Shown: piece after piece, positions 1 through 61,235 of the stretch
Layout of the letters: every line of letters starts with the position of its first letter
Position numbering within the stretch: the stretch's first letter is position 1
Assembly: GCA_038063615.1 (NCBI GenBank)
Contig: JBBTUT010000010.1
Span: 12,035 to 73,269 of the forward strand
Length of the DNA: 61,235 bases
Direction: 5' to 3'
Source of the DNA: Patescibacteria group bacterium
Lineage (GTDB): Bacteria > Patescibacteriota > Minisyncoccia > Phycocordibacterales > UBA1550
The notes under the pieces: generated by a model
The model's database searches: none
Told to the model about the DNA's origin: nothing
Seen by the model: the letters and a program-made list of their open reading frames with translations, nothing else
Made by a program: the position numbers and the translations under genes

Positions 1-400
1 TCAGGGTGACGGTGACATTCGGTGCGCCGGTGACAGCACCGGAGATGCTGTAGGTGGGAACGATGACGGGTGCCGTGACAAAATTGATGTTCGCGACATT
101 GCCGTTGTTCACTGTCACTGCCGTGCTCGTCGGGCTAAAAGTATAGCCTGGCGCTGTTGGGGTGATGGTGGAGCCGCCGTTTGTGAGACCGGCAAACGAA
201 AAGTTTCCGTTTGCGTCGGTGGTGGTAATCGTGGTCGTTGTGCCAGCCACCAAAGTGACCGTGATACCAGATGAGACCGCACCGCTTACCGCGCCAGAGA
301 CGCTGTAAAGAGATGCTGACTTCAGATCCTTCAAGTCACCACAAGCGGCAACGAGAAGTAGAACAACAATACTACTCAACTTCCATACACTTTTCAACAT
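1..400 (-). CDS. Lipoprotein with repeated beta-sandwich-like units; 5' part only, continues past left edge
   Basis: ATG at 400 with GGAGG upstream; MLKSVWKLSSIVVLLLVAAC lipobox-like signal; repeated SGAV.G...TDANGNFSF / GYTFSP units; missing from ORF track because truncated. Confidence 0.55.
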   Translation of the reverse strand, partial: MLKSVWKLSSIVVLLLVAACGDLKDLKSASLYSVSGAVSGAVSSGITVTLVAGTTTTITTTDANGNFSFAGLTNGGSTITPTAPGYTFSPTSTAVTVNNGNVANINFVTAPVIVPTYSISGAVTGAPNVTVTL

Positions 401-577
401 GTCATTCCTCCTTTTTTGAGCGAAAGTCTTCCCCGTTGCCAATGCTCAGCCTATCTGAGGTTGGTCGGATATTTTCTAGATTGACAAAAAACTAATTCTG
501 TATTGAATAGTATAGTTTTATAGGGAAATGTCAAGTAAATGAGGGTCACCTGTGGGTAACGCACAATCGCAGCTGGG

Positions 578-835
578 TTAGTATGTACTACTGGTCCGAC
601 GCTCGATGTCGTAAACATCAATGATTTTCTCGCCCGCGAACAGCCGATACTTGATTCGATAATTGCCAATCCTCCTCCGCCATGCACTATCTTCACCGCC
701 AAGTTTAACGACATCGCCACCAAACGGATCAACTCCCATACTATCAATGGCGCCGGTAATGCGCGCAATATCCTTTTGTGGAATACGCCTCAGTTGTTTC
801 TCTGCAGTTTTAGCTACGCGAATTTTCCAAGTCAT
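578..835 (-). CDS. RelE/ParE-family type II toxin
   Basis: 85 aa; MTWKIRVAKTAEKQLRRIP...WRRRIGNYRIKYRL...IIDVYDIERR resembles RelE/ParE; overlaps a small upstream ORF. Confidence 0.75.
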   Translation of the reverse strand: MTWKIRVAKTAEKQLRRIPQKDIARITGAIDSMGVDPFGGDVVKLGGEDSAWRRRIGNYRIKYRLFAGEKIIDVYDIERRTSSTY

Positions 836-1034
836 ATTTTAATTTGTTCCAAAGAACAAACTCTCCTTTTTTGATCTCTTTTTCGCCACGCCTAATAGCC
901 ACAATTTCTTTTTTTGTTGCGTTAACAATAGGAATAATCTTTTTTAATTCCAAAAGGTTGTTATATTCTTTGCGTGGGATGACCACAAGATCGTCATTTT
1001 TTATTAAATTTCTAGGAATTGTTATCATGTTCAT
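810..1034 (-). CDS. Putative antitoxin paired with the RelE/ParE toxin
   Basis: 74 aa from internal ATG (MNMITIPRNLIK...); the longer track ORF would cover the rplB terminator hairpin; overlaps toxin start by 26 nt. Confidence 0.5.
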   Translation of the reverse strand: MNMITIPRNLIKNDDLVVIPRKEYNNLLELKKIIPIVNATKKEIVAIRRGEKEIKKGEFVLWNKLKYDLENSRS

Positions 1035-1076
1035 ATTGGTTATTGTACCACAAGTACAAGGTAACAGGCAAACACA

Positions 1077-1102
1077 CAAAACCCGCCATTTGGCGGGTTT
1101 TG
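1077..1102 (-). terminator. Intrinsic terminator after rplB
   Basis: caaaacccgcc-attt-ggcgggttttg hairpin with U-run on the minus strand, 55 nt downstream of rplB stop. Confidence 0.75.
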
Positions 1103-1156
1103 TGTGTATTATTCCATATTCCACATTCGATATTCAATATTCTTCCCCCCCCCTCC

Positions 1157-1996
1157 CTACTTCGCCCTCTTATTCTTCCTTCGTGCGACGATGAGGGTGT
1201 TCGAGTATTTCTTTGGGGAGCGGGTTTTGCGTCCGCCGGTGACTTTGCCGTAGTAGGTCTTTGGGCGTTTGGTGCCGCGCCCTTGGCGACCTTCGCCTCC
1301 GCCGTATGGATGGTCGACGGGATTCATCGCCGTACCGCGGACTGTTGGGCGGATGCCGAGCCAGCGCGAACGACCTGCTTTGCCGATGTTGCGGTGCTTG
1401 TATTCTTCGTTTGAAACAGCGCCCACTGATGCCCATGCGTTTTCAGAGACCTTGCGGATCTCGCCTGATGGCATTTTCAAATGAGTCTGTCCGGCATTGT
1501 TTGCCACCACTTCGGCATAGTTGCCCGCTGAGCGCGCGATGCGTGCACCACCGTTTGGCTGAAGCTCGATATTGTATACAAAAGTACCGACGGGAACTTT
1601 GCGAAGCACAAGACGGTTGCCCGGCTTGAGCGGAGCGTCCTCGGCGATGAGAATAGTATCCCCCACCTTGACCGTTTGCGGAAGCAGGTTGTAACGGCGT
1701 TCCCCGTCGGCATAGCAGACGACTCCGATAAAACCCGAGCGATTTGGGTCGTATTCGATGGTCTCGATCTTTGCGGGAATGCCGACCTTATCCAAACGAA
1801 AATCGATCTGACGGAACGAGCGCTTGTGTCCGCCGCCCTTGTGGCGCGTCGTGATACGGCCAAACGCATTGCGTCCGGAACCGCGGCGGAAGCCGGTCGT
1901 GAGAGCTTTCATCGGCTCTGACGCGGTGAGTACGCCACGATAGGTGACGATAGCGGTATGGCGATTTGACGGTGTTGTTGGTTTAAACTTTTTCAT
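1157..1996 (-). CDS. rplB: 50S ribosomal protein L2
   Basis: 279 aa; KGGGHKRSFRQIDF and NPVDHPYGGGEGR motifs; follows rplW. Confidence 0.97.
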   Translation of the reverse strand: MKKFKPTTPSNRHTAIVTYRGVLTASEPMKALTTGFRRGSGRNAFGRITTRHKGGGHKRSFRQIDFRLDKVGIPAKIETIEYDPNRSGFIGVVCYADGERRYNLLPQTVKVGDTILIAEDAPLKPGNRLVLRKVPVGTFVYNIELQPNGGARIARSAGNYAEVVANNAGQTHLKMPSGEIRKVSENAWASVGAVSNEEYKHRNIGKAGRSRWLGIRPTVRGTAMNPVDHPYGGGEGRQGRGTKRPKTYYGKVTGGRKTRSPKKYSNTLIVARRKNKRAK

Positions 1997-2001
1997 GATA
2001 T

Positions 2002-2355
2002 TTATATGAGTTCGATCTTATCGCCCTTCTTCAATGTGACGAGTGCCTTGCGAATACCCGACTTGACGCCGTTCTTGCCACGGACAAATACGCGGGTATT
2101 GGGAAGGTTTACGATGTTCACGCGAACAGGAGTGACCCCGTAAAGCGCCACGACTGCCTTTGCAATCTCAACCTTGTTGGTGTCGCGCGCGACTTCGAAA
2201 ACGAAAGTTCCCTTCTCGGCAAGGATCGCCGCCTTCTCGGTGATGTGCGGACGCACGATGGCGTTCACGCGCTCACCAAGCTTGCTCTCGGTCTTTTTTG
2301 CTTTGGCGACTTTTGGTGCCTTTGCTTCTTTTGTTGTTTTTTTGAAAATGGCCAT
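2002..2355 (-). CDS. rplW: 50S ribosomal protein L23
   Basis: 117 aa; position between rplD and rplB; L23-like core with Lys-rich N-terminal extension. Confidence 0.9.
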   Translation of the reverse strand: MAIFKKTTKEAKAPKVAKAKKTESKLGERVNAIVRPHITEKAAILAEKGTFVFEVARDTNKVEIAKAVVALYGVTPVRVNIVNLPNTRVFVRGKNGVKSGIRKALVTLKKGDKIELI

Positions 2356-2366
2356 AGTGGTATAGG

Positions 2367-3038
2367 TTACTTAGCGTCGGCAAGCTTGCCTTCGATAAAA
2401 CTAATAGCTTTCTCCGGGCTCACGATCACGAGATACTTGTGGCTCAAGAGATCGATCGGGTTCATATTCTGTACCATATCGAAATCAATGTTCCCAAAGT
2501 TCGAAAAGCTCTTCGTCACCGCCTCGGACTTCTCCGCTGATGCGAAGTACGCCGCATTGCGCTTTTTGGTGAGCATCTTTTCAAAGCCCTTGACTCCCGC
2601 GAGTGCGGAAAGAATGCCTTTCGCCTCGGTCGTCTTCGGTGCTTTCATGACGATGCCATCGACAAAGAGCACTTCGTTTTTGCGGAATTTTTCCGAAAGT
2701 ACGGTGTAGAGCGCTTTGGCGCGGACTTTTTTGTTGAGTTTCTTGTCGTAATTCTTTTCAACAAGCGGACCGTGCGTGACACCGCCGTGACGCCAGATCG
2801 GCGAACGGGACGAACCGTGACGAGCGCGACCGGTTCCCTTTTGCTGCCATGGCTTTTTGCCTCCGCCGGAAACCTTGCTTCGGTCCTTCACCGCTGCGGT
2901 CGTCGTGCGCATGTTTGAGCGCATCGATTCCACGACTTGGTGCACGAGGTCTGCATTCCACGAAAGACCCCAGACTTTCTCGTTCAAGGCGATCTTCCCC
3001 GCTTCCTTTCCTTTTGTATTGTAAATTGTTGCTTCCAT
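2367..3038 (-). CDS. rplD: 50S ribosomal protein L4
   Basis: 223 aa; GGGKKPWQQKGTGRARHGS motif. Confidence 0.95.
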   Translation of the reverse strand: MEATIYNTKGKEAGKIALNEKVWGLSWNADLVHQVVESMRSNMRTTTAAVKDRSKVSGGGKKPWQQKGTGRARHGSSRSPIWRHGGVTHGPLVEKNYDKKLNKKVRAKALYTVLSEKFRKNEVLFVDGIVMKAPKTTEAKGILSALAGVKGFEKMLTKKRNAAYFASAEKSEAVTKSFSNFGNIDFDMVQNMNPIDLLSHKYLVIVSPEKAISFIEGKLADAK

Positions 3039-3046
3039 GGTATTGG

Positions 3047-3664
3047 TTAGTTAGCTTGTGCCTTAATTTCGAGAAGTGCGCCCCTCACGCCCGGTACGCA
3101 ACCAGACACGAGGATTTTCCCATTGGTAGTATCGACCCCAAGTACGCGAAGACCCTTCACTGCAATTCTGTCGCTACCCATACGGCCTGCCATACGGCGA
3201 CCTTTGGATACTTTCTGCTGACCGGTCGAACCGATAGAACCCGCCTCGCGCTCGGAGTGCTTCTGACCGTGAGTGCGCGGTCCGCCCTTGAAGCGATGGC
3301 GCTTCACCACGCCCTGAAAGCCCTTGCCTTTTGAAGTCCCCGTGACGGTAACAATGTCGCCCACTGCAAAGAGTGAAGCATCCATAATGTCGCCCTTTTT
3401 GAATGCGCTCGCATCGTCAACGCGGAATTCGCGAATGACCGCAAAGGAGCCGAGGTCCTTTGTGTGACCCTGCACCGCCTTTGAGATGTTTTTTATCGCA
3501 CGAGTACCAAAGCCCACCTGCACGGCTTCATAGCTGTCGGCTGATTTCGACTTCACCTGAACAATGGAAACAGGCCCGACGGAGAGCAGTGTCGCAGCGG
3601 TGGCAAGCCCGTCGTTTCCGACGAACGAAACCATATTTTCTTTTCTTCCGAGAATAAATTTCAT
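3047..3664 (-). CDS. rplC: 50S ribosomal protein L3
   Basis: Start trimmed to MKFILGRK (ATG 3664); FKGGPRTHGQKHSEREAGSIG motif. Confidence 0.95.
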   Translation of the reverse strand: MKFILGRKENMVSFVGNDGLATAATLLSVGPVSIVQVKSKSADSYEAVQVGFGTRAIKNISKAVQGHTKDLGSFAVIREFRVDDASAFKKGDIMDASLFAVGDIVTVTGTSKGKGFQGVVKRHRFKGGPRTHGQKHSEREAGSIGSTGQQKVSKGRRMAGRMGSDRIAVKGLRVLGVDTTNGKILVSGCVPGVRGALLEIKAQAN

Positions 3665-3812
3665 AGCGGTAATGACTACAGGAACCATTGCAACCTCAAT
3701 GGGTTGTTGGTATTTTAATTAACTTGATAAACTTTTGGCTTCTTCACTTTCCCCATCCCCGCATTTCTGTCAATTGTCCGCGAAGCGGTGTCAGTTGTCA
3801 GTTGTTCCCCCA

Positions 3813-4169
3813 TTAACTCATCTTCACATCAATATTGACGCCTGAAGGAAGAGAAAGATTGGTAAGTGCTTCGATAACTTTCGCGCTGGGATTCAAGATG
3901 TCGATCAATCTCTTGTGCACGCGCATCTCAAACTGTTCGCGCGCGTTCTTGTAGATGAAGGTTGAGCGGTTGACGGTGTATTTCTTGATATCCGTCGGAA
4001 GCGGTGTTGGACCCACAACCTCTGCATCATAGCGCATCGCCGTATCAATGATCTGCTTTACCGAATTGTCGAGCACCTTGTTTTCATAGGCGCGCACGCG
4101 GATACGGAGCTTGTACGAGGCCTCCTTGTCTGCAGATTTCGTGATAGTTTTTTTTGTTGCTGTTGTCAT
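3813..4169 (-). CDS. rpsJ: 30S ribosomal protein S10
   Basis: 118 aa; LRIRVRAYENKVLD...PLPTDIKKYTVNRS...HKRLIDI; short N-terminal extension. Confidence 0.95.
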   Translation of the reverse strand: MTTATKKTITKSADKEASYKLRIRVRAYENKVLDNSVKQIIDTAMRYDAEVVGPTPLPTDIKKYTVNRSTFIYKNAREQFEMRVHKRLIDILNPSAKVIEALTNLSLPSGVNIDVKMS

Positions 4170-4178
4170 GGGGGAATG

Positions 4179-4267
4179 AGTCGAAAGTCTTAAAGTCTTA
4201 AAGTCGAAAGCGGATACAAATGCATTTTGACTTTATGGACTTTTGACTTTATAAACTTTAAAGACTT
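4179..4267. repeat. Long imperfect hairpin built from heptamer words (AAGTCNN)n between tuf and rpsJ
   Basis: gtcgaaagtcttaaagtcttaaagtcgaaag ... gactttatggacttttgactttataaactttaaagac; arms roughly complementary around a ..caaatgcat.. centre. Confidence 0.6.
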
Positions 4268-4269
4268 GT

Positions 4270-5466
4270 TTACGCGATAACCTTGGTTACCACACCTGCA
4301 CCTACCGTACGGCCACCTTCGCGGATAGCAAATCTCTGTTCCGCTTCGAGAGCGACCGGTGCGATGAGCTTGACGGTAATCTTCACCGTATCGCCCGGCA
4401 TAACCATTTCGGTGCCTGCAGGGAGCGTAGCATCGCCGGTCACATCTGTCGTGCGGATATAGAACTGTGGCTTGTAACCGTTGAAGAACGGGGTGTGGCG
4501 ACCACCTTCTTCTTTGGTGAGAACATAGATCTCAGCCTCGAATTGAGTATGAGGAGTTACAGAGCCCGGCTTGGTGAGCACCTGTCCACGAGTAATGTCT
4601 TCTTTCTTCACACCGCGGATAAGGATGCCGGCATTGTCGCCTGCCATACCTTCTTGGAGGGACTTGTTGAACATTTCGATACCGGTAACCGTCGTCTTGA
4701 CGGTGTCCTTGATACCCACGATCTCAACTTCGTCGCCAACCTTGATGATACCGCGCTCGATGCGACCGGTGCATACTGTGCCGCGACCTTCGATAGAGAA
4801 GACATCTTCAACAGGCATAAGGAACGGCTTCGAGGTCTCGCGCTCAGGGACAGGAATGTAGGTGTCGAGAGCATCTGCGAGGTCGAGGACCTTCTTTGCC
4901 CATTCGTCTTCGATCGACTTCGCCTCAAGCGCCTTGAGCGCTGAACCGCGGATAACCGGCGCGTTCTTGCCGTCAAACTGATACTTGGTCAAGAGCTCGC
5001 GAACTTCCTCTTCGACGAGGTCGATAAGTTCCGGATCGTCAACCATATCGCATTTGTTGAGGAAGATAATGATCTTTGGTACGCCAACCTGTTTTGCGAG
5101 GAGGATGTGCTCTCGTGTCTGGGGCATCACACCATCCGTTGCGGCAACCACGAGGATCGCGCCGTCCATCTGTGCGGCACCCGTGATCATGTTCTTGATA
5201 TAGTCGGCATGGCCCGGAGCGTCGATGTGCGCATAGTGATGCGCGTCGGTCGAGTACTCGTTGTGAGAAAGCGCGATTGTAATACCGCGGGCCTTTTCCT
5301 CGGGAGCGGAGTCGATCTGGTCGACTGACTTCATTTTTACATCCTTGCCCGCCATGTGGAGGGTGTTCAAGATTGCTGCGGTAAGAGTAGTCTTGCCGTG
5401 GTCGACATGACCAATTGTTCCCACATTGACATGGGGCTTGGAACGATCGAATGCTTCTGTTGCCAT
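4270..5466 (-). CDS. tuf: Elongation factor Tu
   Basis: Start trimmed to [27 protein letters not shown]; full-length EF-Tu. Confidence 0.98.
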
Positions 5467-5689
5467 AGTGTTGTTGTCTCTTGCAATCAAAGGTTCGTAC
5501 ACGAGAAACCACTACGAACCTTTTATTGCAATAAGAAAAATTAAATTAATAACTGATAATAAAGAAACAAAAGTACCACGAACGCGGTACAAATGCCATA
5601 TTACCAAATAGCGGAGAATAGTCAAGCCCTCGGGGAACATCTGACAGCTGACACCGCTACGCGGACATTTGACAAGGGACGGATACAAT

Positions 5690-5719
5690 AAAAAAAGGGA
5701 TTGCGACTTGCGCAACCCC
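5690..5719 (-). terminator. Intrinsic terminator, about 310 nt downstream of the 6032 membrane gene and upstream of tuf
   Basis: minus strand GGGGTTGCG-caagt-CGCAATCCC followed by T7. Confidence 0.65.
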
Positions 5720-6031
5720 TTTTGGTTCTCTTGGGCGATGACGAGGATAATGAATATCCCCTTTCTGGAGCAAAAGCTCCGTGGTGATTCAAACCCCTAG
5801 TTTATTTGAAACCTTTTGACGGCCAGCCTCGCCTAACAGCTACAAGCGGTTCGCGAGGTTCTTGGCGACTCCCTCCTTTTTTAAGGGTTAAACTTCCCCG
5901 ACAGAAACTCTAATGTCCTCCGTAAGCCATAAGCACCACCCCCTTCCTTTTCTTTAGAATAAGGAACAAGACCTGTACATTAGAGTAGCACGACCACTTA
6001 ATTTTGCAATAGAGTTATCCACACACAGAAA
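5720..6031 (-). ncRNA. Candidate structured non-coding RNA or long 3' UTR, class unknown
   Basis: No ORF of 60 aa or more lies wholly within it (the 5998..6180 track ORF overlaps its right end); 10-bp ACTCTAATGT/ACATTAGAGT helix enclosing TTCCTT/AAGGAA hairpin; ends at the 5690..5719 terminator; no RNase P, tmRNA or SRP core motifs found. Confidence 0.3.
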
Positions 6032-6838
6032 TTACATCTCGCTGTATATCCCTGTTGGTTTTTTGAGCTTGCCGAAACCGATGAGGAGGAGACTGGCGGC
6101 GGCATATACGAGGAAGTGCGCAATGTAGAGATTTTGAGTATCAGAGATACCAAACGCCTGTAAAGTCCCCGTCGATTCAAAATATTCAGAAAACGCCGCC
6201 AAGATCACGAGGACCATTGCAGGAATTGCGTAATGCGAGTACTCTTCAAAAACCGGCATAATTTCTCTTATGTTCCGAATCGACAAGATCCCCACAGCCC
6301 CAAAGCCGACGATGCCGATGAGTATTGCGACAGGAAGCCATATGGGCAAATTCTCTGCGAACACAGGCGAGACATTTGCCCCGATGAGTCCGATAAAGCC
6401 GGCCGCGAGGAGCATGGAAAGCACCGCCGTAAATACCATTGATTTTTTGCGATAAATGCGAAAAACAAATTCGAGCGCCAGAATGACCCCGATGAACCAG
6501 AGCAGATAGCTCCACGCGACAGAAAGCTCCACGACCTCACCACTAAGCATCGAGAAATGAAGACCGAGGTATTCATACACATGCACGAGTCCGAAAAACA
6601 AAAAGAATGCGAGTTGAATTTTCAAAAAACCCCTAAGAATATGGTCGCTGAATGCGTAATCTGAAAAAATTCTCACTATGATCAACCCCACAAAAACAAT
6701 AGCGATGCCATGCATGAGCCCAGTCTCGGCGAAATATGCACCTCCGCCAACGAACTCCGCCGACAAAACTATCGCGAGGTTGAGTGCTATCAAAAGATAC
6801 GGTGTGAACAATTTTTCAAAAGGTGCCAGTATTTTCAT
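6032..6838 (-). CDS. Multi-pass integral membrane protein, function unknown
   Basis: 268 aa, about 8 hydrophobic segments; no recognisable motif. Confidence 0.7.
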   Translation of the reverse strand: MKILAPFEKLFTPYLLIALNLAIVLSAEFVGGGAYFAETGLMHGIAIVFVGLIIVRIFSDYAFSDHILRGFLKIQLAFFLFFGLVHVYEYLGLHFSMLSGEVVELSVAWSYLLWFIGVILALEFVFRIYRKKSMVFTAVLSMLLAAGFIGLIGANVSPVFAENLPIWLPVAILIGIVGFGAVGILSIRNIREIMPVFEEYSHYAIPAMVLVILAAFSEYFESTGTLQAFGISDTQNLYIAHFLVYAAASLLLIGFGKLKKPTGIYSEM

Positions 6839-6854
6839 GGTTGATTTTAAAATT

Positions 6855-7229
6855 TTACAGGTAACTCTTCGCCCTATCTACCACTTCCTGCATTGAGTGA
6901 CTGACTTTGACCAAATACTCATTTGCACCAAGCGACATTGCGCGGTCCTTGTCAGACCGCTGTCCGAGATTTGAAAGCACCAAAACAGGAATCTTTGCCA
7001 GCTCGGGATTCTTTTTGATTTCCTCAAGAATAACAAAACCGTCTTTTTTGGGAACCATGAGATCGAGGATGATGAGGTCTGGCTTTTCTGTAGCGATCTT
7101 TTCAACCCCGTCTTCACCATTGACGACAAAGATAGTATCGTACCCCTCTTTTGAAAACTTTATTTCATACACCTTGGACACATGCTCGTCGTCCTCGATA
7201 ATGAGTATCTTTTTTTTGCGTTCGTCCAT
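6855..7229 (-). CDS. Single-domain CheY-like response regulator (receiver only)
   Basis: Trimmed to MDERKKKILIIEDD...; DLIILDLMVPKKDG phospho-acceptor region; 124 aa. Confidence 0.85.
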   Translation of the reverse strand: MDERKKKILIIEDDEHVSKVYEIKFSKEGYDTIFVVNGEDGVEKIATEKPDLIILDLMVPKKDGFVILEEIKKNPELAKIPVLVLSNLGQRSDKDRAMSLGANEYLVKVSHSMQEVVDRAKSYL

Positions 7230-7311
7230 AGTACCGTTAAGTATAGCACCATTCAAAAGAATATAATGGACTCCCTGTGTATAACTATCGGGCGACAAAA
7301 GGGTTCCGATT

Positions 7312-7689
7312 TTATTGTAAGAAACTTTTTGCCTTATCGACCACTTCCTGCGTTGAACAGCGCACTTTGACGATGTACCCATTTGCACCGAGCGCGATGA
7401 CGCGGTCCTCGTCGGACTTTTGACCAAGGTTCGAGATGACAAGAATCGGGGTATTTTTAACTTCTTGATTTTTTTTAATTTCCTCTATGACCATAAAGCC
7501 GTCTTTTTTCGGGAGCATGAGATCAAGCATGATGAGGTCTGGCCTTTCATTCAAAATCTTCTCTAATACCTCCTCGCCGCTTTTTGCCAAGATAGTATCA
7601 TACCCTTCATGTGAAAATTTGATATCGTAGATCCTTGAAATGTCCTCGTCATCCTCGACAATGAGTATCTTTTTTTTGCGTTCATTCAT
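7312..7689 (-). CDS. Single-domain CheY-like response regulator, tandem paralog
   Basis: Trimmed to MNERKKKILIVEDD...; DLIMLDLMLPKKDG; 125 aa; clear paralog of 6855..7229. Confidence 0.85.
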   Translation of the reverse strand: MNERKKKILIVEDDEDISRIYDIKFSHEGYDTILAKSGEEVLEKILNERPDLIMLDLMLPKKDGFMVIEEIKKNQEVKNTPILVISNLGQKSDEDRVIALGANGYIVKVRCSTQEVVDKAKSFLQ

Positions 7690-7718
7690 ATTGCTGAGAA
7701 TCATACCATACCCTCCAC

Positions 7719-7750
7719 AAAAAAACCGCCACAAAATGGCGGTCTTTTTT
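7719..7750 (-). terminator. Bidirectional intrinsic terminator after fusA
   Basis: aaaaaaaccgcc-acaaaa-tggcggtctttttt. Confidence 0.75.
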
Positions 7751-7817
7751 GTTTATATTCCCTTTCTTCCCCGTTCCATATTCCAAATTCAATATTCGAT
7801 ATTCGATATTCCACCCC

Positions 7818-9962
<2,145 letters not shown>

Positions 9963-10035
9963 GGTTTAGTTAAATAAGTTTAAAAAGTTGAATAAGTTTG
10001 ATAAGTTTAAAAACATTACGAACTCCAAGGCTTTT

Positions 10036-10140
10036 GGTTTTGAATGCAGTACGAGACGACAAGTGTGCGAATTAATGAGCTGTACAGTAGTACTGCGATT
10101 TAATTCGCACACGCAGTCAACGAAGTAATGCGTCAAAACC
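10036..10140 (-). other. About 105-nt extended hairpin in the rpsG-fusA spacer
   Basis: perfect 13-bp GTGTGCGAATTAA/TTAATTCGCACAC inner helix (10063..10075 / 10100..10112) within outer GGTTTTGA/TCAAAACC helix. Confidence 0.6.
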
Positions 10141-10149
10141 AGAAGCCGA

Positions 10150-10620
10150 CTACCAGGCGAAGTGAGCGAATGCCTTATTCGCCTCCGCCATCTTGTGCAT
10201 ATTCTCCTTCTTCTTTATCGCCTCGCCCTCATTGTTGCTTGCAAGCAAGAGCTCATCCGCAAGCTTCTCGTGCATCGGACGGCCCTTTTTTGCTTTTGCC
10301 GCGTTGATGATCCAGCGCATCGAAAGCGAGAAACGGCGATCGGGGCGCACTTCGTGGGGCACCTGATAGTTTGCCCCACCGACACGGCGAGAACGAATCT
10401 CCATGAGGGGACCAGTATTCTTCACCGCGAGGTCAAAAACCTCAAGCGGTTCCAGATCCTTCTTTTTCTCTTTGATGATCTCAAAAGCCCCGTACACGAT
10501 TGCGCGTGCGGTGTTTTTCTTTCCCCGCTCCATCACATAGTTGATGAGCTTCTCGACCTTGGTCGAGCCATAGACGAGGTCTTCGCCGGGGATATTACGA
10601 TTTTTTACTTTTCTGCGCAT
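10150..10620 (-). CDS. rpsG: 30S ribosomal protein S7
   Basis: 156 aa; typical S7 sequence; downstream of rpsL. Confidence 0.97.
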
Positions 10621-10642
10621 GGTTATTTTTTAATAGAGAAAA

Positions 10643-11071
10643 TTATTTCTTTGCTACGATGGCCTTTCCCTTCTTTACCCCATAGCGACTGCGACCCTTT
10701 GAACGCTTTTCAACCGGCGTTGCGTCGAGACGACCGCGCACAATGTGGTAGCGCACACCGCCGAGGTCTTTTACGCGACCGCCGCGAATCATCACCACCG
10801 AGTGCTCCTGAAGCTTGTGTCCCATTCCCGGAATATACGCGGTGACCTCCATACCGTTGGTCAAACGCACGCGAGCGATCTTGCGGAGCGCCGAGTTCGG
10901 CTTCTTTGGGGTCGTCGTGGTTACCTTTGTGCAGACACCGCGCTTGAACGGCGAGTTGTGGTACACCGGCTTGTTCTGAATACTATTGAAACTTTTTAGA
11001 AGCGCCTGAGAACGAGACTTCTTTATCGGAGTCTTGCGAGGTCGTTTGGTGAGCTGACGAATTGTTGGCAT
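10643..11071 (-). CDS. rpsL: 30S ribosomal protein S12
   Basis: 142 aa; MPTIRQL...[10 protein letters not shown]...[17 protein letters not shown]. Confidence 0.98.
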
Positions 11072-11147
11072 AAATATAAACTAGTCGCATACGCGACCAA
11101 GTGCAACTACTCTACTATATGGTATCAGAAAATGCAAGCGATTGGGG

Positions 11148-11771
11148 CTATGCGCTAAACCCAGTAATCATCAAGAACAAAAAGCTGGAAATAGGCCATA
11201 TAATGTATTGCGCGAAAAAGAGGACAAAAACGATAAAAATGAGCCAGTTATGTTCCAAATAATCGTGGATGTGCTGAAAACGGTACGGCAAAAAGGCAAA
11301 AAGGACTTTTGCACCGTCAAGCGGAGGAAACGGGATCATATTGAACACGGCGAGGGCTATATTGAGGAAAACAATAGCTCCCAGCATATCAAAAAACGGA
11401 CCGGATGGGATTCCGAGGATATCTTGATAACGAATCATCAAGCCGAAAACGACCGCGATGGCAAGGTTTGAGAGTGCTCCCGCCGCCCCGACGAAAATAG
11501 TCCCCCATTTAAAATTCTTTAAATTATAGGGGTTGTACGGCACCGGCTTTGCCCACCCAAAAGCGAAATGACCGCCGGAACCGAGGAGCATCAGGGCGGG
11601 AAGAATAATGGAGCCAAACGGATCGATGTGGCTGGCAGGGTTGAGCGTCAGCCGTCCCGCGAGGCGCGCGGTCGGGTCGCCCATTATTTCCGCGGCAAAA
11701 CCATGAGCAATCTCATGAATAATGACCGAAAATATGAGTATGGCGAGAAAAAAGAGTGTTTCGACTTGCAT
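11148..11771 (-). CDS. Peptidase M50 / site-2 protease family membrane metalloprotease
   Basis: HEIAHG (HExxH) in first TM, NMIPFPPLDGAKV second motif; start taken at MQVETLFF. Confidence 0.85.
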   Translation of the reverse strand: MQVETLFFLAILIFSVIIHEIAHGFAAEIMGDPTARLAGRLTLNPASHIDPFGSIILPALMLLGSGGHFAFGWAKPVPYNPYNLKNFKWGTIFVGAAGALSNLAIAVVFGLMIRYQDILGIPSGPFFDMLGAIVFLNIALAVFNMIPFPPLDGAKVLFAFLPYRFQHIHDYLEHNWLIFIVFVLFFAQYIIWPISSFLFLMITGFSA

Positions 11772-11908
11772 AGCGCGTTCGCGCAAGTGGAAAGTGGAAA
11801 GTTAAAAGTCATAAAGTCACGGGGACAGGGTGCTTCTATATTTTCACTCAAACTTGCAAAATTACTAATGTATGATACCATACAAAAACTAAACAAGAAA
11901 TAAATCAT

Positions 11909-12115
11909 ATGGCAAAATCCTGTCCAACCTGTGGCAAAGGAACGATCATGACCGGTCGCTACTCCAACCGCGTCCGCGCAACCAAGTTTAACCCTACGGG
12001 AGTGACCCGCAAATACCCAAATCTCCAATGGGCGCCTCTTTCCGACGGCTCTCGCATCAAGATCTGTACTAAATGCATGAAAGTAGGGAAGCATCTCGCA
12101 ATCAAGTTTGTATAG
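11909..12115 (+). CDS. rpmB: 50S ribosomal protein L28 (Cys-containing form)
   Basis: 68 aa; MAKSCPTCGKG..G...S...RATK....PNLQ pattern of L28; CxxC...CxxC. Confidence 0.8.
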   Translation: MAKSCPTCGKGTIMTGRYSNRVRATKFNPTGVTRKYPNLQWAPLSDGSRIKICTKCMKVGKHLAIKFV

Positions 12116-12126
12116 CTAAAACAACT

Positions 12127-12150
12127 AATACCCGCCATATGGCGGGTTTA
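12127..12150 (+). terminator. Intrinsic terminator after rpmB
   Basis: aatacccgcc-atat-ggcgggttta. Confidence 0.7.
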
Positions 12151-13011
12151 GTTTATACGCAAATCACTCCCGTCTGTTTTGAAAACAATATTTCCCTGTC
12201 CAAGAGTGCTGAGAAACGGGATTTTGAATTCGGTGAGGAGGTCGGTGACTTCTTTGTGCGGATGACCGTATTTATTGTCTTTGCCTGCGGAAATTATTGC
12301 GTATTCAGGATCGACTGCCGAGAGAAATATGCGGGAGCTTGAGGTATACGAGCCGTGATGTCCGAGCTTGAGGACGGTGGTATGCAGGGTGCCACCATTT
12401 TTTCCGACGAGATACTGCTCCACCCCTTGTGGCGAGTCGCCCGTAAAGAGGAAGGATTTCTCGCCATACGAGAGGCGCGCGACAATGGATGCGGTGTTGG
12501 TATCCCATCCGGAGGCGTTTCGGTTGGGAAATAATACCTCAAGCGCGATGCCCTCATCGAGAATAATGCGTTCGCCCGCGCGGGCGAGGAATCGCGCCGG
12601 GCGCTTTTCGAGGATTGCCTTTTCAAATGCGCCGTACGCTCCCGTATCTGAAGTATTTTCGGTAGTGACGACGCTGGCGACATTCATGCGGTCGATGACA
12701 GCAGGCAAACCTCCCACATGATCTTGGTCGGGATGCGTGGCAAGGACGAGGTCGATGGATCGGTCATAAAACGGCATCACACGGCCAAGCGCGCGGAGGA
12801 CCACACCACTCGATGGTCCGCCGTCGATGAGCATCTGGTTCCCATTCGGCGCTTCGATGTAAATAGCGTCGCCCTGCCCAACATCGAGAAACGCAACCGT
12901 CAGTTCGCCATGACGGTCTGCGCGCAAGGTTGCCGACCAGATGAAAATATTTATTATTACAAAAATTGCAACGAGTGCGTATTGCAGGTTTCGCTTCGAA
13001 AAACTCAACAT
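12148..13011 (-). CDS. ComEC-type metallo-beta-lactamase domain protein (stand-alone, TM-anchored)
   Basis: 287 aa; LDVGQGDAIYIE, THPDQDHVGG, KLGHHGS motifs as in the C-terminal domain of ComEC/Rec2. Confidence 0.85.
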   Translation of the reverse strand: MLSFSKRNLQYALVAIFVIINIFIWSATLRADRHGELTVAFLDVGQGDAIYIEAPNGNQMLIDGGPSSGVVLRALGRVMPFYDRSIDLVLATHPDQDHVGGLPAVIDRMNVASVVTTENTSDTGAYGAFEKAILEKRPARFLARAGERIILDEGIALEVLFPNRNASGWDTNTASIVARLSYGEKSFLFTGDSPQGVEQYLVGKNGGTLHTTVLKLGHHGSYTSSSRIFLSAVDPEYAIISAGKDNKYGHPHKEVTDLLTEFKIPFLSTLGQGNIVFKTDGSDLRIN

Positions 13012-13039
13012 ACTAATATGGTACCATGCTCCGTCTCAC

Positions 13040-13095
13040 GCAACCCACTGTCATATAAGAGACGCTATAGCGTCTCTTATATGACAGTGGGTTGC
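13040..13095. repeat. 56-bp perfect palindrome (28+28), family ACTGTCATATAA(A)AGA
   Basis: gcaacccactgtcatataagagacgcta|tagcgtctcttatatgacagtgggttgc in the divergent spacer between the MBL gene and dedA. Confidence 0.9.
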
Positions 13096-13130
13096 GACAA
13101 TAGTGAGCTTCGCCATGCTAATATATCAGA

Positions 13131-13721
13131 ATGACTGACATTGCCATCGAATCACTTATCCAAGGCGGGAGTTACTTCGCAATTTTTCTTCTGATGATAG
13201 CGAATGGCGCCGTGTCTTTTCCGTCGAGCCAAGTGCTCTACATTATTGCGGGATACTTCATCGCGCGTGGAGACCTTGTGCTCATTCCCGTCGCTCTTGC
13301 GGGCGCACTCGGCAACACCGCCGGCAACATCATCCTCTACGAGCTCGCACGCGCGCACGGTCGCACATTCATCGCACGAATGAAAATCTTTCCTCTGCGC
13401 GAACTCGCAAAAGTTGAACACGCATTCAAGAAAAAAGGAGCGTGGTTTATTTTCATCGGAAAACTTTTGCCCGCGATAAAAGTTTTTGTCCCCATCCCCG
13501 CAGGTCTCGGAAAAATGTCGCGCCCGCTTTTTGCGATCCTAATGTTCGTCGCATCATTCATCTGGTCGCTCGCGTTCATCGCCATCGGATATTTCTTCGG
13601 CAAGTCGTCCGACCTCTTTGGCCGCTATGCGATCATCCTCGCCATCATCGCCGCAGTCGTCATCCTCCTCTTCTACCGATACATCAACAGCACCGAGGTT
13701 ATGCGCGAGATCGAAGATTAA
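13131..13721 (+). CDS. dedA: DedA/SNARE-associated family membrane protein
   Basis: 196 aa; typical DedA layout (FPSSQVLYIIAGY..., GKLLPAIKVFVPIPAG). Confidence 0.85.
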   Translation: MTDIAIESLIQGGSYFAIFLLMIANGAVSFPSSQVLYIIAGYFIARGDLVLIPVALAGALGNTAGNIILYELARAHGRTFIARMKIFPLRELAKVEHAFKKKGAWFIFIGKLLPAIKVFVPIPAGLGKMSRPLFAILMFVASFIWSLAFIAIGYFFGKSSDLFGRYAIILAIIAAVVILLFYRYINSTEVMREIED

Positions 13722-15286
13722 AATTCATACTCTGATTTTTCTTCTGCCGCCTCATGTGGAAAATTTTTCGCAATATAAAATCCGAGGAGCGCGTATGCGA
13801 TGGCGATGGCGCCGAACGGAAATGAAATACCGTGGAGTGATGCAAATGGTACGCGCACAAAAAATTCTACCGCAAGGACGATGTACGCGAGCATCAGGTA
13901 CGCGCAAAATGCAAAGACGCTACTGACAAGCGGTACCCATGCGAGCGTCGCAGTGAAGGCGACTGCGAGCATGGCGAAAGGCACGACCGGAAGAATAAAA
14001 ATATTTGAGATGAGACCGATGAGCGACACGCTCCCCATGTGATAGAGAATGAGTGGCAGGACAAAAATCTGTGTGGCAAAAGTGGTGACCACGATCTCTC
14101 GCAATACGCGCGAAGAGACAAAAAAGAAATATTTTTCGATGACGGGCACGAGGACAACGAGCGCGAGTGTCGCAGAAAATGAAAGCTGAAACGACACATC
14201 ATGGAGGAGGATCATCGGGTTCACAAAAACCATCAGCCCGCCGGCGAGCACGAGTGCGCGAAGCGCGTCGCCTTCGCGCCCCAGCACGCGCGCAAGAATA
14301 ATGATGAGCGCCATAATAGTCGCGCGCACAACGGTCGCCCCTCCGCCGACCATCAACGCGAAAAGAATAACGCCGATGGCACTCGCGCCGAGGCGGAGCG
14401 TAAACGGCACAAACAAACCGACCCGTGAAATGATACCGGCGATAACGGCGATATTGTATCCCGACAAGACCACGATATGCGCGACACCGGTGTCTCGGAA
14501 TTTTTGCAAGAGCTCATCGCCTAGAGATTGTTTTACACCGAGGGTTATCCCGCCGGCGAGCGATGCCTCGGGCTCGGGTATCATTCGTACGATATTCCCC
14601 ATAAGCCATGTTTTCAGTGCAAATAATTTCTCTAAAATAATATTCCCTTTGCCGTGTGAAACGAGTGTCACTTTCGGAAAATACATTTGATAGTAGATGT
14701 CATCCTTTGCGAGGTATGCTTGATAGTCAAAATCTTTTGCTCCGTCTTTTGATGCAAAATTTTTAGGTGGAGTGATCTTTCCATCTACCGTCACTTCATC
14801 GCCATAGCGAAGCACCGGATACACGGGGACGCGCACGAGAATGTTGGAAGTTTTCTCAAGGACAACTTGATTTTCACCGTATAGGACACTATTTATTTCA
14901 CGTCCAAGGTGGCGTCCAAGATGTGAACCTGCTGGTTCAGCCTCTGCTGACCCTAGGACAATATTTGTATATTCCTCTCGGACATCGGGCTCGTTTTTAA
15001 TAATTCCTGAGACACTTACGGTGTCACCGAGAAATTTGTTTAGTGTATGCGCATTTTGTTTCGACAGAGAATAATCGACGCGCAAAATGCCGAGAGCGCA
15101 TCCGAGCAATACGAGTGAAACAATACAACTGCCTGCACCGCGCGACCCGTTCCTCCGCGCAAGGAATATTATTACCGCAAGAAACGCGCACAAAATACCG
15201 AAAGAGTATCCAAAATTAAAAAAACTTTCGAGCGCAATGCCAACAATGAAACTAATACTGAAACCAAAAAAATATTCAGAGAGCAT
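13718..15286 (-). CDS. comEC: ComEC/Rec2 DNA-uptake channel protein (membrane part, no MBL domain)
   Basis: about 522 aa from MLSEYFFG; N-terminal OB/DUF4131-like part and multi-TM competence domain (GVAHIVVLSGYNIAVI). Confidence 0.85.
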   Translation of the reverse strand: MLSEYFFGFSISFIVGIALESFFNFGYSFGILCAFLAVIIFLARRNGSRGAGSCIVSLVLLGCALGILRVDYSLSKQNAHTLNKFLGDTVSVSGIIKNEPDVREEYTNIVLGSAEAEPAGSHLGRHLGREINSVLYGENQVVLEKTSNILVRVPVYPVLRYGDEVTVDGKITPPKNFASKDGAKDFDYQAYLAKDDIYYQMYFPKVTLVSHGKGNIILEKLFALKTWLMGNIVRMIPEPEASLAGGITLGVKQSLGDELLQKFRDTGVAHIVVLSGYNIAVIAGIISRVGLFVPFTLRLGASAIGVILFALMVGGGATVVRATIMALIIILARVLGREGDALRALVLAGGLMVFVNPMILLHDVSFQLSFSATLALVVLVPVIEKYFFFVSSRVLREIVVTTFATQIFVLPLILYHMGSVSLIGLISNIFILPVVPFAMLAVAFTATLAWVPLVSSVFAFCAYLMLAYIVLAVEFFVRVPFASLHGISFPFGAIAIAYALLGFYIAKNFPHEAAEEKSEYEF

Positions 15287-15288
15287 AA

Positions 15289-16029
15289 CTATCGGACACC
15301 CCACTCCTTGATGATCGCGCGCTCATCGTCCGCGCTCACCGCTTTTTTAAATTTCGTGCCCTTCACTCCTTTCACGCGTCTTTCACACTCTGCCCATGTC
15401 GTGTGACGCATGAGCTTGCCACCGACCAAACTCAAATACGAATACGCTTTCATTTTTTGTCGCGCTTTTTCTTCTGGTGACTTTTTTGATTTCGTACTTA
15501 CCACCGTCACCTCGAGACTTTCAAGGTCGACATCGTACTCCGCGCGTGCACCGCTAAAAAGTTTTGGCCGTTTGCCGTCGGCATAGTCCGTCGCGATGAT
15601 ATCTGCGCGTTCATTTCCCGGAATACCGGAGTGCCCCGGCGTGTACCGCCACAAGATCTTCGACCCGCTCATCTTCACATCAGAGAGTGCCATTGCGAGC
15701 GCCTCCCACAGATCGCGATTGAGCACATCTTCTTTCTTGCTATTCTTCCAGCCATTTCTTTCCCACCCCGCGATCCACTTTGTAATGCCGTTGATGACAT
15801 AGCTCGAGTCCGCGCGCATATCGACAGCAAACGCACTGCCTAAATCACGCACAAAAGAAAGTCCCGCGATCGCCGCCGAGAGCTCCATCCTATTGTTCGT
15901 CGTATGATTCTCTCCGCCGCCGAGCTCCTTCACTTTTCCTTCCCAAGCAATGATCGTTCCCCATCCTCCGGGACCGGGGTTACCTCGCGATGAGCCGTCT
16001 GTGTAGATAATTATTTCAGGAAGTTTCAT
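15289..16029 (-). CDS. rnhA: Ribonuclease HI with C-terminal hybrid-binding-like domain
   Basis: IYTDGSSRGNPGPGGWG, MELSAAI, DSSYVINGI, GHSGIPGNERAD; C-terminal YSYLSLVGG..HTTWAECERRVKGVKGTKFKK resembles the RNase H1 HBD. Confidence 0.9.
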   Translation of the reverse strand: MKLPEIIIYTDGSSRGNPGPGGWGTIIAWEGKVKELGGGENHTTNNRMELSAAIAGLSFVRDLGSAFAVDMRADSSYVINGITKWIAGWERNGWKNSKKEDVLNRDLWEALAMALSDVKMSGSKILWRYTPGHSGIPGNERADIIATDYADGKRPKLFSGARAEYDVDLESLEVTVVSTKSKKSPEEKARQKMKAYSYLSLVGGKLMRHTTWAECERRVKGVKGTKFKKAVSADDERAIIKEWGVR

Positions 16030-16038
16030 TTAGTTAGT

Positions 16039-17727
16039 CTACACTTTTTTAATTACCTCCACAATTCGGAGTCTCAGCTCGCGCTTGTCGCGAAAGGTGT
16101 TCACCTCGATCGTCGCGACTAAATTGATGGGGTCTCCTACAACGAGCTTTTTGTATTTTTCATCATCTGCAAAAAACAAGATCGCTTTCACCGATGAACC
16201 TTCAAACGAAAGTTCAAGATGATTTTTCTCTTTCCCGAAATATCGCACGGTAGCAAGTTTCACATTTTCAAAAAGAAATACCGGTTTCGGATTACCGATT
16301 CCAAACGGCGCAAACTTTTCTATCTGTTTCCAATTGACCCAATTCACCTCCACGAGAGAAATCGTTGCCTCCACCTTTTGCTCGCCTTCTTCTTTTTCTT
16401 TTCGCACGGCTTGATACACACTCACGAGCTCGTCTTCAAGTGTGTGGATGAAGTCGCTCGAAACAGAGAAACCTCCCGCGAACTCGTGCCCGCCGATCGA
16501 CGCAAACACTCCATCGCGCACCGAGGTCATCAGTAGGACAACATTCACCGTGCCGTCCGAACGACACGAACCTTTGATGCATCCGCTCTCCGTGCGACCC
16601 CACACAAAAACCGGTCGCGCATACGCCTCAGACAAATTCGCCGCGACGAGTCCCGCGAGTCCCGGCTTCCACAGAGGATTGCCGATTACCACCACTTCGC
16701 GAAGTCCGCGCATGTCGAGATGTTTGCGCGCCTCTTTCACCATGCTCGCAACGAGTCCCTTGCGCGCGTCATTCAAGTGCACCAACTTGTCCGCATACTC
16801 ATCCGCCGCTTCTCGAGTCGCGGATGAGAGCAGTCGAAACGCGTCCATCGGGTCTCCCATTCTGCTCGCCGCATTGAGGCGCGGACCGATCATAAAACCG
16901 ATATCGTCTTCAGTAATATTTTTTGGCGGAAGATCCATCTTGCCGAGGAGAGCGAGAATGCCAGGGCGGCGCGATTTGCGGAGGACCATCAATCCGTAGT
17001 GCGCGAGTGCGCGATTTTCATTGCGAAGCGGTACCATGTCGGCGATGGTCGAAAGCCCCGTCATGTCGAGGAGCCACTTTTCCCAACCGAGTGGCACGCC
17101 CCACGATTCCCCGCGTTTCACCAAAAGCGCCGAAACAAGTTTCCATACCACCGCCGCCCCGCAGAGCATCGAGTCGTGATAGGTGTCCCCCGCTTGTTTT
17201 GAATTCACGATCACATATGCGCGAGGCAAAATATCGGGAGGAAGATGATGGTCGGTAATGACCACATCCATACCAAGAGATTCCGCATGCGCGACCTCGG
17301 CAATATCAGAAATCCCACAATCAATAGTGATGAGGAGCGTCGCCCCGCGAGACGCAAGGAGATCGATTGCTTCACTATTCAACCCATACCCCTCACTGTT
17401 GCGATGCGGAATATACACTTCAAAATTTTCATACCCGATCTTTTTCAAAAAGTCGTGGAAGATCACCGCCCCAGGAATCCCATCGCAGTCATAGTCCGCA
17501 AAAATAGCGATGCGCTCGCCCGTATCAATAGCACTCAAAATCCGCTCAACCGCTTTCTCCATATTGAGTATCCCAAACGGGTCCCGCACATCCCGCGCAA
17601 AATCCGGATACAAAAAATGCTCCGCATCCGCCGCATTGGTAATCCCACGATTTTTGAGAAGCGTCTGAACGAGTGGCGGGTAGGTTGAGAGGTCAGCTGA
17701 CATAAAGCGCATTGTAGCATACGCCAA
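16039..17727 (-). CDS. recJ: Single-stranded-DNA-specific exonuclease RecJ
   Basis: 562 aa; DYDCDGIPG, VITDHH (DHH) and DHHA1 region; exact start uncertain. Confidence 0.92.
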   Translation of the reverse strand: MAYATMRFMSADLSTYPPLVQTLLKNRGITNAADAEHFLYPDFARDVRDPFGILNMEKAVERILSAIDTGERIAIFADYDCDGIPGAVIFHDFLKKIGYENFEVYIPHRNSEGYGLNSEAIDLLASRGATLLITIDCGISDIAEVAHAESLGMDVVITDHHLPPDILPRAYVIVNSKQAGDTYHDSMLCGAAVVWKLVSALLVKRGESWGVPLGWEKWLLDMTGLSTIADMVPLRNENRALAHYGLMVLRKSRRPGILALLGKMDLPPKNITEDDIGFMIGPRLNAASRMGDPMDAFRLLSSATREAADEYADKLVHLNDARKGLVASMVKEARKHLDMRGLREVVVIGNPLWKPGLAGLVAANLSEAYARPVFVWGRTESGCIKGSCRSDGTVNVVLLMTSVRDGVFASIGGHEFAGGFSVSSDFIHTLEDELVSVYQAVRKEKEEGEQKVEATISLVEVNWVNWKQIEKFAPFGIGNPKPVFLFENVKLATVRYFGKEKNHLELSFEGSSVKAILFFADDEKYKKLVVGDPINLVATIEVNTFRDKRELRLRIVEVIKKV

Positions 17728-17781
17728 AAAACTAAGGGCGGGCCTTGAGAACCAGTATTTAAGACCCGCTCTTAGTTTTTT
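17726..17781. repeat. REP-like hairpin, family AAAACTAAGG...CCTTAGTTTT (copy 1)
   Basis: aaaaaactaagggcgggcctt...taagacccgctcttagtttttt in the divergent recJ/HIT spacer. Confidence 0.7.
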
Positions 17782-17800
17782 GGTGTATACTATCTTTCAT

Positions 17801-18211
17801 ATGAACACCTGCCTCTTCTGCAAAATCATCGCCGGGGAAATTCCCACGCAAAAAGTTTACGAGGACGAACACACGCTCGCCTTTTTAGACATTCACCCCG
17901 TCAACATCGGACACACCCTCGTCATCCCGAAAGTGCATCACACCAATCTATACGACACCCCTGACGAAACACTCGCGCACATAATGACCGTGGTAAAAAA
18001 ACTTTCCATCGCAATAAAGAGTGCGATGAATGCCGACGGCATCAACATCGAAATGAACAACGACCCCGTCGCCGGCCAAATCATCTTCCACACCCACCTC
18101 CACATCGTCCCCCGCTTCGAGGGTGACGGCTTCAAGCACTGGCACGGGGCGCGAGACTACCACGAAGGAGAAAGCACTGAGGTGGCACAAAAAATTTCTG
18201 CAGCACTATAA
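17801..18211 (+). CDS. HIT-family (histidine triad) protein
   Basis: MNTCLFCKIIAGEIP..., HTHLHIVPR triad. Confidence 0.92.
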   Translation: MNTCLFCKIIAGEIPTQKVYEDEHTLAFLDIHPVNIGHTLVIPKVHHTNLYDTPDETLAHIMTVVKKLSIAIKSAMNADGINIEMNNDPVAGQIIFHTHLHIVPRFEGDGFKHWHGARDYHEGESTEVAQKISAAL

Positions 18212-18247
18212 AAACACCAAGATTAAACCTTGATATTTTTTATCGCG

Positions 18248-18943
18248 CTATATTTCGCCTGCTTTTATTTTTCTTATTCTTTCTTCCCTTCGCTCGACAT
18301 TAAGTTCAATAATTTCTTTAGCAATTTCTTGTGGGGTACCTGAAATAGAAAACTTATCTTTAATTTTTTCATAACTATTTTCCCAATTTCTCGCTATAGC
18401 TATAAGGTAACCTCTTTTTACGCTTTCTTGAATAATGGGTTCAGATTTAACTTTTTCAATAAGTGACGGAAAATCATTAATGATGAGCTCGGCTTCACCT
18501 AGCCATCCACCTTGTGTAGATAGATTTTGTATCAATCTCTCTTTTAATGCTTCTGCAACTTCAGGGTCGTCAACTAACTCATCCTCAGAAATAACAGACA
18601 AACTATAAAGTCTATCCATTTGGTCTATTATGGAATCCCCTTGCAGAGAAGACTCCATCAAAGAAATTACCGCTTTTTTAATTACATCCTTAGAAAGGAC
18701 TTCTCTTGGTAAATTATTTTTCTCCAAAAAACCATTAATCATATCTACATAGGAGCTATCCCGTGGGTTACCTTCGAATTTAGACATTTCAAATTCTTCT
18801 CGTTTTAATGTGTCCCCCTTATAACTCGAAAAGAGTAACTCTCCTGAAAGAATTTTGTCTAATGTTTCCATTAATTGTTTTTGTCCTTCTTTTACTACCT
18901 CCTCCGGCGTATGCTGTTTCGGCTGTTCCATTTTTGGTTCCAT
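18248..18943 (-). CDS. Hypothetical protein (AT-rich segment)
   Basis: 231-aa acidic, helical ORF; no recognisable motif. Confidence 0.55.
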   Translation of the reverse strand: MEPKMEQPKQHTPEEVVKEGQKQLMETLDKILSGELLFSSYKGDTLKREEFEMSKFEGNPRDSSYVDMINGFLEKNNLPREVLSKDVIKKAVISLMESSLQGDSIIDQMDRLYSLSVISEDELVDDPEVAEALKERLIQNLSTQGGWLGEAELIINDFPSLIEKVKSEPIIQESVKRGYLIAIARNWENSYEKIKDKFSISGTPQEIAKEIIELNVERREERIRKIKAGEI

Positions 18944-19080
18944 ATTTTTGATATTAATTACTAAATGACTAATACCTCTAGTATGCCCCCCCCCTAGACC
19001 CTCCTGTCAAGCCCCATACATTTCTCCCACCCCATTATTCCCATCAACGCCCACCCGCCAAGACCACAATACCGACAACC

Positions 19081-19116
19081 GTCATACAAAAAAGGTCATG
19101 ACTTGTTTTGTATGAC
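19081..19116. repeat. Degenerate copy of the GTCATA...TATGAC palindrome family
   Basis: gtcatacaaaaaaggtca|tgacttgttttgtatgac, 2 mismatches; downstream of the PaaX-like gene. Confidence 0.6.
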
Positions 19117-19204
19117 ACCCTTAAAATACATGAGCATAATGCTACTGATATTTTAGTCAATAAACGGATACAAAGAACAAGCAGGGAACAAACGACTTTT
19201 TGCT

Positions 19205-19753
19205 TTAAATTCCGAAATTGCGTTTCACTTTTTCGGCACCATCAATATGAGTCGCCTCGATATAAATAATATTTCTTCTCACCCCAAAGACCTCTCCAAC
19301 AAAATCAATCTCGTCTTTGCATGGATGCGGAAACACAAACACAGACTTCTGAATCGGGTACATTCCAATATCTTTAATCTTAAAACTTATTGCATCTCGG
19401 ACTCGCTTTTTTGTTTGGGGGATGTCGAACATTACAATGCGCCACTTCCCGTCCCACTTCTGCCTTGGGTTGAGTTTTATTTTTTCAAGGTCATACCCAA
19501 GAACCTTCTTTTTCCCTAGTGCCGTAATCTCTACGACATCATGCCCTTTGCGACTAATGACGCGCACCATCTTCTTTTTTTGAAGACCGCAAAGTGCTTG
19601 CCTCACCCGATAACGATCGCGCGAATTTCGTGGTTTAAAGATGTCCACGACTTGTGCCAAATTTGGCATTGCAAAACACAAGACAATAAACCCACCGAGT
19701 GCAAGCCCTTTCAAAATCTCTTTTGCCAACTCTCCTCGTTCGTAATTTTCCAT
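19205..19753 (-). CDS. PaaX-like winged-helix regulator
   Basis: 182 aa from MENYERGE; WDGKWRIVMFDIPQTKKRVRDAISFKIKDIGMYPIQKSVFVFP matches the PaaX middle-domain pattern. Confidence 0.65.
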   Translation of the reverse strand: MENYERGELAKEILKGLALGGFIVLCFAMPNLAQVVDIFKPRNSRDRYRVRQALCGLQKKKMVRVISRKGHDVVEITALGKKKVLGYDLEKIKLNPRQKWDGKWRIVMFDIPQTKKRVRDAISFKIKDIGMYPIQKSVFVFPHPCKDEIDFVGEVFGVRRNIIYIEATHIDGAEKVKRNFGI

Positions 19754-19772
19754 AATGTAATACCTCAAGCAT

Positions 19773-19828
19773 ACCACCTACTGTCATATAAAAGAAGTCA
19801 TGACTTCTTTTATATGACAGTAGGTGGT
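19773..19828. repeat. 56-bp perfect palindrome (28+28), same family as 13040..13095; candidate operator
   Basis: accacctactgtcatataaaagaagtca|tgacttcttttatatgacagtaggtggt, begins 20 nt upstream of the PaaX-like start. Confidence 0.9.
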
Positions 19829-19979
19829 GATAGGTGGAGGGGTGGAGTTGACGCATGTGGCGGAGATTGGATTATGGATAACATTTTTTTGCATCGTGAG
19901 TCTTTAGGTGTATACTATTCCAGAACCCATCTTAAAAAAACAATGTAACAAGATATGTTTTTGAGATTGGTCTACACCT

Positions 19980-20258
19980 ATGGATGCTTTTGCGAAAATG
20001 GATATTTTCTTTTTGGTGACCACCGCCGCGGTCGTTGTGTTTGTGGTGTTTGTGGGGGCACTTCTCTACTATGTGATTCGTACGGCGCGCGATGTGAGCG
20101 AAGTCGTGCGCACCGTGAAAAAAGAAAGTGAGCGATTTGTGAGAGGCACGAGTGCGGCGCGGTGGCAGATGGTGCAGGGTGGTGGGGGTATGGTGCAGAA
20201 AGTCATAGCGTTCGTGCAGTCGTTCGCATCTGCACGCAAAAAGAAATCAGAAAAGTAA
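19980..20258 (+). CDS. Small membrane-anchored protein
   Basis: 92 aa; one N-terminal TM (IFFLVTTAAVVVFVVFVGALLYYVI). Confidence 0.5.
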   Translation: MDAFAKMDIFFLVTTAAVVVFVVFVGALLYYVIRTARDVSEVVRTVKKESERFVRGTSAARWQMVQGGGGMVQKVIAFVQSFASARKKKSEK

Positions 20259-20290
20259 TTTTAGTAATTAATATAACTGGGTACAATCAA

Positions 20291-20668
20291 ATGGCAAAAA
20301 CAAAAACAACGGGGACAGGGGCAGTCGTGGGTGCAGGACTTGCAGCAATCGCGGCATTCGCGGCGGCGGGATATTTTCTCTATGGAAAGGACGGCGCAAA
20401 GAACCGCAAGAAGGTGCGTGGCTGGATGCTCAAAGCAAAAGGTGAGGTGCTTGAGGGCGTGGAGAAATTGAAAGATGTGACCGAGGAACAATACTCGGCA
20501 ATCGTCGACAAGGTAAGCGCAAAGTATGCGGGAGTCAAAAACATCGACCCTGCAGAGCTGGAAGCGATGGTGCGCGAGCTTCGCGGACATTGGAAGAACA
20601 TCAAGAAATCAATTACTCCCGCTCCAAAAAAGAAAGCTAAGAAAGTGACTAAGAAAGTTTCAGCATAG
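20291..20668 (+). CDS. YtxH-like membrane-anchored protein
   Basis: Trimmed to MAKTKTTGTGAVVGAGLAAIAAFAAAGYFLYGKDGAKNRKK; Gly/Ala TM then helical tail. Confidence 0.6.
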   Translation: MAKTKTTGTGAVVGAGLAAIAAFAAAGYFLYGKDGAKNRKKVRGWMLKAKGEVLEGVEKLKDVTEEQYSAIVDKVSAKYAGVKNIDPAELEAMVRELRGHWKNIKKSITPAPKKKAKKVTKKVSA

Positions 20669-20677
20669 TGCTGAGAG

Positions 20678-20715
20678 AAAAAACTCCCGACCTCTTCAAG
20701 AGGTCGGGAGTTTTT
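20678..20715. terminator. Bidirectional intrinsic terminator
   Basis: aaaaaactcccgacctc-ttcaa-gaggtcgggagttttt between convergent genes. Confidence 0.85.
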
Positions 20716-20728
20716 ATTTTTATTAGTC

Positions 20729-21874
20729 TTATCTTTTTTTACATTTGACAATCGCATCAATACCCGGAAGTTTGCCGTCGGCGAGGAAGTCGAGGGTGGC
20801 GCCGCCGCCGGTGGAGACAAAGGTGAATTTGTCGGCGATGCCGAGCTTTTCAACTACTACCGCAGTGTCGCCGCCACCGATGATGGTGGTGGCCTTGCTT
20901 CCTGCGACCGCGTTCAGGAGCGCGATCGTCCCTTTATCAAAACCTTCTTCATAGTAGCCGAGGGGGCCGTTCCAGACGATGAGTTTGGCTTTTTTGAGGA
21001 GCGGGGCGAGATTTTTGATCGTCTCGGGTCCGACATCAACGATGCTCTCCTCGGGAGAAAGCTCGCCGATATGCTTCACGGTCGTTTTTTTGCCCTGACC
21101 ATTTTTCACGACCACATCGCTCGGCAAAATGATTGTTCCTTTTTTCAAAAGCGGAGTGAGTTTGAAACTATGCGCATCGACAAATGACTTCCCCACTTCG
21201 AGTCCGATATCATGAAAGAAATCGTTCGCGAGAATGCCACCAACAAACACCTTGTCCGCAATCTTCATAAACTTTTTCAGGAGTGGCATTTTGGTCTCAA
21301 ACTTCGCACCGCCGAGAATGAAAAGGAATGGGTGCTTTGGATTGAGCGCGAGGGAAAGGTGCTTGACCTCGTCAGCGATGAGAAAGCCGGCGTAGCTCGG
21401 CAAATATTTTGTGATGCCCACGACCGAAGCATGCGCACGATGCGACACCGCAAAAGCGTCGTTCACGAAGATGTCACCGAACGATGCGAGGTACTTTGCA
21501 AATTCGGAATCATTTTCCGTTTCGCGGCCGTCGAGGCGCAGATTCTCAAACACAACTACCCCGCCTTCAGGAAGACCGTCTACGACCGCACGAGCTTGCT
21601 CAACACGAAAGTCCGGAACAAAGCCGACATGCATTGTTTTGTTCAAATACTGGACGATTGGCTTGAGCGACGAAGATGCATCCTTGCCGATATGGGAAAG
21701 AATGATGATGCGCGCTTTTTTCTTTACCAAATACTCCACCGTCGGTATCGCGCGGTCAATACGCATCGTCTCGACAATCTTGCCGTTTTTTATCGGCACA
21801 TTGAAATCAAGGCGTAAGACCACGCGCTTGCCTTTCAGCTCTTTGATGTCTTTTATTGTGGGGATGTTTTTCAT
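20729..21874 (-). CDS. pgk: Phosphoglycerate kinase
   Basis: 381 aa; RVVLRLDFNVP..., full-length PGK. Confidence 0.96.
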   Translation of the reverse strand: MKNIPTIKDIKELKGKRVVLRLDFNVPIKNGKIVETMRIDRAIPTVEYLVKKKARIIILSHIGKDASSSLKPIVQYLNKTMHVGFVPDFRVEQARAVVDGLPEGGVVVFENLRLDGRETENDSEFAKYLASFGDIFVNDAFAVSHRAHASVVGITKYLPSYAGFLIADEVKHLSLALNPKHPFLFILGGAKFETKMPLLKKFMKIADKVFVGGILANDFFHDIGLEVGKSFVDAHSFKLTPLLKKGTIILPSDVVVKNGQGKKTTVKHIGELSPEESIVDVGPETIKNLAPLLKKAKLIVWNGPLGYYEEGFDKGTIALLNAVAGSKATTIIGGGDTAVVVEKLGIADKFTFVSTGGGATLDFLADGKLPGIDAIVKCKKR

Positions 21875-21893
21875 GTGGTTTAGTTATCGTAGA

Positions 21894-21946
21894 GAAAACT
21901 AAGGTCCGACCTTCGGGAGTACCCGCAAGGTCAGACCTTAGTTTTC
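21894..21946. repeat. REP-like hairpin family copy 2 (tpiA-pgk spacer)
   Basis: gaaaactaaggtccgaccttcgggagtacccgcaaggtcagaccttagttttc. Confidence 0.75.
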
Positions 21947-22698
21947 TCCGCGCTCATCAAAATCTCACCAAACACTTTCGGGTCCAAGCTTGCACGGCCG
22001 ACGAGGAGTCCGTCGACTTGGGACTTGAGTAGGAACTCCCAAGCATTTTTTGCATCGACGGAACCGCCGTATAGAATCAAAACACTTGCGCCGTCTTTCC
22101 CACCATACAGATCCGCAAGGGTCTTTTTGATAAAGATTGAAACCTCGAGCGCGTCGTCTGTCGAGGCGGCGCGGAGGGCATTTTTTCCTATTGCCCAGAT
22201 CGGCTCATATGCGATGACGACTTGTGCAAGATCTTTTTTCTGGATACCATGAAGCGCCATCTTCAACTGCCCCGCGATGTGTTTCACATATTCTCCGTCA
22301 GGATCGCGCTCTCTTTCGCCGACACAGAGGACTGCCGTGAGTCCCGCTTTCACTCCCGCAAGAACTTTTTTGTTCACGAGCTCATCCGTCTCCCCCATCG
22401 CGCGCCGTTCTGAATGACCGATGATGACATAGCCGAGCCCGAGCGATGCGAGCATTGTCGGTGAAACCTCTCCCGTATACGCGCCTTCATTTTCAATCCA
22501 CGCATTTTGCGCGCCCACCACGCACCGATGTCCCGTCACCAACTTTTTCAGCTCGCTTGTATAGACAAAAGGCGGACAAATGACCGTCTGGACATTGCGA
22601 AGCCCACTCGCGACTTTTTTGATACCCGCAAACTTCGCCTTTGCGTCCTTGACGCTCGCGGGGTACATTTTCCAATTGCCGATGATGAGTTTCTTCAT
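21931..22698 (-). CDS. tpiA: Triosephosphate isomerase
   Basis: Trimmed to MKKLIIGNWKMY; IIGHSERR, AYEPIWAIG motifs. Confidence 0.96.
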   Translation of the reverse strand: MKKLIIGNWKMYPASVKDAKAKFAGIKKVASGLRNVQTVICPPFVYTSELKKLVTGHRCVVGAQNAWIENEGAYTGEVSPTMLASLGLGYVIIGHSERRAMGETDELVNKKVLAGVKAGLTAVLCVGERERDPDGEYVKHIAGQLKMALHGIQKKDLAQVVIAYEPIWAIGKNALRAASTDDALEVSIFIKKTLADLYGGKDGASVLILYGGSVDAKNAWEFLLKSQVDGLLVGRASLDPKVFGEILMSAEKTKV

Positions 22699-22730
22699 AA
22701 GGGTATTGTAGCATAAGATGGTCAGGTGCG

Positions 22731-22791
22731 AAAAAACTAAGGTCCGGCCTTCGGGATTACCCGCAAGGCCGGACCTTAGTTTTTTCTCCCC
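22731..22791. repeat. REP-like hairpin family copy 3 (after the pilus gene block)
   Basis: aaaaaactaaggtccggccttcgggattacccgcaaggccggaccttagtttttt; compensatory changes relative to copy 2. Confidence 0.75.
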
Positions 22792-22825
22792 ACTTTTAAC
22801 TTTTGACTTTACACTTTTGACTAGA

Positions 22826-24136
22826 TTACTGCCCCTCTTTCCAATCCTGAATCGTCCATGTGCCTCCCGGCCCCGAAGTAAAGAGCGCATTCTGAAGCCC
22901 GCTCGCATAGGTCACATTCGCATTATTCTGAAGCGTGATTTTGTACCCTGTTACCTCTTTCACTGATGCGCTGTTTTTGAGAAGAATATCTCCAAGACGC
23001 GAATAGAGAAGGATGTCCCCTTGCGCTCCCTGCTCAAGCTCTATTGCTTCATTGGGCTGACCCAAAGAAGCACCGTTATTTTCAGAAATGAGCATTATCC
23101 ACGAATTTCCCCCGGGTGCTCCCGCGAAATTGAGACCTTCTCCCTCGACGCTTACCGTACTGCTCGTTAAATGATTTGTCGGATTGTCTGAGACCATCAC
23201 GATAGATTGTCCAACAAGCGTAGGGTCTACGCGAATAGTCAGGTGATTTTTTATTTTAATATTCCCCGTCACCCAAATAGGTCCGCCAAGTGTAATGACC
23301 GGGCCGCCACCGCTTCCCGTACCCGTGATTTCCAAATCGCACGGTATTTTTTTGGGACCGATACTCGCCGAATCGTTGATCGCATATTTCCCGCCCGAGC
23401 AGGTAACCATACCTCCCAGAGCGGCTGCCGTTTCCCAATTTGCAATATCTTGCGCAGTGATTGGGAATGGCTGCGCGACTTGCGCGGTCAATGTCTCGCA
23501 CGATGTTCTGTTTGATCCGGAAATCGTATTGCAATACGCAGAACCCGAAATGGTCGAGTTTGAGATAGTGCCCGCATACATATGGCTGCCCCCTTGATTA
23601 AAAACTCCCGTGATAGAGCCGTTGAGTCCCGTCGTCCCACCGGCGATGACGGTGCCCGTGACCAGATTGTTCGATCCGATGATTGGTCCCGCAGAAAAGA
23701 GGCTCCCCGTAATGGTCGAGCTGTTTTGCAAAAGAACTCCGCCGGCACCCGCCTGTACGCCATAGCTGAACGACTCACCGCTCGAAGTCGTGAGCTTCGA
23801 CTTCACGCGGCGCGTATTCAGGAGAATATCACCGAGGGAACTGATTTCCTTCTGGCTTGCAGTTATATCGGTAATCGTCGTTGTAGCGGTATTTCCGCCG
23901 AGGGAAATTATTTCCTGCGCGCTGATTGGTTTTGCTTTTTTGATGCGATAGAGAGCATCCTCGCTCCCCGCCTCGGACAAATAGTATGCCCCTTTTGATT
24001 TCGCAAAATCACGAGCCGTCGTATATTCGCGCACTACCGGAGAGGAAAGTCCGATCGCCATTGCGGTAGCAATGATGACAAAAAACATAACAGCTGTGAT
24101 GATAGCGGCCCCCTTGTTACGCGGAAGATGTTTCAT
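22826..24136 (-). CDS. Large pilus-associated protein (PilX-like N-terminal anchor, repetitive Gly/Ser/Thr beta-rich body)
   Basis: 436 aa; MKHLPRNKGAAIITAVMFFVIIATAMAIG hydrophobic N-terminus; last gene of the pilin block. Confidence 0.6.
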   Translation of the reverse strand: MKHLPRNKGAAIITAVMFFVIIATAMAIGLSSPVVREYTTARDFAKSKGAYYLSEAGSEDALYRIKKAKPISAQEIISLGGNTATTTITDITASQKEISSLGDILLNTRRVKSKLTTSSGESFSYGVQAGAGGVLLQNSSTITGSLFSAGPIIGSNNLVTGTVIAGGTTGLNGSITGVFNQGGSHMYAGTISNSTISGSAYCNTISGSNRTSCETLTAQVAQPFPITAQDIANWETAAALGGMVTCSGGKYAINDSASIGPKKIPCDLEITGTGSGGGPVITLGGPIWVTGNIKIKNHLTIRVDPTLVGQSIVMVSDNPTNHLTSSTVSVEGEGLNFAGAPGGNSWIMLISENNGASLGQPNEAIELEQGAQGDILLYSRLGDILLKNSASVKEVTGYKITLQNNANVTYASGLQNALFTSGPGGTWTIQDWKEGQ

Positions 24137-24309
24137 AATGAATTCTAAGTTTCAAAAATTATTAATATGTATCACAAAAATAATGCTAGGGGAATTTTTA
24201 ATTTCAAATTTTTAATTTTTAAGCAATGTTTTAATTTTAAATTTTTAAACATTTGAGCCATTTCTTTAAAAATTCAAAAATTACAAAATTAAAAATTTGT
24301 GTTCCTCCC

Positions 24310-24918
24310 TTAATGTACCGACCCCCTCAGCACTATCGTATCATAAAACTTCACCGCTTGTGTCGTCGTCGCGCGCGAGTCATGAAGCGTCATTTCCACC
24401 TTCACGGCTTTTGAGTTTGTCATGGATATCGAGCGGAAGACGAGGTTGGTGAGCGTGACGCTCTTTGTCACGAGCGCACCTTTATCGACACCACCCTCTT
24501 TCAGTCGGAGCTGGCTTGCCCCGTCCATATAAAACTCCATTGTCGTATTCGCACCGACCGCGTCTTTTGTCTTGAGCGTAAGTCGTCCCGGGCTCGAGCC
24601 GAGCGTGCTGTTTGCCGTGTCCACATCATAGGCATTGCGAATCTCGCGACTCAATCGTTCGAGCGCGACTGTCGCTGACTGGTTCACGCTCTGGTTCAGG
24701 CGAAGCGTGTAAAATGATTTCATCACCATAATAGTCGCGTTCACGGCGAGTACGGAGAGTATCGCGAAAAAAGCGATGTAGATGATCATCTCGACGAGGG
24801 TGAAACCGCCGCGCGATTGGGCTGAATATCGAATATCGAATATCGAATATCGAATGGGGTACGGGAAATTTCTCGTTTCTTTTTGTACTGTTTTTTTTAT
24901 TCTATATTCCATATTCAA
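24310..24918 (-). CDS. Prepilin-type N-terminal cleavage/methylation domain protein (minor pilin)
   Basis: ...SRGG|FTLVEMIIYIAFFAIL class III signal; long leader encoded by a (CGAATAT)n array. Confidence 0.8.
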   Translation of the reverse strand: MNMEYRIKKTVQKETRNFPYPIRYSIFDIRYSAQSRGGFTLVEMIIYIAFFAILSVLAVNATIMVMKSFYTLRLNQSVNQSATVALERLSREIRNAYDVDTANSTLGSSPGRLTLKTKDAVGANTTMEFYMDGASQLRLKEGGVDKGALVTKSVTLTNLVFRSISMTNSKAVKVEMTLHDSRATTTQAVKFYDTIVLRGSVH

Positions 24919-24932
24919 TATTCTACCCTTTA

Positions 24933-25475
24933 TCAGTTATTAAATATATTCGTCACATAGGTCTGAATCGAGCGCGTCGTCGTGCCGGTGGCGGGCTCGC
25001 TCCATGCGACCGAGACCGTTACGAGCTTGATGTCTGGATCATAGGTGCCGGACACGGCGATGTCGCTATTCGCGTCACGATTCACATCGGCGAGGGTAAA
25101 CTTGCGCTCAAACTTCCCGTCGATGAGCGTATTCGTTGTTGTCGTCGCCCAGTTCGTGCCGCTCCACGAAAAATAGTAGGTGGTGGTCGTGGACATATTG
25201 CGGATATTACTCGTATAGCTCAGGTCGCGAAAGATTTTTACCGCCTCCATCCCTTCTTCAAGAAGGTAGTCTCCTTGGACGGCTGACTTGGTCGTCCCGC
25301 TCGTTCGCAATGCTAGCTGGAAAAAATTTGAAATACCGAGGAGCGCTACCGAGAGCACCGACGCGCCGATGAGCATCTCGATCATGCCGAAACCGCGCGA
25401 AGCGCGAGTCGAAAGTCGAAAGTCGAAAGTCGAAAGTGAGGAATTCTTTTCTGTATTTTTTTGGTTAGTTGTCAT
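24933..25475 (-). CDS. Prepilin-type N-terminal cleavage/methylation domain protein (minor pilin)
   Basis: ...SRG|FGMIEMLIGASVLSVAL; leader encoded by a (CGAAAGT)n array. Confidence 0.8.
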   Translation of the reverse strand: MTTNQKNTEKNSSLSTFDFRLSTRASRGFGMIEMLIGASVLSVALLGISNFFQLALRTSGTTKSAVQGDYLLEEGMEAVKIFRDLSYTSNIRNMSTTTTYYFSWSGTNWATTTTNTLIDGKFERKFTLADVNRDANSDIAVSGTYDPDIKLVTVSVAWSEPATGTTTRSIQTYVTNIFNN

Positions 25476-25500
25476 TCGTTGTTCGTTGTTAGTTGTTCCC

Positions 25501-25989
25501 CTAATTGATCGTCACCACTCCCGTCGGCAAAACGAGGACCGTGGTGCTCGCTGTCGTCCCCGTGACCAAGAGAGTCGTCGTCGCATTTTGGCTCGTCGCT
25601 CCGGTCACTTTTTCGAAAAGGAGTTCCGACCCGCCTCCATTTATTGTGATAGACGAAAGGGTAACAGCCGGGTTGAATGCGTGCACCTCGTTTGTTCCCG
25701 CCCCTGCCGTATAGGTCGCCCCCTGAAAAAGGGTGACATTCTCCGCCTCAAGATGGATGCCGAACCGATTGTCATTCTTTGACGACACCGAGAGCAAGCG
25801 CGCGCGATTGATGACCGTCACCAGCTCTTGCGTCTCGGTGTTCAAAAGACTGCTCCGCCTGAAATTGAGAAATGAGGGGATGATGACAGCCAAAAGAATC
25901 GCCATGATCGCAACGACAATGAGAAGCTCGAGAGCGGTGAAACCGGATGACACTTTTGACTTTTGACTTTTGACTTTTGACTTTTTCAT
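25501..25989 (-). CDS. Type IV pilin (candidate major pilin)
   Basis: MKKSKVKSQKSKVSSG|FTALELLIVVAIMAILLAV; leader encoded by a (GTCAAAA)n array. Confidence 0.85.
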   Translation of the reverse strand: MKKSKVKSQKSKVSSGFTALELLIVVAIMAILLAVIIPSFLNFRRSSLLNTETQELVTVINRARLLSVSSKNDNRFGIHLEAENVTLFQGATYTAGAGTNEVHAFNPAVTLSSITINGGGSELLFEKVTGATSQNATTTLLVTGTTASTTVLVLPTGVVTIN

Positions 25990-27203
25990 ATATTACTCAT
26001 CACACTGTACATCGGCGAGATCATCGATACGGCAAAGAAGCCGACCGATGCGCCAATGACCACCATGAGTATCGGCTCGATGATGGTCGACATATTTTTT
26101 GTCGCCTCATCGACTTCGTTCTCATAAAACAACGCGACATTGAGGAGCATCTGCGAGAGCTTGCCTGTCTCCTCGCCCACTTCCACCATATCGCCGACGA
26201 GAAGCGGGTAGATATATTCATTCTCGGCAAAAACAGAGGAAAGCGGAATACCCTTTTGCACGCGTTCTCCGGCGAGTGTCATCACCTCTTTATAATATGA
26301 ATTTTGAAGGACATCTTTTGTGATGTTGATCGCCTCGAGCATGTCCACGCCGGAAGAAAGGAGCGACGAGAGTGTGCGTGCCGTGCGTGCCGCATTCGAC
26401 TGACGCACAAGACTGCCGATGACCGGCAGGCGGAACAGAGAAAATTCGAATGCACGGCGTCCTTGTTTTGTGCGAAGCGCCATTACAAATCCCGCGACGA
26501 CTCCCGCGACGATGAGGACTCCGATAAGCAGATGATTCGACAAAAAGTCGCTCAAGCCAATGATTATTTTTGTGCTTGTAGGAAGCTCGGTGTTGAGCTC
26601 TTTGAATGTTGACGCGAGGGTGGGTACCACATAGATAAACATCAAAACACCGATAACAATGAGCGCGACGAGGACAACCGACGGGTAGATCATCGCGCCT
26701 TTGATCTTCTTTTTCAAGAGATAGCTTTTTTCCAGCTGGTCCCCCACCACGAGGAGCGAATCCGAAAGACCTCCCGACTCCTCCCCTGCACGCACCATCG
26801 AAACAAAGATCGGCGAGAAGACTTTTGGGAACTTCGCCATGCCCGCCGAGAGCGTCGACCCGCGGCTGATCTCGTCGATGAGCGTCTTGATCGTTTTTTT
26901 GAATGCGGGGTTCTTTGTCTGCCTTTCGAGGATAGTGAGCCCGCGGGAGAGCGACAGACCCGCTTTCATCATCGCGCTCAAGTTGTGCGCGAACACGATC
27001 AGATGCTGAGTTTTCACGCGCGAAAGGAGCACATTGATCGCGTCCATATTGAAAGAGAATCCGCTCTTCACATCTTCGACCGAGATCACTGACTTGCCCT
27101 CGCCGCGCAAATTCGCCGCCACCGCAAAACGGTCCGCCGCATCCATCTCCCCGGCCGTCTCCTCCCCCGACAGCTCCCGCACTTTGTATTTAAATTTTGG
27201 CAT
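25986..27203 (-). CDS. pilC: Type IV pilus platform protein PilC (GspF family)
   Basis: 405 aa; two GspF repeats, 3 TM segments. Confidence 0.93.
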   Translation of the reverse strand: MPKFKYKVRELSGEETAGEMDAADRFAVAANLRGEGKSVISVEDVKSGFSFNMDAINVLLSRVKTQHLIVFAHNLSAMMKAGLSLSRGLTILERQTKNPAFKKTIKTLIDEISRGSTLSAGMAKFPKVFSPIFVSMVRAGEESGGLSDSLLVVGDQLEKSYLLKKKIKGAMIYPSVVLVALIVIGVLMFIYVVPTLASTFKELNTELPTSTKIIIGLSDFLSNHLLIGVLIVAGVVAGFVMALRTKQGRRAFEFSLFRLPVIGSLVRQSNAARTARTLSSLLSSGVDMLEAINITKDVLQNSYYKEVMTLAGERVQKGIPLSSVFAENEYIYPLLVGDMVEVGEETGKLSQMLLNVALFYENEVDEATKNMSTIIEPILMVVIGASVGFFAVSMISPMYSVMSNI

Positions 27204-27213
27204 TATTATTTAC

Positions 27214-27293
27214 AATTGACATTTGACAAGTGACATTTGACTTAATACTACTGTATCTGTTTCCTCTTGTCACTCGTCAAATGTCAATGGTCA
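27214..27293. repeat. Low-complexity TTGACA-word hairpin in the pilB-pilC spacer
   Basis: ttgacatttgacaagtgacatttgac ... gtcactcgtcaaatgtcaatggtc, imperfect inverted arms. Confidence 0.55.
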
Positions 27294-27304
27294 TATGTTC
27301 TTCA

Positions 27305-29053
27305 TCATTCCGACACCACCCGGAGTACCTCCTCGATTGTCGTCACGCCTTGCACGGATTTCATGATACCGTCTTCGAGCATCGTGCTCATTCCCTCTTT
27401 TTTCGCCTGCGCTTCTATTTCAACTGGAGTCGCGCTTTTCATAATGAGGTCGCGAATCGTGGGCGACATTTTCAAGATTTCGTGAATGCCCACGCGCCCT
27501 TTGTATCCATCCTCCGACTCCTCTGATTTTTTTGGACGGTAAAAGGGGACATCTTTCCACTCCGCGTTCGGCGCGACGATGCTTTCCTCTTTCAAGACTT
27601 TCATCACGCGGTCAAGGTCGACCGACTTTCTGAGAGTAGCGACCTCCGCGTCGGTGAGCGTGTATTTTTCTTTCGTATTGCACAGACGGCGCACGAGACG
27701 CTGAGCGATGATGACATTGACCGTGGAAACGATGAGGAACGGCTCGATGTCCATATCGAGGAGGCGAGGCATCGTGGATGCGGCGGAGTTGGTGTGGAGC
27801 GTCGAAAGCACGAGATGTCCCGTGAGCGCGGCATTCACCGCGAGCGACGCCGTTTCATTGTCGCGGATCTCGCCGACCATGATGATGTCCGGATCCTGAC
27901 GCACGAGCGAGCGGAGCCCCGATGCAAAGGTGAGTCCGATCTCCGTCTTCACCTGCGTCTGGTTCACGCGCGTCATCTGGTATTCGATCGGATCTTCGAT
28001 GGTAGAAATGTTCACATCCGGCTCATTCAAAATATCCAAAATAGTGTAGAGCGTCGTCGACTTACCGGACCCCGTCGGTCCCGTCGTGAGGATCATTCCC
28101 ACGCGCTGTTTTGTCGCCGCATAAATCCGCTCAAGTCCGACGCCGTGGAAGCCGAGACCTTCCAAAGTAAAGCCCGACACCGACTCGCGCAAAAGGCGCA
28201 TCACGGTCTTCTCTCCATAGTAGACGGGGAGCGTCGATACGCGGAACGCGACCTTCTCTCCCGCCGACTCGATCTTGAAGCGACCGTCTTGCGGCAAGCG
28301 TTTTTCATCAAGCTTCAAATTTGCGAGCACTTTGATGCGCGCGACGATACCAGGCGCCGCGGTCTTGGGCAAGACCATCGCATCGTGAAGCAAACCGTCG
28401 ATGCGATAGCGGATCACCACCTGCGCGTCCATCGGCTCGATATGAATATCCGACGCACCCTGAATGATCGCGTGGTTGAGAAGCGTGTCCACGATCTTCA
28501 CCACCGGCAGATCCTCGGCGAGCTTTTTCAGGTCCTCTTCGCTCTGCGCTTCGTCACCCTCGGCAACCATCTTGAGCGCGGACGCTTCCTTTTCGATGAT
28601 GTCGCCAAACTCAGCCTTGAGCGATTTCTGGTATTGCAAGAGGACGCCCTTGATCGATTCTTGGTCGGTGAGGCGCGGCTGGATCTTTAGCCCCACTTTC
28701 TTTTTTATGAATTCAATGGCGGCGAGGTCGTCGGTGTCGAGCATCGCCACTTCGAGCGCGGTCGTCGTCTTTTTGAATGCGACGATATTGTGTTTGCGCG
28801 CAATCGGCTCGGGGATGAGCGAGAGCACCGCAAAATCGATCTTCTGCCCTTTCAAACTCACGAAAGGTATGCCGAGAATATACGCCTCGGTGCGACGCAA
28901 ATCATCCTCGGAAAGCTTGCCCTCTGAAACGAGAATGTCCCCGAGAGAAACTTTCTTTTCCGCGGCACGCTTTTCCGCATCATCAAGCTCCGCGCGCGGG
29001 ACCAGTCCCGCATCAGTGATAAAATCTTTGAGCTGTTTATTGTTAACGGTCAT
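27305..29053 (-). CDS. pilB: Type IV pilus assembly ATPase PilB (GspE family)
   Basis: 582 aa; T2SSE_N-like N-terminus; GPTGSGKSTT Walker A; VGEIRD. Confidence 0.95.
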   Translation of the reverse strand: MTVNNKQLKDFITDAGLVPRAELDDAEKRAAEKKVSLGDILVSEGKLSEDDLRRTEAYILGIPFVSLKGQKIDFAVLSLIPEPIARKHNIVAFKKTTTALEVAMLDTDDLAAIEFIKKKVGLKIQPRLTDQESIKGVLLQYQKSLKAEFGDIIEKEASALKMVAEGDEAQSEEDLKKLAEDLPVVKIVDTLLNHAIIQGASDIHIEPMDAQVVIRYRIDGLLHDAMVLPKTAAPGIVARIKVLANLKLDEKRLPQDGRFKIESAGEKVAFRVSTLPVYYGEKTVMRLLRESVSGFTLEGLGFHGVGLERIYAATKQRVGMILTTGPTGSGKSTTLYTILDILNEPDVNISTIEDPIEYQMTRVNQTQVKTEIGLTFASGLRSLVRQDPDIIMVGEIRDNETASLAVNAALTGHLVLSTLHTNSAASTMPRLLDMDIEPFLIVSTVNVIIAQRLVRRLCNTKEKYTLTDAEVATLRKSVDLDRVMKVLKEESIVAPNAEWKDVPFYRPKKSEESEDGYKGRVGIHEILKMSPTIRDLIMKSATPVEIEAQAKKEGMSTMLEDGIMKSVQGVTTIEEVLRVVSE

Positions 29054-29112
29054 TGTATCTCAAATAGTATACCAAAATTTATGCGCGGAGAGAATATAAA
29101 ATTACGAAACAA

Positions 29113-29135
29113 AAAGGCGACCACATGGATCGCCT
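29113..29135 (-). terminator. Intrinsic terminator ending the 29172..30164 small-gene unit
   Basis: minus strand AAGGCGA-tccatgtgg-TCGCCTT followed by TTTTG. Confidence 0.6.
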
Positions 29136-29171
29136 TAAAAAATAAAAAAAGAAGGAAACTATTTGACGCAA

Positions 29172-29423
29172 TTAGTGCATAAGCCGTCGGTAGTAGTGAA
29201 CTGGTCTTTGCTCATTCTGATTGTCTCTACTGCATGCGGGTCCATCCTTTCGGGAGAACCCTGTTTCTCTATCCCCCCACATGCTTTGCAGATTAGCACT
29301 TCTTGTTTTTTGTCTTCCATTTTTTACCTCCTCCTTACATTTTCTTGGCGGAAAGTCGTTCAGCGGAATGATGATGTGACATTTAAGTATTCCGCATACA
29401 GAGCAAAAATACTTTTCTCTCAT
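29172..29423 (-). CDS. Small Cys-containing protein, uncertain
   Basis: 83 aa from ATG 29423 with strong AAGGGAGGAG SD; overlaps 29383..29613 out of frame, so only one may be real across the overlap. Confidence 0.35.
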   Translation of the reverse strand: MREKYFCSVCGILKCHIIIPLNDFPPRKCKEEVKNGRQKTRSANLQSMWGDRETGFSRKDGPACSRDNQNEQRPVHYYRRLMH

Positions 29424-29613
29424 CACTCCTCCCTTTTTTGAAGTGACAACAGAGGCACCAATCCAGCGCGGAACCCTCTTCCTTCTCAGTCTTTTCATAG
29501 ACCCTCCCCTTCAGCTTTTTTTTGACTACTCTGTAAAAAATATACCATACTGCATAAAAAAGAAAAAGGGCGATCATTGCTGACCACCCTTCAATAATTC
29601 CGTGCTTTTTCAC
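29383..29613 (-). CDS. Small single-TM protein, uncertain
   Basis: GTG at 29613 overlaps the upstream stop as GTGA (coupling); WSAMIALFLFYAVWYIFY TM. Confidence 0.35.
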   Translation of the reverse strand: MKKHGIIEGWSAMIALFLFYAVWYIFYRVVKKKLKGRVYEKTEKEEGSALDWCLCCHFKKGRSDERKVFLLCMRNT

Positions 29614-30164
29614 CTCGGGTGCATACTTTTGCGACAGCTGTCTTGCAAAATGTAGAGCCCCGCAACCACCATTGATATGGGGTACACATACAGATACCCT
29701 TTTACTCCCCGATAGAACAGAAAGTTGTATGTGCTCTCCGCAAAAATAGACGGCTCTGTAGTCCACGACCCTATCCCAGTATCAATTCCTTTTGCGCCAG
29801 ATAACACAAGAATGCAGGAAAGAAAAGCAATGCATGAATAACCCAAACAAGAAAAAATCTCGCCAAAATTTACGCCCGTGTTTCTTGTTTGATTCAAGGC
29901 AAAAACTCCAGCCGCCTTCGTTACAAGAGCAACCGCACCGATAAAGATGAGTATCACATACACGAGCATGCTAGTCCACAAGACCACCAGAAAAGACAAC
30001 AAAAAAGTGTCAGATCCGCCGTGTGCCCATAGCGTCCATCCATGGATCAAGACCGATAACGCTGAAAGAAAGAGCTCCTTCCCCCACCCCAAAACCTGCG
30101 GTCCAAACGGGGAAAGAATCGCCCCTCCGATAACCAGTAACCCTCCAACTATCCCTTGTCTCAT
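29610..30164 (-). CDS. Integral membrane protein, function unknown
   Basis: Trimmed to MRQGIVGGLLVIGG with AAAGGAGG SD; 5-6 TM segments. Confidence 0.6.
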   Translation of the reverse strand: MRQGIVGGLLVIGGAILSPFGPQVLGWGKELFLSALSVLIHGWTLWAHGGSDTFLLSFLVVLWTSMLVYVILIFIGAVALVTKAAGVFALNQTRNTGVNFGEIFSCLGYSCIAFLSCILVLSGAKGIDTGIGSWTTEPSIFAESTYNFLFYRGVKGYLYVYPISMVVAGLYILQDSCRKSMHPR

Positions 30165-30342
30165 TTTGAACCTCCTTTTAAAGACCTTTACATTTAATTC
30201 ATCTATTTTTAATGGTACCATAAAGCACCCGAAGAGTAAAGTTTGACATCCTCCACCGCTTTGATATAATGCGGGAGTTAATGTCCGTCTCGAAAACGGG
30301 CAATTTTTGTTCAAAATTACAGGAAATCATCAAAAAAATATC

Positions 30343-31587
30343 ATGTTAGACTTAAAAACAATGGGATCGGCGCTTGAACAGCTTGAGGCGGAACGAGGCA
30401 TTCCCCGTGCGAAGATCATCGAAGCGATAGAGCAAGCGCTCGCCGCGGCTTACAAAAAAGACTATGGCAAAAAGGGGCAGATCGTCCGCGCCGTATTTGA
30501 TATGAGCTCAGGAAAGACGGAGTTCGTGCAGGTGAAGATCGTCGTTGATGAAGCGACCGTCCGTATGCCAGAGGACACCGACGAGGAAGCCGAAGCAAAA
30601 GAAGCAAAAATGAACAAGGGTGTTGCCGAAGGCGAAGAGATTTCTCTCCGCCGTTTCAGCCCCGAGCATGATATTCTCCTTGCGGACGCGCGCCGTATCA
30701 AACGCGATGCTGTTTCCGGCGACGAGGTTGTCTTCCCTCTTGAAGCGCACGACGACTACGGTCGCATCGCCGCGCAGACCGCGAAGCAGGTGATCATCCA
30801 GCGCATTCGCGAAGCGGAAAAGGTTTCCATTATCGGCGAATACGGGAGCAAGCAAGGCGACATCGTGCAGGGGACAGTTCAAAGAATGGAGCGCGGAAAT
30901 ATTTTTGTCGACCTCGGCAAGACGACAGGACTCCTCGCCTACGAAGACCAGATTCCCGGCGAGCGCTACAAGCAGGGCGAGCGCATCCACGCATACCTCT
31001 ACAAGGTAGAGGAAACTCCGCGCGGTATCGATGTGCGCCTTTCCCGCTCGCATCCAAAAATGATTGAGAAGCTTTTTATACAGGAAGCTCCAGAGGTTGC
31101 GGCAGGCACCGTACAGATCAAAGCCGTCGCCCGTGAAGCTGGGTCTCGCGCAAAAGTCGCGGTGGCTTCGACCGACGAACACATCGATCCTATCGGCTCA
31201 TGCGTGGGTCAGCGCGGCGTGCGCGTCTCGACCGTGATGAGCGAGCTCGGCGGTGAAAAGATCGACCTCATCGTATGGTCAGAGGATCCAAAGAAATTCA
31301 TCGCGGACTCGCTTTCTCCCGCACAAGTGCAATCGGTGGAGATTAACGAAGAAAATCACCAAGCAACCATTACCGTTTCCGCGGACCAGCAGTCCCTCGC
31401 AATCGGTCGTGGCGGTCAAAATGTGCGCCTCGCCGCAAAGCTCACGGGCTGGAAGCTCGACATCGTCGGACTCCCCGGTGAAGTTGTCGCGGAAGCAACC
31501 GCGGACGGTGCTGTAAAGATCGAGGAAAAACCGGCTGAAGTTGTTGCGGAAACTCCAACTGAAGCTACTGAAACTCCTGCTGAATAA
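30343..31587 (+). CDS. nusA: Transcription termination/antitermination factor NusA
   Basis: Trimmed to MLDLKTMGSALEQLE; S1 and two KH domains (GSCVGQRGVRV, IGRGGQNVRLA). Confidence 0.95.
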   Translation: MLDLKTMGSALEQLEAERGIPRAKIIEAIEQALAAAYKKDYGKKGQIVRAVFDMSSGKTEFVQVKIVVDEATVRMPEDTDEEAEAKEAKMNKGVAEGEEISLRRFSPEHDILLADARRIKRDAVSGDEVVFPLEAHDDYGRIAAQTAKQVIIQRIREAEKVSIIGEYGSKQGDIVQGTVQRMERGNIFVDLGKTTGLLAYEDQIPGERYKQGERIHAYLYKVEETPRGIDVRLSRSHPKMIEKLFIQEAPEVAAGTVQIKAVAREAGSRAKVAVASTDEHIDPIGSCVGQRGVRVSTVMSELGGEKIDLIVWSEDPKKFIADSLSPAQVQSVEINEENHQATITVSADQQSLAIGRGGQNVRLAAKLTGWKLDIVGLPGEVVAEATADGAVKIEEKPAEVVAETPTEATETPAE

Positions 31588-31613
31588 TTACTCACTTTAA
31601 TTTTCAAACCAAC

Positions 31614-32150
31614 ATGAAAATGAACCTATGGCACGATGTTTCTCTTGGCGACAACGCTCCTCTGGAGATCAATGTGATTGTTGAGATCCCAAAGGGCTCG
31701 AAAAATAAGTACGAGATAGACAAAGAGACCGGCCTCATCGCGCTCGACCGCGCGCTCCACACGGCGCAGGACTATCCGTTCGACTATGGCTTCGTTCCGC
31801 AAACGCTGTGGGATGACAATGACGCACTCGATGTTGTCCTCCTCACCACCTATCCGCTCTTCCCCGGCATCCTCGTCGCGGCGCGCCCTGTCGCGATCAT
31901 GCACATGACCGACTCTGGCGAAGGCGACGACAAAGTAATCGCCGTTCCCGTCGGCGACCCAAGGTGGGCGGACATAAAGGATTTGCAGGACATCAACAAG
32001 CATACACTCAAAGAAATGGAGCACTTCTTTATGACTTACAAGCAGATCCAGAAAAAGGAAGTTGTCGTGACCGGCTTTGAGGGAGCGGAAGCCGCTCGCG
32101 CCGCAGTCGAAAAAAGCATCAAGCTGTATCAAAACAAGTACGCGAAGTAA
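31614..32150 (+). CDS. ppa: Inorganic pyrophosphatase (family I)
   Basis: 178 aa; EIPKGSKNKYEIDK, DYGFVPQT, DALDVVLL motifs. Confidence 0.95.
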   Translation: MKMNLWHDVSLGDNAPLEINVIVEIPKGSKNKYEIDKETGLIALDRALHTAQDYPFDYGFVPQTLWDDNDALDVVLLTTYPLFPGILVAARPVAIMHMTDSGEGDDKVIAVPVGDPRWADIKDLQDINKHTLKEMEHFFMTYKQIQKKEVVVTGFEGAEAARAAVEKSIKLYQNKYAK

Positions 32151-32335
32151 AAAACTTCTTAAAAACCACCCAGCCCCTCTACTAGAGTGGCTGGGTGGTT
32201 TTTTGTAAGATTTCCATTTATGCACAGTCTTCTATTGTAGAAAGCTTATTGCTTTTATATAATGTATGGGCGTACAGGAGAAGGTACTAGTATTATCAAT
32301 AACATACCCTATTTCAGGGTTAGCATTTAAACCAT

Positions 32336-33229
32336 ATGAACAAGAAAATCAACATCGCGCTGATTGCCCTTTTGGCATTCGGAGCACTATCGACAAGCGC
32401 GCAAACCGACGGAACGGCAACCACGGCGTCGACTGACGCCACCACCGCGACGACCATAAACACAACAGCGGAAGGTGCGGCTGCTGCCAGCGCAGTACTT
32501 CAAGCGGGACAAATACCAAAAAGTCTTATTCGTCCGGTCCTCCAAGTACAAAAAATAAAAGACAAAGCACTTATGGAAGCTCGTGAAAAAGCGCTTAAAC
32601 AGACCCAGCAATCCACATTCGGCAATCGCGCAAAAGCTCTCCGCGCTACGACAACGGAAGTTCGCAAAGACATCCGCGACCTGCGCGGTGATATCAAAGA
32701 CATAAAAAAGGAAAATCGCGAGGAGATGGAGACGCGCGCAAAAGCCATCCGTGCGTCCACCACAGAAATGCGCGCGAACATGAAGGACAAGGTACAAGAA
32801 AAACGACTCGAGATCGCGCACAAGCAAGCGGAGCTCGTCATCAAGCGACTGACCGTGGCAATCGAGCGCGTCCAGAAACTCTCTGACCGTGTTTCAGAAA
32901 GATTGACCAAGCTCGAAGCTGAAGGCGTGACCACCACCGTTTCTCGAGGACACATTGCGGAAGCAAAAACAAAGCTCGATGAAGCTCTCACGAAAATATC
33001 CGCGATAAAACTCGCGACAGAAACCGCCTTTGCAGGCTCGACGCCAAAAGAAGCGTTGAAAAGCGTACAGGGTCTTGTAAAAGATGCTTCAAAAACAATC
33101 CAAGAAGCGCATAAACATGTCGCCCTTGCCATCTCGACAGTAAAACCCGGCCTCAACAAACCTCGCCCTGCCACGACTACACCAACGACAGCTACAACCT
33201 CGACGACAACCGCGACAACTACTCAGTAA
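32336..33229 (+). CDS. Secreted Thr/Ala-rich coiled-coil protein
   Basis: 297 aa; signal peptide MNKKINIALIALLAFGALSTSAQT; helical repeats; Thr-rich termini. Confidence 0.6.
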   Translation: MNKKINIALIALLAFGALSTSAQTDGTATTASTDATTATTINTTAEGAAAASAVLQAGQIPKSLIRPVLQVQKIKDKALMEAREKALKQTQQSTFGNRAKALRATTTEVRKDIRDLRGDIKDIKKENREEMETRAKAIRASTTEMRANMKDKVQEKRLEIAHKQAELVIKRLTVAIERVQKLSDRVSERLTKLEAEGVTTTVSRGHIAEAKTKLDEALTKISAIKLATETAFAGSTPKEALKSVQGLVKDASKTIQEAHKHVALAISTVKPGLNKPRPATTTPTTATTSTTTATTTQ

Positions 33230-33252
33230 ATTACTAATCTAATAAAACTACA

Positions 33253-33549
33253 ATGGACCAGAATATAAATGCAGGGGCACCGTCCCCGGAAAAAGGACCG
33301 ATCGGGGCAAAGATAAGTATTATCATCGTAGTACTCATTCTCGCCTTCGGCGCGTACTATTTCTTGAAACAAGTTCCTGTAGAGGAAGGGCTTGATACAT
33401 TACTCACTCCTTCTGAAGTGCAGAGCGACGCGGCCATCTCCAACCTCTCCGCGCAAGGAACATCAACCGAGCTCTCCGACATCCAAAAAGATTTGGATGC
33501 GACAGACCTCTCGAACCTCGATGCGGGCTTGAGCGATATTGCGATTTAG
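33253..33549 (+). CDS. Small membrane-anchored protein
   Basis: 98 aa; one TM (ISIIIVVLILAFGAYYFL), acidic tail. Confidence 0.5.
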   Translation: MDQNINAGAPSPEKGPIGAKISIIIVVLILAFGAYYFLKQVPVEEGLDTLLTPSEVQSDAAISNLSAQGTSTELSDIQKDLDATDLSNLDAGLSDIAI

Positions 33550-33641
33550 TAACGACCACCGTCTTTACAAAAAAAGACCGCCTCTGAGCGGTCTTTTTTC
33601 TTCTCTTTATCTTTGTTTTCCTCTTTCCTCTTTCCTATTTC

Positions 33642-33701
33642 CTAAGCACAATTTATCCCCTATCCGCCCGATAGGTAAAATAGGGGATGAATTGCGCTTA
33701 G
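33642..33701. repeat. Inverted repeat (22-nt arms, 2 mismatches) upstream of tig
   Basis: ctaagcacaatttatcccctat ... ataggggatgaattgcgcttag. Confidence 0.7.
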
Positions 33702-33745
33702 GATTAGATTTGCCAAACCGAGATGAAAAAGATATATTGGGGTCT

Positions 33746-34762
33746 ATGACTGAAATAAAAACAACGATAAAAGAGCTTCCGGACAGTGAGGTCGCCATCA
33801 TGTGTGAAATTCCTACGGAAACATTCGAAAAAGAGCGCGCGGTCGCGCTGAAAAAAATCGGCGAGGAGGTCTCACTCCCCGGCTTTCGCAAGGGGCACAT
33901 CCCCGAAGCGATACTCCTCCAAAAGTTCGGCGAAGCGCTCATCCTCGAGGAAATGGCAAACCTTGCCATGGACCGCGCGTACAGCGAAATTTTAACTCGC
34001 CACAAGATTCACGCGATCGGTATGCCGACAGTTGCCGTGACCAAGCTTGCGAAGGGCAATCCTTTTGAATTCACGCTCTCGTTCCCCGTGATGCCGGAGA
34101 TTGTGCTTCCCGACTATAAAGCGATAGCGAAGGTGATCATGTCGGTAGACGAAAAAGCGGAAGCCACCGACGCGGAAGTCGAGCAAGCGGTAAAAGAGCT
34201 CTGCAAACAGTTTGCAACCAAAGATGCTGACGGCAAAGAAATCGTCCCCGAAATCACCGACGAGCTCGCAAAGAAATTCGGTCCATTCGAAAATGTCGAC
34301 GCATTCAAATCAAAAGTCCGCGAATCAATCGCGCACGAAAAAACAAATCGTATCCGCGAGAAAAAACGAATGCAGACGATGGAGAAAATAGCGGATGGCA
34401 TCACCGCAAGGCTTCCAAAAGTTCTCATCGACGGCGAGATCGAACGAATGATCGGGCAGTTCCGCCACGATGTCGAAAAGATGGGGATGAAATTTGAGGA
34501 CTATCTCGCGACCACAAAGAAAAGCGAGGAGGAGATGCGCAAAGAGTGGCTCCCCGACGCGGAAAAGCGTGCAAAGGTGCAGATCGCTCTCACGAGAATC
34601 GCCGAGGCGGAGAAACTCGAAGTCCTCAAGGAAGACCTCGAGCGCGAAACAAAATTCTTCCTCGAACAATACAAAGACGCCGACCCCGCCCGCGTCCATT
34701 TGCACCTCGAAATGATGCTCACCAACGAAAAAGTCTTCCAATTCTTGGAAGAGCAGAAGTAA
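33746..34762 (+). CDS. tig: Trigger factor, short form
   Basis: Trimmed to MTEIKTTIKELPDSEV; ribosome-binding GFRKGHIP signature; 338 aa, about 95 aa shorter than canonical TF. Confidence 0.85.
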   Translation: MTEIKTTIKELPDSEVAIMCEIPTETFEKERAVALKKIGEEVSLPGFRKGHIPEAILLQKFGEALILEEMANLAMDRAYSEILTRHKIHAIGMPTVAVTKLAKGNPFEFTLSFPVMPEIVLPDYKAIAKVIMSVDEKAEATDAEVEQAVKELCKQFATKDADGKEIVPEITDELAKKFGPFENVDAFKSKVRESIAHEKTNRIREKKRMQTMEKIADGITARLPKVLIDGEIERMIGQFRHDVEKMGMKFEDYLATTKKSEEEMRKEWLPDAEKRAKVQIALTRIAEAEKLEVLKEDLERETKFFLEQYKDADPARVHLHLEMMLTNEKVFQFLEEQK

Positions 34763-34789
34763 CCATATGGAGGTCACACCTCCATATAT

Positions 34790-34857
34790 TATCGTGTCAA
34801 AAGCTTGCATTTATCGTATCACGATGATACGATAAACTAACCATTATGATACGATTG
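34790..34857. promoter_or_regulatory. Array of four TTATCGTATC-type half-sites (candidate operator) at the HTH-Fic gene start
   Basis: ttatcgtgtc 34790, ttatcgtatc 34811, gatacgataa 34826 (perfect inverted repeat with the previous site), gatacgattg 34848 overlapping the ATG. Confidence 0.55.
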
Positions 34858-35883
34858 TCTCAAATAAAGCCCCAATCTCAAATTCTCTATGCTATTTCGC
34901 AACATGGTCCAATTGGGACCGCCGAGATAGCAAAAAGACTGGGTGACAGTATTTCTCGCTCGACGCTTTCTCGCTACATCAAAGAGCTGAAAGAGTTTGG
35001 GCTTATCACCCCGTCCGGTATTGCGCGCGCCATCAAATACTCCGTCACACAAGATGCAATCCGTGCATACGATTTCGATCTCAGTGTTTACAATTCCAAC
35101 GAAATCTCAACGACACAAACACTTTTCAATCACAACCTTTTCGGTCTGTGCGAACAGGTTTTTTCTGACGATGAAATAAAAAAACTGGAAGAAACCACCG
35201 AGCAGTACCGTCAATGGAATGAAAAAACACCCAAAGAGTACCAAACGCTTGCATACGAACGCTGTGCAATAGAGTTTTCATGGAAGTCTTCAAAAATAGA
35301 GGGCAACACCTACTCGCTCCTTGAAACCGAGGCCCTCATTAAAAATAAAGTGGAGGCAAAAGGGAAACCCCATGACGACGCCACAATGATACTCAATCAA
35401 AAAAATGTTTTTGATCTGACAATGAGCAACACATTCCACAATCTATTTTCCGTGCAAACACTTGTTGATGTGCACAAAATGCTTGTAAGTGAGCTCAGTA
35501 TTCCCCACGACTTGCGCATTGCACAAGTCGGCATCACGGGGACCAATTACGCCCCGCTTCAGTTTCAATCGCAGATAAGGGAATCCCTCGAAAAACTCTT
35601 TGAGCTCGCGAGAAAAATCAAAGACCCTTTCCATTCTGCACTGATTTTACTTGCCGGCATTGCCTACATCCAGCCGTTTGCAGACGGAAACAAGCGCACT
35701 TCGCGACATATGGCGAATGCGATACTGCATAAAAACAATATGCCCCCCGTCGCGTGGAGAACCGTTGATGAAGTAGAATATAAAAAATGCGTCATCGCAT
35801 TCTACGAACTCGGAAACATTCGCCCCCTCGCACTCCTGTGGCTCGAAAATTATATCGAAACAACAAAAACCTTTTTTGCATAA
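34846..35883 (+). CDS. HTH-Fic/DOC family protein with degenerate Fic motif
   Basis: 345 aa; N-terminal wHTH; motif reads QPFADGNKRTSR instead of HPFx(D/E)GNGRxxR. Confidence 0.8.
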   Translation: MIRLSQIKPQSQILYAISQHGPIGTAEIAKRLGDSISRSTLSRYIKELKEFGLITPSGIARAIKYSVTQDAIRAYDFDLSVYNSNEISTTQTLFNHNLFGLCEQVFSDDEIKKLEETTEQYRQWNEKTPKEYQTLAYERCAIEFSWKSSKIEGNTYSLLETEALIKNKVEAKGKPHDDATMILNQKNVFDLTMSNTFHNLFSVQTLVDVHKMLVSELSIPHDLRIAQVGITGTNYAPLQFQSQIRESLEKLFELARKIKDPFHSALILLAGIAYIQPFADGNKRTSRHMANAILHKNNMPPVAWRTVDEVEYKKCVIAFYELGNIRPLALLWLENYIETTKTFFA

Positions 35884-35889
35884 TAAAAA

Positions 35890-35922
35890 AGTGGCTCCGT
35901 CATAAAGACCGAAGCCACCAAA
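35890..35922. terminator. Bidirectional terminator (end of Fic gene and of the minus-strand unit G2-G1)
   Basis: aaaaaagtggctccg-tcataaaga-ccgaagccaccaaaa. Confidence 0.6.
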
Positions 35923-35938
35923 ACCTTTTCTACTCTGC

Positions 35939-36106
35939 CTATTTCGGCGCTGATGTCCAATGCTTTCCGTTTGCACAAAGACCATCCTTGAAGTCAACGG
36001 CTGCGCACAGATAGGACCTCCTATCGTCGTTGCAATTACCCTCTTTTGTTACAGAGCCACAGGAGCTACAATCTTTTTTCAGTTTTTCTGTCTTCAGAAA
36101 AATCAC
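35939..36106 (-). CDS. Possible Cys-rich mini-protein, start codon uncertain
   Basis: AAAAAGGAGG SD; in-frame GTG overlaps the SD, CTG sits 8 nt after it; about 52 aa with CxxC and 3 more Cys; no ATG. Confidence 0.25.
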   Translation of the reverse strand: MIFLKTEKLKKDCSSCGSVTKEGNCNDDRRSYLCAAVDFKDGLCANGKHWTSAPK

Positions 36107-36132
36107 CTCCTTTTTCTAGAAAATGACTGCGT

Positions 36133-36558
36133 TTAGATCACATACAAATTGCTAATCTCTTGCAGTTCTTCCATTATCCTCTGCAAAGAACCTTCAATCT
36201 CAGAAATAATTCGCGAGGCATCCTTGAATTGCTCGTGTGGCGACTGGTCATTGACCAATCGTATTGAGTCATCCTTTGCCTCCTTTCTCATAACTTTCAG
36301 CCCAGAAGCGATAACATCGAGTTGCTGAGGAACTCCTTCAAGGAAGTCCTTGATCTCTTCAGGGACTGTCTCTTTCGTCTTTACGGCGGCAACGATCACC
36401 CGTAGATGATTGACCTCTTCCTGAAGAGAGTCGATATCGGTGAACAATGTTTCTACTATGACCTTACTGTTATTTCTCTCGCCGGCACACACGGTGCCTA
36501 TTGCGACAAAGAAAAAGAAACTGGCGAACATGAACATTCCGAAGATGTTTTTTCTCAT
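36133..36558 (-). CDS. Secreted coiled-coil protein
   Basis: Trimmed to MRKNIFGMFMFASFFFFVAIGTVCA signal peptide; helical remainder. Confidence 0.6.
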   Translation of the reverse strand: MRKNIFGMFMFASFFFFVAIGTVCAGERNNSKVIVETLFTDIDSLQEEVNHLRVIVAAVKTKETVPEEIKDFLEGVPQQLDVIASGLKVMRKEAKDDSIRLVNDQSPHEQFKDASRIISEIEGSLQRIMEELQEISNLYVI

Positions 36559-36588
36559 ATCCTCTCCCTCCATTATGGATAAAAAAGG

Positions 36589-36978
36589 TTATCCGCCGCT
36601 TTTGGGCTTATCCCCATTTTGCTCTCTCAAGCTAATCTCGTGGCGCGCCAACATCATGCGGACGGCGCCTTCGCTTTTCTTCAAAACAAAAGCCAACTCC
36701 TTGGAAGTTTCGTGCCGCTCTACGAGCGTCAGCAAAACTTTCCTCTCCACCTCCCCCATTACCTCTTCAAGCATTTTACCATTCTCAATCTCGTCTGCAA
36801 GGGAAGACAAAGAGATTGCTGACGGGTCCACGCCGTTCCACCTCCCATGTTTCATCATCCTGATACACTTTGATAACTCGTCTGCCAGCTTGGCCGCCTG
36901 ATAGACGCTCACCGCAGGAACAATGATCTCTCTTACCTGCTTTGTTTCTACCTTTTCCTCTCCGATTTCTTCGTTCAT
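36589..36978 (-). CDS. Small HTH protein (sigma-70 region-4-like)
   Basis: Trimmed to MNEEIGEE with AAGGAGGGGG SD; ERKVLLTLVERHETSKELAFVLKKSEGAVRMMLARH resembles region 4 / LuxR-type HTH. Confidence 0.6.
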   Translation of the reverse strand: MNEEIGEEKVETKQVREIIVPAVSVYQAAKLADELSKCIRMMKHGRWNGVDPSAISLSSLADEIENGKMLEEVMGEVERKVLLTLVERHETSKELAFVLKKSEGAVRMMLARHEISLREQNGDKPKSGG

Positions 36979-37020
36979 ATCCCCCTCCTTTTTTAAGAAC
37001 TTTTTTTGAAATCTTCCGCC

Positions 37021-37049
37021 ATGATACCATACCGCAGTACCTCTGTCAA
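37021..37049 (-). promoter_or_regulatory. Sigma-70-type promoter for 36978..36133
   Basis: minus strand TTGACA-17 nt-TATCAT. Confidence 0.6.
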
Positions 37050-37071
37050 ACTTTTTTGTATTTAGAATCGC

Positions 37072-37108
37072 AAAAAACAACCCGACCTCTCGCGAAGTCG
37101 AGTCGTGC
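37072..37108 (-). terminator. Intrinsic terminator (3' part of module C, copy a)
   Basis: minus strand ACTCGAC-ttcgcgagag-GTCGGGT then TGTTTTTTG. Confidence 0.65.
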
Positions 37109-37120
37109 TATTTCCCAAAA

Positions 37121-37161
37121 TTTTCAAAAAGAACATAGGATTGACCTCCATCCCGAGGAGC
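37121..37161 (-). repeat. Module C conserved core (pseudoknot-like), copy a
   Basis: minus strand GCTCCTCGGGATGGAGGTCAATCCTATGTTCTTTTTGAAAA, identical at 43783..43824. Confidence 0.7.
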
Positions 37162-37211
37162 GCTCTTTTGGCAAAGCGCACGAAGCCGAAGTCGTCTACT
37201 GAGATCATGTT

Positions 37212-37430
37212 TCATCGAGTTAAAGCATGGTGGACAATTTCCCCCTGTGCATCATATGCGTGAAGATCACCGCTGCAAGCGTCACATCGGCGCCAGACAA
37301 GTTCGCATTGATCACAAACATACTCTCCATAAACATGGTCGATGCAAAGTAAATTGCCTCCGCACCGGCACTTCAGCTCGCTGCCACCAAAACTCCAACC
37401 TTTCTGAATTATCTCGCTTTTTGCAAACAT
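37212..37430 (-). CDS. Small zinc-ribbon protein
   Basis: 72 aa; CRCGG...C, CDQC, CDAC. Confidence 0.65.
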   Translation of the reverse strand: MFAKSEIIQKGWSFGGSELKCRCGGNLLCIDHVYGEYVCDQCELVWRRCDACSGDLHAYDAQGEIVHHALTR

Positions 37431-37452
37431 AGATTCTCCATACCCTCTTCAA

Positions 37453-37490
37453 AACCCACCTGCCGATTGTTCGGTTCAGGACTTACGGTT
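37453..37490 (-). promoter_or_regulatory. 5' UTR stem-loop U1, copy a
   Basis: minus strand AACCgtaagtCCTGaaCCGAacaaTCGGCAGGtgGGTT just upstream of SD. Confidence 0.7.
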
Positions 37491-37512
37491 CATATTTTTT
37501 TGAAAGAACTAA

Positions 37513-37563
37513 TCTGTTTCGTCTTTTCAGACTCATCAGTCGAGATACGCATCTCGATACAGA
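37513..37563 (-). ncRNA. Type III hammerhead ribozyme (HHR-a)
   Basis: minus strand TCTGTA|TCGAGA-tgcgta-TCTCGA CTGATGA GTCT-GAAA-AGAC GAA ACAGA; cleavage after A (complement of 37558). Confidence 0.85.
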
Positions 37564-37686
37564 GAGCATTTTTACGCGTGCTCAGCGCGGATGGTTTTGT
37601 CTCGGTTCATCAACCGGAGGGCTCTGCTTCCCTTGGGCTCCACATTTTATCATCAAGAAAAAGTGGACAAAGACTCTAGGATTTAG
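37564..37686 (-). repeat. Module M (structured domain 5' of the hammerhead), copy a
   Basis: about 125 nt shared with 38921, 40958, 48082, 50510, 49421; helices TTTGTC/GACAAA, TCCAC/GTGGA, AGGG/CCCT, CGGTT/AACCG, GAGCA/TGCTC. Confidence 0.75.
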
Positions 37687-37740
37687 CGCGAGGAGTTACC
37701 TCATTCAAACACCTCCTTTATTACTTCAATGAATTTATAC

Positions 37741-38106
37741 TTAGCGGTATCGAGAACCCGCTGAACAGCTGCAAGGATAGCTTCCCTCAGGTCCTTCTGC
37801 ACTATACTCTGTGACCCTGCCAGTGTCATCGCATGCTCTACATTTTGGCTCTTTGATTCTTTCTACTGTTTCTTTGTGCGCTTGTGCTATTAGTCGCGCA
37901 AGGTCATTCAGGGTAATTTCGCCCTTACCGTTGCATAGATTACAAACTTTTGCTACCTTGCCGGTGCCGCGACATTCATTGCAGGAAGTACTTTCCCCAT
38001 AATATCTGCTATCTTTATAGACATCTACTTTGCCCTTCCCGTAGCACTTCCGACACTCTACAAGGAATTTCCCTTTACCTTCACAAGCTTCGCACATCTC
38101 TTTCAT
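37741..38106 (-). CDS. DnaJ-CR-type zinc-finger repeat protein
   Basis: 121 aa from MKEMCEACEGKG; five CxxCxGxG-like units. Confidence 0.75.
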   Translation of the reverse strand: MKEMCEACEGKGKFLVECRKCYGKGKVDVYKDSRYYGESTSCNECRGTGKVAKVCNLCNGKGEITLNDLARLIAQAHKETVERIKEPKCRACDDTGRVTEYSAEGPEGSYPCSCSAGSRYR

Positions 38107-38447
38107 GTCCCCTCCTTTTTTATTTGTTCCTCTGCTATTTTGCCCGTTCCCCTGCATTTACTGCAATGCCTAATCCATGACTGCTCTTTTATAACATGGT
38201 CATTATACTGAGAGCTATTAGCAAGCTCTATTCCCCAAACATGACCCGTTCCTTCGCATTTATCACATTTGCACCTCTGGCACACAATCGCCCCTTCACC
38301 GCTTCCGCCACAATCACAACACTTCTCTGTCCAACATTCACCAAAACCATCTTTATGGTAGGTCTTTCCTTTCCCGTTGCACTGCCTACAAACTTTCACT
38401 ATCTCGATCTCGCCTACACCCTTGCATTCATCACATATTCTCGCCAT
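38103..38447 (-). CDS. DnaJ-CR-type zinc-finger repeat protein (paralog)
   Basis: 114 aa; CDECKGVG, CRQCNGKG, CCDCGGSG, CDKCEGTG, CSKCRGTG; stop overlaps the next start (ATGA). Confidence 0.75.
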   Translation of the reverse strand: MARICDECKGVGEIEIVKVCRQCNGKGKTYHKDGFGECWTEKCCDCGGSGEGAIVCQRCKCDKCEGTGHVWGIELANSSQYNDHVIKEQSWIRHCSKCRGTGKIAEEQIKKEGT

Positions 38448-38502
38448 AATTTTCCCTCCTTCGCCTAAAGTCCGTCGGCTTTTATTTGTTTTTCAAAGAT
38501 CT

Positions 38503-38583
38503 TCTGATTTCGTCCTGCCTTCGCCAGCCTCCTTCCGGCTTTGTTTTTGGACTCGTCAGCGCCAGTCTCACTGGCGAATCAGA
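38503..38583 (-). ncRNA. Type III hammerhead ribozyme, extended stem II variant (HHR-b)
   Basis: minus strand TCTGATT|CGCCAG-tgaga-CTGGCG CTGACGA GTCC...GCCGG-aaggagg-CTGGC...GGAC GAA ATCAGA. Confidence 0.75.
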
Positions 38584-38869
38584 GAAGGTTTTTAGAGAAC
38601 CTTCCGAAACTCTTACCACTATGAGAGTTTTTTACGAGACTCTCTTAAACTCGGCATAGTTCCATGCGCTCCGACCGCGCGGTCCCACTGTCGGACAAAG
38701 AAAGATGACTGACTTGCTACCATGCTTGGCAAGCTTCATCCTCTCTGGGCTAAGTTTGATACCGACGACAGTTAAGTGCTTAGCTAAATTTCTGTCGTGG
38801 GCCGCTGATCGAGCGGCAAACTCAAGAGCTTATTTATTTTCCTCCTTTCAAGTCTTTGCAAAGAACTCA

Positions 38870-38920
38870 TCTGTTTCGTCTTTTAAGACACATCAGCGCA
38901 GACACTCATCTGCGGACAGA
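38870..38920 (-). ncRNA. Type III hammerhead ribozyme with A9U core substitution (HHR-c)
   Basis: minus strand TCTGTC|CGCAGA-tgagtg-TCTGCG CTGATGT GTCT-TAAA-AGAC GAA ACAGA. Confidence 0.7.
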
Positions 38921-39040
38921 GAGCATTTTTACGCATGCTCAGTGCGGATGATTTTGTCTCGGCTCATCAACCGGAGGGCTCTGCTTCCCTTGGGCTCCAC
39001 ATTTTATCATCAAGAAAAAGTGGACAAAGACTCTTTAGGA
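38921..39040 (-). repeat. Module M, copy c
   Basis: near-identical to 37564..37686. Confidence 0.75.
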
Positions 39041-39071
39041 TAATGAGCACTGTCGCGCTATTTTGCTCTTT

Positions 39072-39275
39072 TTATTTTTGCCAAAAAGAGCACCTGGTAC
39101 AGGTAGCGGCTATCCGTTCAGCAGTCCAAAGATGTGGGTTCTTGATTGCGCGTACCCAGCGTGTACATCTTTTGCGAGCATCACGCTTGAATAACTCAGC
39201 CTTGCCACAACCATCAAACGGTTGAAGGGATTTTACGGTCCCCTTTCCACAAGTTACAGCTCCCCAATCCATCAT
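39072..39275 (-). CDS. Small Cys-containing protein
   Basis: 67 aa; GAGGAGG SD; first gene after the 39403 promoter. Confidence 0.55.
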   Translation of the reverse strand: MMDWGAVTCGKGTVKSLQPFDGCGKAELFKRDARKRCTRWVRAIKNPHLWTAERIAATCTRCSFWQK

Positions 39276-39402
39276 ATTTCCTCCTCGTTTTAAGCCCGTC
39301 GGCTGTTATTTGACTCTTTCAAAGAACTGCTTGTTTCCTCCTTGAAGAAAGGTACCATACCTGCAATATAGTTGCTGAGGTTTTTAGATGATTTGTGGTA
39401 AA

Positions 39403-39408
39403 ATTATA
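39403..39408 (-). promoter_or_regulatory. -10 box (TATAAT) of a candidate promoter for the 39275-to-37212 unit
   Basis: minus strand ctgTATAAT; weak -35; lies in the divergent spacer. Confidence 0.4.
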
Positions 39409-39480
39409 CAGATAGGCAAAAATGGCTTAAAACAAATGGTTTTTAAAGGGTTGGGGTAAAAAAACTGTTGACGAAAAAAT

Positions 39481-39510
39481 TTGACAAGTAATGCGGAAAT
39501 CGCTTACAAT
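39481..39510 (+). promoter_or_regulatory. Sigma-70-type promoter for the TrmB-like gene
   Basis: TTGACA-18 nt-TACAAT; preceded by aaaaactgttgacgaaaaaatt, a motif also present at 41881..41902. Confidence 0.6.
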
Positions 39511-39531
39511 TTAAAGAAGTTACACAATAAT

Positions 39532-40266
39532 ATGGCTCTCTCAAAATTTTTAGATTCAATAGGACTCGATGAAAAAGACCAGAAAGTATACTTGGCTCTT
39601 TTAAAATTAGTCGATGCGCCAATTTCAAGGATAGCCAAAGTGTCAGGAATTCAACGCACAACGGCATATTATCGTATAGAGAAATTAATAAAACTTGGGC
39701 TTGCTTCCAGCTATCGTCACCACAATGTAAAGCGATTTGTTGCTGAAAATCCAAACAAGATAAGAGGCGTATTGGAAAGCAAGATGCTAATGCTGGATAA
39801 GTATTTACCGGAGTTGCAAACCGTTTCTCTTGAAAGAAAATTGGTTAATTTGAGGCTTTTTGAAGGGATAGGGGGGAGGAAGCAGATGATAGAGGAAGAA
39901 TTAAATTGCAAAGAAAAAATTGTCCGCTCTATTGGATATGCCCGTGATTTGAGAAAGGTCCAAGGTGGCAGTATGGGATTTTCCAAAAGACGAATAGAGA
40001 AAAAAGTTTTTTCAAAATGTTTGCGTCCGCAAGATGATGAGTTTGACAAGGAATGGTTAGCTAGCCAACAAAAAGAATTACGGGAGGTACGGCTGCTGCC
40101 ACCGGGGACGAAACCGTCGGGGATGATCTTTGTCTTTGACAACAAAATAAGCATTATCGCTCCCGAAGAAGAGGAAGGGATAGGATTTCTTATTGAGAGC
40201 AAGAGCTTGAGCGCGACAATGAAATCAATTTTTGATGTATTGTGGGAAATGAGCAGGAGAACATAG
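39532..40266 (+). CDS. TrmB-family transcriptional regulator
   Basis: Trimmed to MALSKFLDSIGLDEKDQKVYLALLKL...; N-terminal wHTH like 53086..53865. Confidence 0.75.
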   Translation: MALSKFLDSIGLDEKDQKVYLALLKLVDAPISRIAKVSGIQRTTAYYRIEKLIKLGLASSYRHHNVKRFVAENPNKIRGVLESKMLMLDKYLPELQTVSLERKLVNLRLFEGIGGRKQMIEEELNCKEKIVRSIGYARDLRKVQGGSMGFSKRRIEKKVFSKCLRPQDDEFDKEWLASQQKELREVRLLPPGTKPSGMIFVFDNKISIIAPEEEEGIGFLIESKSLSATMKSIFDVLWEMSRRT

Positions 40267-40307
40267 CCAACGCATAGCAGGTATCTCCACTAGCACTATA
40301 TTTGTTT

Positions 40308-40850
40308 TTACCATCCCTCTCTTCCTAATATCAAATCTGCATGCTGTTTCATTGGTTCAATATGTTTTTTATGCGACGCTTCCACTTGCGTTGAATGTTT
40401 GATGACCTCCGCCTCAGATCTGCCCCTTTCATTATCGCGTTTGATTCTGCGCGCAAGACGCTCATCAGTTGGTGTGTCTATAAATATTTTCAAATTCCCA
40501 ATCTGTCTTAATGTATCGTGCAGAGCGAATACTCCCTCCACGACAACCAGCCCCGATTTAGCAGGAATAATTTTTATTTGCCCAACCCTTTCAGATGTGA
40601 CCATATCGTATTCCGGGACAAACACTTCTTTCCCGCCGGCAAGATTCAGTGCCATTTTGGCGCATTCATCCAAGTCCACGGCGCAGGGATCATCAAAATC
40701 ATATTCTCCGTTTTCCATCGGTATCATCTTTGACTTTCCTATATAAAAATTATCCGTACTTATGATTGCGGCATCCCCGAATTTTTTGGCCAAAGTTGAT
40801 TTACCCGATCCGCTTCCACCACAAATTAAAATTATTTGTCCTTTTTCCAT
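40308..40850 (-). CDS. Uridine kinase / PRK-family P-loop kinase
   Basis: 180 aa; ICGGSGSGKSTLAKKF, VVVEG, FIDTPTDERLARRIKRDNERGRS. Confidence 0.75.
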   Translation of the reverse strand: MEKGQIILICGGSGSGKSTLAKKFGDAAIISTDNFYIGKSKMIPMENGEYDFDDPCAVDLDECAKMALNLAGGKEVFVPEYDMVTSERVGQIKIIPAKSGLVVVEGVFALHDTLRQIGNLKIFIDTPTDERLARRIKRDNERGRSEAEVIKHSTQVEASHKKHIEPMKQHADLILGREGW

Positions 40851-40906
40851 AGTTTCTATTTTTTAATTATCACTTTTTTGAAAATAATTTTCAATGTCTT
40901 TAAAAA

Positions 40907-40957
40907 TCTGTTTCGTCTTTTCAGACTCATCAGCGCAGACACTCATCTGCGGACAGA
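40907..40957 (-). ncRNA. Type III hammerhead ribozyme (HHR-d)
   Basis: minus strand TCTGTC|CGCAGA-tgagtg-TCTGCG CTGATGA GTCT-GAAA-AGAC GAA ACAGA. Confidence 0.85.
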
Positions 40958-41080
40958 GAGCATTTTTACGCGTGCTCAGTGCGGATGATTTTGTCTCGGT
41001 TCATCAACCGGAGGGCTCTGCTTCCCTTTGGCTCCACATTTTATCATCAAGAAAAAGTGGACAAAGACTCTAGGATTTAG
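40958..41080 (-). repeat. Module M, copy d
   Basis: near-identical to copies a and c. Confidence 0.75.
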
Positions 41081-41153
41081 TGTTTGGAATTACTTCATTT
41101 CACGCATCTCCTTAAGGAGCACTCTTTTAAGGCAAAGTGCACGAAGCCGTTTA

Positions 41154-41645
41154 TTATGGCCAATGATCATCAGCTCCACTGCTGCAAGTTTCTATTTCGT
41201 CATCGCGGGTTGTTGTTATTTCTTTTTTCGTTAACACCTCCCTTTTAAGAAGACTTTTAAGATGGATATAGTTTTCGCTGTCTTTTTCCCAAATGTCATT
41301 TTTGCACTTTATGCATCGATAGTAGACATGAAACTTTTCAACTCCCCGAGTGGCGTAGCCAATTGTATAAGTACCATAACTCATTCTACGGCGTTCATGC
41401 TCAGTTCTTTTCTTGCATTTAGGACATACTATCGTTGTTTCCACCGCCGTTGTCTCTATCGTCAACAAAAACCCGTGGTATTTTGCGAGAGACGGCTTTA
41501 TGCGGTTATTGCATTTTTTGCATTCATAGAAAATCTTGTACCCGTAGAAGAAGTTCGCATCTATATGTATCTCTCCATGCTCTGTTCTTTCTTTGCACTT
41601 AGAACATTCGATCGTTATTTTGGTTTCACTTTTTATTTCTTGCAT
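41154..41645 (-). CDS. Tandem zinc-ribbon protein (internal duplication)
   Basis: 163 aa; CSKCKERTEH...YECKKCNNRI repeated as CPKCKKRTEH...YRCIKCKNDI. Confidence 0.7.
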   Translation of the reverse strand: MQEIKSETKITIECSKCKERTEHGEIHIDANFFYGYKIFYECKKCNNRIKPSLAKYHGFLLTIETTAVETTIVCPKCKKRTEHERRRMSYGTYTIGYATRGVEKFHVYYRCIKCKNDIWEKDSENYIHLKSLLKREVLTKKEITTTRDDEIETCSSGADDHWP

Positions 41646-41695
41646 TTTCTCCTCCCTTTTCGTTTGAAGTTAACTTGCTTTTCGGTTTTCAAAGA

Positions 41696-41760
41696 TCTCC
41701 TGATTTCGTCCTGCCTTCGCCGGCCTCCTTCCGGTTTTGATTTTTGGACTCGTCAGTTCC
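41696..41760 (-). ncRNA. 5'-truncated hammerhead (HHR-e): core, stem II and stem III 3' strand only
   Basis: minus strand ttggaaCTGACGA GTCC...CCGG-aaggagg-CCGG...GGAC GAA ATCAGGAGA; no stem I hairpin or cleavage-site strand upstream. Confidence 0.55.
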
Positions 41761-41767
41761 AAAAGCG

Positions 41768-41773
41768 ATTATA
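41768..41773 (-). promoter_or_regulatory. -10 box (TATAAT) of a candidate promoter for the 41645-to-40308 unit
   Basis: minus strand ttgtcTATAATcgctttt; predicted start falls just before the truncated hammerhead core. Confidence 0.4.
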
Positions 41774-41965
41774 GACAATTTCTTATAAACTTACCGAGAA
41801 TTACTACTAACTGATTACAAATTAATTTACTCTGTCATAAAAACGGCTTCGTTGAGCCATTTTTATGAGTTCCCCATCAAAAAACTGTTGACGAAAAAAT
41901 TGGACAGCGACTGGAAATATCTTAATTTTCTTGTCTTTTTTTAACTAACCTTTTATAATATAGCT

Positions 41966-43222
41966 ATGATAAAAGAATCATTCCATAATTTAGAAAAAGC
42001 CCAATCGGAGGCGGAAAAAATAAAAGGACTGGTCGGAGAAAAAGGTGAGAGTGAGGACTACGCCACGGCAGAAAAACTTTTAGAAGAAGCTGGCGAAATA
42101 GAGCTGGTGGATTTCGACGCTGAAGAAAGCGGTGGTGTTGAAGCGCAAGTAGAAAAAACGACGCCATCCATCATTCCTGAAAAACAAAAAGCAGAAACAG
42201 TGAAACGAGAGCCAAAACCGTATGCCTACAAAGAAATAGATCGACTCGGAGAGCAACTTTCTAATTTCAAGAAAAATGCGAGGGGCGCGCGTAGCAAAGA
42301 GACTCGAAATGCCAATGAAGAAAAAATTAAATTTTTCAGAGAGGAATTAGAAAAAGCAAAAATAGCCAGAAAGGACATCAATGAGAAGATAGAAAACAGA
42401 AATTCAAAATTTGAAAGATTGCTTAAAGATAAATTTGAAGATCTTAAAGATGGAACATGGGAATCAAGTATACCGGAAATTGATTCTGTTCAGGTCTACA
42501 AAGACAAGCCCAGAGAGGAAGGCAAGGTAGAATCTCTCGGCATAAATGTTTTCTGGGGAAAAGACGGGGAAACACACACTGCGCATTTTAAACTTTTGAA
42601 AGATGGTACATTGGTGGGCAAAATGCCGATAGAAAGAGGATTGAATATCGACAAAGATGAGCTTTTTGACGATGTTTTGCACACTATCGAAACAGTAGAT
42701 ATGTCGTTTTTTGAGAATATTAGCAAGAAGATTTTACGCTCCAAACCATCATCTGATAGGCATCCTCATATCGACGGAGTACATACCCCAACTCCAGAGA
42801 AGCCGGACGAAAAAAGAAAACCAAAAGATCCTAGACGCCTAGAATTTATGGGAAACCATGGAAAGGTTCTTTTTGGCATCACAGAAGAGGGATACAACTT
42901 TAATGGTTATTACGGGTTTGTTTTTCCAAATTTTTTAGTATTGGAAAACGAGAAAATCGGTAATGCCGCCATTTTTATTGATTTTGAAAACCCTATCGAC
43001 ATTGACCCGAAAAGATTTAAATTGCCACCAAAAAGAAGAATGACCAAAGAGGAAAGGATGAAAACTCTGAAAGATAACATAGAAAAATACATAAACCTAG
43101 ATGGAGATCAGCTTGAAAAGATGGGGGCAGAAAGAAAGCCTCATCCGCATATGGATAATGAAAAATGGGAAGAAAAAATGAGGCTACGAATAGACACGAG
43201 ATTGACAAAAATAGAAAATTAG
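41966..43222 (+). CDS. Hypothetical Lys/Glu-rich protein
   Basis: 418-aa ORF; no recognisable motif. Confidence 0.6.
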   Translation: MIKESFHNLEKAQSEAEKIKGLVGEKGESEDYATAEKLLEEAGEIELVDFDAEESGGVEAQVEKTTPSIIPEKQKAETVKREPKPYAYKEIDRLGEQLSNFKKNARGARSKETRNANEEKIKFFREELEKAKIARKDINEKIENRNSKFERLLKDKFEDLKDGTWESSIPEIDSVQVYKDKPREEGKVESLGINVFWGKDGETHTAHFKLLKDGTLVGKMPIERGLNIDKDELFDDVLHTIETVDMSFFENISKKILRSKPSSDRHPHIDGVHTPTPEKPDEKRKPKDPRRLEFMGNHGKVLFGITEEGYNFNGYYGFVFPNFLVLENEKIGNAAIFIDFENPIDIDPKRFKLPPKRRMTKEERMKTLKDNIEKYINLDGDQLEKMGAERKPHPHMDNEKWEEKMRLRIDTRLTKIEN

Positions 43223-43276
43223 TATATCGTACTGGTAGTTGTTTTTTTGTAAATCATCAATCAAAAGGAGGGTTTT

Positions 43277-43504
43277 ATGGAAAAGACGGAATTGATTGCC
43301 TGTCACCGAACAGCAGGAAACGACACAATAACCAGAGAGGTATTTTGTAAGTTGGTGGATGTTTTATTGAAATATGCTCCGGACCATGTACGCAATTTTT
43401 TCAAGGATTTTGCCAATGATCCCGAGACAACCGATGGCGAAATCCAAGAAATAACAGATGTCATGCTCAATAAGCTTAATGAGAACACTATCGCCCAATG
43501 TTAA
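43277..43504 (+). CDS. Hypothetical small protein
   Basis: 75 aa; AAGGAGGG SD; followed by a terminator. Confidence 0.55.
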   Translation: MEKTELIACHRTAGNDTITREVFCKLVDVLLKYAPDHVRNFFKDFANDPETTDGEIQEITDVMLNKLNENTIAQC

Positions 43505-43525
43505 CATTGGGCGATTTTTATTTCG
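43490..43525 (+). terminator. Intrinsic terminator
   Basis: cgcccaatgttaacattgggcg palindrome then atttttattt. Confidence 0.75.
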
Positions 43526-43732
43526 GCTAGCATACTCCAAGAGTCATCCTGCTGGACGAGTACTCTCGTACACAGCGTCCGAGCGACGACGAAATATAGG
43601 TACAATACCGCGCGAGAAAAGCGAGCTCCGACAATACCCCGGGGCTATGCCCCGAGGAACCTTTATTGGCTGGGAAAATTGGATAGTCAAGCTCAAAAAA
43701 GGAAGAATGTGCGCAAGAAAGCAGGCTTCTTT

Positions 43733-43767
43733 AAACAAACAACCCAGCCTCTTGCGAAGCCGGGTTG
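43733..43767 (-). terminator. Intrinsic terminator (3' part of module C, copy b)
   Basis: minus strand CAACCCGGC-ttcgcaagag-GCTGGGTTG then TTTGTTT. Confidence 0.6.
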
Positions 43768-43782
43768 TACAATATTTCAAAA

Positions 43783-43824
43783 TTTTTCAAAAAGAACATA
43801 GGATTGACCTCCATCCCGAGGAGC
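43783..43824 (-). repeat. Module C conserved core, copy b
   Basis: identical core to 37121..37161. Confidence 0.7.
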
Positions 43825-43854
43825 CTTCTGTAGTAAAGACACAAACTGGGGTTT

Positions 43855-44172
43855 CTAGCAGTGATAGACATCACACCATGGATGTCTGCCTTCGCTAGTA
43901 TATGCAAGCTTCTCTTCGTCGCTTGCATATTTCGCGACCCTAATCTCAAAAGCGGAGTAAAAGAACTCTCCGTCAAGGAGACTTGCCTGCCCATTTACTT
44001 CCACTTCTCTTCCCAATAACTCTGAAAGAGGTGGCAGCTCAGCGTCCCCGTATTCTATGGCGAGATATTTGCCAGTTGGATGGCATTTCATCACCACGCT
44101 ATTCAGGTCTTCGCCTATAATTTTTCCTGAACAATTAAAATCAACCCAACCCTTATCTACTTCTTTTTTCAC
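43855..44172 (-). CDS. Hypothetical protein
   Basis: 105 aa; GTG start; no motif. Confidence 0.5.
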   Translation of the reverse strand: MKKEVDKGWVDFNCSGKIIGEDLNSVVMKCHPTGKYLAIEYGDAELPPLSELLGREVEVNGQASLLDGEFFYSAFEIRVAKYASDEEKLAYTSEGRHPWCDVYHC

Positions 44173-44226
44173 CTCTCTACCCCCATTCGTTTAAAGCCCG
44201 TCGGCTATATTTTTTTGAAAGAACAA

Positions 44227-44294
44227 ATCTCTGCAAGATTTCAAATTATCTCTAACTTAAAATCTTGATAAAGATGGCAAGTTTCTGACTTGCC
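44227..44294 (-). repeat. Double-hairpin module H2+H1, copy 1
   Basis: H1 44227..44275 (atctctgcaagattt...aaatcttgataaagat), H2 44276..44294 (ggcaagt-ttctg-acttgcc). Confidence 0.75.
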
Positions 44295-44358
44295 AAAAAG
44301 TTGACCGCTACTTTAAGGAGTGTTCTTTAAGCAAAACACACAAAGCTGTAAGCTTGTT

Positions 44359-44745
44359 TCACTCTGTATTTGATTTTATCCTGACCGAGTATCCCACTAT
44401 AAGTTCCTTAAATGCCGTTACCATTTTTAAGGAATTATTAGCGACATATTCCCAATCATTTCTCTCTGCTATTAAAGCTTTCACAGCATTGGATAGTCCC
44501 CTGTCCAATTGCTGCTGGCGAGTTTTCGCCAGCAATTCACATAGTGGTGGTGCCATATCTTCGTAAAAAGCTAGCGCAGGATGTTTTAGGACTGGTATTA
44601 CAGTTACCAAGAAAAAATCTAGATCCGAGCGATAATTGTGCTTTGGTATCGATATTTTCTTCAATATTTCCTCTGTTCTTGGCAGTACAGACCCTCCAAA
44701 CTCGTACAAAAAGGCACCACAAACTGCTCCTGCTCCTATTCCCAT
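44359..44745 (-). CDS. Hypothetical protein
   Basis: Trimmed to MGIGAGAVCGAF with AAGGAGG SD. Confidence 0.5.
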   Translation of the reverse strand: MGIGAGAVCGAFLYEFGGSVLPRTEEILKKISIPKHNYRSDLDFFLVTVIPVLKHPALAFYEDMAPPLCELLAKTRQQQLDRGLSNAVKALIAERNDWEYVANNSLKMVTAFKELIVGYSVRIKSNTE

Positions 44746-44808
44746 CTTTCTGCCTCCTTTTTTCAAATTCCTCCGCTATAAAAATAGCGAGGTGAACTTA
44801 CTAGCAGA

Positions 44809-44870
44809 AGGATAGCATATCGCCACATATTTGTCAAGCATTTGACAAAATTAAGAATATGATATATATT
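44809..44870. promoter_or_regulatory. Back-to-back divergent promoters sharing a TTGTCAAgcaTTTGACAA palindrome
   Basis: minus strand TTGACA(44837..44832)-17-TATCCT; plus strand TTGACA(44842..44847)-17-TATATT. Confidence 0.6.
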
Positions 44871-44910
44871 GCACTCAGATATGTTAAATTAAATCAATAA
44901 GGAGGGCAGG

Positions 44911-45108
44911 ATGCACGGAAAAAATAAATTTATAGAGCCATTAAGAGAAACGGTTAAGCGAATCATTGCGGAGCGAAACCATGGGCTAGGATGCATATGC
45001 GATGATTGCCTGATATTTGAGCTTTTAGGTGCTCAAGACGCCAAAGAGCAAACTCCAGGATCGTTTTTGTTGGAACGCAAAGCGGACAACAATACACCGC
45101 TTAATTAA
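44911..45108 (+). CDS. Hypothetical small protein
   Basis: 65 aa; AAGGAGGG SD. Confidence 0.5.
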   Translation: MHGKNKFIEPLRETVKRIIAERNHGLGCICDDCLIFELLGAQDAKEQTPGSFLLERKADNNTPLN

Positions 45109-45974
45109 AGAAAGTGCGGCAAAGAATGTTTCCAGAATCGAGAGGCCTGCTTAAGGCCTCTTTTTTTTATTTCATCTTCCTTTTGTTTTAAAATATCCTG
45201 TATTATGTTGAGTGCTTTTTCAAGTTTTTGAGGAGCGAGAGAATGTTGTGGCTTATTATTTCGAATAAGTTCCTCATTGAGCCTTTTGACAAATAAAAGT
45301 TGGTCTTGAAAATTCTGAACAATTTCCTCGAGGAACCCAAATTGTAATGGATGTGTCGCCTTATCAATGCTTTTATCGGCGATATTCTTGCAAAGCTCCT
45401 CAAGTTGATCTTTCTTTATTTGAACAATTGCACGAGGAATATTTTCTATTGCACCCTTGGTTTTGCTTATTTCAGAATAATAATATTTCAGATCCGTAAG
45501 TTTTCCATCAGATAGTCTCGTTCTTAATGATCTGTATTTATCTTCAAGAACCCCTTGATCTTCTGAAATAGTCAAGTCGATGGCTATTCTCTCAAACGAA
45601 TCATCTTCTTGTGAAATTTCCAATACGAAATCACTACCTCTTTTTATATCATCAAATTCGCTGGTCAAAATGACATTTGTTTCATAGCCAAGCCAACACG
45701 ACCGCTCCCCTTCCTCATAAAAAATCCCCGCCGCAATCAACGCACGCCCATGTTGCTCCCTAAATTTCGGATCTTTTTTAATTCTCTCAATCTCCCTTTT
45801 ATCTTTTTCAATTTCCTCTTTTGAATACAAACCTTCAAAATCCTCCATTTTTGGAGCTTCGACTTTCAGTACGCCATCGACATATTTTTCCATCGCTTTG
45901 TCCTCCGCCATTGTTAACGGAGGTTCTTTGGCTAAAAATTTATTCTCAAAAGCAACATCAGGTCTCATATTCAT
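45105..45974 (-). CDS. Hypothetical protein
   Basis: 289-aa acidic, helical ORF; own promoter (TTGGCA-15-tgaTATACT at 46069..46043). Confidence 0.6.
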   Translation of the reverse strand: MNMRPDVAFENKFLAKEPPLTMAEDKAMEKYVDGVLKVEAPKMEDFEGLYSKEEIEKDKREIERIKKDPKFREQHGRALIAAGIFYEEGERSCWLGYETNVILTSEFDDIKRGSDFVLEISQEDDSFERIAIDLTISEDQGVLEDKYRSLRTRLSDGKLTDLKYYYSEISKTKGAIENIPRAIVQIKKDQLEELCKNIADKSIDKATHPLQFGFLEEIVQNFQDQLLFVKRLNEELIRNNKPQHSLAPQKLEKALNIIQDILKQKEDEIKKRGLKQASRFWKHSLPHFL

Positions 45975-46089
45975 ATAATTAATTTAGTTTAAATGTTCGA
46001 CACTATGCTATCTAAAATCTCATAATCCACACTAGTACTTTCAGTATATCATTTTTGCTGTTGTGCCAAAACTTGCTATGACCCGAGCC

Positions 46090-46122
46090 AAATAAAAAAA
46101 ACGGCACTTTTGAAAAGTGCCG
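46090..46122 (-). terminator. Strong intrinsic terminator ending the long 52.6-to-46.1 kb unit
   Basis: minus strand GGCACTTTT-caa-AAGTGCC then GTTTTTTTTATTT. Confidence 0.8.
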
Positions 46123-46137
46123 CCTCGCAATTGGCTT

Positions 46138-46773
46138 CTATTCTATTTCCACCAATGCTTTTTCGGCAGTATAGCGCTGGATGCCGAGTTCTTTGCGCAT
46201 CTTGCGTATTATGCCGACCGGCTTATCTACGCAATCAGCGATCACGGTATCTGGCATGCGCCCTAGGAATGATTGGATCTTATCTTTCCAACCATCCACA
46301 CCCTCTTCGTGCGGATACGCAATGCCATTTTGTTTGAAAGCGTTTTTGATGCTCCCAAAATGGACGATTGCGGAATGATAGACCGCTGGATGCTTCTTGA
46401 GAAGCTCCTTCGGGCTAAACCCCTCTTTGCCCTTCATCTGGTCCAAGGTCTGTATCGCGCAGTAGAATTTCATCTCTGCGTGACCTATACCGTTCCGGCT
46501 TCTCGCCATTAGGTACGACACGAACCTTGACCCGCATTTCGGGCATCGCGTGGTGTAGTCCCGCGGGTCCTGATTGAACCCGCGAATGATCTCCGCCGGT
46601 GTCAGCGCGCGACCGCATTTCGGGCAATCACCCTTTGGCTTGTATTCTTCGCCACGGAGCTCTTGAATGAGCCCGAGTTTGAGAGCGATTTTATGCTCCG
46701 CCAAAAGCTGTGTTTCCAACACCGTTCGGTGCGTACTCCTGAAGTGGTGCCCTACCCTCAATGTCAATCCCAT
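46138..46773 (-). CDS. Zinc-ribbon protein
   Basis: 211 aa from ATG 46773; CPKCG...CPKCG. Confidence 0.65.
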   Translation of the reverse strand: MGLTLRVGHHFRSTHRTVLETQLLAEHKIALKLGLIQELRGEEYKPKGDCPKCGRALTPAEIIRGFNQDPRDYTTRCPKCGSRFVSYLMARSRNGIGHAEMKFYCAIQTLDQMKGKEGFSPKELLKKHPAVYHSAIVHFGSIKNAFKQNGIAYPHEEGVDGWKDKIQSFLGRMPDTVIADCVDKPVGIIRKMRKELGIQRYTAEKALVEIE

Positions 46774-46925
46774 CACCTCACCTCCTTTTTAATTTGTTTT
46801 TCCCGTTTTCTGCTATACCCCACCAAGCCTTTCTTGCTCGAATGGGCGCCACCACCATGATGACGAAGCTTAAAACAAACTGCCTCCGGAAGTCTCCTCC
46901 CGACTTTCAATCCAACCTTTTTCAT
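46773..46925 (-). CDS. Small basic protein, translationally coupled
   Basis: 50 aa; GGAGGTGGGAGA SD-ATG; stop overlaps the next ATG as TGATG; below the ORF-track size cut-off. Confidence 0.4.
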   Translation of the reverse strand: MKKVGLKVGRRLPEAVCFKLRHHGGGAHSSKKGLVGYSRKREKQIKKEVR

Positions 46926-46967
46926 TCTCCCACCTCCGCTATTTTTTTGGGACTCTTTTTCAAATCC

Positions 46968-47026
46968 CTTTTAGAAATTTCAAAACAAATTTAAAATTTC
47001 TAAAAGAAAGGCAAGTCTTGCTTGCC
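46968..47026 (-). repeat. Double-hairpin module H2+H1, copy 7 (divergent stem sequence)
   Basis: H1 cttttagaaattt-caaaacaaattta-aaatttctaaaag (13 bp perfect); H2 ggcaag-tcttg-cttgcc. Confidence 0.65.
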
Positions 47027-47035
47027 ACATAGCAG

Positions 47036-47209
47036 TTATTTTACATCGTACTCTGCTATTTTATGCTGATAGTCCGGAGATGGACCCCCGGTGCGATCCA
47101 GAGCATCTTGCACGGATTGTTCCGCCTTCTCACGGGAAGAGTACACTTCTACTATCATCCACCCACACCCCATGCAGTTCATCTGCCTTATAAAAACTTT
47201 TTCTACCAT
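47036..47209 (-). CDS. Hypothetical small protein
   Basis: 57 aa from MVEKVFIRQ; GGAGGTG SD. Confidence 0.5.
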   Translation of the reverse strand: MVEKVFIRQMNCMGCGWMIVEVYSSREKAEQSVQDALDRTGGPSPDYQHKIAEYDVK

Positions 47210-47228
47210 ATGCACCTCCACAAACTCA

Positions 47229-47267
47229 AACCCACCTGCCGATTTCTCGGTTCAGGACTTACGGGTC
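47229..47267 (-). promoter_or_regulatory. 5' UTR stem-loop U1, copy b
   Basis: aacccacctgccgatttctcggttcaggacttacgggtc. Confidence 0.7.
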
Positions 47268-47286
47268 GTATTTTTGAAAGAACAAA

Positions 47287-47350
47287 ATCTCTACAGAAGC
47301 ACAACTTGTGTTATGTTTCTGATAAAGACGAGGAGCGGTATTTGCTCCTC
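47287..47350 (-). repeat. Double-hairpin module H2+H1, copy 6 (covarying stem)
   Basis: H1 atctctacagaagc...atgtttctgataaagac; H2 gaggagc-ggtattt-gctcctc. Confidence 0.65.
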
Positions 47351-47357
47351 AAGAAGT

Positions 47358-47633
47358 TCACAGAAAAAATCTTTTGTGAACCCAGCTTGCCGCCAGAACC
47401 ATTGAGACAAGCCAAAGACATGGCCCCATTATGCCCAGTATCATGAACAAAATCATGAAAACAGCCAGCCCAATAAAAGGCAATGGGAAGCCAATCCTGA
47501 AAAAGAACTCATGCCATTCAGGATCATAAAATACCATGAACGGCATACCAAAGAGGTATTTTACTGCCCTCCATCCCAAAAACACGACGGCTACAAATAC
47601 TAAAATACTTAGTAGATTCGTCATCCTCTTCAT
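47358..47633 (-). CDS. Small membrane protein (3 TM)
   Basis: 91 aa from MKRMTNLLSILVF; GGAGGTGG SD. Confidence 0.6.
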   Translation of the reverse strand: MKRMTNLLSILVFVAVVFLGWRAVKYLFGMPFMVFYDPEWHEFFFRIGFPLPFIGLAVFMILFMILGIMGPCLWLVSMVLAASWVHKRFFL

Positions 47634-48030
47634 TCTTCCACCTCCATGCGTTTCCAGTCCGCCGACCATAATTTTGGGATTCTCTTTCAAATCCCTTTCA
47701 AAAAATTCAAGTTGTTAAAATCTTTGAAAGGGAGAGGATGCGATATTTTGCATCCTCTCTGTGCAGTGTCATCTTATATCGCGTAAGATGACTTGGTTGA
47801 GACCCTCGCCTGTGACGATAGATTTTCTGATAGCTAGTCAGAATAATCACACAAGCAACCGGTACGGTCTCACCCATAGGTTTTTTTTGTGAGGTCTAAC
47901 GACCTCATTGAGTTTCCTATAACTCTCTCCGTGACGTACTTTGGGGCTGCACACCCTCCCTGTACCACAACATCTTCCAAAAAAATCATTTCAAAAAGAT
48001 GTTGTGGCGCAGGGAATTTTTAAAAGAACA

Positions 48031-48081
48031 TCTGTTTCGTCTTTTCAGACTCATCAGTCGAGATACACATCTCGAAACAGA
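48031..48081 (-). ncRNA. Type III hammerhead ribozyme (HHR-f)
   Basis: minus strand TCTGTT|TCGAGA-tgtgta-TCTCGA CTGATGA GTCT-GAAA-AGAC GAA ACAGA. Confidence 0.85.
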
Positions 48082-48300
48082 GAGCATTTTTACGCATGCT
48101 CAGTGCGGATGATATTCATTATCGGCGTTGAACTTACCGTGACAAACGCTCAAGTTTGTCAGGCAATAGGTTATTCTCATCAGCTTACCCTATTGCCACC
48201 AATTTTTACCGGACTGGCGCCGTGTCTATGATTTTGTCTCGGTTCATCAACCGGAAGGTTCTGCTCCCTTTAGGCTCTCCATTTTTTAAAACGGGGACAA
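48082..48300 (-). repeat. Module M, copy f, carrying a ~117-nt insertion (48114..48230)
   Basis: flanks match the other copies with compensatory AAGG/CCTT for AGGG/CCCT; the insert holds GGCAATAGG/CCTATTGCC and TGACAAAC/GTTTGTCA hairpins. Confidence 0.7.
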
Positions 48301-48316
48301 ATCAAACTAAGCGTCG

Positions 48317-48979
48317 TTAGTTGCCTAGCTTTTTCTCCCCAAGGAGTTTGGCAAGTATGTCTGCCCAGTCCTTCCCGTGCTGCGAGTAGGCGGTTCCAGT
48401 CCCATTGCAACGGTAGCACCCGTAGGTACCATCCTTGCCGGAGCCGGAACACTTCGCGCAGGTGCCTTGGGTCCCCTCAATACCAACCATGCCAACATAG
48501 TTAGTAAAGAGTGCCTTCGCGTTATGGAGCACGAAAATGGTGTTGTTCATCGCATCGAGCATCGCGCTCGCTGGATGATCGTGATGACCCATGTCGGTCA
48601 CCACCGCAACATACTTCGCGCCGCGAAGTGCCGCAGTGATGGCGAGTGCCCATCCAACAGACATTTCCTTCCCCACATGCTTGAGCCCCTCACCACCTTG
48701 AGTGGCCCGACCTGCTGGCATCAAGAGATCGCAGAGTACGACATCCCAATACGGAAGCCACGACTCTGCCTCAGCCTTCTTGTGTGCCGGCCATGACTCT
48801 ATCCCCTGACTCATGTACTCGGATTTAAGGGTCTTATACTTCTCATTATCCAGCTGTGGTTCAAGAAGCTCGAGCGCTTCGTCATGACTCCCCACAACCG
48901 TAAGGTCATGTAAAGCCCCAAGAACCTGCTGAGCTGAATTCTGGTGGTTTGCGCTGTCGTCGATTACTAATATTTTCAT
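48317..48979 (-). CDS. Receiver-like domain fused to CxxCxGxG zinc fingers
   Basis: 220 aa; MKILVIDDS... REC-like N-terminus; C-terminal CAKCSGSGKDGTYGCYRCNGTG. Confidence 0.7.
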   Translation of the reverse strand: MKILVIDDSANHQNSAQQVLGALHDLTVVGSHDEALELLEPQLDNEKYKTLKSEYMSQGIESWPAHKKAEAESWLPYWDVVLCDLLMPAGRATQGGEGLKHVGKEMSVGWALAITAALRGAKYVAVVTDMGHHDHPASAMLDAMNNTIFVLHNAKALFTNYVGMVGIEGTQGTCAKCSGSGKDGTYGCYRCNGTGTAYSQHGKDWADILAKLLGEKKLGN

Positions 48980-49057
48980 ATTAATCTCCTACCCCTGAAC
49001 CCGAGGTGCAGCTTGCGAAGAATTCGCATTTTTATTTATTTTATTTAAAAGAACAAA

Positions 49058-49122
49058 ATCTCTACAAGATTTCAAACACTCTGTTTAAAATCTTGATAAA
49101 GATGGCAAGTTTCTAACTTGCC
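49058..49122 (-). repeat. Double-hairpin module H2+H1, copy 2
   Basis: H1 49058..49103, H2 49104..49122. Confidence 0.75.
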
Positions 49123-49195
49123 AAAGGTTGACCTCCACCGTAGGAGTGTTCTTTAAGCAAAACACACAAAGCTCTTTTATCCACCTATTTTATTT

Positions 49196-49384
49196 TTATA
49201 TTTCCTCTCCTCCTAAAAACTTCCGCCCGTTACCGTCTGTCGTAATATCACCGATTGGATCTAGACTGAAGCCATTAAGCCTATCGAGAGAAGCTTGGCT
49301 CGCCACTGCTCCTTTTACTGCGAGAATGGCAAAAAATTTCTCGATATCCTCCACTTCTTCAACCTGCTCTTTTTTCTCGTTCAC
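49196..49384 (-). CDS. Hypothetical small acidic protein
   Basis: 62 aa from GTG 49384 with AAAGGAGGTG SD; the track ORF extends in frame into module M, taken as fortuitous. Confidence 0.45.
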   Translation of the reverse strand: MNEKKEQVEEVEDIEKFFAILAVKGAVASQASLDRLNGFSLDPIGDITTDGNGRKFLGGEEI

Positions 49385-49420
49385 TATCTTTCTCACCTCC
49401 TTTTTGTTTTTAACGGTCCC

Positions 49421-49512
49421 GACATTTTGTCTCGGTGTGTCAACCGGAGGGCTCTGCTTCCCTTTGGCTCCACATTTTATCATCAAGAAAAATGTGGATA
49501 AAAACTCTAGAC
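49421..49512 (-). repeat. Module M, copy h (subtype 2, no hammerhead attached)
   Basis: matches 50528..50626; CGGT-tgacac-ACCG replaces CGGTT-gatg-AACCG. Confidence 0.7.
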
Positions 49513-49527
49513 TATATTGATTACTTT

Positions 49528-50037
49528 CTACACAGGAGACATGTGTTTGAGAATATTCCTAGTTTTCTCTGAATAAACTTCTTTCTCAATGAATGTATTC
49601 ATCTTGTCCCTAGAGAAACGATCAATTTTAATCTTTTTTCTCAAATCAAAACTTGTCTCATTGTCTTCTAAGAAAACAAACTCTACTGCAAACCCATTGT
49701 TCTCCATCTCTGTGGCAAGATCCAGAGCGAACTCTTCCGCTTTGTTTTTTAATTCCCGCCAGTCTTCCTTGGTTGCTTCAGAATTCTCTTTTTCAGAAGC
49801 AAATATCCACCCGTCAGACACATTTACTTTAGCAAAACCAGAATGCTCTTTGCGTGAATTTTCCCTATATTTATAAGGGCCCCACGAAAATAATCCTTCT
49901 GCGCTAATTGTAACTATGTAAGCTGGGTAATATTTCCAATAACGATTTGCATCCCAATGCCAATCTCCGTGCGTACCCAAATAACCCTGAACTGTTTTTA
50001 CCACCGAAACCAGAACTTTCTTTACTCCATCCACCAT
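49528..50037 (-). CDS. Hypothetical protein
   Basis: 169 aa; GAGGAGGGGGAG SD; no motif. Confidence 0.6.
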   Translation of the reverse strand: MVDGVKKVLVSVVKTVQGYLGTHGDWHWDANRYWKYYPAYIVTISAEGLFSWGPYKYRENSRKEHSGFAKVNVSDGWIFASEKENSEATKEDWRELKNKAEEFALDLATEMENNGFAVEFVFLEDNETSFDLRKKIKIDRFSRDKMNTFIEKEVYSEKTRNILKHMSPV

Positions 50038-50088
50038 TTCTCCCCCTCCTCGTTTCGAGCCCGTCGGCTATTTTTTTGAAAGAACAAA

Positions 50089-50157
50089 TCTCTACAAGAT
50101 TTCAAACACTCTGTTTAAAATCTTGATAAAGATGAGGAGCGATGCTGCCGCTCCTCA
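50089..50157 (-). repeat. Double-hairpin module H2+H1, copy 3
   Basis: H1 50089..50134, H2 gaggagcg-atgctgc-cgctcctc. Confidence 0.75.
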
Positions 50158-50458
50158 AAGACAGATGGGAACAAGGTCCCTTTTTAATAATTTGTTTTGT
50201 CGGCGTCCCAACAAACACAAATTATCGTCAAGCATTCTGTCAAAATGCTTTCGCTGAGTTGATGCCTTCTATGGCATCTAAAGGTCTCATCAGCTTAACC
50301 TTACAACGATGGATTTCGTCAGCACCCATCCCTAATACTGGTGTCTCCTACTCCTTGCAGTAGGGATCACCTGCCAAATTTTTCCGCGACTGGACATTTG
50401 TCGCAACCTTAATCGCCTTTTAATTCAAGGGGTAAGGGACGGATTGTTGAAAGAACTT
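50158..50458 (-). ncRNA. About 300-nt hairpin-rich non-coding spacer
   Basis: no credible minus-strand ORF (the 73-aa plus-strand track ORF 50142..50363 is judged spurious); 19-bp GATAATTTGTGTTTGTTGG/CCGACAAAACAAATTATT helix, AAGCATT/AATGCTT and GATGCC/GGCATC hairpins, loop GGTtaagctgatgagACC. Confidence 0.45.
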
Positions 50459-50509
50459 TCTGTTTCGTCTTTTCAGACTCATCAGCGCAGATACGCATCT
50501 GCGGACAGA
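50459..50509 (-). ncRNA. Type III hammerhead ribozyme (HHR-g)
   Basis: minus strand TCTGTC|CGCAGA-tgcgta-TCTGCG CTGATGA GTCT-GAAA-AGAC GAA ACAGA. Confidence 0.85.
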
Positions 50510-50626
50510 GAGAACGCGGTTTTTGTCGCGGTCTCGACATTTTGTCTCGGTGTGTCAACCGGAGGGCTCTGCTTCCCTTGGGCTCCACATTTTATCATCA
50601 AGAAAAAGTGGACAAAAACTCTAGGA
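50510..50626 (-). repeat. Module M, copy g (subtype 2)
   Basis: hairpin next to the ribozyme replaced by GAGACCGCG/CGCGTTCTC; the rest matches the family. Confidence 0.7.
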
Positions 50627-50642
50627 TAGGTAGACGGGCGGC

Positions 50643-50879
50643 TTATTCCCAGCCAGACTGGAGAGGTCCGATGCGGCGCCGAGCTTTACCCTTTTCGCCC
50701 CTTAGAAGGATATAAATTCCTCCCTCGGGAGCAAGGATAAGTTGCGCCCCCTTCAGCTCCTCGTTGTGCCCCTCACTACGCCTCTCTCTAAGCTCCTTGT
50801 ATTGCCGAGCGGTGAGAGATACGCTTGAGCCGTCTTTCCCCTGAACCAAAACCTTGTCCCTGATGATTACTCTTTTCAT
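50643..50879 (-). CDS. Hypothetical small protein
   Basis: 78 aa from MKRVIIRDK; TAGGAGG SD. Confidence 0.55.
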   Translation of the reverse strand: MKRVIIRDKVLVQGKDGSSVSLTARQYKELRERRSEGHNEELKGAQLILAPEGGIYILLRGEKGKARRRIGPLQSGWE

Positions 50880-50899
50880 ACATCCTCCTAAAATTTCAG

Positions 50900-50937
50900 A
50901 ACCCACCTGCCGATTGCTCGGTTCAGGATTTACGGTT
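50900..50937 (-). promoter_or_regulatory. 5' UTR stem-loop U1, copy c
   Basis: aacccacctgccgattgctcggttcaggatttacggtt. Confidence 0.7.
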
Positions 50938-50958
50938 CATATTTTTTGAAAGAACAAA

Positions 50959-51025
50959 ATCTCTACAAGATTTCAAACACTTTGTTTAAAATCTTGATAA
51001 AGATGGGGAGCAGGTTTTGCTCCCC
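50959..51025 (-). repeat. Double-hairpin module H2+H1, copy 4
   Basis: H1 50959..51004, H2 ggggagca-ggtttt-gctcccc; followed to 51058 by a shared ccaatataattgcaaca.ccgtttcggctgagaattt segment. Confidence 0.75.
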
Positions 51026-51235
51026 AATATAATTGCAACAACCGTTTCGGCTGAGAATTTTTGAATGGGCGTTGTTTTCCTCGAGATATCAACGACCGCC
51101 CCCCCCCTTCACTTTCTCGATAAGCTAGCGCTTTTATTTTGTATCGGGAAGCGAATCCTCCGATATCAGCGGTTTCTGTTGCCATGCAATCCGCTCCCTG
51201 CCCCGTCTCCATTAAGGTGCAGTTTCCCCTAATTT

Positions 51236-51547
51236 CTATGTTTCTTTAGTATCTTCTGAAAAATGACCGCTTTCACTCTTTATGACATAAGTGAAGGTTT
51301 TGCCATTATCAGAAATACCTTTCGGAAACATCCTCCCGCGGATAAAAGTCTCGTCAAGAACTTTTCGGGGTGAGTTTTTGCCGTTAAGGACATATATAGT
51401 ATCATGCCCCGAGCCTCCGCTAGAGTTTTGTATGCCAATGACAGCAATGTCTGCGTCTTTGGCAATATACAAATCTGTGCTTGACCGGCTACTCCGAAGT
51501 CCTTCACGAACTTTTTCCGCGTGTTTTTGGAAGTCCTTACTTGCCAT
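51236..51547 (-). CDS. Hypothetical protein
   Basis: 103 aa; GAAGGAGG SD. Confidence 0.55.
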   Translation of the reverse strand: MASKDFQKHAEKVREGLRSSRSSTDLYIAKDADIAVIGIQNSSGGSGHDTIYVLNGKNSPRKVLDETFIRGRMFPKGISDNGKTFTYVIKSESGHFSEDTKET

Positions 51548-51625
51548 ATTTTTACCTCCTTCGTGTTTGAATCTGAATGAACACGGTCATTCACCGTTTG
51601 GGGTTATCCCTATGCAGTCCTTGCG

Positions 51626-51922
51626 TTAGCTGGCTTTTGCCACAGCCGGTCTTTTGTCACCCTTGCGGACGACTTTGACCTGCCGGGCAAAAGCCTCAAG
51701 GAACGGCTTCAATCTGCCGATCTCTGCATTGCGCTTGGCGACCTCGTTCAGAGACGCCCCGAGCTCATACATCGGTATGAACTTTTTCTGAGCGCGCGCC
51801 TCCTTCCCGAGGTTGTATCGGCAAGACCCGCAGATGGGCTTGACCACCCATTCACCCTTTTCCTTTTTCAAGGGAAGAGCAAACTGTGGTTTCTCCCCGC
51901 CACAAACTGTACATGTATGCAT
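51626..51922 (-). CDS. Small zinc-ribbon protein
   Basis: 98 aa from MHTCTVCGG...ICGSCRYN; first gene after the long leader. Confidence 0.6.
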   Translation of the reverse strand: MHTCTVCGGEKPQFALPLKKEKGEWVVKPICGSCRYNLGKEARAQKKFIPMYELGASLNEVAKRNAEIGRLKPFLEAFARQVKVVRKGDKRPAVAKAS

Positions 51923-51942
51923 AATAACCTCCATAATTTCAG

Positions 51943-51980
51943 AACCCCCCTGCCGATTTCTCGGTTCAGGATTTACGGTT
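51943..51980 (-). promoter_or_regulatory. 5' UTR stem-loop U1, copy d
   Basis: aacccccctgccgatttctcggttcaggatttacggtt. Confidence 0.7.
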
Positions 51981-52003
51981 CATATTTTTTTTGAAAGAAC
52001 TAA

Positions 52004-52072
52004 ATCTCTACAAGATTTCAAATTATTTCTAACTTAAAATCTTGATAAAGATGAGGAGCGGTTTTGCTCCCC
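52004..52072 (-). repeat. Double-hairpin module H2+H1, copy 5
   Basis: H1 52004..52052 (long-loop subtype as in copy 1), H2 52053..52072. Confidence 0.75.
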
Positions 52073-52578
52073 AATATAATTGCAACAGCCGTTTCGGCTG
52101 AGAATTTTCGCGTACATTTGGCATGGGCACTAACTCGTATCAATCTACCGTCTGGGGATCAACCAGATCGGTGATTGCTTACTTGCTAGTGTTTCTGTTC
52201 ACCATGCCGTTCTCTTTTTGCCAATCCACCCCGCTAAGAGTGTTGGCGCCCAGAGTCAGGACCAATAGATGCAAGGTAGGGCATCTATTACATTTCCTTA
52301 TTAAGACCTATTTTCTCGTCTCTTAATAAGGATTTCCGTCTTTCACGCCCCATGAGGACGAGGAACAGGTTGGGCTATAGCGAGCCCTCAAAACAGATTT
52401 GAATGTGCAACTTCAATCTCACGCAAACGCGAGGGACTTTGGGGCGAGAGTTTCGCCTGAAACTCCCCCGTATTGCGTGAGATCGTTAGGTTTCTTTCAA
52501 GGCACTGTTCGAGTCGCGGCCAATGTAAATAATTAAATGCCGGCTGTGGAATGTGTCACTCGCTATCAACTTAACTTT
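52073..52578 (-). ncRNA. Long structured leader RNA downstream of the 52.6-kb promoter
   Basis: no credible minus-strand ORF (the 67-aa plus-strand track ORF 52123..52326 is judged spurious); perfect hairpins CCTTATTAAGA/TCTTAATAAGG, AATAGATGC/GCATCTATT, ATCTCACGCAA/TTGCGTGAGAT, GGCATGG/CCATGCC. Confidence 0.5.
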
Positions 52579-52586
52579 CTGAGGGT

Positions 52587-52614
52587 ATTATAGCAAACCT
52601 GCAGGATTTGTCAA
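52587..52614 (-). promoter_or_regulatory. Consensus sigma-70 promoter driving the 52.6-to-46.1 kb unit
   Basis: minus strand TTGACA(52614..52609)-16 nt-TATAAT(52592..52587). Confidence 0.7.
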
Positions 52615-52761
52615 GCACTTCTGACATTTCATCTCCATCTCGTACTCAAATATGTTGTAAAATAAGGGTTTTTGCCGTTTCTTATTGTTATTTAGTTTGT
52701 ACAAAATGGCACTATGCGAACACAAAAAACAATAGTGTCAAAGTATTCTTGTTAATGGTGC

Positions 52762-52790
52762 TTGACAAAAGGAAAGCAATTTGCTACACT
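52762..52790 (+). promoter_or_regulatory. Sigma-70 promoter of a candidate plus-strand sRNA
   Basis: TTGACA-17 nt-TACACT. Confidence 0.6.
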
Positions 52791-52796
52791 CATGTT

Positions 52797-53108
52797 AGAA
52801 AGGTTTGGATTGTCCAAATCTAGGGCTTCTAAAAAGGAGGTGACCCATGCACGGATAACTCTCCACCAAAAGGTTCTCGACAAGAGATTCTTTTGATGGA
52901 GGGTTCTCTGCAAGCAATGGTAAGCCGAATGGACAGAATACCCAAAAAAGAAAGGAGGTGGGACAGATGTGGGGTTAGAGAATGAAAAAAAGCAATTTTT
53001 TTTGCGGTAGGTAAAGTTGGCGCTTTGCAAGTTAGCATAGCTAACACGAAAGCGCCGAAGTAGGTAGCGCCGAGTCGGGGATATTCTATTCCCCGGCTTT
53101 TTTTTGTT
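52797..53108 (+). ncRNA. Candidate ~300-nt sRNA with two perfect SD sequences followed by 3-codon mini-ORFs
   Basis: AAAAAGGAGGTGaccc-ATG CAC GGA TAA (52847..52858); AAAGGAGGTGggacag-ATG TGG GGT TAG (52967..52978); ends at GTCGGGGA-tattcta-TCCCCGGC + T8, which overlaps the 3' end of the convergent TrmB-like gene. Confidence 0.45.
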
Positions 53109-53865
53109 CTTTTTGTGCCTGAGCCCCTATTTTTGCGAGCTTTATTAAAGTTTTGAGAGTATCCGCGACATCTCGGCTTTGGATGAAGATGCTGGAAATA
53201 CGCTTGCCGAGCGTTACAAACTGAACACGGTCTTCATATACGGAAAGGTCACATTTGATAGGAAAATCTTTTGCGTCGACGCGAGTTCGGTCACTCAAGC
53301 TATCACTTGGCAATTCTTGTTTTGAATAATTGTAAACTGAAACAGCTTTGATCTTTCGCGCGGGACGATCTTTTGCAATGGTCTCTATTTCTCTTTGCGA
53401 AAAAGCTTCTTCTATCAGGTCGCGGTTGAACGCAAAATACCCCGTGTCTTCTTTGGATTCGTTCCCGGACGGAAAGAATGCGAGACTATCATGAAATGCC
53501 GCCTCTTTGCCATCAAAATATTTAAGGACCGGTCGTTCCCCTAGCTCTCGTTGAACACTCTTCATTTGCGGAATGATGTCTTTGAGGCGCTTCGCCGTCT
53601 CTCCGAGGATAAGCTGCTGCCTCTCCACAAAAGTCTCCAACCTCTCCGGCGGCTCCGCCGCATAATGCGTCTTCTTCCCAATCTCAACCTCTGAAACCAA
53701 TCCTTTTTTCGCAAGTGTTTCAAGCACAACATACACCGTAGGGCGTTTGATCTTTGTCTTCTCGGCAATGTCCACAACAGAAGCAGAGTCCACCTGCAAA
53801 AGCGCCAAATACACCCCCGCCTCCTTTTCATTCAACCCGATCTCTTGGAGATATTTTTCAAGCAT
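53086..53865 (-). CDS. TrmB-family transcriptional regulator
   Basis: 259 aa; MLEKYLQEIGLNEKEAGVYLALLQ... wHTH. Confidence 0.8.
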   Translation of the reverse strand: MLEKYLQEIGLNEKEAGVYLALLQVDSASVVDIAEKTKIKRPTVYVVLETLAKKGLVSEVEIGKKTHYAAEPPERLETFVERQQLILGETAKRLKDIIPQMKSVQRELGERPVLKYFDGKEAAFHDSLAFFPSGNESKEDTGYFAFNRDLIEEAFSQREIETIAKDRPARKIKAVSVYNYSKQELPSDSLSDRTRVDAKDFPIKCDLSVYEDRVQFVTLGKRISSIFIQSRDVADTLKTLIKLAKIGAQAQKEQKKAGE

Positions 53866-53872
53866 AAAATTA

Positions 53873-54694
53873 TTATTTTAATTTCTTCATTGTCGGATTA
53901 TTTGAAAGTGATTTCATTTGAGTTATTGCTATCGCATTTAGTCTCAGAAGTCTCTCTTTTTGCTCCAAACCTTGGCGGATAAATTCTGCGTTTAACGATT
54001 CGAGGTTTGCCAAGCACACGAGCTGTGTCACATCCGCATAGTCACGCATATTCCCCTCTTTGTTTTTATTTTTTGACTTCCAGTCTTGTGCGGCTATGCC
54101 AAACAAAGCCATATTCAAAACATCCGCCTCGTTTGCATATACAATCGTGGCGTCTTTAACAGACAATTTTTGTGGCAATACGATATTTTCTTTTATGGAA
54201 TCCGTATGGATTTTATAATTGATTTTGGTGAGCATCCGCTTTGCATCCCAGCCCAAAATAAGCCTCTCGTTTTCCTCTACTTTGAGCCTCTGGAATTCTT
54301 TGATCAAATACAACTTAAACTCCGGAGATATCCATGTGGCAAATTCAAAAGCAATATCTTTATGTGCAAAAGTTCCTCCCCCGTAGCGCCCTGATTTATT
54401 TATCATTCCAACAGCCCCCACTGCCTCAATCCACCTCTTTGGCGTAAGGGAAAAGCTGTTGGAGCCGGCTTTGTTTTTAAACCCATCGAATTCGATGGGT
54501 TTAAAATTTTGGTTGTTTATCTTCTCCCAAATGCCCAAAAATTCAACGGTGTCCATCGTACGCATCCAGTTTTGGATGATATAATCGGTCCTTTCACTGT
54601 CTTTATATTTTGCAATATCAGTCAACGAAATATAATCATTTTCGTTCCGCTGAAATGTATATATTTGTAACCCCCGTGCATTTATTTTTTTCAT
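53873..54694 (-). CDS. KilA-N domain-containing protein
   Basis: 273 aa; N-terminal pattern ([11 protein letters not shown]..., [29 protein letters not shown]) typical of KilA-N. Confidence 0.7.
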
Positions 54695-54766
54695 AAGATA
54701 TTTTATAAGTATGCTTGTATTGTATCACGCGCTTGCATCTCGACAAAGGTATGGTACAGTAGCCGT

Positions 54767-55363
54767 ATGTCATATTTAATACCAACCGTTATCGAGAAAA
54801 CGACGCAGGGTGAGCGCGCGTACGATATTTATTCGCGATTGCTCAAGGAACGCATTGTTTTTCTTACCGGAACGATTGACGATGATTCGGCAAATATTGC
54901 CATCGCCCAACTTCTTTTTCTTGAGTCTGAGGATCCAAAAAAAGACATTTGCCTGTATATCAACTCGCACGGCGGCTCAGTAACCGCAGGCCTTGCTCTC
55001 TACGACACAATGCAACATGTGAAGCCAGATATTTCAACAATTTGTGTCGGGATGGCGGCATCAATGGGCGCAGTGATTCTTTCTGCCGGAGCAAAAGGCA
55101 AACGATTCATTCTTCCGAACGCAGAAGTAATGATCCATCAGCCGCTTGGAGGGACCGAGGGGCAGGCGTCAGACATCGCCATCACTGCAAAACATATTTT
55201 GAAAACAAAGGAGAACCTGAACAAGATACTTTCGAAAAATACCGGTAAACCTCTCGCACAAATAGAAAAAGACACCGACCGCGACTTCTTTATGTCCGCC
55301 GACGAAGCAAAAAAATACGGCATCGTAGACGAAATCTACAAACCAAAGAATCCCCGCGCGTAA
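54767..55363 (+). CDS. clpP: ATP-dependent Clp protease proteolytic subunit
   Basis: 198 aa; [14 protein letters not shown] active-site Ser region, MIHQPLGG. Confidence 0.97.
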
Positions 55364-55369
55364 AGCGCA

Positions 55370-55461
55370 AGTCAAAAGTCTGTAAAGTCCTTAAGGTCAA
55401 AAGTGGGAGCATTTGCACCCGCTGACTTTAAGGACTTTCGACTTTATAGACTTTTAGACTT
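55370..55461. repeat. Long heptamer-word hairpin after clpP (likely terminator)
   Basis: gtcaaaagtctgtaaagtccttaaggtcaaaagtggg ... cccgctgactttaaggactttcgactttatagacttttagac. Confidence 0.65.
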
Positions 55462-55588
55462 ATTAGCGGTAATATGAACGAGTTCCTCTTAAAAATTTAA
55501 ATTGACACCTTTTAACAACAGTAACCGCTCGCAGATCTGGAGAAAATCCCTTGTTTTCAAGGGTTTCAAGGCTTGGCGGGTTTAGAAT

Positions 55589-57121
55589 ATGGACATTAAC
55601 ATTGCACTCACCCTCGGCGGGGTGATGGCTATATCGGTCGGTGTGGCACTCGGCTACCTTTTGCGCTGGTTTATTTCGATAAGCAAGCGCGGATCGATCG
55701 AGCTCGAGGTCAAGCAAGTGCTCCTCTCCGCAAAGGAAGAAGCGCAGAAGATCATCGAGGAAGCCGATCAGAAAGCCGAAGTATACGAAAGAGAACTCCA
55801 CAAAAAAGAAAAAGAGAGCGATGATCGTTTCAAGAAAACCGAGGATCGCCTCATCAAAAAAGAAGAATTCCTCGACAAACGCCAGACCGACATCGACAGC
55901 GAGGTCGCGCATATAAAAGAAAAGGTCGAGGAGGTCAAAGAGATCCGCGAAAAAGCAAATAAGGAAAAAGAACTCGCCGTCCGCGAGCTCGAGCGCATCG
56001 CGCGCCTCGAGGCACCTGAAGCAAAAGAAGAGCTCTTGAAGCGCACGGAAAAGCGCTATGAAGAAGACCTCCTGGCGCGGATGAAAAAACTCGAAGGTGA
56101 GGGAGAAGAGCGACTCTCTCAAAAGGCGCGGGATATCCTCGCCTCATCGATCCAGCGCCTCGCGACATCGACCGCGGCGGAAATGATGGCGACGACCGTC
56201 CCTCTGCCTTCCGACGAGATCAAGGGAAAGATCATCGGCAAAGAAGGTCGCAATATCCGCGCGTTTGAGCGCACGGCGGGAGTGGAAGTCATCGTTGATG
56301 ATACGCCGGGCTCTATTCTCATTTCATCGTTCGACCCGATTCGCCGACAAATAGCGCGTGTGGCGCTCGAAGCCCTCATCGCCGATGGGCGTATTCAGCC
56401 GGCAAAGATCGAGGAGATGGTGGAAAAAGCGCGCGAAGATGTGAACAAGATCATCAAAGAAGAAGGCGAGCGAGCGGCGTACGAATGCGGAGTTTTCAAC
56501 TTGGACCCGCGCATCATCGCCATTTTGGGTCGCCTTCATTTCCGCACCAGCTATGGGCAGAATGTGCTTCAGCACTCGGTGGAAATGGCGCACATTGCGG
56601 GGATGATAGCCGAAGAAGTCGGGGCAAATGTAGCGGTGGCGAAAGCGGGAGCGCTCCTCCACGACCTCGGCAAAGCCGTCGACCACGAAGTGGCGGGCAC
56701 CCATGTGGAGATCGGCAAGAGAATTCTTCAAAAATTCGGCGCAGACACGCGCATCATTCAGGCGATGCAGTCGCACCACGAGGAATACCCATATGAAACG
56801 CTGGAGTCCATCATCGTGCAGACCGCGGATGCCATTTCCGGCAGTCGCCCAGGTGCGCGCCGAGATTCAGCAGAAAACTACATCAAGCGCCTCGAAGACC
56901 TCGAGGGAATAGCAAAATCCTTCCCCACCGTCGAAAAAACCTATGCAATACAAGCAGGAAGGGAGCTTCGCGTCTTTGTGAAGCCGGAAGAAATCACCGA
57001 CCTTGAAGCAAAAAACCTCGCCCGCGAGATCGCGCTCCGCATAGAAAAAGAGCTCAAGTACCCGGGCGAAATAAAAGTCGCCGTCATCCGCGAATCGCGC
57101 GCGATAGAGTACGCGAGATAA
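55589..57121 (+). CDS. rny: Ribonuclease Y
   Basis: 510 aa; N-terminal TM, coiled coil, KH (GKIIGKEGRNIRAFE), HD domain. Confidence 0.95.
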   Translation: MDINIALTLGGVMAISVGVALGYLLRWFISISKRGSIELEVKQVLLSAKEEAQKIIEEADQKAEVYERELHKKEKESDDRFKKTEDRLIKKEEFLDKRQTDIDSEVAHIKEKVEEVKEIREKANKEKELAVRELERIARLEAPEAKEELLKRTEKRYEEDLLARMKKLEGEGEERLSQKARDILASSIQRLATSTAAEMMATTVPLPSDEIKGKIIGKEGRNIRAFERTAGVEVIVDDTPGSILISSFDPIRRQIARVALEALIADGRIQPAKIEEMVEKAREDVNKIIKEEGERAAYECGVFNLDPRIIAILGRLHFRTSYGQNVLQHSVEMAHIAGMIAEEVGANVAVAKAGALLHDLGKAVDHEVAGTHVEIGKRILQKFGADTRIIQAMQSHHEEYPYETLESIIVQTADAISGSRPGARRDSAENYIKRLEDLEGIAKSFPTVEKTYAIQAGRELRVFVKPEEITDLEAKNLAREIALRIEKELKYPGEIKVAVIRESRAIEYAR

Positions 57122-57256
57122 AAATTTCAAAATAGGTAAGGTAAATGGCGGTCTTTTTTAAAAAAGACCGCCATTTACATTACCACTCCAGCAAAAGAAA
57201 AAAGGGGCAAGCGTAAAGCTCTGCCCCCTTTATGATTTTAATTACATAGGGTAACC

Positions 57257-57970
57257 CTATGTTTCTACCGCAAGAACATTCATGGCGTGCCTTTTCTCTT
57301 TCCTTCGGTGAAGATATCGACCGAGGAAATAACAAGTAAAAGACAAGATTCCTAACTCTCCAACCCCCTGTGCAAATGCAGTGTCCCACAAAAGCACCGC
57401 TACTACTGCCAAGATAGAGAAACCTGTCTCAATAAAAAAGATTGCTTCATTACCAAGATACTCCGCATAAAAACAGTAGATTAGCATAATTGTGAGAATG
57501 AAGAGGGAGGATACCGACAACGATTCATTGCTCACTTCTTCTGTTGTCCATCCACCCCTGAAGAAGACTGTTGTGTCCGTCTTTATCGTTGTAATTGGAA
57601 GACCGAAACGGTATCCCCCCTTCTCGGCAGATAACTTAACCGCCGGCACCCCCTCCTCCACCAACTGCCGAGCTTGCTCAGCGGTAATACCCTTGGGAAC
57701 ATTGGGTATCACCTTTGTCTTTGTCTTCTCGTAGTATACAAGGTTGCCGTCTTCGATTTGAACTATCGTCTCCCCCGCATGGGCGGTGGCAATGGGCAAA
57801 AAAATCAGCGCCATTATCGCCGCAACCGTGGTCTTTTTGGGGCCGAATTTCATGAGGAATTTTTGAGTTGCCCCTTTCAGTAATACTGAGACAACCCATA
57901 GTAACGCCAAGCAGCCAACCATAATTCCCAAAATACACAAAAAGGCATTCTGCAACATCTTCCGCAACAT
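57257..57970 (-). CDS. Membrane protein, function unknown
   Basis: 237 aa; several TM segments flanking a soluble loop. Confidence 0.55.
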   Translation of the reverse strand: MLRKMLQNAFLCILGIMVGCLALLWVVSVLLKGATQKFLMKFGPKKTTVAAIMALIFLPIATAHAGETIVQIEDGNLVYYEKTKTKVIPNVPKGITAEQARQLVEEGVPAVKLSAEKGGYRFGLPITTIKTDTTVFFRGGWTTEEVSNESLSVSSLFILTIMLIYCFYAEYLGNEAIFFIETGFSILAVVAVLLWDTAFAQGVGELGILSFTCYFLGRYLHRRKEKRHAMNVLAVET

Positions 57971-58306
57971 ATCATCCTCCCTTATTTCTTGCGCGTACTT
58001 TTAGCTCGCCAGCCGAATTTAAGAGAACATCTGGTGAGAAGTAAAGCACTTTTACAAGCATTTGTCAATCTCCCAGAAAAATCCTTGTGGCTATTGCACA
58101 AAAAAACATAGGGGGGTATACTATTCGGCAAGGAGGTCTGACCCGCGTCGAGAGGGTTCGACAACTCCCCTTCCGCAAAAAACGGAGGGAAGGGTGTGGG
58201 CTAAACCGTTTTGTAAACAAAACAGTCGCCCGAACATTTTCCTTAAGAAAATGTTTTAGGGCGGGTCAATAAGTTTTAGTATTAAAAGTTAATTAAATAT
58301 CATTAT

Positions 58307-58579
58307 ATGAACAAAGCAGCAATCGCAGAGATCATCCACGAGAAAATGGGTGGTACAAAAGTATCAGCAGAGCAGACACTTGACGCAATCCTCGAGGGGA
58401 TCGTAAAGACTCTCAAAGGTGGCGGTGAAGTTTCTATCGCAGGGCTCGGCATCTTTTCAACAAAGGCACGCGCCGCTCGCACAGCACGCAACCCAAAGAC
58501 TGGCGAGGCAATCCAAGTTCCCGCAACAACAGTTCCAAAGTTCCGCGCCGCAAAGGCACTCAAGGATGCAGTAAAGTAA
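58307..58579 (+). CDS. hup: DNA-binding protein HU
   Basis: 90 aa; GFGTF-like GLGIFSTKARAARTARNPKTGE arm. Confidence 0.95.
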   Translation: MNKAAIAEIIHEKMGGTKVSAEQTLDAILEGIVKTLKGGGEVSIAGLGIFSTKARAARTARNPKTGEAIQVPATTVPKFRAAKALKDAVK

Positions 58580-58596
58580 GTATTCTTGTTTCTTAA

Positions 58597-58633
58597 ACAA
58601 AAAAGACCACTCGCCATAGAGTGGTCTTTTTTG
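58597..58633 (+). terminator. Intrinsic terminator after hup
   Basis: aaaaaagaccactc-gccatag-agtggtctttttt. Confidence 0.8.
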
Positions 58634-58645
58634 TTTGTTGCAAAC

Positions 58646-58687
58646 AAATTCCCCAACTCAGACCCATAGGTCTGAGTTGGGGAATTT
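58646..58687. other. 19-bp perfect hairpin
   Basis: aaattccccaactcagacc-cata-ggtctgagttggggaattt between hup and the hydrolase gene. Confidence 0.7.
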
Positions 58688-58745
58688 CACTCACCCATAT
58701 AACTGGGTACAATATTTCGTCTTCGTTCGGACGCTGTGTACGAGA

Positions 58746-59783
58746 TTACTCGTCCACGCGTTCCCGAATCAGCTGATTCGTGGCTTTGCCATAGACTTGA
58801 GCACATTGCCCTACTGGGTCGCTAGCCGAAATAAAATCAAAAACTGCATCCCCTACCTTTTTTATCGGGAACCGATGCCATGGGTGCCATGATTTTGAAA
58901 TGGACATCACGCAGACAACGAAATGAGTATCCTCGTTCCGTACAACACCTACATCGTGACTCCAGCGAATGACCGCCCATTTGCCGAGAAAAATATTTTT
59001 TAATGCTGAAAGCGGTGAATGTTCCCACAAGTTTGTCTCAAGCCATCCACCTTTGCCATAAAAAGAGACGGGCGGTTTAAGCAGAAACCCTCGCATACTT
59101 TTCCTCCCCATCATATACGCTTTCAATTTTTCAGAAACGAACGGCGAGACCATTTCATTTTTTTCAATAAGAAAAAAGAATTCCGCCAGATGCCTCGCGC
59201 ACGACATCGTTGTTTCTGAAAATCGATACGACTCTCCCTCTTTCGCTCGGTCGAGAAACTTTCGCGTTACTTCACTTCCCGCCCATCCATACCGATGGAT
59301 GATATTTTCGGTGATGCTCTCGCGCGAAACAAGGTCCATGAGGCAGTTTGCCGCCGTATTGTCCGAGCGCGTAAGCATCAGGTCGAGCAGACGGTCCACA
59401 CTCTCCCTGTCCCCCGCTTTCAAAAGTGGGCGACGGTCCTCGGGGAAAATTCGTGCATCCTTGTCGACATCATTCGGCGACTTAACCTCGACAATATCCT
59501 GCAAAGAAAGCTCCCCCTTCTCAATACGGCGGAGGACTTCAGCACCGATGAAAACTTTGTAACAGCTTGCCGGGTACACAAATTCGTCCATTTTATAACC
59601 AAAAACCTCCGGCTCTTTTTTTGAAAGATCAATAACACACGCCGAAACGACGAAATCTTCCGCATACGAACGAAAAATCTCCTCAAAAAACTCCTCACTG
59701 CGTTTTTGATTGTAGGCAGGTAGTTGTGTCATTTTTGCAATATCTACTTTCCCATCCTGCCGATACCTCAAGGGTATGTACAA
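58746..59783 (-). CDS. Serine hydrolase, class A beta-lactamase-like fold
   Basis: 345 aa; SCYK (SxxK) motif, SDN-like RSDNTAAN; start uncertain. Confidence 0.65.
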   Translation of the reverse strand: MYIPLRYRQDGKVDIAKMTQLPAYNQKRSEEFFEEIFRSYAEDFVVSACVIDLSKKEPEVFGYKMDEFVYPASCYKVFIGAEVLRRIEKGELSLQDIVEVKSPNDVDKDARIFPEDRRPLLKAGDRESVDRLLDLMLTRSDNTAANCLMDLVSRESITENIIHRYGWAGSEVTRKFLDRAKEGESYRFSETTMSCARHLAEFFFLIEKNEMVSPFVSEKLKAYMMGRKSMRGFLLKPPVSFYGKGGWLETNLWEHSPLSALKNIFLGKWAVIRWSHDVGVVRNEDTHFVVCVMSISKSWHPWHRFPIKKVGDAVFDFISASDPVGQCAQVYGKATNQLIRERVDE

Positions 59784-59846
59784 TTTGTACCCACCCTTTA
59801 GATAATCTCCCGTCTAAACAATGCTATTTTTGTAGTTTCCATTATT

Positions 59847-59920
59847 TTGGTGCGGGCAGGGAGAATCGAACTCCCGTCAAAGGATTGGAAATCCCTTATT
59901 CTACCATTAAACTATGCCCG
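59847..59920 (-). tRNA. tRNA-Gly (anticodon UCC), CCA encoded
   Basis: GCGGGCA acceptor stem, anticodon loop TTTCCAA, GGGAGTTCGATTCTCCC T-arm, 3' ACCA. Confidence 0.9.
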
Positions 59921-59990
59921 CTTAACCTCGCGCTATCATAGCAGTTGGGCACGACTTTCGCAACGCTGTTGAAGTCAAGCTTCAACAGTC

Positions 59991-60039
59991 AGTTGTTAGT
60001 TGTTAGTTGTTAGTTGTTAGTTGTTAGTTGTTAGTTGTT
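59991..60039. repeat. Perfect tandem heptamer repeat (AGTTGTT) x7
   Basis: seven exact units between tRNA-Gly and the recombinase gene. Confidence 0.95.
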
Positions 60040-60056
60040 AGCGGTATACTACCCTT

Positions 60057-60992
60057 ATGTCGCAAAATATTCCCGCTACCACGCTCGGCTCGTTTGCACG
60101 ACAATTTCTCGAGTATTTGGAGATCGAGCGCGGACGAAGCTTGAAAACTATTCAAAACTACGAGCACTACCTCACGCGCTTTCTCTCTGCGAGCGGGGCA
60201 AAAGAGCCGGGTGATATTACCGACGAGGTGATGCGCTCATTTCGCTTGTGGCTCAACCGCCAAGAAGCGGGCGTGCGCGAGGGTCGCAATACGACACTCA
60301 AAAAGAAAACGCAGAACTACTATCTCATCGCGATTCGCAGTTTCCTCAAATATTTGCGTAAACGCGGTATTGAATCATACGCTCCCGAGCGCATTGAGCT
60401 TGCAAAGGTTGCCGAACGCACAATCGACCTTTTGAGCCCGCAAGATTTGCGCCGACTTCTTTCCGCGCCCGACGGCGACACGGTAAAAGCGCTCCGCGAC
60501 AAAGCGATTCTCGAACTTTTCTTTTCCACCGGACTTCGCCTCTCCGAACTATGTTCGCTTTCTCGCGACATTGACCTTTCGCGCGATGAAATATCCGTGC
60601 GGGGCAAAGGCGAAAAGGTGCGCGTGGTCTTTATTTCCGACGATGCCAAAACTGCGATTACCGCATATTTAAAAAAGAGAACAGATATGGACGATGCGCT
60701 TTTCGTGCAAGAGAGCAGGAACACAAGCAAAGACGGCTCCATCCGCCTCACTCCACGCTCCATCGAAAGAATGGTGAAGCACTATGCCACCAAGGCGGGC
60801 ATTATGGACAAAGTCACTCCCCACATCCTCCGCCACAGCTTCGCCACCGACCTCCTCTACAACGGCGCCGACATCCGCTCCGTACAAATAATGCTCGGCC
60901 ACGCCAACATTTCCACCACGCAGATCTACACCCATGTGACAGATAGTGAGCTACGCAATGTTCACAAGAAATTTCACAGCAAGGGGCGGTAA
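60057..60992 (+). CDS. Tyrosine recombinase, XerC/XerD-like
   Basis: 311 aa; HILRHSFATDLL...GHANISTTQIYTHV catalytic region. Confidence 0.9.
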   Translation: MSQNIPATTLGSFARQFLEYLEIERGRSLKTIQNYEHYLTRFLSASGAKEPGDITDEVMRSFRLWLNRQEAGVREGRNTTLKKKTQNYYLIAIRSFLKYLRKRGIESYAPERIELAKVAERTIDLLSPQDLRRLLSAPDGDTVKALRDKAILELFFSTGLRLSELCSLSRDIDLSRDEISVRGKGEKVRVVFISDDAKTAITAYLKKRTDMDDALFVQESRNTSKDGSIRLTPRSIERMVKHYATKAGIMDKVTPHILRHSFATDLLYNGADIRSVQIMLGHANISTTQIYTHVTDSELRNVHKKFHSKGR

Positions 60993-61013
60993 TTTTTTGC
61001 TATACTGCACCTA

Positions 61014-61235
61014 TGAAACTCATCTCATGGAATGTAAACGGCTTGCGTGCGATTCACAAAAAGGGGAACTTTGGAGAGATACTCAAAGCAAATCCGGATA
61101 TTTTATGTTTGCAGGAGACAAAAGTGGAGGAACAGCAGCTTGACCCGGAGTTGCGCAACCCTGACGGCTACTTTTCATATTTTACTCATTCAAAAATGCG
61201 CAAAGGGTATAGCGGGGTCGCCGTGTATACAAAAA
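61014..61235 (+). CDS. xth: Exodeoxyribonuclease III, N-terminal part (runs off right edge)
   Basis: MKLISWNVNGLRA...DILCLQETK. Confidence 0.85.

Follow-up and report, generated by a model that had tools for sequence, protein, structure and literature searches.

A type III hammerhead ribozyme with a Shine–Dalgarno-like loop in its expanded stem II, placed between genes of a Patescibacteria island

On the minus strand of the DNA analyzed here, a stretch of 61,235 nucleotides referred to below as the window, positions 38583 to 38503 spell a complete type III hammerhead core whose stem II is expanded and ends in a Shine–Dalgarno (SD)-like loop, AAGGAGG. The locus raises the question whether this element (V1) is a genuine ribozyme that acts on the RNA around it, and whether its loop has a part in translation or in the fate of the message. 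The window is a chromosome segment, with trigger factor, a PilB-type ATPase and tRNA-Gly (59848–59921), and originates from 0.1/0.2 μm filter fractions of Hainich groundwater well H41. Its PilB shares 82–89% identity with proteins from Nomurabacteria, Yonathbacteria, Minisyncoccia and Paceibacterota MAGs, which places the organism among the Patescibacteria. The island in which V1 lies consists mostly of orphan ORFs, with a KilA-N phage-type regulator, TrmB and Fic at the edges; no integrase was found among the ORFs scanned, and no copy of the variant among viral contigs. Island proteins are very rare, each falling into 1–3 clusters among 5.8 billion, and a protein-based search yielded few relatives, versions of the variant being reached through cluster members.

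Six hammerhead-like elements lie on the minus strand at 37.5–50.5 kb. Five of these, all on the strand of V1 and within 13 kb, are canonical copies:

50457–50511, minus strand: type III hammerhead recognizable by Rfam
48029–48083, minus strand: type III hammerhead recognizable by Rfam
40905–40959, minus strand: type III hammerhead recognizable by Rfam
38868–38922, minus strand: type III hammerhead recognizable by Rfam
37511–37565, minus strand: type III hammerhead recognizable by Rfam

All five have a 7-bp stem I and lie at the 3′ end of a repeat unit some 195 nt long, and four combine a CUGAUGA core with the stem II GUCU-GAAA-AGAC. The fifth, at 38868–38922, reads CUGAUGU (G8 to U) with a UAAA loop 2, a form shared with locus L111, and from this sequence is probably catalytically dead.

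V1 itself runs, 5′ to 3′ on the minus strand and with a slash at the predicted scissile bond, UCUGAU-U/CGCCAGU-GAG-ACUGGCG-CUGACGA-GUCC-AAAAACAAA-GCCGG-AAGGAGG and, after the loop, CUGGC-GAAGGCA-GGAC-GAA-AUCAGA. Its parts, and the features on either side, are as follows:

38584–38604, minus strand: 5′ flanking hairpin GAAGGUU-CUCUAAA-AACCUUC, directly abutting stem III
38578–38583, minus strand: 5′ strand of stem III, UCUGAU; U16.1 is 38578, and the partner strand is 38503–38508
38577, minus strand: H17, a U; predicted scissile bond between 38577 and 38576, at the position given by the Rfam alignment
38560–38576, minus strand: stem I hairpin, 7 bp, or 6 bp with loop UGAGA
38553–38559, minus strand: core strand C3–A9, CUGACGA, with N7 = C; the same in six of six full versions
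38512–38552, minus strand: stem II, 41 nt; a 4-bp base GUCC/GGAC around a 33-nt insert, in which an inner hairpin is flanked by internal loops, AAAAACAAA on the 5′ side and GAAGGCA on the 3′ side
38523–38539, minus strand: inner hairpin GCCGG-AAGGAGG-CUGGC; the SD-like heptaloop is 38528–38534
38509–38511, minus strand: G12, A13 and A14
38503–38508, minus strand: 3′ strand of stem III, AUCAGA; A15.1 is 38508
38448–38502, minus strand: shared leader, 55 nt, with the motif AGAUCUUUGAAAA, a small hairpin around GCCGACGGAC and then the SD; repeat families D7 and D10
38454–38460, minus strand: true SD, AGGAGGG, 6 nt upstream of the ATG
38103–38447, minus strand: first CXXCXGXG zinc-finger gene, 114 aa
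37741–38106, minus strand: second CXXCXGXG zinc-finger gene, 121 aa, overlapping the first; the pair is supported by Pfam PF00684 and by gene calls on identical contigs

As can be seen, stems I and II are loop-closed and stem III is open around a single junction, which is the type III topology, with 6 bp in stem III, 7 bp in stem I and 4 bp in the base of stem II. All 13 conserved core positions are intact, including the A38508–U38578 pair and H17 (U38577, not G), and the closing pair G10.1–C11.1 is present as G38552–C38512 and invariant across versions. V1 is thus a genuine type III hammerhead and belongs to a known ribozyme class (RF00008). The sequence-only reading from which this work started had described the element in much the same way: an intact CUGACGA core with C at position 7, on which Rfam alignment and sequence agree; a 6-bp stem III and an AUU cleavage triplet, as the minus strand indeed reads; a stem II of about 40 nt ending in the AAGGAGG loop, for which we measure 41 nt; and a place in the 5′ UTR of two zinc-finger paralogs, V1 lying 55 nt upstream of the ATG at 38447. 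The two paralogs share 30% identity (E 9e-09).

The motif does not arise by chance in DNA of this composition. A descriptor requiring the full core, U16.1, H17 other than G and minimum stem lengths of 5, 4 and 5 bp matches, within the real window, only V1 and the four canonical hammerheads that are intact, and it matched nothing on either strand of 300 first-order Markov simulations of the window, on which ground we reject a chance motif. Scoring with a covariance model, the check proposed along with that description, gave a full-length alignment with a low score. The Rfam model RF00008 (Hammerhead_3) aligns to V1 over its positions 1–54 with 24.3 bits (E 0.0044 in a 301-nt search), with 31 nt of stem II counted as inserted where the model has a loop of about 6 nt, but this score lies under the gathering score of 48.5, and V1 is absent from the Rfam match lists for the whole window. 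Four of the five canonical window copies are also below 48.5 (41.0–46.8 bits), as are all hammerhead matches, short or extended, in seven other CPR loci scanned (25–47 bits), so that the RF00008 threshold is conservative for the CPR lineage. The hammerhead fold of V1 lies within 0.9 kcal/mol of the minimum free energy (MFE), like those of the canonical window copies, and in versions V3–V5 it is the MFE fold apart from one extra pair. In hammerheads of this type, fast cleavage at low Mg2+ comes from a tertiary contact of loop 1 with loop 2. The internal loop of stem II in V1 measures 9 × 7 nt and is A-rich; it is separated from the core by 4 bp, which is the place of the GAAA loop 2 in the canonical copies. 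By eye, no Watson–Crick complementarity was found between loop 1 and this internal loop.

Relatives of V1 were reached by pattern scans and by look-ups of neighboring proteins, and come from related groundwater assemblies. Next to V1, the variant family comprises five further full versions and two truncated ones:

L111, 3246–3327: full version V3
L121, 855–937: full version V4
L133, 82–162: full version V5
L261, 383–463: full version V6
L258/L259/L260, 1049–1131: full version V7
41699–41773 of the window, minus strand: truncated copy V2, with TATAAT at 41768–41773, CGCUUUUGGAA, CUGACGA, the full insert and GAAAUCAGG
L262, 131–195: truncated copy V8, with G12 changed to A and a TATAAT junction common with V2

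Across the six full versions the 22 pairs of the model are formed in all 132 of 132 cells. The outermost pair of stem III is U-A in V1 and C-G in the other five, and one G-C pair of stem I is A-U in V7 (L258) and G-C in the remaining five, both being compensatory changes; in the inner hairpin of stem II, three pairs have turned into wobbles by a change on one side (G-C to G·U twice, C-G to U·G once). Since these wobbles would be A·C mismatches on the plus strand, the minus strand is the functional one. The core is unchanged in all six, H17 being U in four and C in two but never G, which gives two of the relatives an AUC triplet instead of AUU. The base of stem II is likewise invariant, and its internal loops are the most variable part. 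The only core change within the variant family is the G12 to A of V8, a truncated copy that has no cleavage site. Column shuffles matched the observed pairing values in 14 of 500 cases, and sliding the 3′ partners leaves 19–45% paired; the statistical weight of the covariation is modest, as it comes from six close relatives and two double events. The versions are 92–98% identical to one another, and their conservation could partly reflect recent spread. As far as such sequences can tell, pair-preserving changes around an untouched core are the pattern expected of a working hammerhead, and V1 probably self-cleaves. The hammerhead call is in this way backed by the relatives for stems I and III and for the inner hairpin of stem II. 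When a covariance model is made from the V1 variant alone, it retrieves other hammerheads, together with the canonical window copies, at E-values of 1e-10 to 1e-5, and several of the hammerheads so retrieved are also recognized by Rfam.

V1 is part of a longer conserved module. In the four full versions that were aligned with their flanks, a block of about 130 nt, which starts with AAGAGUUUCG and the 5′ hairpin, includes the ribozyme and ends with GAUCUUUGAAAA, is 92–100% identical, while the flanks fall to 25–45% where the neighboring genes differ; the hairpin itself is 94–100% conserved together with the ribozyme and is also found upstream of V6 and V7. Both hammerhead types of the island are followed by the same leader, in which a strong SD comes after (A/G)GWUCUUUSAAAA and a small hairpin around GCCGACGGGC, and the same leader motif also occurs without a ribozyme upstream. 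What follows the leader changes from place to place. The gene after the module encodes a zinc finger of 114 aa (V1) or 105 aa (V5), a zinc ribbon of 107 aa (V3), a protein of 229/231 aa (V4 and V7) or one of 113 aa (V6), no Pfam family being on record for the called products in the last two cases, so that at least five different genes are preceded by the variant module across assemblies. In L121, L258 and L261 the module begins a few nucleotides past the stop codon of an upstream gene on the same strand. Zinc-finger homologues in L120, L262 and L263 have no ribozyme and carry a promoter-like region before the same leader. Given these varied genes and the ribozyme-free leaders of homologues, the ribozyme is an optional, portable intercistronic module that precedes a standard leader.

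These observations lead us to favor, with good confidence, the reading of V1 as a genuine and most likely self-cleaving type III hammerhead that serves as an intercistronic processing or insulating module. V1 belongs to a hammerhead lineage that is common among Patescibacteria, and is set apart from its neighbors by a loop 2 enlarged through the 33-nt insert, which ends in a small hairpin. It would be carried on minus-strand read-through or polycistronic RNA (no promoter for a read-through transcript was identified) and would cut this RNA between U38577 and C38576, 5′ of stem I. The upstream RNA would then end in the hairpin 38604–38584 followed by 7 nt (YCUGAUU) with a 2′,3′-cyclic phosphate, and the zinc-finger mRNA would start with a 5′-OH, the stem I hairpin and the long stem II hairpin, followed by the 55-nt leader and its SD, which V1 has in common with many island genes. 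5′-OH ends and 5′-terminal hairpins hinder 5′-end-dependent RNases, and 3′ hairpins hinder 3′ exonucleases. The ribozyme may in this manner provide a shuffled gene cassette with a defined, structured and probably nuclease-resistant 5′ end, with possible effects on mRNA stability or translation.

The alternative that fares best, possible though unlikely in our estimation, assigns the work to the loop: the AAGGAGG hairpin would be a docking or standby site for 30S subunits, or a 5′ stabilizer of the STAB-SD type, carried along by the ribozyme. After cleavage, about 45 nt would separate the loop from the new 5′ end, and by binding the anti-SD of a ribosome it would either protect the mRNA or feed the SD 68 nt downstream; in the version of the sequence-only reading, 30S binding would modulate cleavage. 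STAB-SD or polypurine 5′ mRNA stabilizers are known from Bacillus, in the cryIIIA and ermC leaders. Like V1, these have an SD-like polypurine stretch well ahead of the genuine SD and near the mRNA 5′ end, with no start codon after it; unlike V1, they stand outside any ribozyme and are linear or have little structure. The loop was described at the outset as identical to the SDs used in this island, and the match is indeed there (GAAGGAGGG at 38454–38462, and others), but GGAGG is not rare in the window: of its 154 occurrences, 46 precede an ORF that is 40 aa or longer, and the majority do not serve as SDs. The loop is predicted to be unpaired, with a probability of 0.6–1.0 per nucleotide, and no start codon (ATG, GTG or TTG) follows it within 3–12 nt, which fits a docking site and leads us to reject an ORF started by the SD-like loop. 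It carries no substitution in eight versions, V4 having one extra G that gives AAGGGAGG, while the neighboring 7-nt internal loop varies at 3 positions. Yet with about 14 events in the 33-nt insert some 3 would be expected in a 7-nt loop and 1 is seen (Poisson P ~0.2), and by this count the invariance is statistically indistinguishable from neutrality. GGAGG is, moreover, present in none of the other insert families of stem II, about 18 in number, among the CPR loci collected, scans for hammerheads whose stem II contains GGAAGGAGG gave only the V1 family (L111) and chance matches in the genome, viral and metagenome collections, the canonical hammerheads of the island manage without an SD-like loop, and the 3′ end of the organism's 16S lies outside the window. 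Taken most economically, the sequences point to the SD-like loop as an idiosyncratic feature of one insert family.

The truncated copies hint at a role of the hairpin as such. In V2 and V8 a conserved junction, TATAAT-CGCUYUUGGAA, marks the start of the copy 12 nt ahead of CUGACGA; identity between them is about 93% in the stem II hairpin, whereas their flanks have diverged. The ribozyme-derived part of V2 (41699–41756, upstream of a zinc-ribbon gene at 41154–41645) keeps the AAGGAGG loop and lacks stem I, the 5′ strand of stem III and the cleavage site; stem I and the cleavage site are missing from V8 as well. Both copies, unable to cleave, thus retain hairpin and loop directly downstream of the conserved TATAAT, and from this retention the stem II hairpin may serve the leader independently of cleavage. 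In its fullest form, which we hold to be decidedly unlikely, the docking proposal would make stem II a ribosome-docking hairpin, so that the cleaved 5′-OH mRNA shows an SD mimic within its first 75 nt, a 30S subunit is parked there to stabilize or prime the message, and the hairpin is kept where a promoter has replaced the cleaving half, as in V2 and V8. Were the loop to bind ribosomes, self-cleavage would be linked to translation or mRNA stability in bacteria and a bacterial hammerhead would gain a concrete, testable role; were it not to, V1 would be one more member of a known ribozyme class. We also considered V2 as half of a split or trans-acting hammerhead and rejected this, as no CCUGAU or stem I partner lies within 1 kb upstream, no arm target in the window stands above chance, and the sister relic V8 has the G12 to A change. 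An orphan SD-like sequence at 39341 was set aside as well; it falls at a non-conserved position of a promoter-like region and therefore lends no support to a general orphan-SD role.

Could V1 instead be a recently inactivated fossil, its insert breaking a tertiary contact, its AUU triplet poorly cut and its copies spread by recombination? Among minimal hammerheads, those with an AUU triplet are cleaved less well than those with GUC or AUC. The Rfam score of V1 is low, the versions are so similar that there has been little time for decay, and decay of these elements does happen, as the dead copies in the same island (38868–38922 with its G8 to U, and the truncated V2) make clear. Against this, all seven changed stem positions preserve pairing and none of the changes falls in the core of the six full versions, whereas the diverged truncated copy V8 did gain a core mutation; H17 alternates between the allowed U and C; and inserts of similar size are found in many CPR hammerheads scoring 31–42 bits. 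We consider a fossil improbable. The proposal that the stem II insert is a sensor for the zinc-finger protein, for a TrmB or KilA-N protein or for a ligand, which would make V1 a natural allosteric ribozyme, appears very improbable. Engineered aptazymes do attach sensors to hammerhead stems, and zinc-finger or zinc-ribbon genes are four of the six distinct genes directly downstream of the module when the truncated copies are counted, but the would-be pocket, formed by the internal loops, is the most variable part of the element, the inner hairpin is just 5 bp long, the region matches neither an aptamer nor any other family in Rfam, and the downstream genes are not constant. That the inner hairpin and an A-run form a plus-strand intrinsic terminator with an incidental resemblance to a hammerhead can practically be dismissed, for although the V2 copy is flagged as terminator-like on the plus strand (GCCGGCCTCCTTCCGGT then TTTGATTTTT), V1 is not, the wobbles in V1, V6 and V7 become A·C mismatches on that strand, no convincing plus-strand gene ends here, and a terminator accounts neither for the compensatory changes nor for an intact core with stems I and III.

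With V1 read as a processing module, its standing among known systems can be described. V1 shares with RF00008 (clan CL00010) the three-way junction, the core, loop-closed stems I and II, an open stem III and a predicted cleavage site 3′ of H17, and differs from it in the 33-nt stem II insert, C at N7 and the AUU triplet. RiboJ-type insulators were engineered from a plant satellite RNA ribozyme and, like V1, place a type III hammerhead in a 5′ UTR, where it trims variable upstream RNA so that a standard leader remains, with a small hairpin before the SD. In comparison with engineered hammerhead/RBS devices V1 is natural, and its SD-like sequence sits in the stem II loop and is not masked by a stem. 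Clustered bacterial hammerheads flanking single genes in prophage-like regions were described by Perreault et al. in 2011 (PMC3088659), who found that such arrays cut polycistronic RNA in vitro (PMC3088659). The island resembles these clusters in having its hammerheads on one strand, between small and mostly orphan genes, with flanked genes that are not constant between strains (PMC3088659), and the arrangement of hairpin, ribozyme, leader and SD is already known for bacterial hammerhead clusters. It differs from those clusters in its groundwater Patescibacteria host, in mixing two structurally different hammerhead types, and in that each hammerhead lies within a longer conserved module (upstream hairpin and shared leader). 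With two hammerhead types, a common leader, TATAAT-fused truncated copies and cassettes that are shuffled from strain to strain around the conserved module, the locus is a clean natural case in which to approach the role of hammerheads in bacteria. In our literature search no paper was found linking hammerheads to Patescibacteria, nor one on natural SD-like loops in hammerhead stem II.

The distance between V1 and the canonical copies turns out to be part of a wider theme. Representative genomes scanned with the pattern CUGACGA-GUCC-N15-45-GGAC-GAAA gave 77 loci, of which about 20 hold a full type III hammerhead; most of these come from MAGs of Saccharibacteria and other Patescibacteria. When loci found through the canonical core are included, the descriptor yields about 18 different stem II insert families of 24–43 nt, with the same 7-bp stem I and GUCC/GGAC base, and extended copies often share a locus with short-stem-II copies (L006, L033, L060, L062, L125 and L126). 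The sequence-only reading had called V1 a second, distinct hammerhead subtype of the island. Within the island that description stands, V1 having an intact core and type III topology and being separate from the canonical copies, but C7 and a long stem II are common among Patescibacteria type III hammerheads, so that neither feature distinguishes the V1 subtype, which is one instance of a recurrent theme of the phylum. Extended copies at L062 (523–604), L011 (6012–6097), L125 (4511–4589) and L033 (5255–5327) are like V1 in their 7-bp stem I, GUCC/GGAC base, hairpin-bearing insert and, often, C7, whereas the insert sequences of the families are unrelated and the SD-like GGAGG loop is found only in that of V1. 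Type III hammerheads with a large insert in stem II are thus numerous in Patescibacteria, and because the extended copies score under the Rfam gathering score (31–42 bits) they are missed by routine annotation. These Rfam-invisible insert hammerheads, and an SD-like hairpin that outlives its ribozyme in two promoter-fused copies, are points of moderate interest. One other insert family (L011, L062 and L066) has CCUCC inside its inner stem.

Both types of hammerhead ribozyme, the canonical copies with a short stem II and the variant with core CUGACGA and an extended stem II, are followed by the motif (A/G)GWTCTTTSAAAA, with which ribozyme-less leaders also start, just 3' of promoter-like regions. 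The motif leads into a small hairpin (AAGCCGACGGGCUU), beyond which lies the SD. Possible roles for (A/G)GWTCTTTSAAAA are those of a 5' UTR element common to these leaders or of an operator for the island.

38490-38502, 37493-37510, 50069-50090 and others, window, minus strand: (A/G)GWTCTTTSAAAA motif
L120 160-175, L132 640-652, L262 1610-1623, loci from other assemblies: (A/G)GWTCTTTSAAAA motif

Two truncated copies of the variant, one in the window and one in L262, lack stem I and the cleavage site, and each has a perfect TATAAT box 12 nt upstream of CUGACGA. Both are conserved from this box onward and diverged 5' of it, which suggests that a promoter now stands in place of the ribozyme's 5' half; a good −35 element was not seen at either box.

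41768-41773, window, minus strand: TATAAT box
L262 121-126, plus strand: TATAAT box

In the window, the canonical hammerheads form the 3' end of a minus-strand repeat of approximately 195 nt. Its 88-nt 5' part (minus-strand reading ...GUCCACUUUUUCUUGAUGAUAAAAUGUGGAGCCCAAGGGAAGCAGAGCCCUCCGGUUGAUGAACCGAGACAAAA), conserved at 65-99% and matching no Rfam family, possibly represents either a terminator module or a further structured RNA.

37511-37705, 38868-39062, 40905-41099, window, minus strand: copies of the ~195-nt repeat
near 48232-48319, 49425-49512, 50540-50627, window, minus strand: partial copies

One of these hammerheads, 284 nt upstream of the variant, has the core CUGAUGU, with U in place of the essential G8, and is probably a dead ribozyme; a second strain (L111) has this G8-to-U substitution too. 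Downstream of the window copy, which additionally has UAAA as loop 2, lies an orphan SD-like sequence (38841-38845) without an ORF.

38868-38922, window, minus strand: canonical-type hammerhead, core CUGAUGU
L111 2907-2961, plus strand: canonical-type hammerhead, core CUGAUGU

Each protein of the island (window 36000-52000) is an extreme orphan, represented by 1-3 clusters out of 5.8 billion. Strains co-occurring in one well differ in gene order around the conserved RNA modules, which suggests that recombination at these repeated modules between genes has shuffled cassettes.

Across window 37500-51000 and six other CPR loci (L006, L011, L033, L062, L125 and L126), nearly all Patescibacteria hammerheads, short and extended, score below the Rfam gathering threshold of 48.5 bits, the window copy at 50457-50511 being the sole exception, and routine annotation therefore under-reports ribozymes in Patescibacteria. 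Members of a distinct stem II insert family have in common a GC-rich inner hairpin (GCCUCCGC...GCGGCGGGC), the stem of which contains an anti-SD-like CCUCC; in polarity this is the opposite of the SD-like loop that the window's family carries. In L125 and L126, uncultured-bacterium loci retrieved via the canonical hammerhead core, hammerhead clusters adjoin a DUF3800-IX RNA (RF02968) scoring above its gathering threshold.

L011 6012-6097, L062 523-604, L066 6867-6954: distinct stem II insert family
L125 6482-6550, L126 4909-4977: DUF3800-IX RNA

Follow-up and report, generated by a model that had tools for sequence, protein, structure and literature searches.

Two abutting RNA hairpins share an intercistronic slot with hammerhead ribozymes in small-gene arrays of CPR bacteria

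What is the two-hairpin RNA element (H2+H1) that recurs between small genes on the minus strand of a 61,235-nucleotide stretch of DNA (the window) from a groundwater CPR bacterium, and what might it do in the spaces that it otherwise cedes to hammerhead ribozymes? The window is CPR/Patescibacteria chromosome, not phage. A first-pass annotation described seven copies of a GC-rich hairpin (H2) followed by a second hairpin (H1), and suggested a double-strand-specific RNase site, an attenuator or an unrecognised ribozyme as possible roles. On reading the sequence, we found all seven on the minus strand where they had been placed, and an eighth that had been missed.

A module of two hairpins

The copies are as follows, with bit scores from the covariance model R2 and minimum free energies (MFE) in kcal/mol for the sense strand unless marked.

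44213..44296, minus strand: H2 44276-44294, H1 44227-44275, then the GUUCUUUC junction; 77.8 bits, E 1.3e-12; MFE -27.8, z -6.9 (antisense -18.9)
46957..47028, minus strand, subtype B: H2 47010-47026, H1 46968-47006, then the small hairpin GGGAUUUGAAAAAGAGUCCC; 53.4 bits, E 1.5e-7; MFE -23.4, z -5.7
47273..47352, minus strand: H2 47330-47350, H1 47287-47329, inner stem CAGAA.../...UUCUG; 71.2 bits, E 3e-11; MFE -29.8, z -7.3
47685..47759, minus strand, the eighth copy, subtype B like 46957..47028: H2 47732-47759, H1 47695-47730; paired with the 46945-46983 copy by repeat D18; 27.5 bits, E 0.03; MFE -28.0, z -8.9
49044..49124, minus strand: H2 49104-49122, H1 49058-49103; response-regulator-like gene 48317-48979 directly downstream; 86.7 bits, E 1.9e-14; MFE -30.5, z -9.1
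50074..50158, minus strand: H2 50134-50157, H1 50088-50133; 79.3 bits; MFE -35.5, z -7.8
50945..51027, minus strand: H2 51005-51026, H1 50959-51004; 86.5 bits; MFE -36.2, z -9.1
51990..52074, minus strand, first module past the array promoter: H2 52053-52073, H1 52004-52052; 78.6 bits; MFE -32.9 (antisense -16.7)

Each copy folds into two abutting hairpins (z -5.6 to -9.1; 0 of 200 shuffles equal), and the sense fold is more stable than the antisense fold in all eight. The stems quoted in the annotation are correct, both for H2 (GGCAAGT/ACTTGCC, GAGGAGCG/CGCTCCTC and GGGGAGCA/TGCTCCCC) and for H1 (CAAGATTT/AAATCTTG in five copies, CAGAA/TTCTG in one and CTTTTAGAAATTT/AAATTTCTAAAAG in one). The drawing of H1 as a 13-15-bp helix with a 13-18-nt loop did not stand. 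Because the supposed loop itself pairs (AAACA/UGUUU or AAGUUA/UAAUUU) and the flanks pair too (AUCUUUA/UAGAGAU), H1 is an AU-rich, almost continuous hairpin of 16-22 bp with one bulged U and an apical loop of 3-5 nt, and it directly abuts the GC-rich H2. The junction after H1 had been equated with the one that follows the hammerheads; this holds exactly in five copies (GUUCUUUCAAAAA), whereas the 49058 copy has the variant GUUCUUUUAAAUA and the copies at 46968 and 47685-47759 have GGGAUUUGAAA(A)AGAGUCCC in its place. The pattern of H1 base plus junction matches six times in the window (0.00 expected), and the 19-mer ATCTTTATCAAGATTTTAA occurs five times (0.05 expected).

The modules are intercistronic. 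H2 starts no more than ~30 nt past the upstream stop codon in most copies, and the SD and start codon mostly lie 30-80 nt beyond H1. A promoter and a terminator stand at the ends of the array with most modules, and a promoter scan of the window found only one weak sigma-70-like match that overlaps any module.

52587..52614, minus strand: consensus sigma-70 promoter upstream of this array, TTGACA-16-TATAAT with TG, 12/12 match
46098..46126, minus strand: canonical intrinsic terminator, a 13-bp stem then U8 (in contrast to H2), which closes the 52.6-46.1 kb array

TrmB-like genes lie at the sides of both arrays, and KilA-N genes also flank them in the window.

Conservation, and exchange with hammerheads

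H2+H1 is a conserved and previously undescribed RNA family; no Rfam family matches it. First, a search with the covariance model over ~0.72 Mb of related CPR loci returned 57 copies, every one on the strand of the anchor gene (sense). Second, among 56 distinct sequences, 93.4% of cells pair, compared with 67% after shuffling and 40-56% with partners slid, and double (compensatory) changes occur at 23 of 26 pairs; the covariation counts on A6 and A7 rest on alignments fitted to the model. Third, RNAalifold recovered both helices from a sequence-only alignment, with 14 of 21 pairs compensatory. The proposed covariation is thus fully supported, far beyond what recent duplication accounts for. H1 has 15-22 bp in 55 of the 57 copies, a loop of 3-5 nt and 37% GC, compared with 52% GC in H2; in distant members an asymmetric internal loop separates a lower from an upper stem. 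G·U pairs are common; for example, UG stands in 34 sequences at one position and in 29 at another. Helix sequence is partly conserved as well, as GGCRAG/CUYGCC in H2, YCUYU/AGRGA at the H1 base, and one U·G and one A-U pair within H1.

Five type III hammerheads (RF00008) lie in the same window.

50457..50511, minus strand: 49.9 bits, above the gathering score; then junction GUUCUUUCAACAA
48029..48083, minus strand: 44.7 bits, E 4e-7; preceded by hairpin GAGCAUGCGUAAAAAUGCUC (48101-48082), then GUUCUUUUAAAAA
40905..40959, minus strand: 46.8 bits
38868..38922, minus strand: core variant (CUGAUGUG), 41.0 bits
37511..37565, minus strand: 43.6 bits; then the exact junction GUUCUUUCAAAAA (37497-37509) and the U1 5'-UTR element (D6 copy 37448-37515)

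The hammerhead modules share the H2+H1 frame, in which a hairpin abuts stem III and the same junction follows. The hairpin and the start of stem III read GAGCAUGCGUAAAAAUGCUC abutting UCUGUC in the window, GAGUAUU..AAUACUC abutting UUUGUC in locus L010, and CACGUUAUC..GAUAACGUG abutting GUAGUC in L035 and L037. Past the hammerheads come the same AGAUU-N-GUUCUUUC junction and the U1 or U2 5'-UTR repeats as past H2+H1. The suggestion that both module types occupy one slot was borne out, in that repeats D6 (= U1) and D7 (= U2) trail either type, following a hammerhead at 37448-37515 and 38450-38488 and H2+H1 elsewhere.

Hammerhead and H2+H1 modules also interchange at orthologous positions. Upstream of the response-regulator-like gene, H2+H1 is found in the window, L073, L074, L076, L013 and L050, but L075 has a hammerhead-like element there. 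Downstream of the same gene, a hammerhead is found in the window, L010, L035 and L037, and H2+H1 in L076, L045, L050 and L061. Likewise, the D1 element precedes a hairpin and hammerhead in the window but H2+H1 in L073.

Possible roles of the module

The best explanation of the element is that it serves as sense-strand RNA punctuation of long polycistronic transcripts from small-gene arrays in CPR bacteria. With structure, conservation and covariation, strand specificity, intercistronic position and hammerhead interchangeability established, we infer cleavage itself, its enzyme and its cut site. One strong promoter would drive transcription of the whole array, all spacers included, and the RNA of each spacer would fold into a GC-rich H2 stacked on an AU-rich H1 duplex of 16-22 bp. 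The cut would fall within H1 and be made by a double-strand-specific endonuclease of the host, most likely RNase III; H2 would remain on the upstream mRNA, at its newly formed 3' end, as a barrier to 3' exonucleases, and the downstream mRNA would begin at the conserved (G)UUCUUU-A-rich junction, with the 5'-UTR stem-loop and SD after it. H2+H1 would then be the protein-dependent counterpart of the hammerhead module in the same slot. We give this enzyme-dependent mark for mRNA processing and stabilisation, in which a double-strand-specific RNase most likely cuts H1 and leaves H2 as a 3' protective hairpin, slightly less than an even chance.

Among the three roles first suggested, a double-strand-specific RNase site best matches anatomy and context, because a long AU-rich duplex lies by a GC-rich hairpin, the genes are co-transcribed and the element is interchangeable with a self-cleaving ribozyme. 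As a two-turn AU-rich duplex beside a GC-rich one, H1 would fit an RNase III substrate. Against RNase III itself, both helices are partly conserved in sequence, although classical sites of the enzyme have no such requirement; this conservation could instead reflect a specific binding protein or the shared ancestry of mobile cassettes. Also against RNase III, an RNase Y encoded in the window (55589-57121) could act at the junction instead, as single-stranded AU-rich RNA next to structures is the substrate of that enzyme.

In the reading built on RNase Y, which strikes us as rather unlikely, H2+H1 stays uncut, RNase Y cuts just past it in the AU-rich (G)UUCUUU-A-rich junction, and the stacked hairpins keep 3' exonucleases off the upstream mRNA and let neighbouring cistrons fold and be translated independently of each other. 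Besides the presence of the gene, this reading has in its favour that the junction is conserved, single-stranded, AU-rich and immediately 3' of H1 family-wide, that the same junction trails the hammerheads, and that a stable hairpin pair right past the stop codon is a classical exonuclease barrier, as in REP elements and intercistronic stabilisers. A passive stabiliser leaves unexplained, however, why H1 keeps ~two helical turns despite variable sequence and why it replaces the ribozyme rather than adding to it; as a barrier one hairpin is enough, and hammerhead modules carry just one.

Conserved helix bases would also be expected if they were read by a specific RNA-binding protein, be it a dedicated endonuclease, a translational regulator or a processive antitermination factor as at lambda nut or HK022 put. 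These nucleotides are conserved between genomes in which the anchor proteins are no more than 40-60% identical, including an H2 pair that is A-U in 55 of 55 sequences, the GGCRAG/CUYGCC motif and the H1-base YCUYU/AGRGA; two U·G positions are spaced by about one helical turn; and HK022 put, too, is two adjacent stem-loops. But no candidate protein is consistently encoded beside the arrays, and the TrmB-like and KilA-N genes that flank them in the window belong to DNA-binding families. Moreover, the true terminators of the arrays are also conserved in sequence (CUUCGCAAGAAG loop), and therefore helix conservation may simply reflect the cassettes' shared ancestry. We regard such a protein site as improbable.

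A partial intrinsic terminator or attenuator, in which H2 and the U-rich 5' arm of H1 stop some transcripts and so grade expression along the array, is decidedly improbable. H2 is a GC-rich stem before a pyrimidine-rich tract, and all H2 hairpins of the window pass a loose terminator scan, their tails reading TCTTTATCAA or TTTCTTTT. Among the 57 copies, however, 52 hold only 3-5 U in the 8 nt past H2, and 52 have no U-run past H2 longer than 3, whereas the genuine terminators that close arrays in these loci contain 5-8 U in a row. Genes downstream of the module in compact relatives are 30-80 nt past H1, with no promoter and no room for their own, and in compact locus L061 the H2 hairpins were not scored as terminators. 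Nor does termination give a reason for the H1 3' arm to covary with the supposed U-tract. Given so poor a U-tract, and a downstream side on which no promoters were found, the attenuator suggested at first is disfavoured.

[quoted passage not shown] The former classes are mentioned in PMC5737381. The slot common to hammerheads and H2+H1, and the strongly conserved structure of the latter, might suggest another self-cleaving class, as had been proposed, but we consider this very improbable because a conserved unpaired core is absent: two nearly perfect helices make up the fold, the positions left unpaired (a linker of 0-1 nt, 1-5 nt in a bulge or internal loop, and the apical loop of each hairpin) all vary in sequence, and Rfam ribozyme families gave no match at E up to 5. 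A DNA-level element (a palindrome of the REP/MITE kind, a recombination site like integron attC or an operator bound by the flanking TrmB-like regulators) would be repeated, palindromic, intergenic and part of mosaic spacers, as H2+H1 is, would suit the TrmB-like genes flanking both arrays and, if attC-like, would stand in one orientation after each cassette ORF, but it has very little probability because of the strict strand bias and the frequent G·U pairs, which become A·C mismatches on the opposite strand or in a cruciform; in addition, antisense folds are weaker, the inner-stem sequence varies too freely for an operator and no promoter is nearby for one to regulate, no RYYYAAC/GTTRRRY boxes were seen, and the scanned ORFs include no integrase or RAYT.

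Relation to known systems

Like intrinsic (Rho-independent) terminators, the module has a GC-rich hairpin before a pyrimidine-rich tract, but its U-tract is poor family-wide, it lies inside operons and its "tail" is an arm of a second conserved helix. Intercistronic stabiliser hairpins and REPs (e.g. E. coli malE-malF) are likewise stable stem-loops just past stop codons within operons, where they guard upstream mRNA and permit differential expression. REPs, however, are found in either orientation and serve RAYT transposases as DNA-level substrates, whereas H2+H1 is confined to the sense strand and has many G·U pairs.

Where clustered hammerheads flank single genes in prophages, they have been interpreted as ribozymes that process long transcripts to gene-length mRNAs (Perreault et al., 2011, PMC3088659). 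H2+H1 resembles them in genomic role, with one element per intergenic spacer of co-oriented small-gene arrays, and in the order of upstream hairpin, element, junction and 5' UTR, and the two elements swap at orthologous positions; H2+H1 is not a hammerhead, however, and differs in having no CUGAUGA...GAAA core, no three-way junction and no sign of a catalytic core.

The module is also like the intercistronic hairpins of long polycistronic transcripts that serve as RNase III sites in the phage T7 early region (R0.3-R1.3) and in early mRNAs of the B. subtilis phage SP82. Those sites span ~two helical turns, often with an internal loop between lower and upper stem, an arrangement that distant H2+H1 members resemble with their asymmetric internal loop; their cleavage leaves a hairpin at the 3' end of the upstream mRNA, and the SP82 sites share sequence among themselves. 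H2+H1 differs from both in that a separate GC-rich H2 is fused without a linker to the duplex, the sequence of its helix bases is kept across many genomes, and it belongs to a CPR bacterium, not to a phage.

Two-hairpin modules in the small-gene arrays

Between ~37.0 and 52.6 kb, the minus strand of the window carries arrays of small genes, most without known function and many encoding CxxC or DnaJ-type zinc fingers, whose spacers are mosaics of repeated modules. A perfect sigma-70 promoter match lies ahead of the main array, and the arrays end in canonical terminators, which have U-runs of 5-8. Type III hammerheads, detected by Rfam cmscan, and H2+H1 modules, in which a GC-rich hairpin (H2) abuts an AU-rich hairpin (H1), occupy different spacers.

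Features of the small-gene arrays
37106-37077, minus: canonical terminator
37511, minus: type III hammerhead
38868, minus: type III hammerhead
40905, minus: type III hammerhead
43768-43739, minus: canonical terminator
44213-44296, minus: H2+H1
46126-46098, minus: canonical terminator
46957-47028, minus: H2+H1
47273-47352, minus: H2+H1
47685-47759, minus: H2+H1
48029, minus: type III hammerhead
49044-49124, minus: H2+H1
50074-50158, minus: H2+H1
50457, minus: type III hammerhead
50945-51027, minus: H2+H1
51990-52074, minus: H2+H1
52614-52587, minus: sigma-70 promoter

The first-pass annotation had placed H2 followed by H1 at seven minus-strand sites, and inspection of the sequence found both hairpins at each. 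A pattern of the H1 base plus junction matched six times in the window (0.00 expected), and a 19-mer at the H2/H1 boundary occurred five times (0.05 expected). An additional, eighth copy at 47685-47759, kin of the 46968 copy through the spacer repeat D18, was recovered by a covariance model. Folded alone, each copy formed the two hairpins (MFE -23 to -36 kcal/mol, z -5.6 to -9.1), and 0/200 dinucleotide shuffles folded as well. The annotation's picture of H1 as a 13-15 bp helix with a 13-18-nt loop had to be revised: the flanks AUCUUUA/UAGAGAU are base-paired, and the supposed loop also pairs and covaries (AAACA/UGUUU versus AAGUUA/UAAUUU). H1 is therefore an AU-rich duplex of 16-22 bp with one bulged U and an apical loop of 3-5 nt, joined to H2 without a linker.

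We rejected a phage origin for the window, as 40000-56000 matched none of 50,697 phage records by megablast and the Pfam genes are bacterial-chromosomal (EF-G, EF-Tu, ComEC, RecJ, type IV pilus PilB/PilC, trigger factor, ClpP, and RNase Y). Identical DNA occurs in Hainich groundwater (well H41), on a contig of 130,651 bp. Homologues of the response-regulator-like protein encoded at 48317-48979 occur in Parcubacteria-type CPR (Wolfebacteria, Moranbacteria, Falkowbacteria, Uhrbacteria, and Doudnabacteria). This 220-residue protein (minus strand) has a weak receiver-domain match and a C-terminal CxxC zinc-finger region. Homologues at E <= 0.001 number at least 288 across CPR genomes and metagenomes; their annotations name no specific function, and some carry the automatic label 'CheY-like chemotaxis protein'. 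Its close homologues all retain H132-H133-x-H135-P136 and D84-L85-L86-M87-P88.

Other recurrent features surround the arrays. Array-end terminators in the window (43739-43768 and 37077-37106, minus) and its relatives (L073 at ~4985-5015; intergenic regions of L074, L075, and L076) have a common apex, CCCG(G)CUUCGC(A/G)AGA(A/G)G(U/G)C(U/G)GGG, with a U-run after it, and a repeated element with GUUCUUUUUGAAAA lies upstream of those in the window (37112-37166 and 43775-43829). TrmB-like winged-helix regulators stand on either side of both arrays of small genes, one of which adjoins a KilA-N protein as well (53086-53865, minus; 39481-40266, plus; 53873-54694, minus); a TrmB-like gene also heads the array in the related locus L011. 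Outside the arrays are long near-perfect palindromes with 24-34 bp stems (13036-13099, 19772-19829, 17714-17793, 21892-21948, and 22730-22786), some resembling bidirectional terminators and two pairs related in sequence (D14, D16). Tandem repeats of 7 nt recur in intergenic regions: TTCNATA-type at 1112-1142, 7760-7818, and 24893-24923; GTTGTTA-type at 25458-25497 and 59979-60046; and ACTTTTG-type at 22792-22830 and 25943-25997.

A covarying family in CPR loci

Logan and JGI contigs of close relatives, at 65-68% protein identity, contain many H2+H1 modules. The base of H1, AUCUU(U)A...(U)AGAGAU, is retained in them together with the junction, and pairing is kept in inner H1 helices (CAGAGUCAUCAU/AUGGUGGCUCUG, UUUGAGAAUCUGAC/GUCGGAUUUUCAAA, UUUGAGAACCUGACC/GGUCGGGUACUCAAA) and H2 stems (CCCAAGC, GGCGAGC, CCCGAG) of wholly different sequence. 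When 15 copies were aligned by MAFFT from sequence only (alignment A4), RNAalifold recovered both helices with compensatory changes at 14/21 pairs; pair counts gave 93.3% paired, compared to 77% in shuffled and 37-51% in slid controls.

The first-pass annotation had proposed a covariance-model search and a covariation test, and both bore the family out. Two rounds (models R1, then R2; cut-off E <= 0.1) covered 722 kb, comprising the window and 63 CPR loci all anchored on one protein family. R2 gave 57 matches at E <= 0.1, with E-values that are rough given a shortened calibration; all 57 lay on the anchor-gene strand, and those in the window were precisely the eight copies. Across this set, 23/26 pairs showed double changes and 93.4% of cells paired, compared to 67% in shuffled and 40-56% in slid controls. 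The single-sequence folds and A4 are independent of the model, to which alignments A6 and A7 were fitted. In protein-anchored genome and metagenome loci at <=59% identity, hammerhead-core matches were few and GUUCUUU-junction regex matches sparse, and the model found diverged H2+H1 modules in many of these loci. Rfam 15 had no match to the copies (window region at E <= 5; five loci with 12 copies at E <= 1). Two IMG/VR pattern searches were discarded: the type-A pattern hit five loci, all one chance match in coding sequence, and GGCRAG...CUYGCCUCUCU hit seven, of which the model confirmed none.

H2 usually conforms to uuGGCRAG...CUYGCC, has 52% GC, and contains an A-U pair that is invariant in 55/55 sequences; H1 (37% GC) has the base consensus YCUYU/AGRGA, then a bulge or small asymmetric internal loop and a variable 10-14 bp inner helix in which U·G is frequent. 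In most copies, the upstream stop codon lies no more than about 30 nt from the start of H2. On the 3' side, H1 is followed by (G)UUCUUU-N-AAAA, an SD, and a start codon, mostly 30-80 nt away on the same strand. In L050, the motif fits on both sides of the response-regulator-like gene with 5-12 nt to spare.

Exchange with hammerheads

The first-pass annotation assigned H2+H1 to the same slot as the hammerhead, and we confirmed that one junction and the U1/U2 5'-UTR repeats are common to both module kinds. The GUUCUUUCAAAAA junction follows hammerheads at 37497, 48017, and 50444 and H2+H1 modules at 44212, 47271, 49042, 50073, 50943, and 51988. Repeat D6 (U1) comes after three H2+H1 copies as well as the 37511 hammerhead; D7 (U2) likewise comes after three H2+H1 copies and one hammerhead-like element. 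AGAUU-N-GUUCUUUC is common to the 3' strands of both. Hammerhead modules start with a hairpin abutting stem III: GAGCAUGCGUAAAAAUGCUC directly before UCUGUC in a window example, GAGUAUU..AAUACUC before UUUGUC in L010, and CACGUUAUC..GAUAACGUG before GUAGUC in L035 and L037. Because hammerhead modules also open with an abutting hairpin, H2 is the counterpart of that hairpin and H1 of the ribozyme proper.

The two modules alternate around the same gene. On the 5' side of the response-regulator-like gene, H2+H1 is found in the window, L073, L074, L076, L013/L014, and L050, and a hammerhead-like element (CUGAUGA...GAAAC) in L075; on the 3' side, a hammerhead is found in the window, L010, L035, and L037, and H2+H1 in L076, L045, L050, L061, L048, and L058. 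Likewise, the 88-nt repeat D1 precedes hairpin plus hammerhead in the window and H2+H1 in L073.

D1 itself is non-coding, with a GUCCAC...GUGGA hairpin and GCCC..GGGAAGCAGAGCCCUCCGGUUGAUGAACCGAGACAAAA, and lies after stop codons, ahead of hammerheads or H2+H1 (window, minus-strand sense: 37595-37682, 38952-39039, 40989-41076, 48232-48319, 49425-49512, and 50540-50627; L073: 898-949). No Rfam family matches it, and it has the look of a further structured, conserved RNA. Hammerhead-like elements at 38500-38560 and 41688-41762 (minus), with CUGACGAG-UCC...long insert...GGA-CGAAAUCAG and then a GAUCUUUGAAAA junction, may be type III hammerheads whose stem II is enlarged; Rfam Hammerhead_1 scores only 18 bits at 41688-41762. 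The hammerhead at 38868-38922 (minus) has CUGAUGUG in place of CUGAUGAG in its catalytic core and may therefore be inactive. Minus-strand segments at ~50225-50300 and ~48150-48200, which bear CUGAUGAG (GCUGAUGAGACC...CGAAAGC and GCUGAUGAGAAUAACC) and have no Rfam call, might be further divergent hammerheads. Logan contig ends within hammerheads or H1, considered as RNA ends, were judged to be assembly breaks at repeats.

Proposed role and alternatives

Structure, conservation, strand, position, and the swap with hammerheads point to an element that acts as RNA, in the sense strand and between cistrons, and can replace a self-cleaving ribozyme. Our preferred reading, which we hold tentatively and at somewhat less than even chances, is that H2+H1 marks sites of enzyme-dependent mRNA processing and stabilisation; the cleavage, the enzyme, and the cut site are inferred from these observations. 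The AU-rich H1 duplex would be the substrate of a double-strand-specific RNase, with RNase III as the obvious candidate. H2 would persist as a protective hairpin at the 3' end of the upstream mRNA, mirroring the hairpin left 6 nt from a hammerhead cut, and the downstream mRNA would begin at the conserved junction. An RNase III site comprises, within a transcript, a duplex spanning some two helical turns or a pair of ~10 bp stems on either side of an internal loop. H1 has this anatomy: it is 15-22 bp long in 55/57 copies, has a 3-5 nt loop, and stacks directly on H2; in distant members, an internal loop separates a lower from an upper stem.

RNase Y, which is encoded in the window, might instead cut the single-stranded junction, leaving H2+H1 as an exonuclease barrier alone; we consider this unlikely. 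It is improbable that the sequence-conserved helix bases are read by a specific RNA-binding protein. Equally doubtful is a bolder proposal, in which H2+H1 is the site of a dedicated CPR endoribonuclease or a minimal new self-cleaving RNA, CPR small-gene arrays are 'punctuated operons' with free exchange of ribozyme and non-ribozyme cleavage cassettes, and some of the non-coding stretches between a hammerhead and H2+H1 are released as discrete RNAs. ORF-poor stretches of 200-500 nt do occur on the minus strand (52075-52590, 51028-51235, 50159-50456, and 47760-48028), each running from a promoter, gene end, or hammerhead to the next H2+H1 module; 52075-52590 is 72% identical over ~130 nt to the start of L073. 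Two of them, 50159-50456 and 47760-48028, have a hammerhead at the 5' and H2+H1 at the 3' boundary and could become discrete RNAs if both ends were cut.

A partial terminator is slightly less probable still. Intrinsic terminators join a GC-rich hairpin directly to a U-tract; H2 supplies the hairpin, and the tails of the H2 hairpins in the window are 5/8 U and pass a loose terminator scan. This reading is weakened by poor U-tracts across the family (longest U-run <=3 in 52/57 copies), by a lack of downstream promoters, and by the separate canonical terminators at array ends. Intrinsic terminators also lie where a transcription unit ends, and the gene that follows has a promoter of its own or is on the opposite strand; after the modules, a same-strand SD and start codon come next, mostly at 30-80 nt. 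Window modules contain no promoter-like site except one weak 9/12 match. An internal promoter was likewise rejected, as no conserved -35/-10 elements were found and a TTGAGA-17-TTTCAT match is confined to one copy, in L061, without being a general feature.

A new ribozyme is very improbable: the unpaired positions of H2+H1 are all variable in sequence, and a conserved unpaired core is absent. Hammerheads (Rfam CL00010) are defined by a CUGAUGA...GAAA core, a three-way junction, and an NUH cleavage site; cmscan at E <= 5 was silent at every H2+H1 copy, and the core motif is absent from module sequences. Twister, twister-sister, pistol, hatchet, HDV-like, hairpin, and other Rfam ribozymes gave no hits (window region at E <= 5; five loci with 12 copies at E <= 1), and the bulge/loop pattern, compared by eye, misfits K-turns, group II intron domains V/VI, and hairpin-ribozyme loops.

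A DNA-level element is just as remote, given sense orientation in 57/57 copies, frequent G·U pairs, weaker antisense folds in 8/8 window copies, and the lack of attC boxes and, among the scanned ORFs, of a recombinase. REP/BIME/MITE elements are DNA-level palindromes that occur in both orientations and are linked to RAYT or other transposases; here there is one orientation in 57/57, G·U is frequent, sense folds are stabler, and scanned ORFs include no transposase. Integron attC sites have R''/R' core boxes (RYYYAAC ... GTTRRRY) and an adjacent IntI integrase; AAC...GTT boxes were not seen, the H1 base being AUCUUUA/UAGAGAU or YCUCU/AGGAGA, and the array neighbours are TrmB-like, KilA-N, ClpP, and RNase Y genes.

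To our knowledge, the role of bacterial and phage hammerheads has long been deduced from location alone. A non-catalytic, strongly covarying module that swaps with hammerheads at orthologous positions in an otherwise identical frame is a natural experiment. If a host RNase cuts H2+H1, this would support the idea that these hammerheads serve to divide polycistronic mRNAs into stable units of one gene each, and ribozyme and protein-dependent solutions would prove interchangeable. CPR/Patescibacteria, whose RNA biology is as far as we know almost unexplored, gain an undescribed, widespread structured RNA family, with a covariance-model seed now on hand for searching all CPR genomes.

We found no literature tying hammerheads or a similar motif to CPR/Patescibacteria. 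The intercistronic processing or stability hairpin is a kind of element already known; the two-hairpin family, its CPR spread, and its one-for-one exchange with hammerheads are undescribed in Rfam or the searchable literature. The proposed processing at H2+H1 agrees with early-mRNA processing in phages T7 and SP82. It also agrees with the transcript-processing role proposed for clustered hammerheads (PMC3088659).

Follow-up and report, generated by a model that had tools for sequence, protein, structure and literature searches.

The genomes of CPR bacteria (Patescibacteria) are tiny and tightly packed, so a promoter-driven non-coding RNA of 650 nt is costly, and should do something. Such an RNA is predicted on the minus strand of the window analyzed here (the whole 61,235-nt stretch of contig JBBTUT010000010.1, from an ultra-small groundwater bacterium), in which approximately 650 nt separate a promoter from the ATG at 51922, while the untranslated region behind the consensus promoters of this genome is usually 40–60 nt long. 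The question raised by this locus is what a leader of this size might be for. It is most likely the detachable part of a gene-cassette operon, and the preferred reading, held at slightly less than even confidence, is that of a structured leader that is probably removed by cleavage when a polycistronic transcript is processed, by analogy with the early leader of phage T7 and its RNase III sites. The analysis documents the promoter, the non-coding status, the structure of the sense strand, the repetition and covariation of a module, its hammerhead-equivalent position, and the presence of genes for RNase III and RNase Y; that the leader is transcribed and cut, and that the freed RNA has a role, is inferred. 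The parts of the locus are listed in Table 1.

Table 1. Features of the leader and its flanks, in the direction of transcription (positions are those of the window).
Feature	Position	Strand	Basis or remark
TrmB-family regulator, directly upstream	53086..53865	(-)	HTH conserved, effector domain allele-swapped in L066
Sigma-70-type promoter, TTGACA-16-TATAAT with extended -10 TG	52587..52614	(-)	sequence; kept in L066
Block 1, stem-loop A, three-tier	52485..52575	(-)	predicted folds
Block 1, stem-loop B, 72-nt extended hairpin	52413..52484	(-)	predicted folds, inverted repeats
Variable hairpin zone, 185 nt	52215..52399	(-)	folds, inverted repeats, z-scores
Domain D, closing helix GGCAUGG/CCAUGCC and motif GCAUGGUGAACAGAAAC	52120..52208	(-)	z -6.5
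H0 hairpin CAGCCGAAACGGCUG, then linker UUGCAAUUAUAUU	52086..52100	(-)	100% identity in L066 and in the copy at 51061
H2, GC-rich hairpin, then AUCUUUAUC	52053..52073	(-)	terminator-like; stem covaries across the family
H1, 22-bp hairpin	52004..52052	(-)	fold, covariation, CM R2
Junction GUUCUUUCAA	51991..52000	(-)	the same sequence follows the type III hammerheads of the island and of other genomes
U1 stem-loop GAACC...CCGA-GAAA-UCGG...GGUUC	51942..51981	(-)	lies between junction and SD
SD GGAGG (51932-51928) and start ATG (51922-51920) of gene 1	51920..51932	(-)	sequence
Gene 1, 98-aa Cys4 zinc-ribbon protein, basic tail	51626..51922	(-)	ORFan; unrelated ORF in L066

The preliminary description had singled out TTGACA-16-TATAAT as the best promoter of the window, and this assessment holds. 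The boxes (TTGACA at 52614–52609 and TATAAT at 52592–52587, on the minus strand) flank a 16-nt spacer that carries the near-palindrome AAATCCTGCAGGTTT, with a TG at -15/-14. Within the 12 kb scanned (44000–56000), no site other than 52614..52587 matches at 12/12; for the whole window, approximately 0.04 such sites would be expected by chance, as estimated from its composition. The promoter fits the genome's own consensus, GCTTGACAAA-N11-TGCTATAMT, and is retained in L066, a related contig from the Hainich groundwater wells, with a -10 box that reads TATACT. The TrmB-family protein encoded next to it is a candidate protein regulator of this promoter, and is also a more conventional candidate for the role of sensor than the leader RNA. 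The start codon named earlier was recovered as well, 5 nt after GGAGG.

Stop codons interrupt all the frames of the leader, the six-frame reading and the SD-ORF scan found no ORF with an SD that reaches 12 aa, and tblastx against the genome found no translated similarity. With neither an open frame nor translated similarity, the stretch does not qualify as a protein-coding gene or pseudogene: the leader is non-coding. Its minimum free energy (MFE) is -237 kcal/mol, with z-scores of -8.0 and -7.8 against shuffled sequences. When the 470-nt windows of the 61 kb were ranked by GC-corrected MFE, which replaced sliding z-scores based on 12 shuffles that were too noisy, the most over-folded for its GC content was 51936–52405 (rank 1 of 259), while the non-repeated part of the leader, 52113–52582, ranked 17th of 259. 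The dense perfect hairpins reported earlier were located as inverted repeats of 12 bp (52295–52306/52321–52332), 11 bp (52416–52426/52473–52483), 9 bp (52264–52272/52281–52289), and 7 bp (52448–52454/52459–52465), together with the GGCAUGG/CCAUGCC closing helix, a 7-bp repeat at 52120–52126/52202–52208. Three of these stems have at least 9 bp, where an estimated 0.09 would be expected by chance in 470 nt. The folding is also directional, with z-scores in the hairpin zone of -3.8 (sense) versus -1.6 (antisense), and in the intercistronic module of -7.1 versus -2.0, which supports selection on the transcribed strand of the leader for its RNA structure.

The leader is a composite of a 5' block, a hairpin zone, domain D, one copy of a module, U1, and the SD. 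In the 5' block, stem-loop A holds the 9-mer UUGAAAGAA (52500–52492), a complement of the junction UUCUUUCAA of the cassettes. In stem-loop B, an outer stem of 11–13 bp encloses a GC-rich hairpin with two alternative registers; its counterpart in L066 differs only by one change in a bulge and one GU-to-GC change. The hairpin zone includes GGGCUCGCUAUAGCCC (52390–52375) and the perfect hairpins of 12 bp (52332–52295) and 9 bp (52289–52264), as well as smaller ones. A degenerate paralog of domain D, denominated D', lies at approximately 51190–51070. The relatedness of the segment of around 170 nt that had been described at 51058..51190 is weak, being limited to a 17-nt motif, GCAUGG-n-AACAGAAAC (with a score reached by 9 of 300 shuffles), a similar closing helix, and an equivalent position. 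The strong repeat lies beside D and D' (52108–51928 versus 51061–50884, 91%). The 3' end comprises copies of H2, H1, and U1, as previously noted, and the island has four copies of U1.

This 3' portion of the leader, of 180–270 nt, is a generic intercistronic module that is also found before gene 3. The H2-H1-GUUCUUUCAA unit has six copies, all within this island. In the junctions of the island, GUUCUUUCAA is preceded by either H1 or a type III hammerhead, and the five type III hammerheads of the island are on the same strand as the leader. The metagenome contigs L051 and L052 likewise alternate H1 and hammerheads on one strand. In H1, the 7 bp at the base are conserved (AUCUUUA/UAGAGAU, one of them a U-G pair) and are followed by a bulged U and a variable, 15-bp distal stem closed by a GAAA loop, while the H2 stem changes across the family among GC, AU, and CG pairs.

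The H2-H1 module belongs to an undescribed RNA family scattered through the CPR bacteria, which is absent from Rfam 15. The covariance model R2 matches the leader at 71.8 bits (E 1.5e-13; G000:C10:64025-64114, or 51991–52080 of the window), and the six copies of the window score 66–80 bits, although a match of this type is expected by construction, because the window copies were among the sequences used to build the model. Independent support comes from the covariation among the 29 members from outside the window; in the set of 35 sequences, 13 of the 24 pairs of H2-H1 show compensatory changes. The leader has the complete H2-H1-GUUCUUU motif, that is, a hairpin pair, the AUCUUUA/UAGAGAU base, a bulged U, 2–3 nt, GUUCUUU, and then the SD. 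In many CPR lineages, this motif is located 20–25 nt upstream of the SD-ATG of unrelated small ORFs. A promoter within the module was rejected, given that the cross-family comparison found no conserved -35 or -10 box. No homolog of gene 1 was found in the family.

In many CPR bacteria, H2-H1-GUUCUUU forms the 3' third of a covarying RNA of approximately 215 nt (A5/A6; models R1 and R2), which shares with the leader this 3' portion and its placement before the SD-ATG of variable small ORFs. This RNA has its own 5' purine strand, GGGAC, which pairs with GUUCU and closes the domain, a role that could be filled in the leader by UUGAAAGAA. It also has its own covarying 5' domain, R1 (25 pairs, 92.9% paired), with helices P2–P5, the loop AUAAAAGACUGAAA, and the hairpin GGUAG...CUACC, in place of which the leader has domain D, H0, and some 370 further nt. 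With the filters off, R1 gave no full match in the 35–55 kb portion of the window, the best local match being 10.7 bits (52353–52326, E about 0.03), and nhmmer on the window matched only positions 143–228 of the HMM. On the basis of model R1, the idea that the leader carries this 5' domain was rejected.

The preliminary description had also proposed a large non-coding RNA in its own right. As a single large family, this is not sustained: Rfam 15 returned no match to 51935–52614 at the gathering score, and at E up to 10 only chance-level fragments of miRNAs, sRNAs, and tmRNA, either outside the leader or below the threshold. The leader fits none of the large RNAs of Rfam (OLE, GOLLD, ROOL, HEARO, raiA), its riboswitches, or the twister, pistol, hatchet, and HDV ribozymes, and scans of the window, its relatives, and the family loci recovered only tRNAs and hammerheads. 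For the non-repeated 470 nt, BLAST in 41 relatives and in 401 genomes of the order recovered only promoter look-alikes, as did searches of a phage collection and of IMG/VR with the module pattern. In addition, the 3' part is generic and approximately 240 nt are replaceable. A syntenic leader was found only once, in L066, by a pattern scan of metagenomes.

A free-standing RNA of approximately 535 nt, ending at H2 (the hairpin and AUCUUUAUC) and acting in trans, is nevertheless conceivable, if unlikely. H2 passes a loose terminator scan, and if it terminated transcription together with its U-rich tail, the leader would be a separate RNA. The tail, UCUUUAUCAA, has interrupted Us that pair into H1, however, and is poor (five U in nine) where the genome's true terminators carry U runs; H2 also recurs between promoterless genes. 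A possible function would be the pairing of UUGAAAGAA with the UUCUUUCAA junction before the ribosome-binding region of each cassette. The 9-mer occurs once on this strand of the whole window, its complement is found at eight junctions, its only change in L066 (A to G) preserves the pairing as G-U, and the MFE fold closes the leader by this same pairing. Against this, the 9-bp, AU-rich duplex has approximately -9 kcal/mol, a value that the best chance duplexes found upstream of the other members of the family also reach (range -5.4 to -11), and a sizeable part of the RNA (the 240 nt mentioned above) can be exchanged. Three other CPR genomes (L010, L013, and L020) have the same type of promoter before ORF-less, hairpin-dense RNAs of 660–700 nt that end in strong terminators, but these have no homology to the leader or to one another. 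The long RNAs of L010, L013, and L020 sit in housekeeping contexts.

The comparison with L066 bears on how the leader evolves. This contig has the same promoter and leader architecture, with the hairpin zone (50.5% identity), the interior of domain D, and genes 1 and 2 swapped for unrelated sequence, so that approximately 240 nt of the leader have been replaced between two close relatives, while the flanks of domain D are conserved. The alignment called for earlier thus reveals a conserved architecture in which the exchanged zone consists once more of sense-strand hairpins (z -4.2 sense versus -2.5 antisense; -11.75 for the whole L066 leader). The conserved blocks have 90–100% identity and the genomic background 88–96%, so that conservation alone is no proof of constraint; purifying selection on block 1 was discarded as an argument, given that the background divergence, in ClpP, RNase Y, and the ends of TrmB, is only 4–13%.

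These results bear on the idea of a non-functional spacer, a decayed cassette remnant that is palindrome-rich by chance. The lack of a homolog beyond one relative and the replaceable portion would be expected of such a remnant, but it is rendered highly improbable by the exceptional length of the leader in a 751-kb genome with short untranslated regions, by the excess of long perfect stems, and by the hairpin-dense nature, again on the sense strand, of the replacement in L066.

The mosaic replacement of the leader parts and genes named above, and of the TrmB effector domain, in genomes that are otherwise only 4–10% diverged, with junctions that are 94–100% identical between the genomes (including a 61-nt intergenic piece), also recalls cassette shuffling at the level of the DNA, in which the hairpins would be attC-like recombination sites or MITE-like palindromic insertions, and the leader one or two ORF-less cassettes. 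As in integron arrays, a single strong promoter stands at the head of ORFan cassettes that lack promoters, the boundary hairpins have variable centers, and cassettes are replaced in close relatives; the distribution of the motif is also sporadic, in 4 of the 150 CPR genomes sampled. In attC sites, it is the bottom strand that folds, and the cores are RYYYAAC and GTTRRRY. The island differs from integron arrays in its core sequence, folding strand, and lack of an adjacent integrase. The GTTCTTT junction has pyrimidines where GTTRRRY requires purines, the sense strand folds better (-59.2 versus -40.4 kcal/mol), as it does in H1, the module, and the hairpin zone, with invariant U-G pairs, and the array is flanked by TrmB and KilA-N, with no integron integrase beside it. 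The nearest tyrosine recombinase (60057–60992) lies at a distance of 7.4 kb, with ClpP, RNase Y, and HU in between, and the leader hairpins have no other copies in the genome. The hammerheads at equivalent positions further indicate a role in the RNA rather than the DNA, and a DNA-level origin of these features appears rather unlikely.

A third proposal is that the leader regulates the whole 6.5-kb unit in cis, either as a riboswitch-like sensor or through an element in block 1 for processive antitermination. Processive antitermination RNAs are known from operon leaders, as in the put of phage HK022 and the EAR of Bacillus, and the leader resembles these in its two stem-loops soon after the strong promoter of a long, hairpin-rich operon, but has no similarity to them in sequence or in Rfam. 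Block 1 directly follows the promoter and is kept in L066 with no substitution that breaks a predicted pair, although its identity is that of the genomic background. The unit has 30 terminator-like hairpins versus 12 expected, which antitermination would allow the polymerase to read through, and stem-loop B has its alternative registers, although both are nested in the same outer stem, and switching would have no obvious output. The lack of an Rfam match even at E up to 10, the single homolog in a close relative, and the search for a Rho gene, which found none, also weigh against this proposal, as does the SD, which lies at a distance of 450 nt and is left unpaired by the MFE fold. The ligand sensor suggested in the preliminary description fares poorly, given that the first genes differ between the relatives, the SD is unpaired, and no terminator/antiterminator pair was seen. 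Riboswitches combine an aptamer conserved across taxa, consistent genes, and an expression platform, and no homolog of the leader was found in approximately 400 genomes of the order. Overall, a cis-regulatory function of this type is quite unlikely.

In the preferred reading, the processed leader, a single long RNA would run from the strong promoter into an island of small ORFan gene cassettes. Block 1, with its two stem-loops, and the interchangeable short hairpins would be specific to the leader, while domain D, H0, H2, H1, GUUCUUUCAA, and U1 would represent the intercistronic RNA module of the island. The transcript would be cut at each cassette boundary, by a type III hammerhead or at an H2-H1 element, in which H1, with its 22 bp and conserved base, may be either a substrate of the RNase III of this genome or self-cleaving. 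The first cut would free a leader RNA of approximately 530–590 nt, the U1 hairpin would cap the short 5' end that remains on the gene 1 mRNA, and the hairpin load may shield the untranslated RNA from nucleases. The genome has genes for RNase III (G000:C2:32138-32530; PF14622, 127.6 bits) and RNase Y (55589–57121). With 7 + 15 bp and one bulged U, H1 fits the shape of an RNase III site, that is, approximately 20 bp of double-stranded RNA with an irregularity, and its counterparts in other family members have 17–22 bp. RNase III has little sequence specificity, however, so that the invariant AUCUUUA/UAGAGAU base and GUUCUUU would not be explained by this enzyme.

The closest parallel is the early region of phage T7, in which, as reportedly described by Dunn and Studier, the strong host promoters A1–A3 are followed by a leader of approximately 400 nt, the first gene is preceded by the RNase III site R0.3, and the early genes are separated by hairpins for the same enzyme. 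Both systems have a strong sigma-70 promoter, a long untranslated leader, and a (here predicted) processing hairpin before a small first gene, with related hairpins of irregular interior between the later genes, which would stabilize the cut RNAs. Unlike T7, the element is chromosomal in a CPR bacterium, with no phage structural genes seen, the leader is packed with additional hairpins, and some of the island junctions use hammerheads. The hairpin base and GUUCUUU are also conserved in sequence across phylum-level CPR lineages. Hammerheads (Rfam RF00008) have reportedly been found in prophage-like operons (Perreault et al. 2011). The island has a similar punctuation, in which the terminal module of the leader occupies the hammerhead-equivalent position, but the boundary element of the leader is an undescribed hairpin pair, and no hammerhead or other known ribozyme was found within the leader by the RF00008 and Rfam scans. 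The processed-leader reading gives no reason for a length so far beyond the normal 40–60 nt. Two further ideas were considered: the avoidance of Rho as the purpose of the hairpins, which is weakened because no Rho gene was found in this 95%-complete genome, and the formation of RNA circles via RtcB, for which no gene was found.

A joint reading, which appears very unlikely as a whole, would combine several of these elements, with the leader as an enlarged representative of a CPR RNA class that would be new. Pairing between the purine-rich 5' strand and the GUUCUUU(CAA) junction would close a domain of several helices with H2-H1 at its end, and H2-H1, either alone or with the 5' domain, would be a new RNA that cleaves or processes itself and performs the task of the hammerheads. 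The freed leader, of approximately 0.55 kb, would then act in trans through its anti-junction 9-mer as a master regulator of the processing or translation of the cassette mRNAs.

This locus brings together a strong promoter and a large folded RNA, hammerhead-punctuated cassette islands, and an undescribed hairpin-pair motif. The pairwise comparison reveals an unusual mode of evolution, in which the hairpin content is kept while the sequence is replaced wholesale, between genomes that differ by only 4–10% elsewhere. Should the motif prove to be a processing site, or a new ribozyme, it would provide a defined, testable handle on the expression of rapidly changing ORFan cassettes in these bacteria, and on the purpose of the hammerheads of bacteria.

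The leader, some 650 nt on the minus strand, belongs to a 751-kb genome (28 contigs, 95% complete) that its size and named relatives (contigs of the Yonathbacteria, Parcubacteria, and Paceibacterota) assign to the CPR/Patescibacteria and that encodes both RNase III and RNase Y, and is followed by a minus-strand island of small ORFan genes, almost none of which has a Pfam match. These genes are kept apart by repeated RNA modules and five type III hammerheads. The consensus promoter of the preliminary description is exactly as claimed, being the sole 12/12 match within the 12 kb scanned, and the proposed first start codon, at 51922, has a GGAGG 5 nt upstream. The promoter fits the strong-promoter pattern of this genome, GCTTGACAAA-N11-TGCTATAMT, which elsewhere precedes 40–60-nt UTRs ending in a Shine-Dalgarno (SD) sequence, so a leader of 650 nt is atypical for the organism. 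Stops occur throughout all three sense frames of the leader, which contains no SD-preceded ORF of at least 12 aa, and a tblastx search of the leader against the genome returned zero matches.

A divergent strong promoter (52762-52790, plus strand) lies 150 bp from that of the leader, and drives a putative plus-strand RNA with a three-codon ORF behind a perfect SD; this region, taken to ~53100, is 84–100% identical in L066, a syntenic 19.9-kb contig from Hainich groundwater. On another contig of the genome (C9, ~61990-62071, minus strand), a promoter-like site precedes six tandem GTCAGTT heptamers, which abut the apparent 5' end of a tRNA gene.

Features of the leader, its surroundings, and comparable loci (window coordinates unless a locus is named)
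Feature	Position	Strand	Identity with L066	Description
RNase Y	55589-57121	+	95.6%	Right of leader; Pfam RNase_Y_N, KH, HD
ClpP	54767-55363	+	96%	Right of leader
HU, tRNA-Gly, Xer-type recombinase				Also right of leader
KilA-N protein	53873-54694	-	Missing	Upstream of leader, between ClpP and TrmB
TrmB-family regulator	53086-53865	-	81% (protein)	Directly upstream of leader; L066:11326-12096
Promoters			93.6%	
Block 1	52582-52400	-	90.4%	Three-tier stem-loop A, 72-nt extended hairpin B
Hairpin zone	52399-52215	-	50.5%	185 nt; short hairpins, four or five in number, among them the perfect stems of 12 and 9 bp
Domain D	52208-52120	-	5' strand 92%, interior 51%	Closing helix GGCAUGG/CCAUGCC
Segment	52134-52113		100%	
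3' of domain D		-		H0, linker, H2, H1, junction GUUCUUUCAA, A run, U1 stem-loop, SD, ATG
Module			93.8%	
Shorter repeats of leader 3' end	50141-50071, 49104-49037, 47352-47214, 44276-44210, 37512-37448			
Type III hammerheads	50457-50511, 48029-48083, 40905-40959, 38868-38922, 37511-37565			38868-38922 carries a core A-to-U change
Sub-threshold type III hammerheads	L051:1371-1425, L052:796-850			45.3 and 38.2 bits
L010	G260:C1 ~810-1508	-		Promoter type GCTTGACAAATCCTGTAGGTATGCTATAMT
L013	G090:C2 ~1530-2190			Promoter type GCTTGACAAATCCTGTAGGTATGCTATAMT
L020	G324:C1 ~1536-2210			Promoter type GCTTGACAAATCCTGTAGGTATGCTATAMT

The whole leader has a minimum free energy (MFE) of -237 kcal/mol, compared with approximately -170 for dinucleotide shuffles (z ~-8). 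When the MFE of every 470-nt window of the stretch was regressed on GC (n = 259), 51936-52405 was the most over-folded, and the non-repeated part of the leader ranked 17th. Perfect stems of 12, 11, 9, and 7 bp and the GGCAUGG/CCAUGCC pair lie where stated, and the leader ends with H2, H1, and U1, as in the preliminary description. The "related ~170-nt segment" at 51058-51190 fared less well, given that its sequence kinship is weak (a 17-nt motif equalled by 9 of 300 shuffles), although it does have the common motif, a similar closing helix, and an equal position ahead of H0, and our reading is that domain D has a degenerate paralog here.

The last ~180 nt of the leader (52108-51928) are repeated at 51061-50884 with 91% identity, and the sequence specific to the leader amounts to ~370 nt. 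The repeated module is an RNA element, folding at -59.2 kcal/mol (z -7.1) in the sense orientation versus -40.4 (z -2.0) on the opposite strand. In H2 and the distal stem of H1, a 22-bp hairpin with one bulge, 13 of 24 pairs have compensatory changes among 35 sequences, and the U-G pair of the H1 base (AUCUUUA/UAGAGAU) is invariant, an invariance partly forced by the search pattern. A separate ncRNA terminating at H2 is the foremost of four alternatives to the reading that we consider most likely, in which the unit is a processed polycistronic transcript.

When all of the island junctions were anchored on GUUCUUUCAA, this sequence was found to be preceded either by a type III hammerhead (...CGAAACAGA-nn-GUUCUUUCAA) or by H1 (...UAGAGAU-nn-GUUCUUUCAA), and the module is thus equivalent in position to the hammerheads. 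In two metagenome contigs, L051 and L052, the H2-H1 motif alternates with type III hammerheads on one strand, with GUUCUUU or GUUCAUU after the hammerheads, an arrangement like that of the island. A pattern scan for the H1-junction recovered 15 CPR contigs in GTDB species genomes and ~20 in metagenomes, together with a few chance matches in non-CPR genomes, in lineages that include the Saccharibacteria, Moraniibacteria, Paceibacterota, Kaiserbacteria, Yonathbacteria, and Parcubacteria. The motif typically ends 20–25 nt upstream of the SD-ATG of a small ORF, and these ORFs have no kinship from locus to locus. A covariance model of the H2-H1 unit found six copies in the present genome, every one in the island. 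Of 150 genomes sampled from the class, four gave hits, among which were diverged members with a covarying basal stem and a four-copy array within 1.7 kb.

In many of the genomes of the pattern scan, H2-H1 forms the 3' third of an RNA of ~215 nt with further covarying helices (e.g., L025:2001-2227, L024:4059-4286, and L022:3319-3548; alignments A5 and A6), in which a 5' GGGAC pairs with GUUCU, closing the domain. It is present in the Saccharibacteria, Moraniibacteria, Paceibacterota, and others, always just 5' of variable small ORFs. In the curated 5' domain, 92.9% of the cells are paired, versus 33–41% with slid partners, both sides change in nine pairs, and the covariation score was reached by none of 500 shuffles. 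This multi-helix RNA, which matched no Rfam family, is undescribed. The covariance model of its 5' domain did not find that domain at 35–55 kb of the window, and the leader therefore falls outside this larger RNA, sharing only its 3' unit. The best result there came from the hairpin AUGGGGCGUGAAAGACGGAAAUCCUUAU (52353-52326, minus strand), which matches the conserved P3 loop (AAAGAC-n-GAAA) locally at 10.7 bits, perhaps as a remnant or by chance.

The same promoter type was observed at L010, L013, and L020, in the housekeeping neighborhoods of three other CPR families, where it is followed by a 660–700-nt, ORF-less, hairpin-dense stretch (z -4.8 to -10) ending in a strong terminator. These stretches match neither Rfam nor tmRNA, and resemble neither one another nor the leader.

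The 9-mer UUGAAAGAA (52500-52492) is the only sense-strand copy in the 61 kb, and its complement marks eight junctions. The MFE fold pairs it with the leader's own junction, which would resemble the helix that closes the ~215-nt RNA, and the pairing is retained in L066 through an A-to-G change; in energy, the duplex lies inside the range of the best duplexes expected by chance 5' of other family members. Closure in cis or action in trans by this pairing is a hypothesis only. A cis regulator, either a sensor or an antiterminator, is the second alternative to the processed transcript.

The groundwater contig has the same ClpP, TrmB, promoter, leader, and module. Background divergence is low: ClpP has 19 altered third codon positions out of 199, and other segments are 88–96% identical. 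The lack of the KilA-N gene marks a recent indel at the island edge. The leader itself is a mosaic, in which the segments of ~50% identity are effectively unrelated sequence. The TrmB gene is also a recombination mosaic, with a third-position divergence of ~13% at both ends and 50–67% in codons 61–240 (the effector domain), against a background synonymous divergence near 10%, with an almost invariant HTH domain. A DNA-level recombination element is the third alternative. The first two island genes have no kinship with their L066 counterparts, and the 61 nt between them (51554-51614) are 100% identical; the intergenic pieces behave as a conserved backbone that carries exchangeable genes as its cargo.

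Junk ranks fourth among the alternatives. Conservation in the retained blocks of the leader does not exceed that of the genome as a whole, so purifying selection is not claimed from identity. The L066 leader folds at z -11.75, and its hairpin zone at -4.2 sense versus -2.5 antisense (-3.8 versus -1.6 in the present genome), so the replacement sequences are again hairpin-dense, and the transcribed strand retains its structure despite the sequence swap. The ~14 substitutions in block 1 break none of the predicted pairs, which lends weak support, since the structure was predicted from those same two sequences.

For the processed polycistronic transcript, the steps from transcription onward are those that we infer. 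The strong promoter would produce one long RNA, and is probably controlled by the adjacent TrmB-type regulator, as suggested by the near-palindrome in its spacer and the retention of both the HTH domain and the promoter region in L066. Every cassette boundary bears a hammerhead or H2-H1, and H1, which matches an RNase III substrate in size, may be cut by the RNase III of the genome, the candidate enzyme. Cleavage at the first boundary would set free a leader RNA of 530–590 nt, after which the 5' UTR of gene 1 would be short and headed by U1. The closest known analog is the early region of phage T7, in which RNase III hairpins separate the genes and which also combines strong host promoters with a leader and the R0.3 RNase III site. 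Across distant CPR lineages, the H1 base and GUUCUUU are conserved more strictly than RNase III alone would explain, which leaves room for a dedicated protein or self-cleavage.
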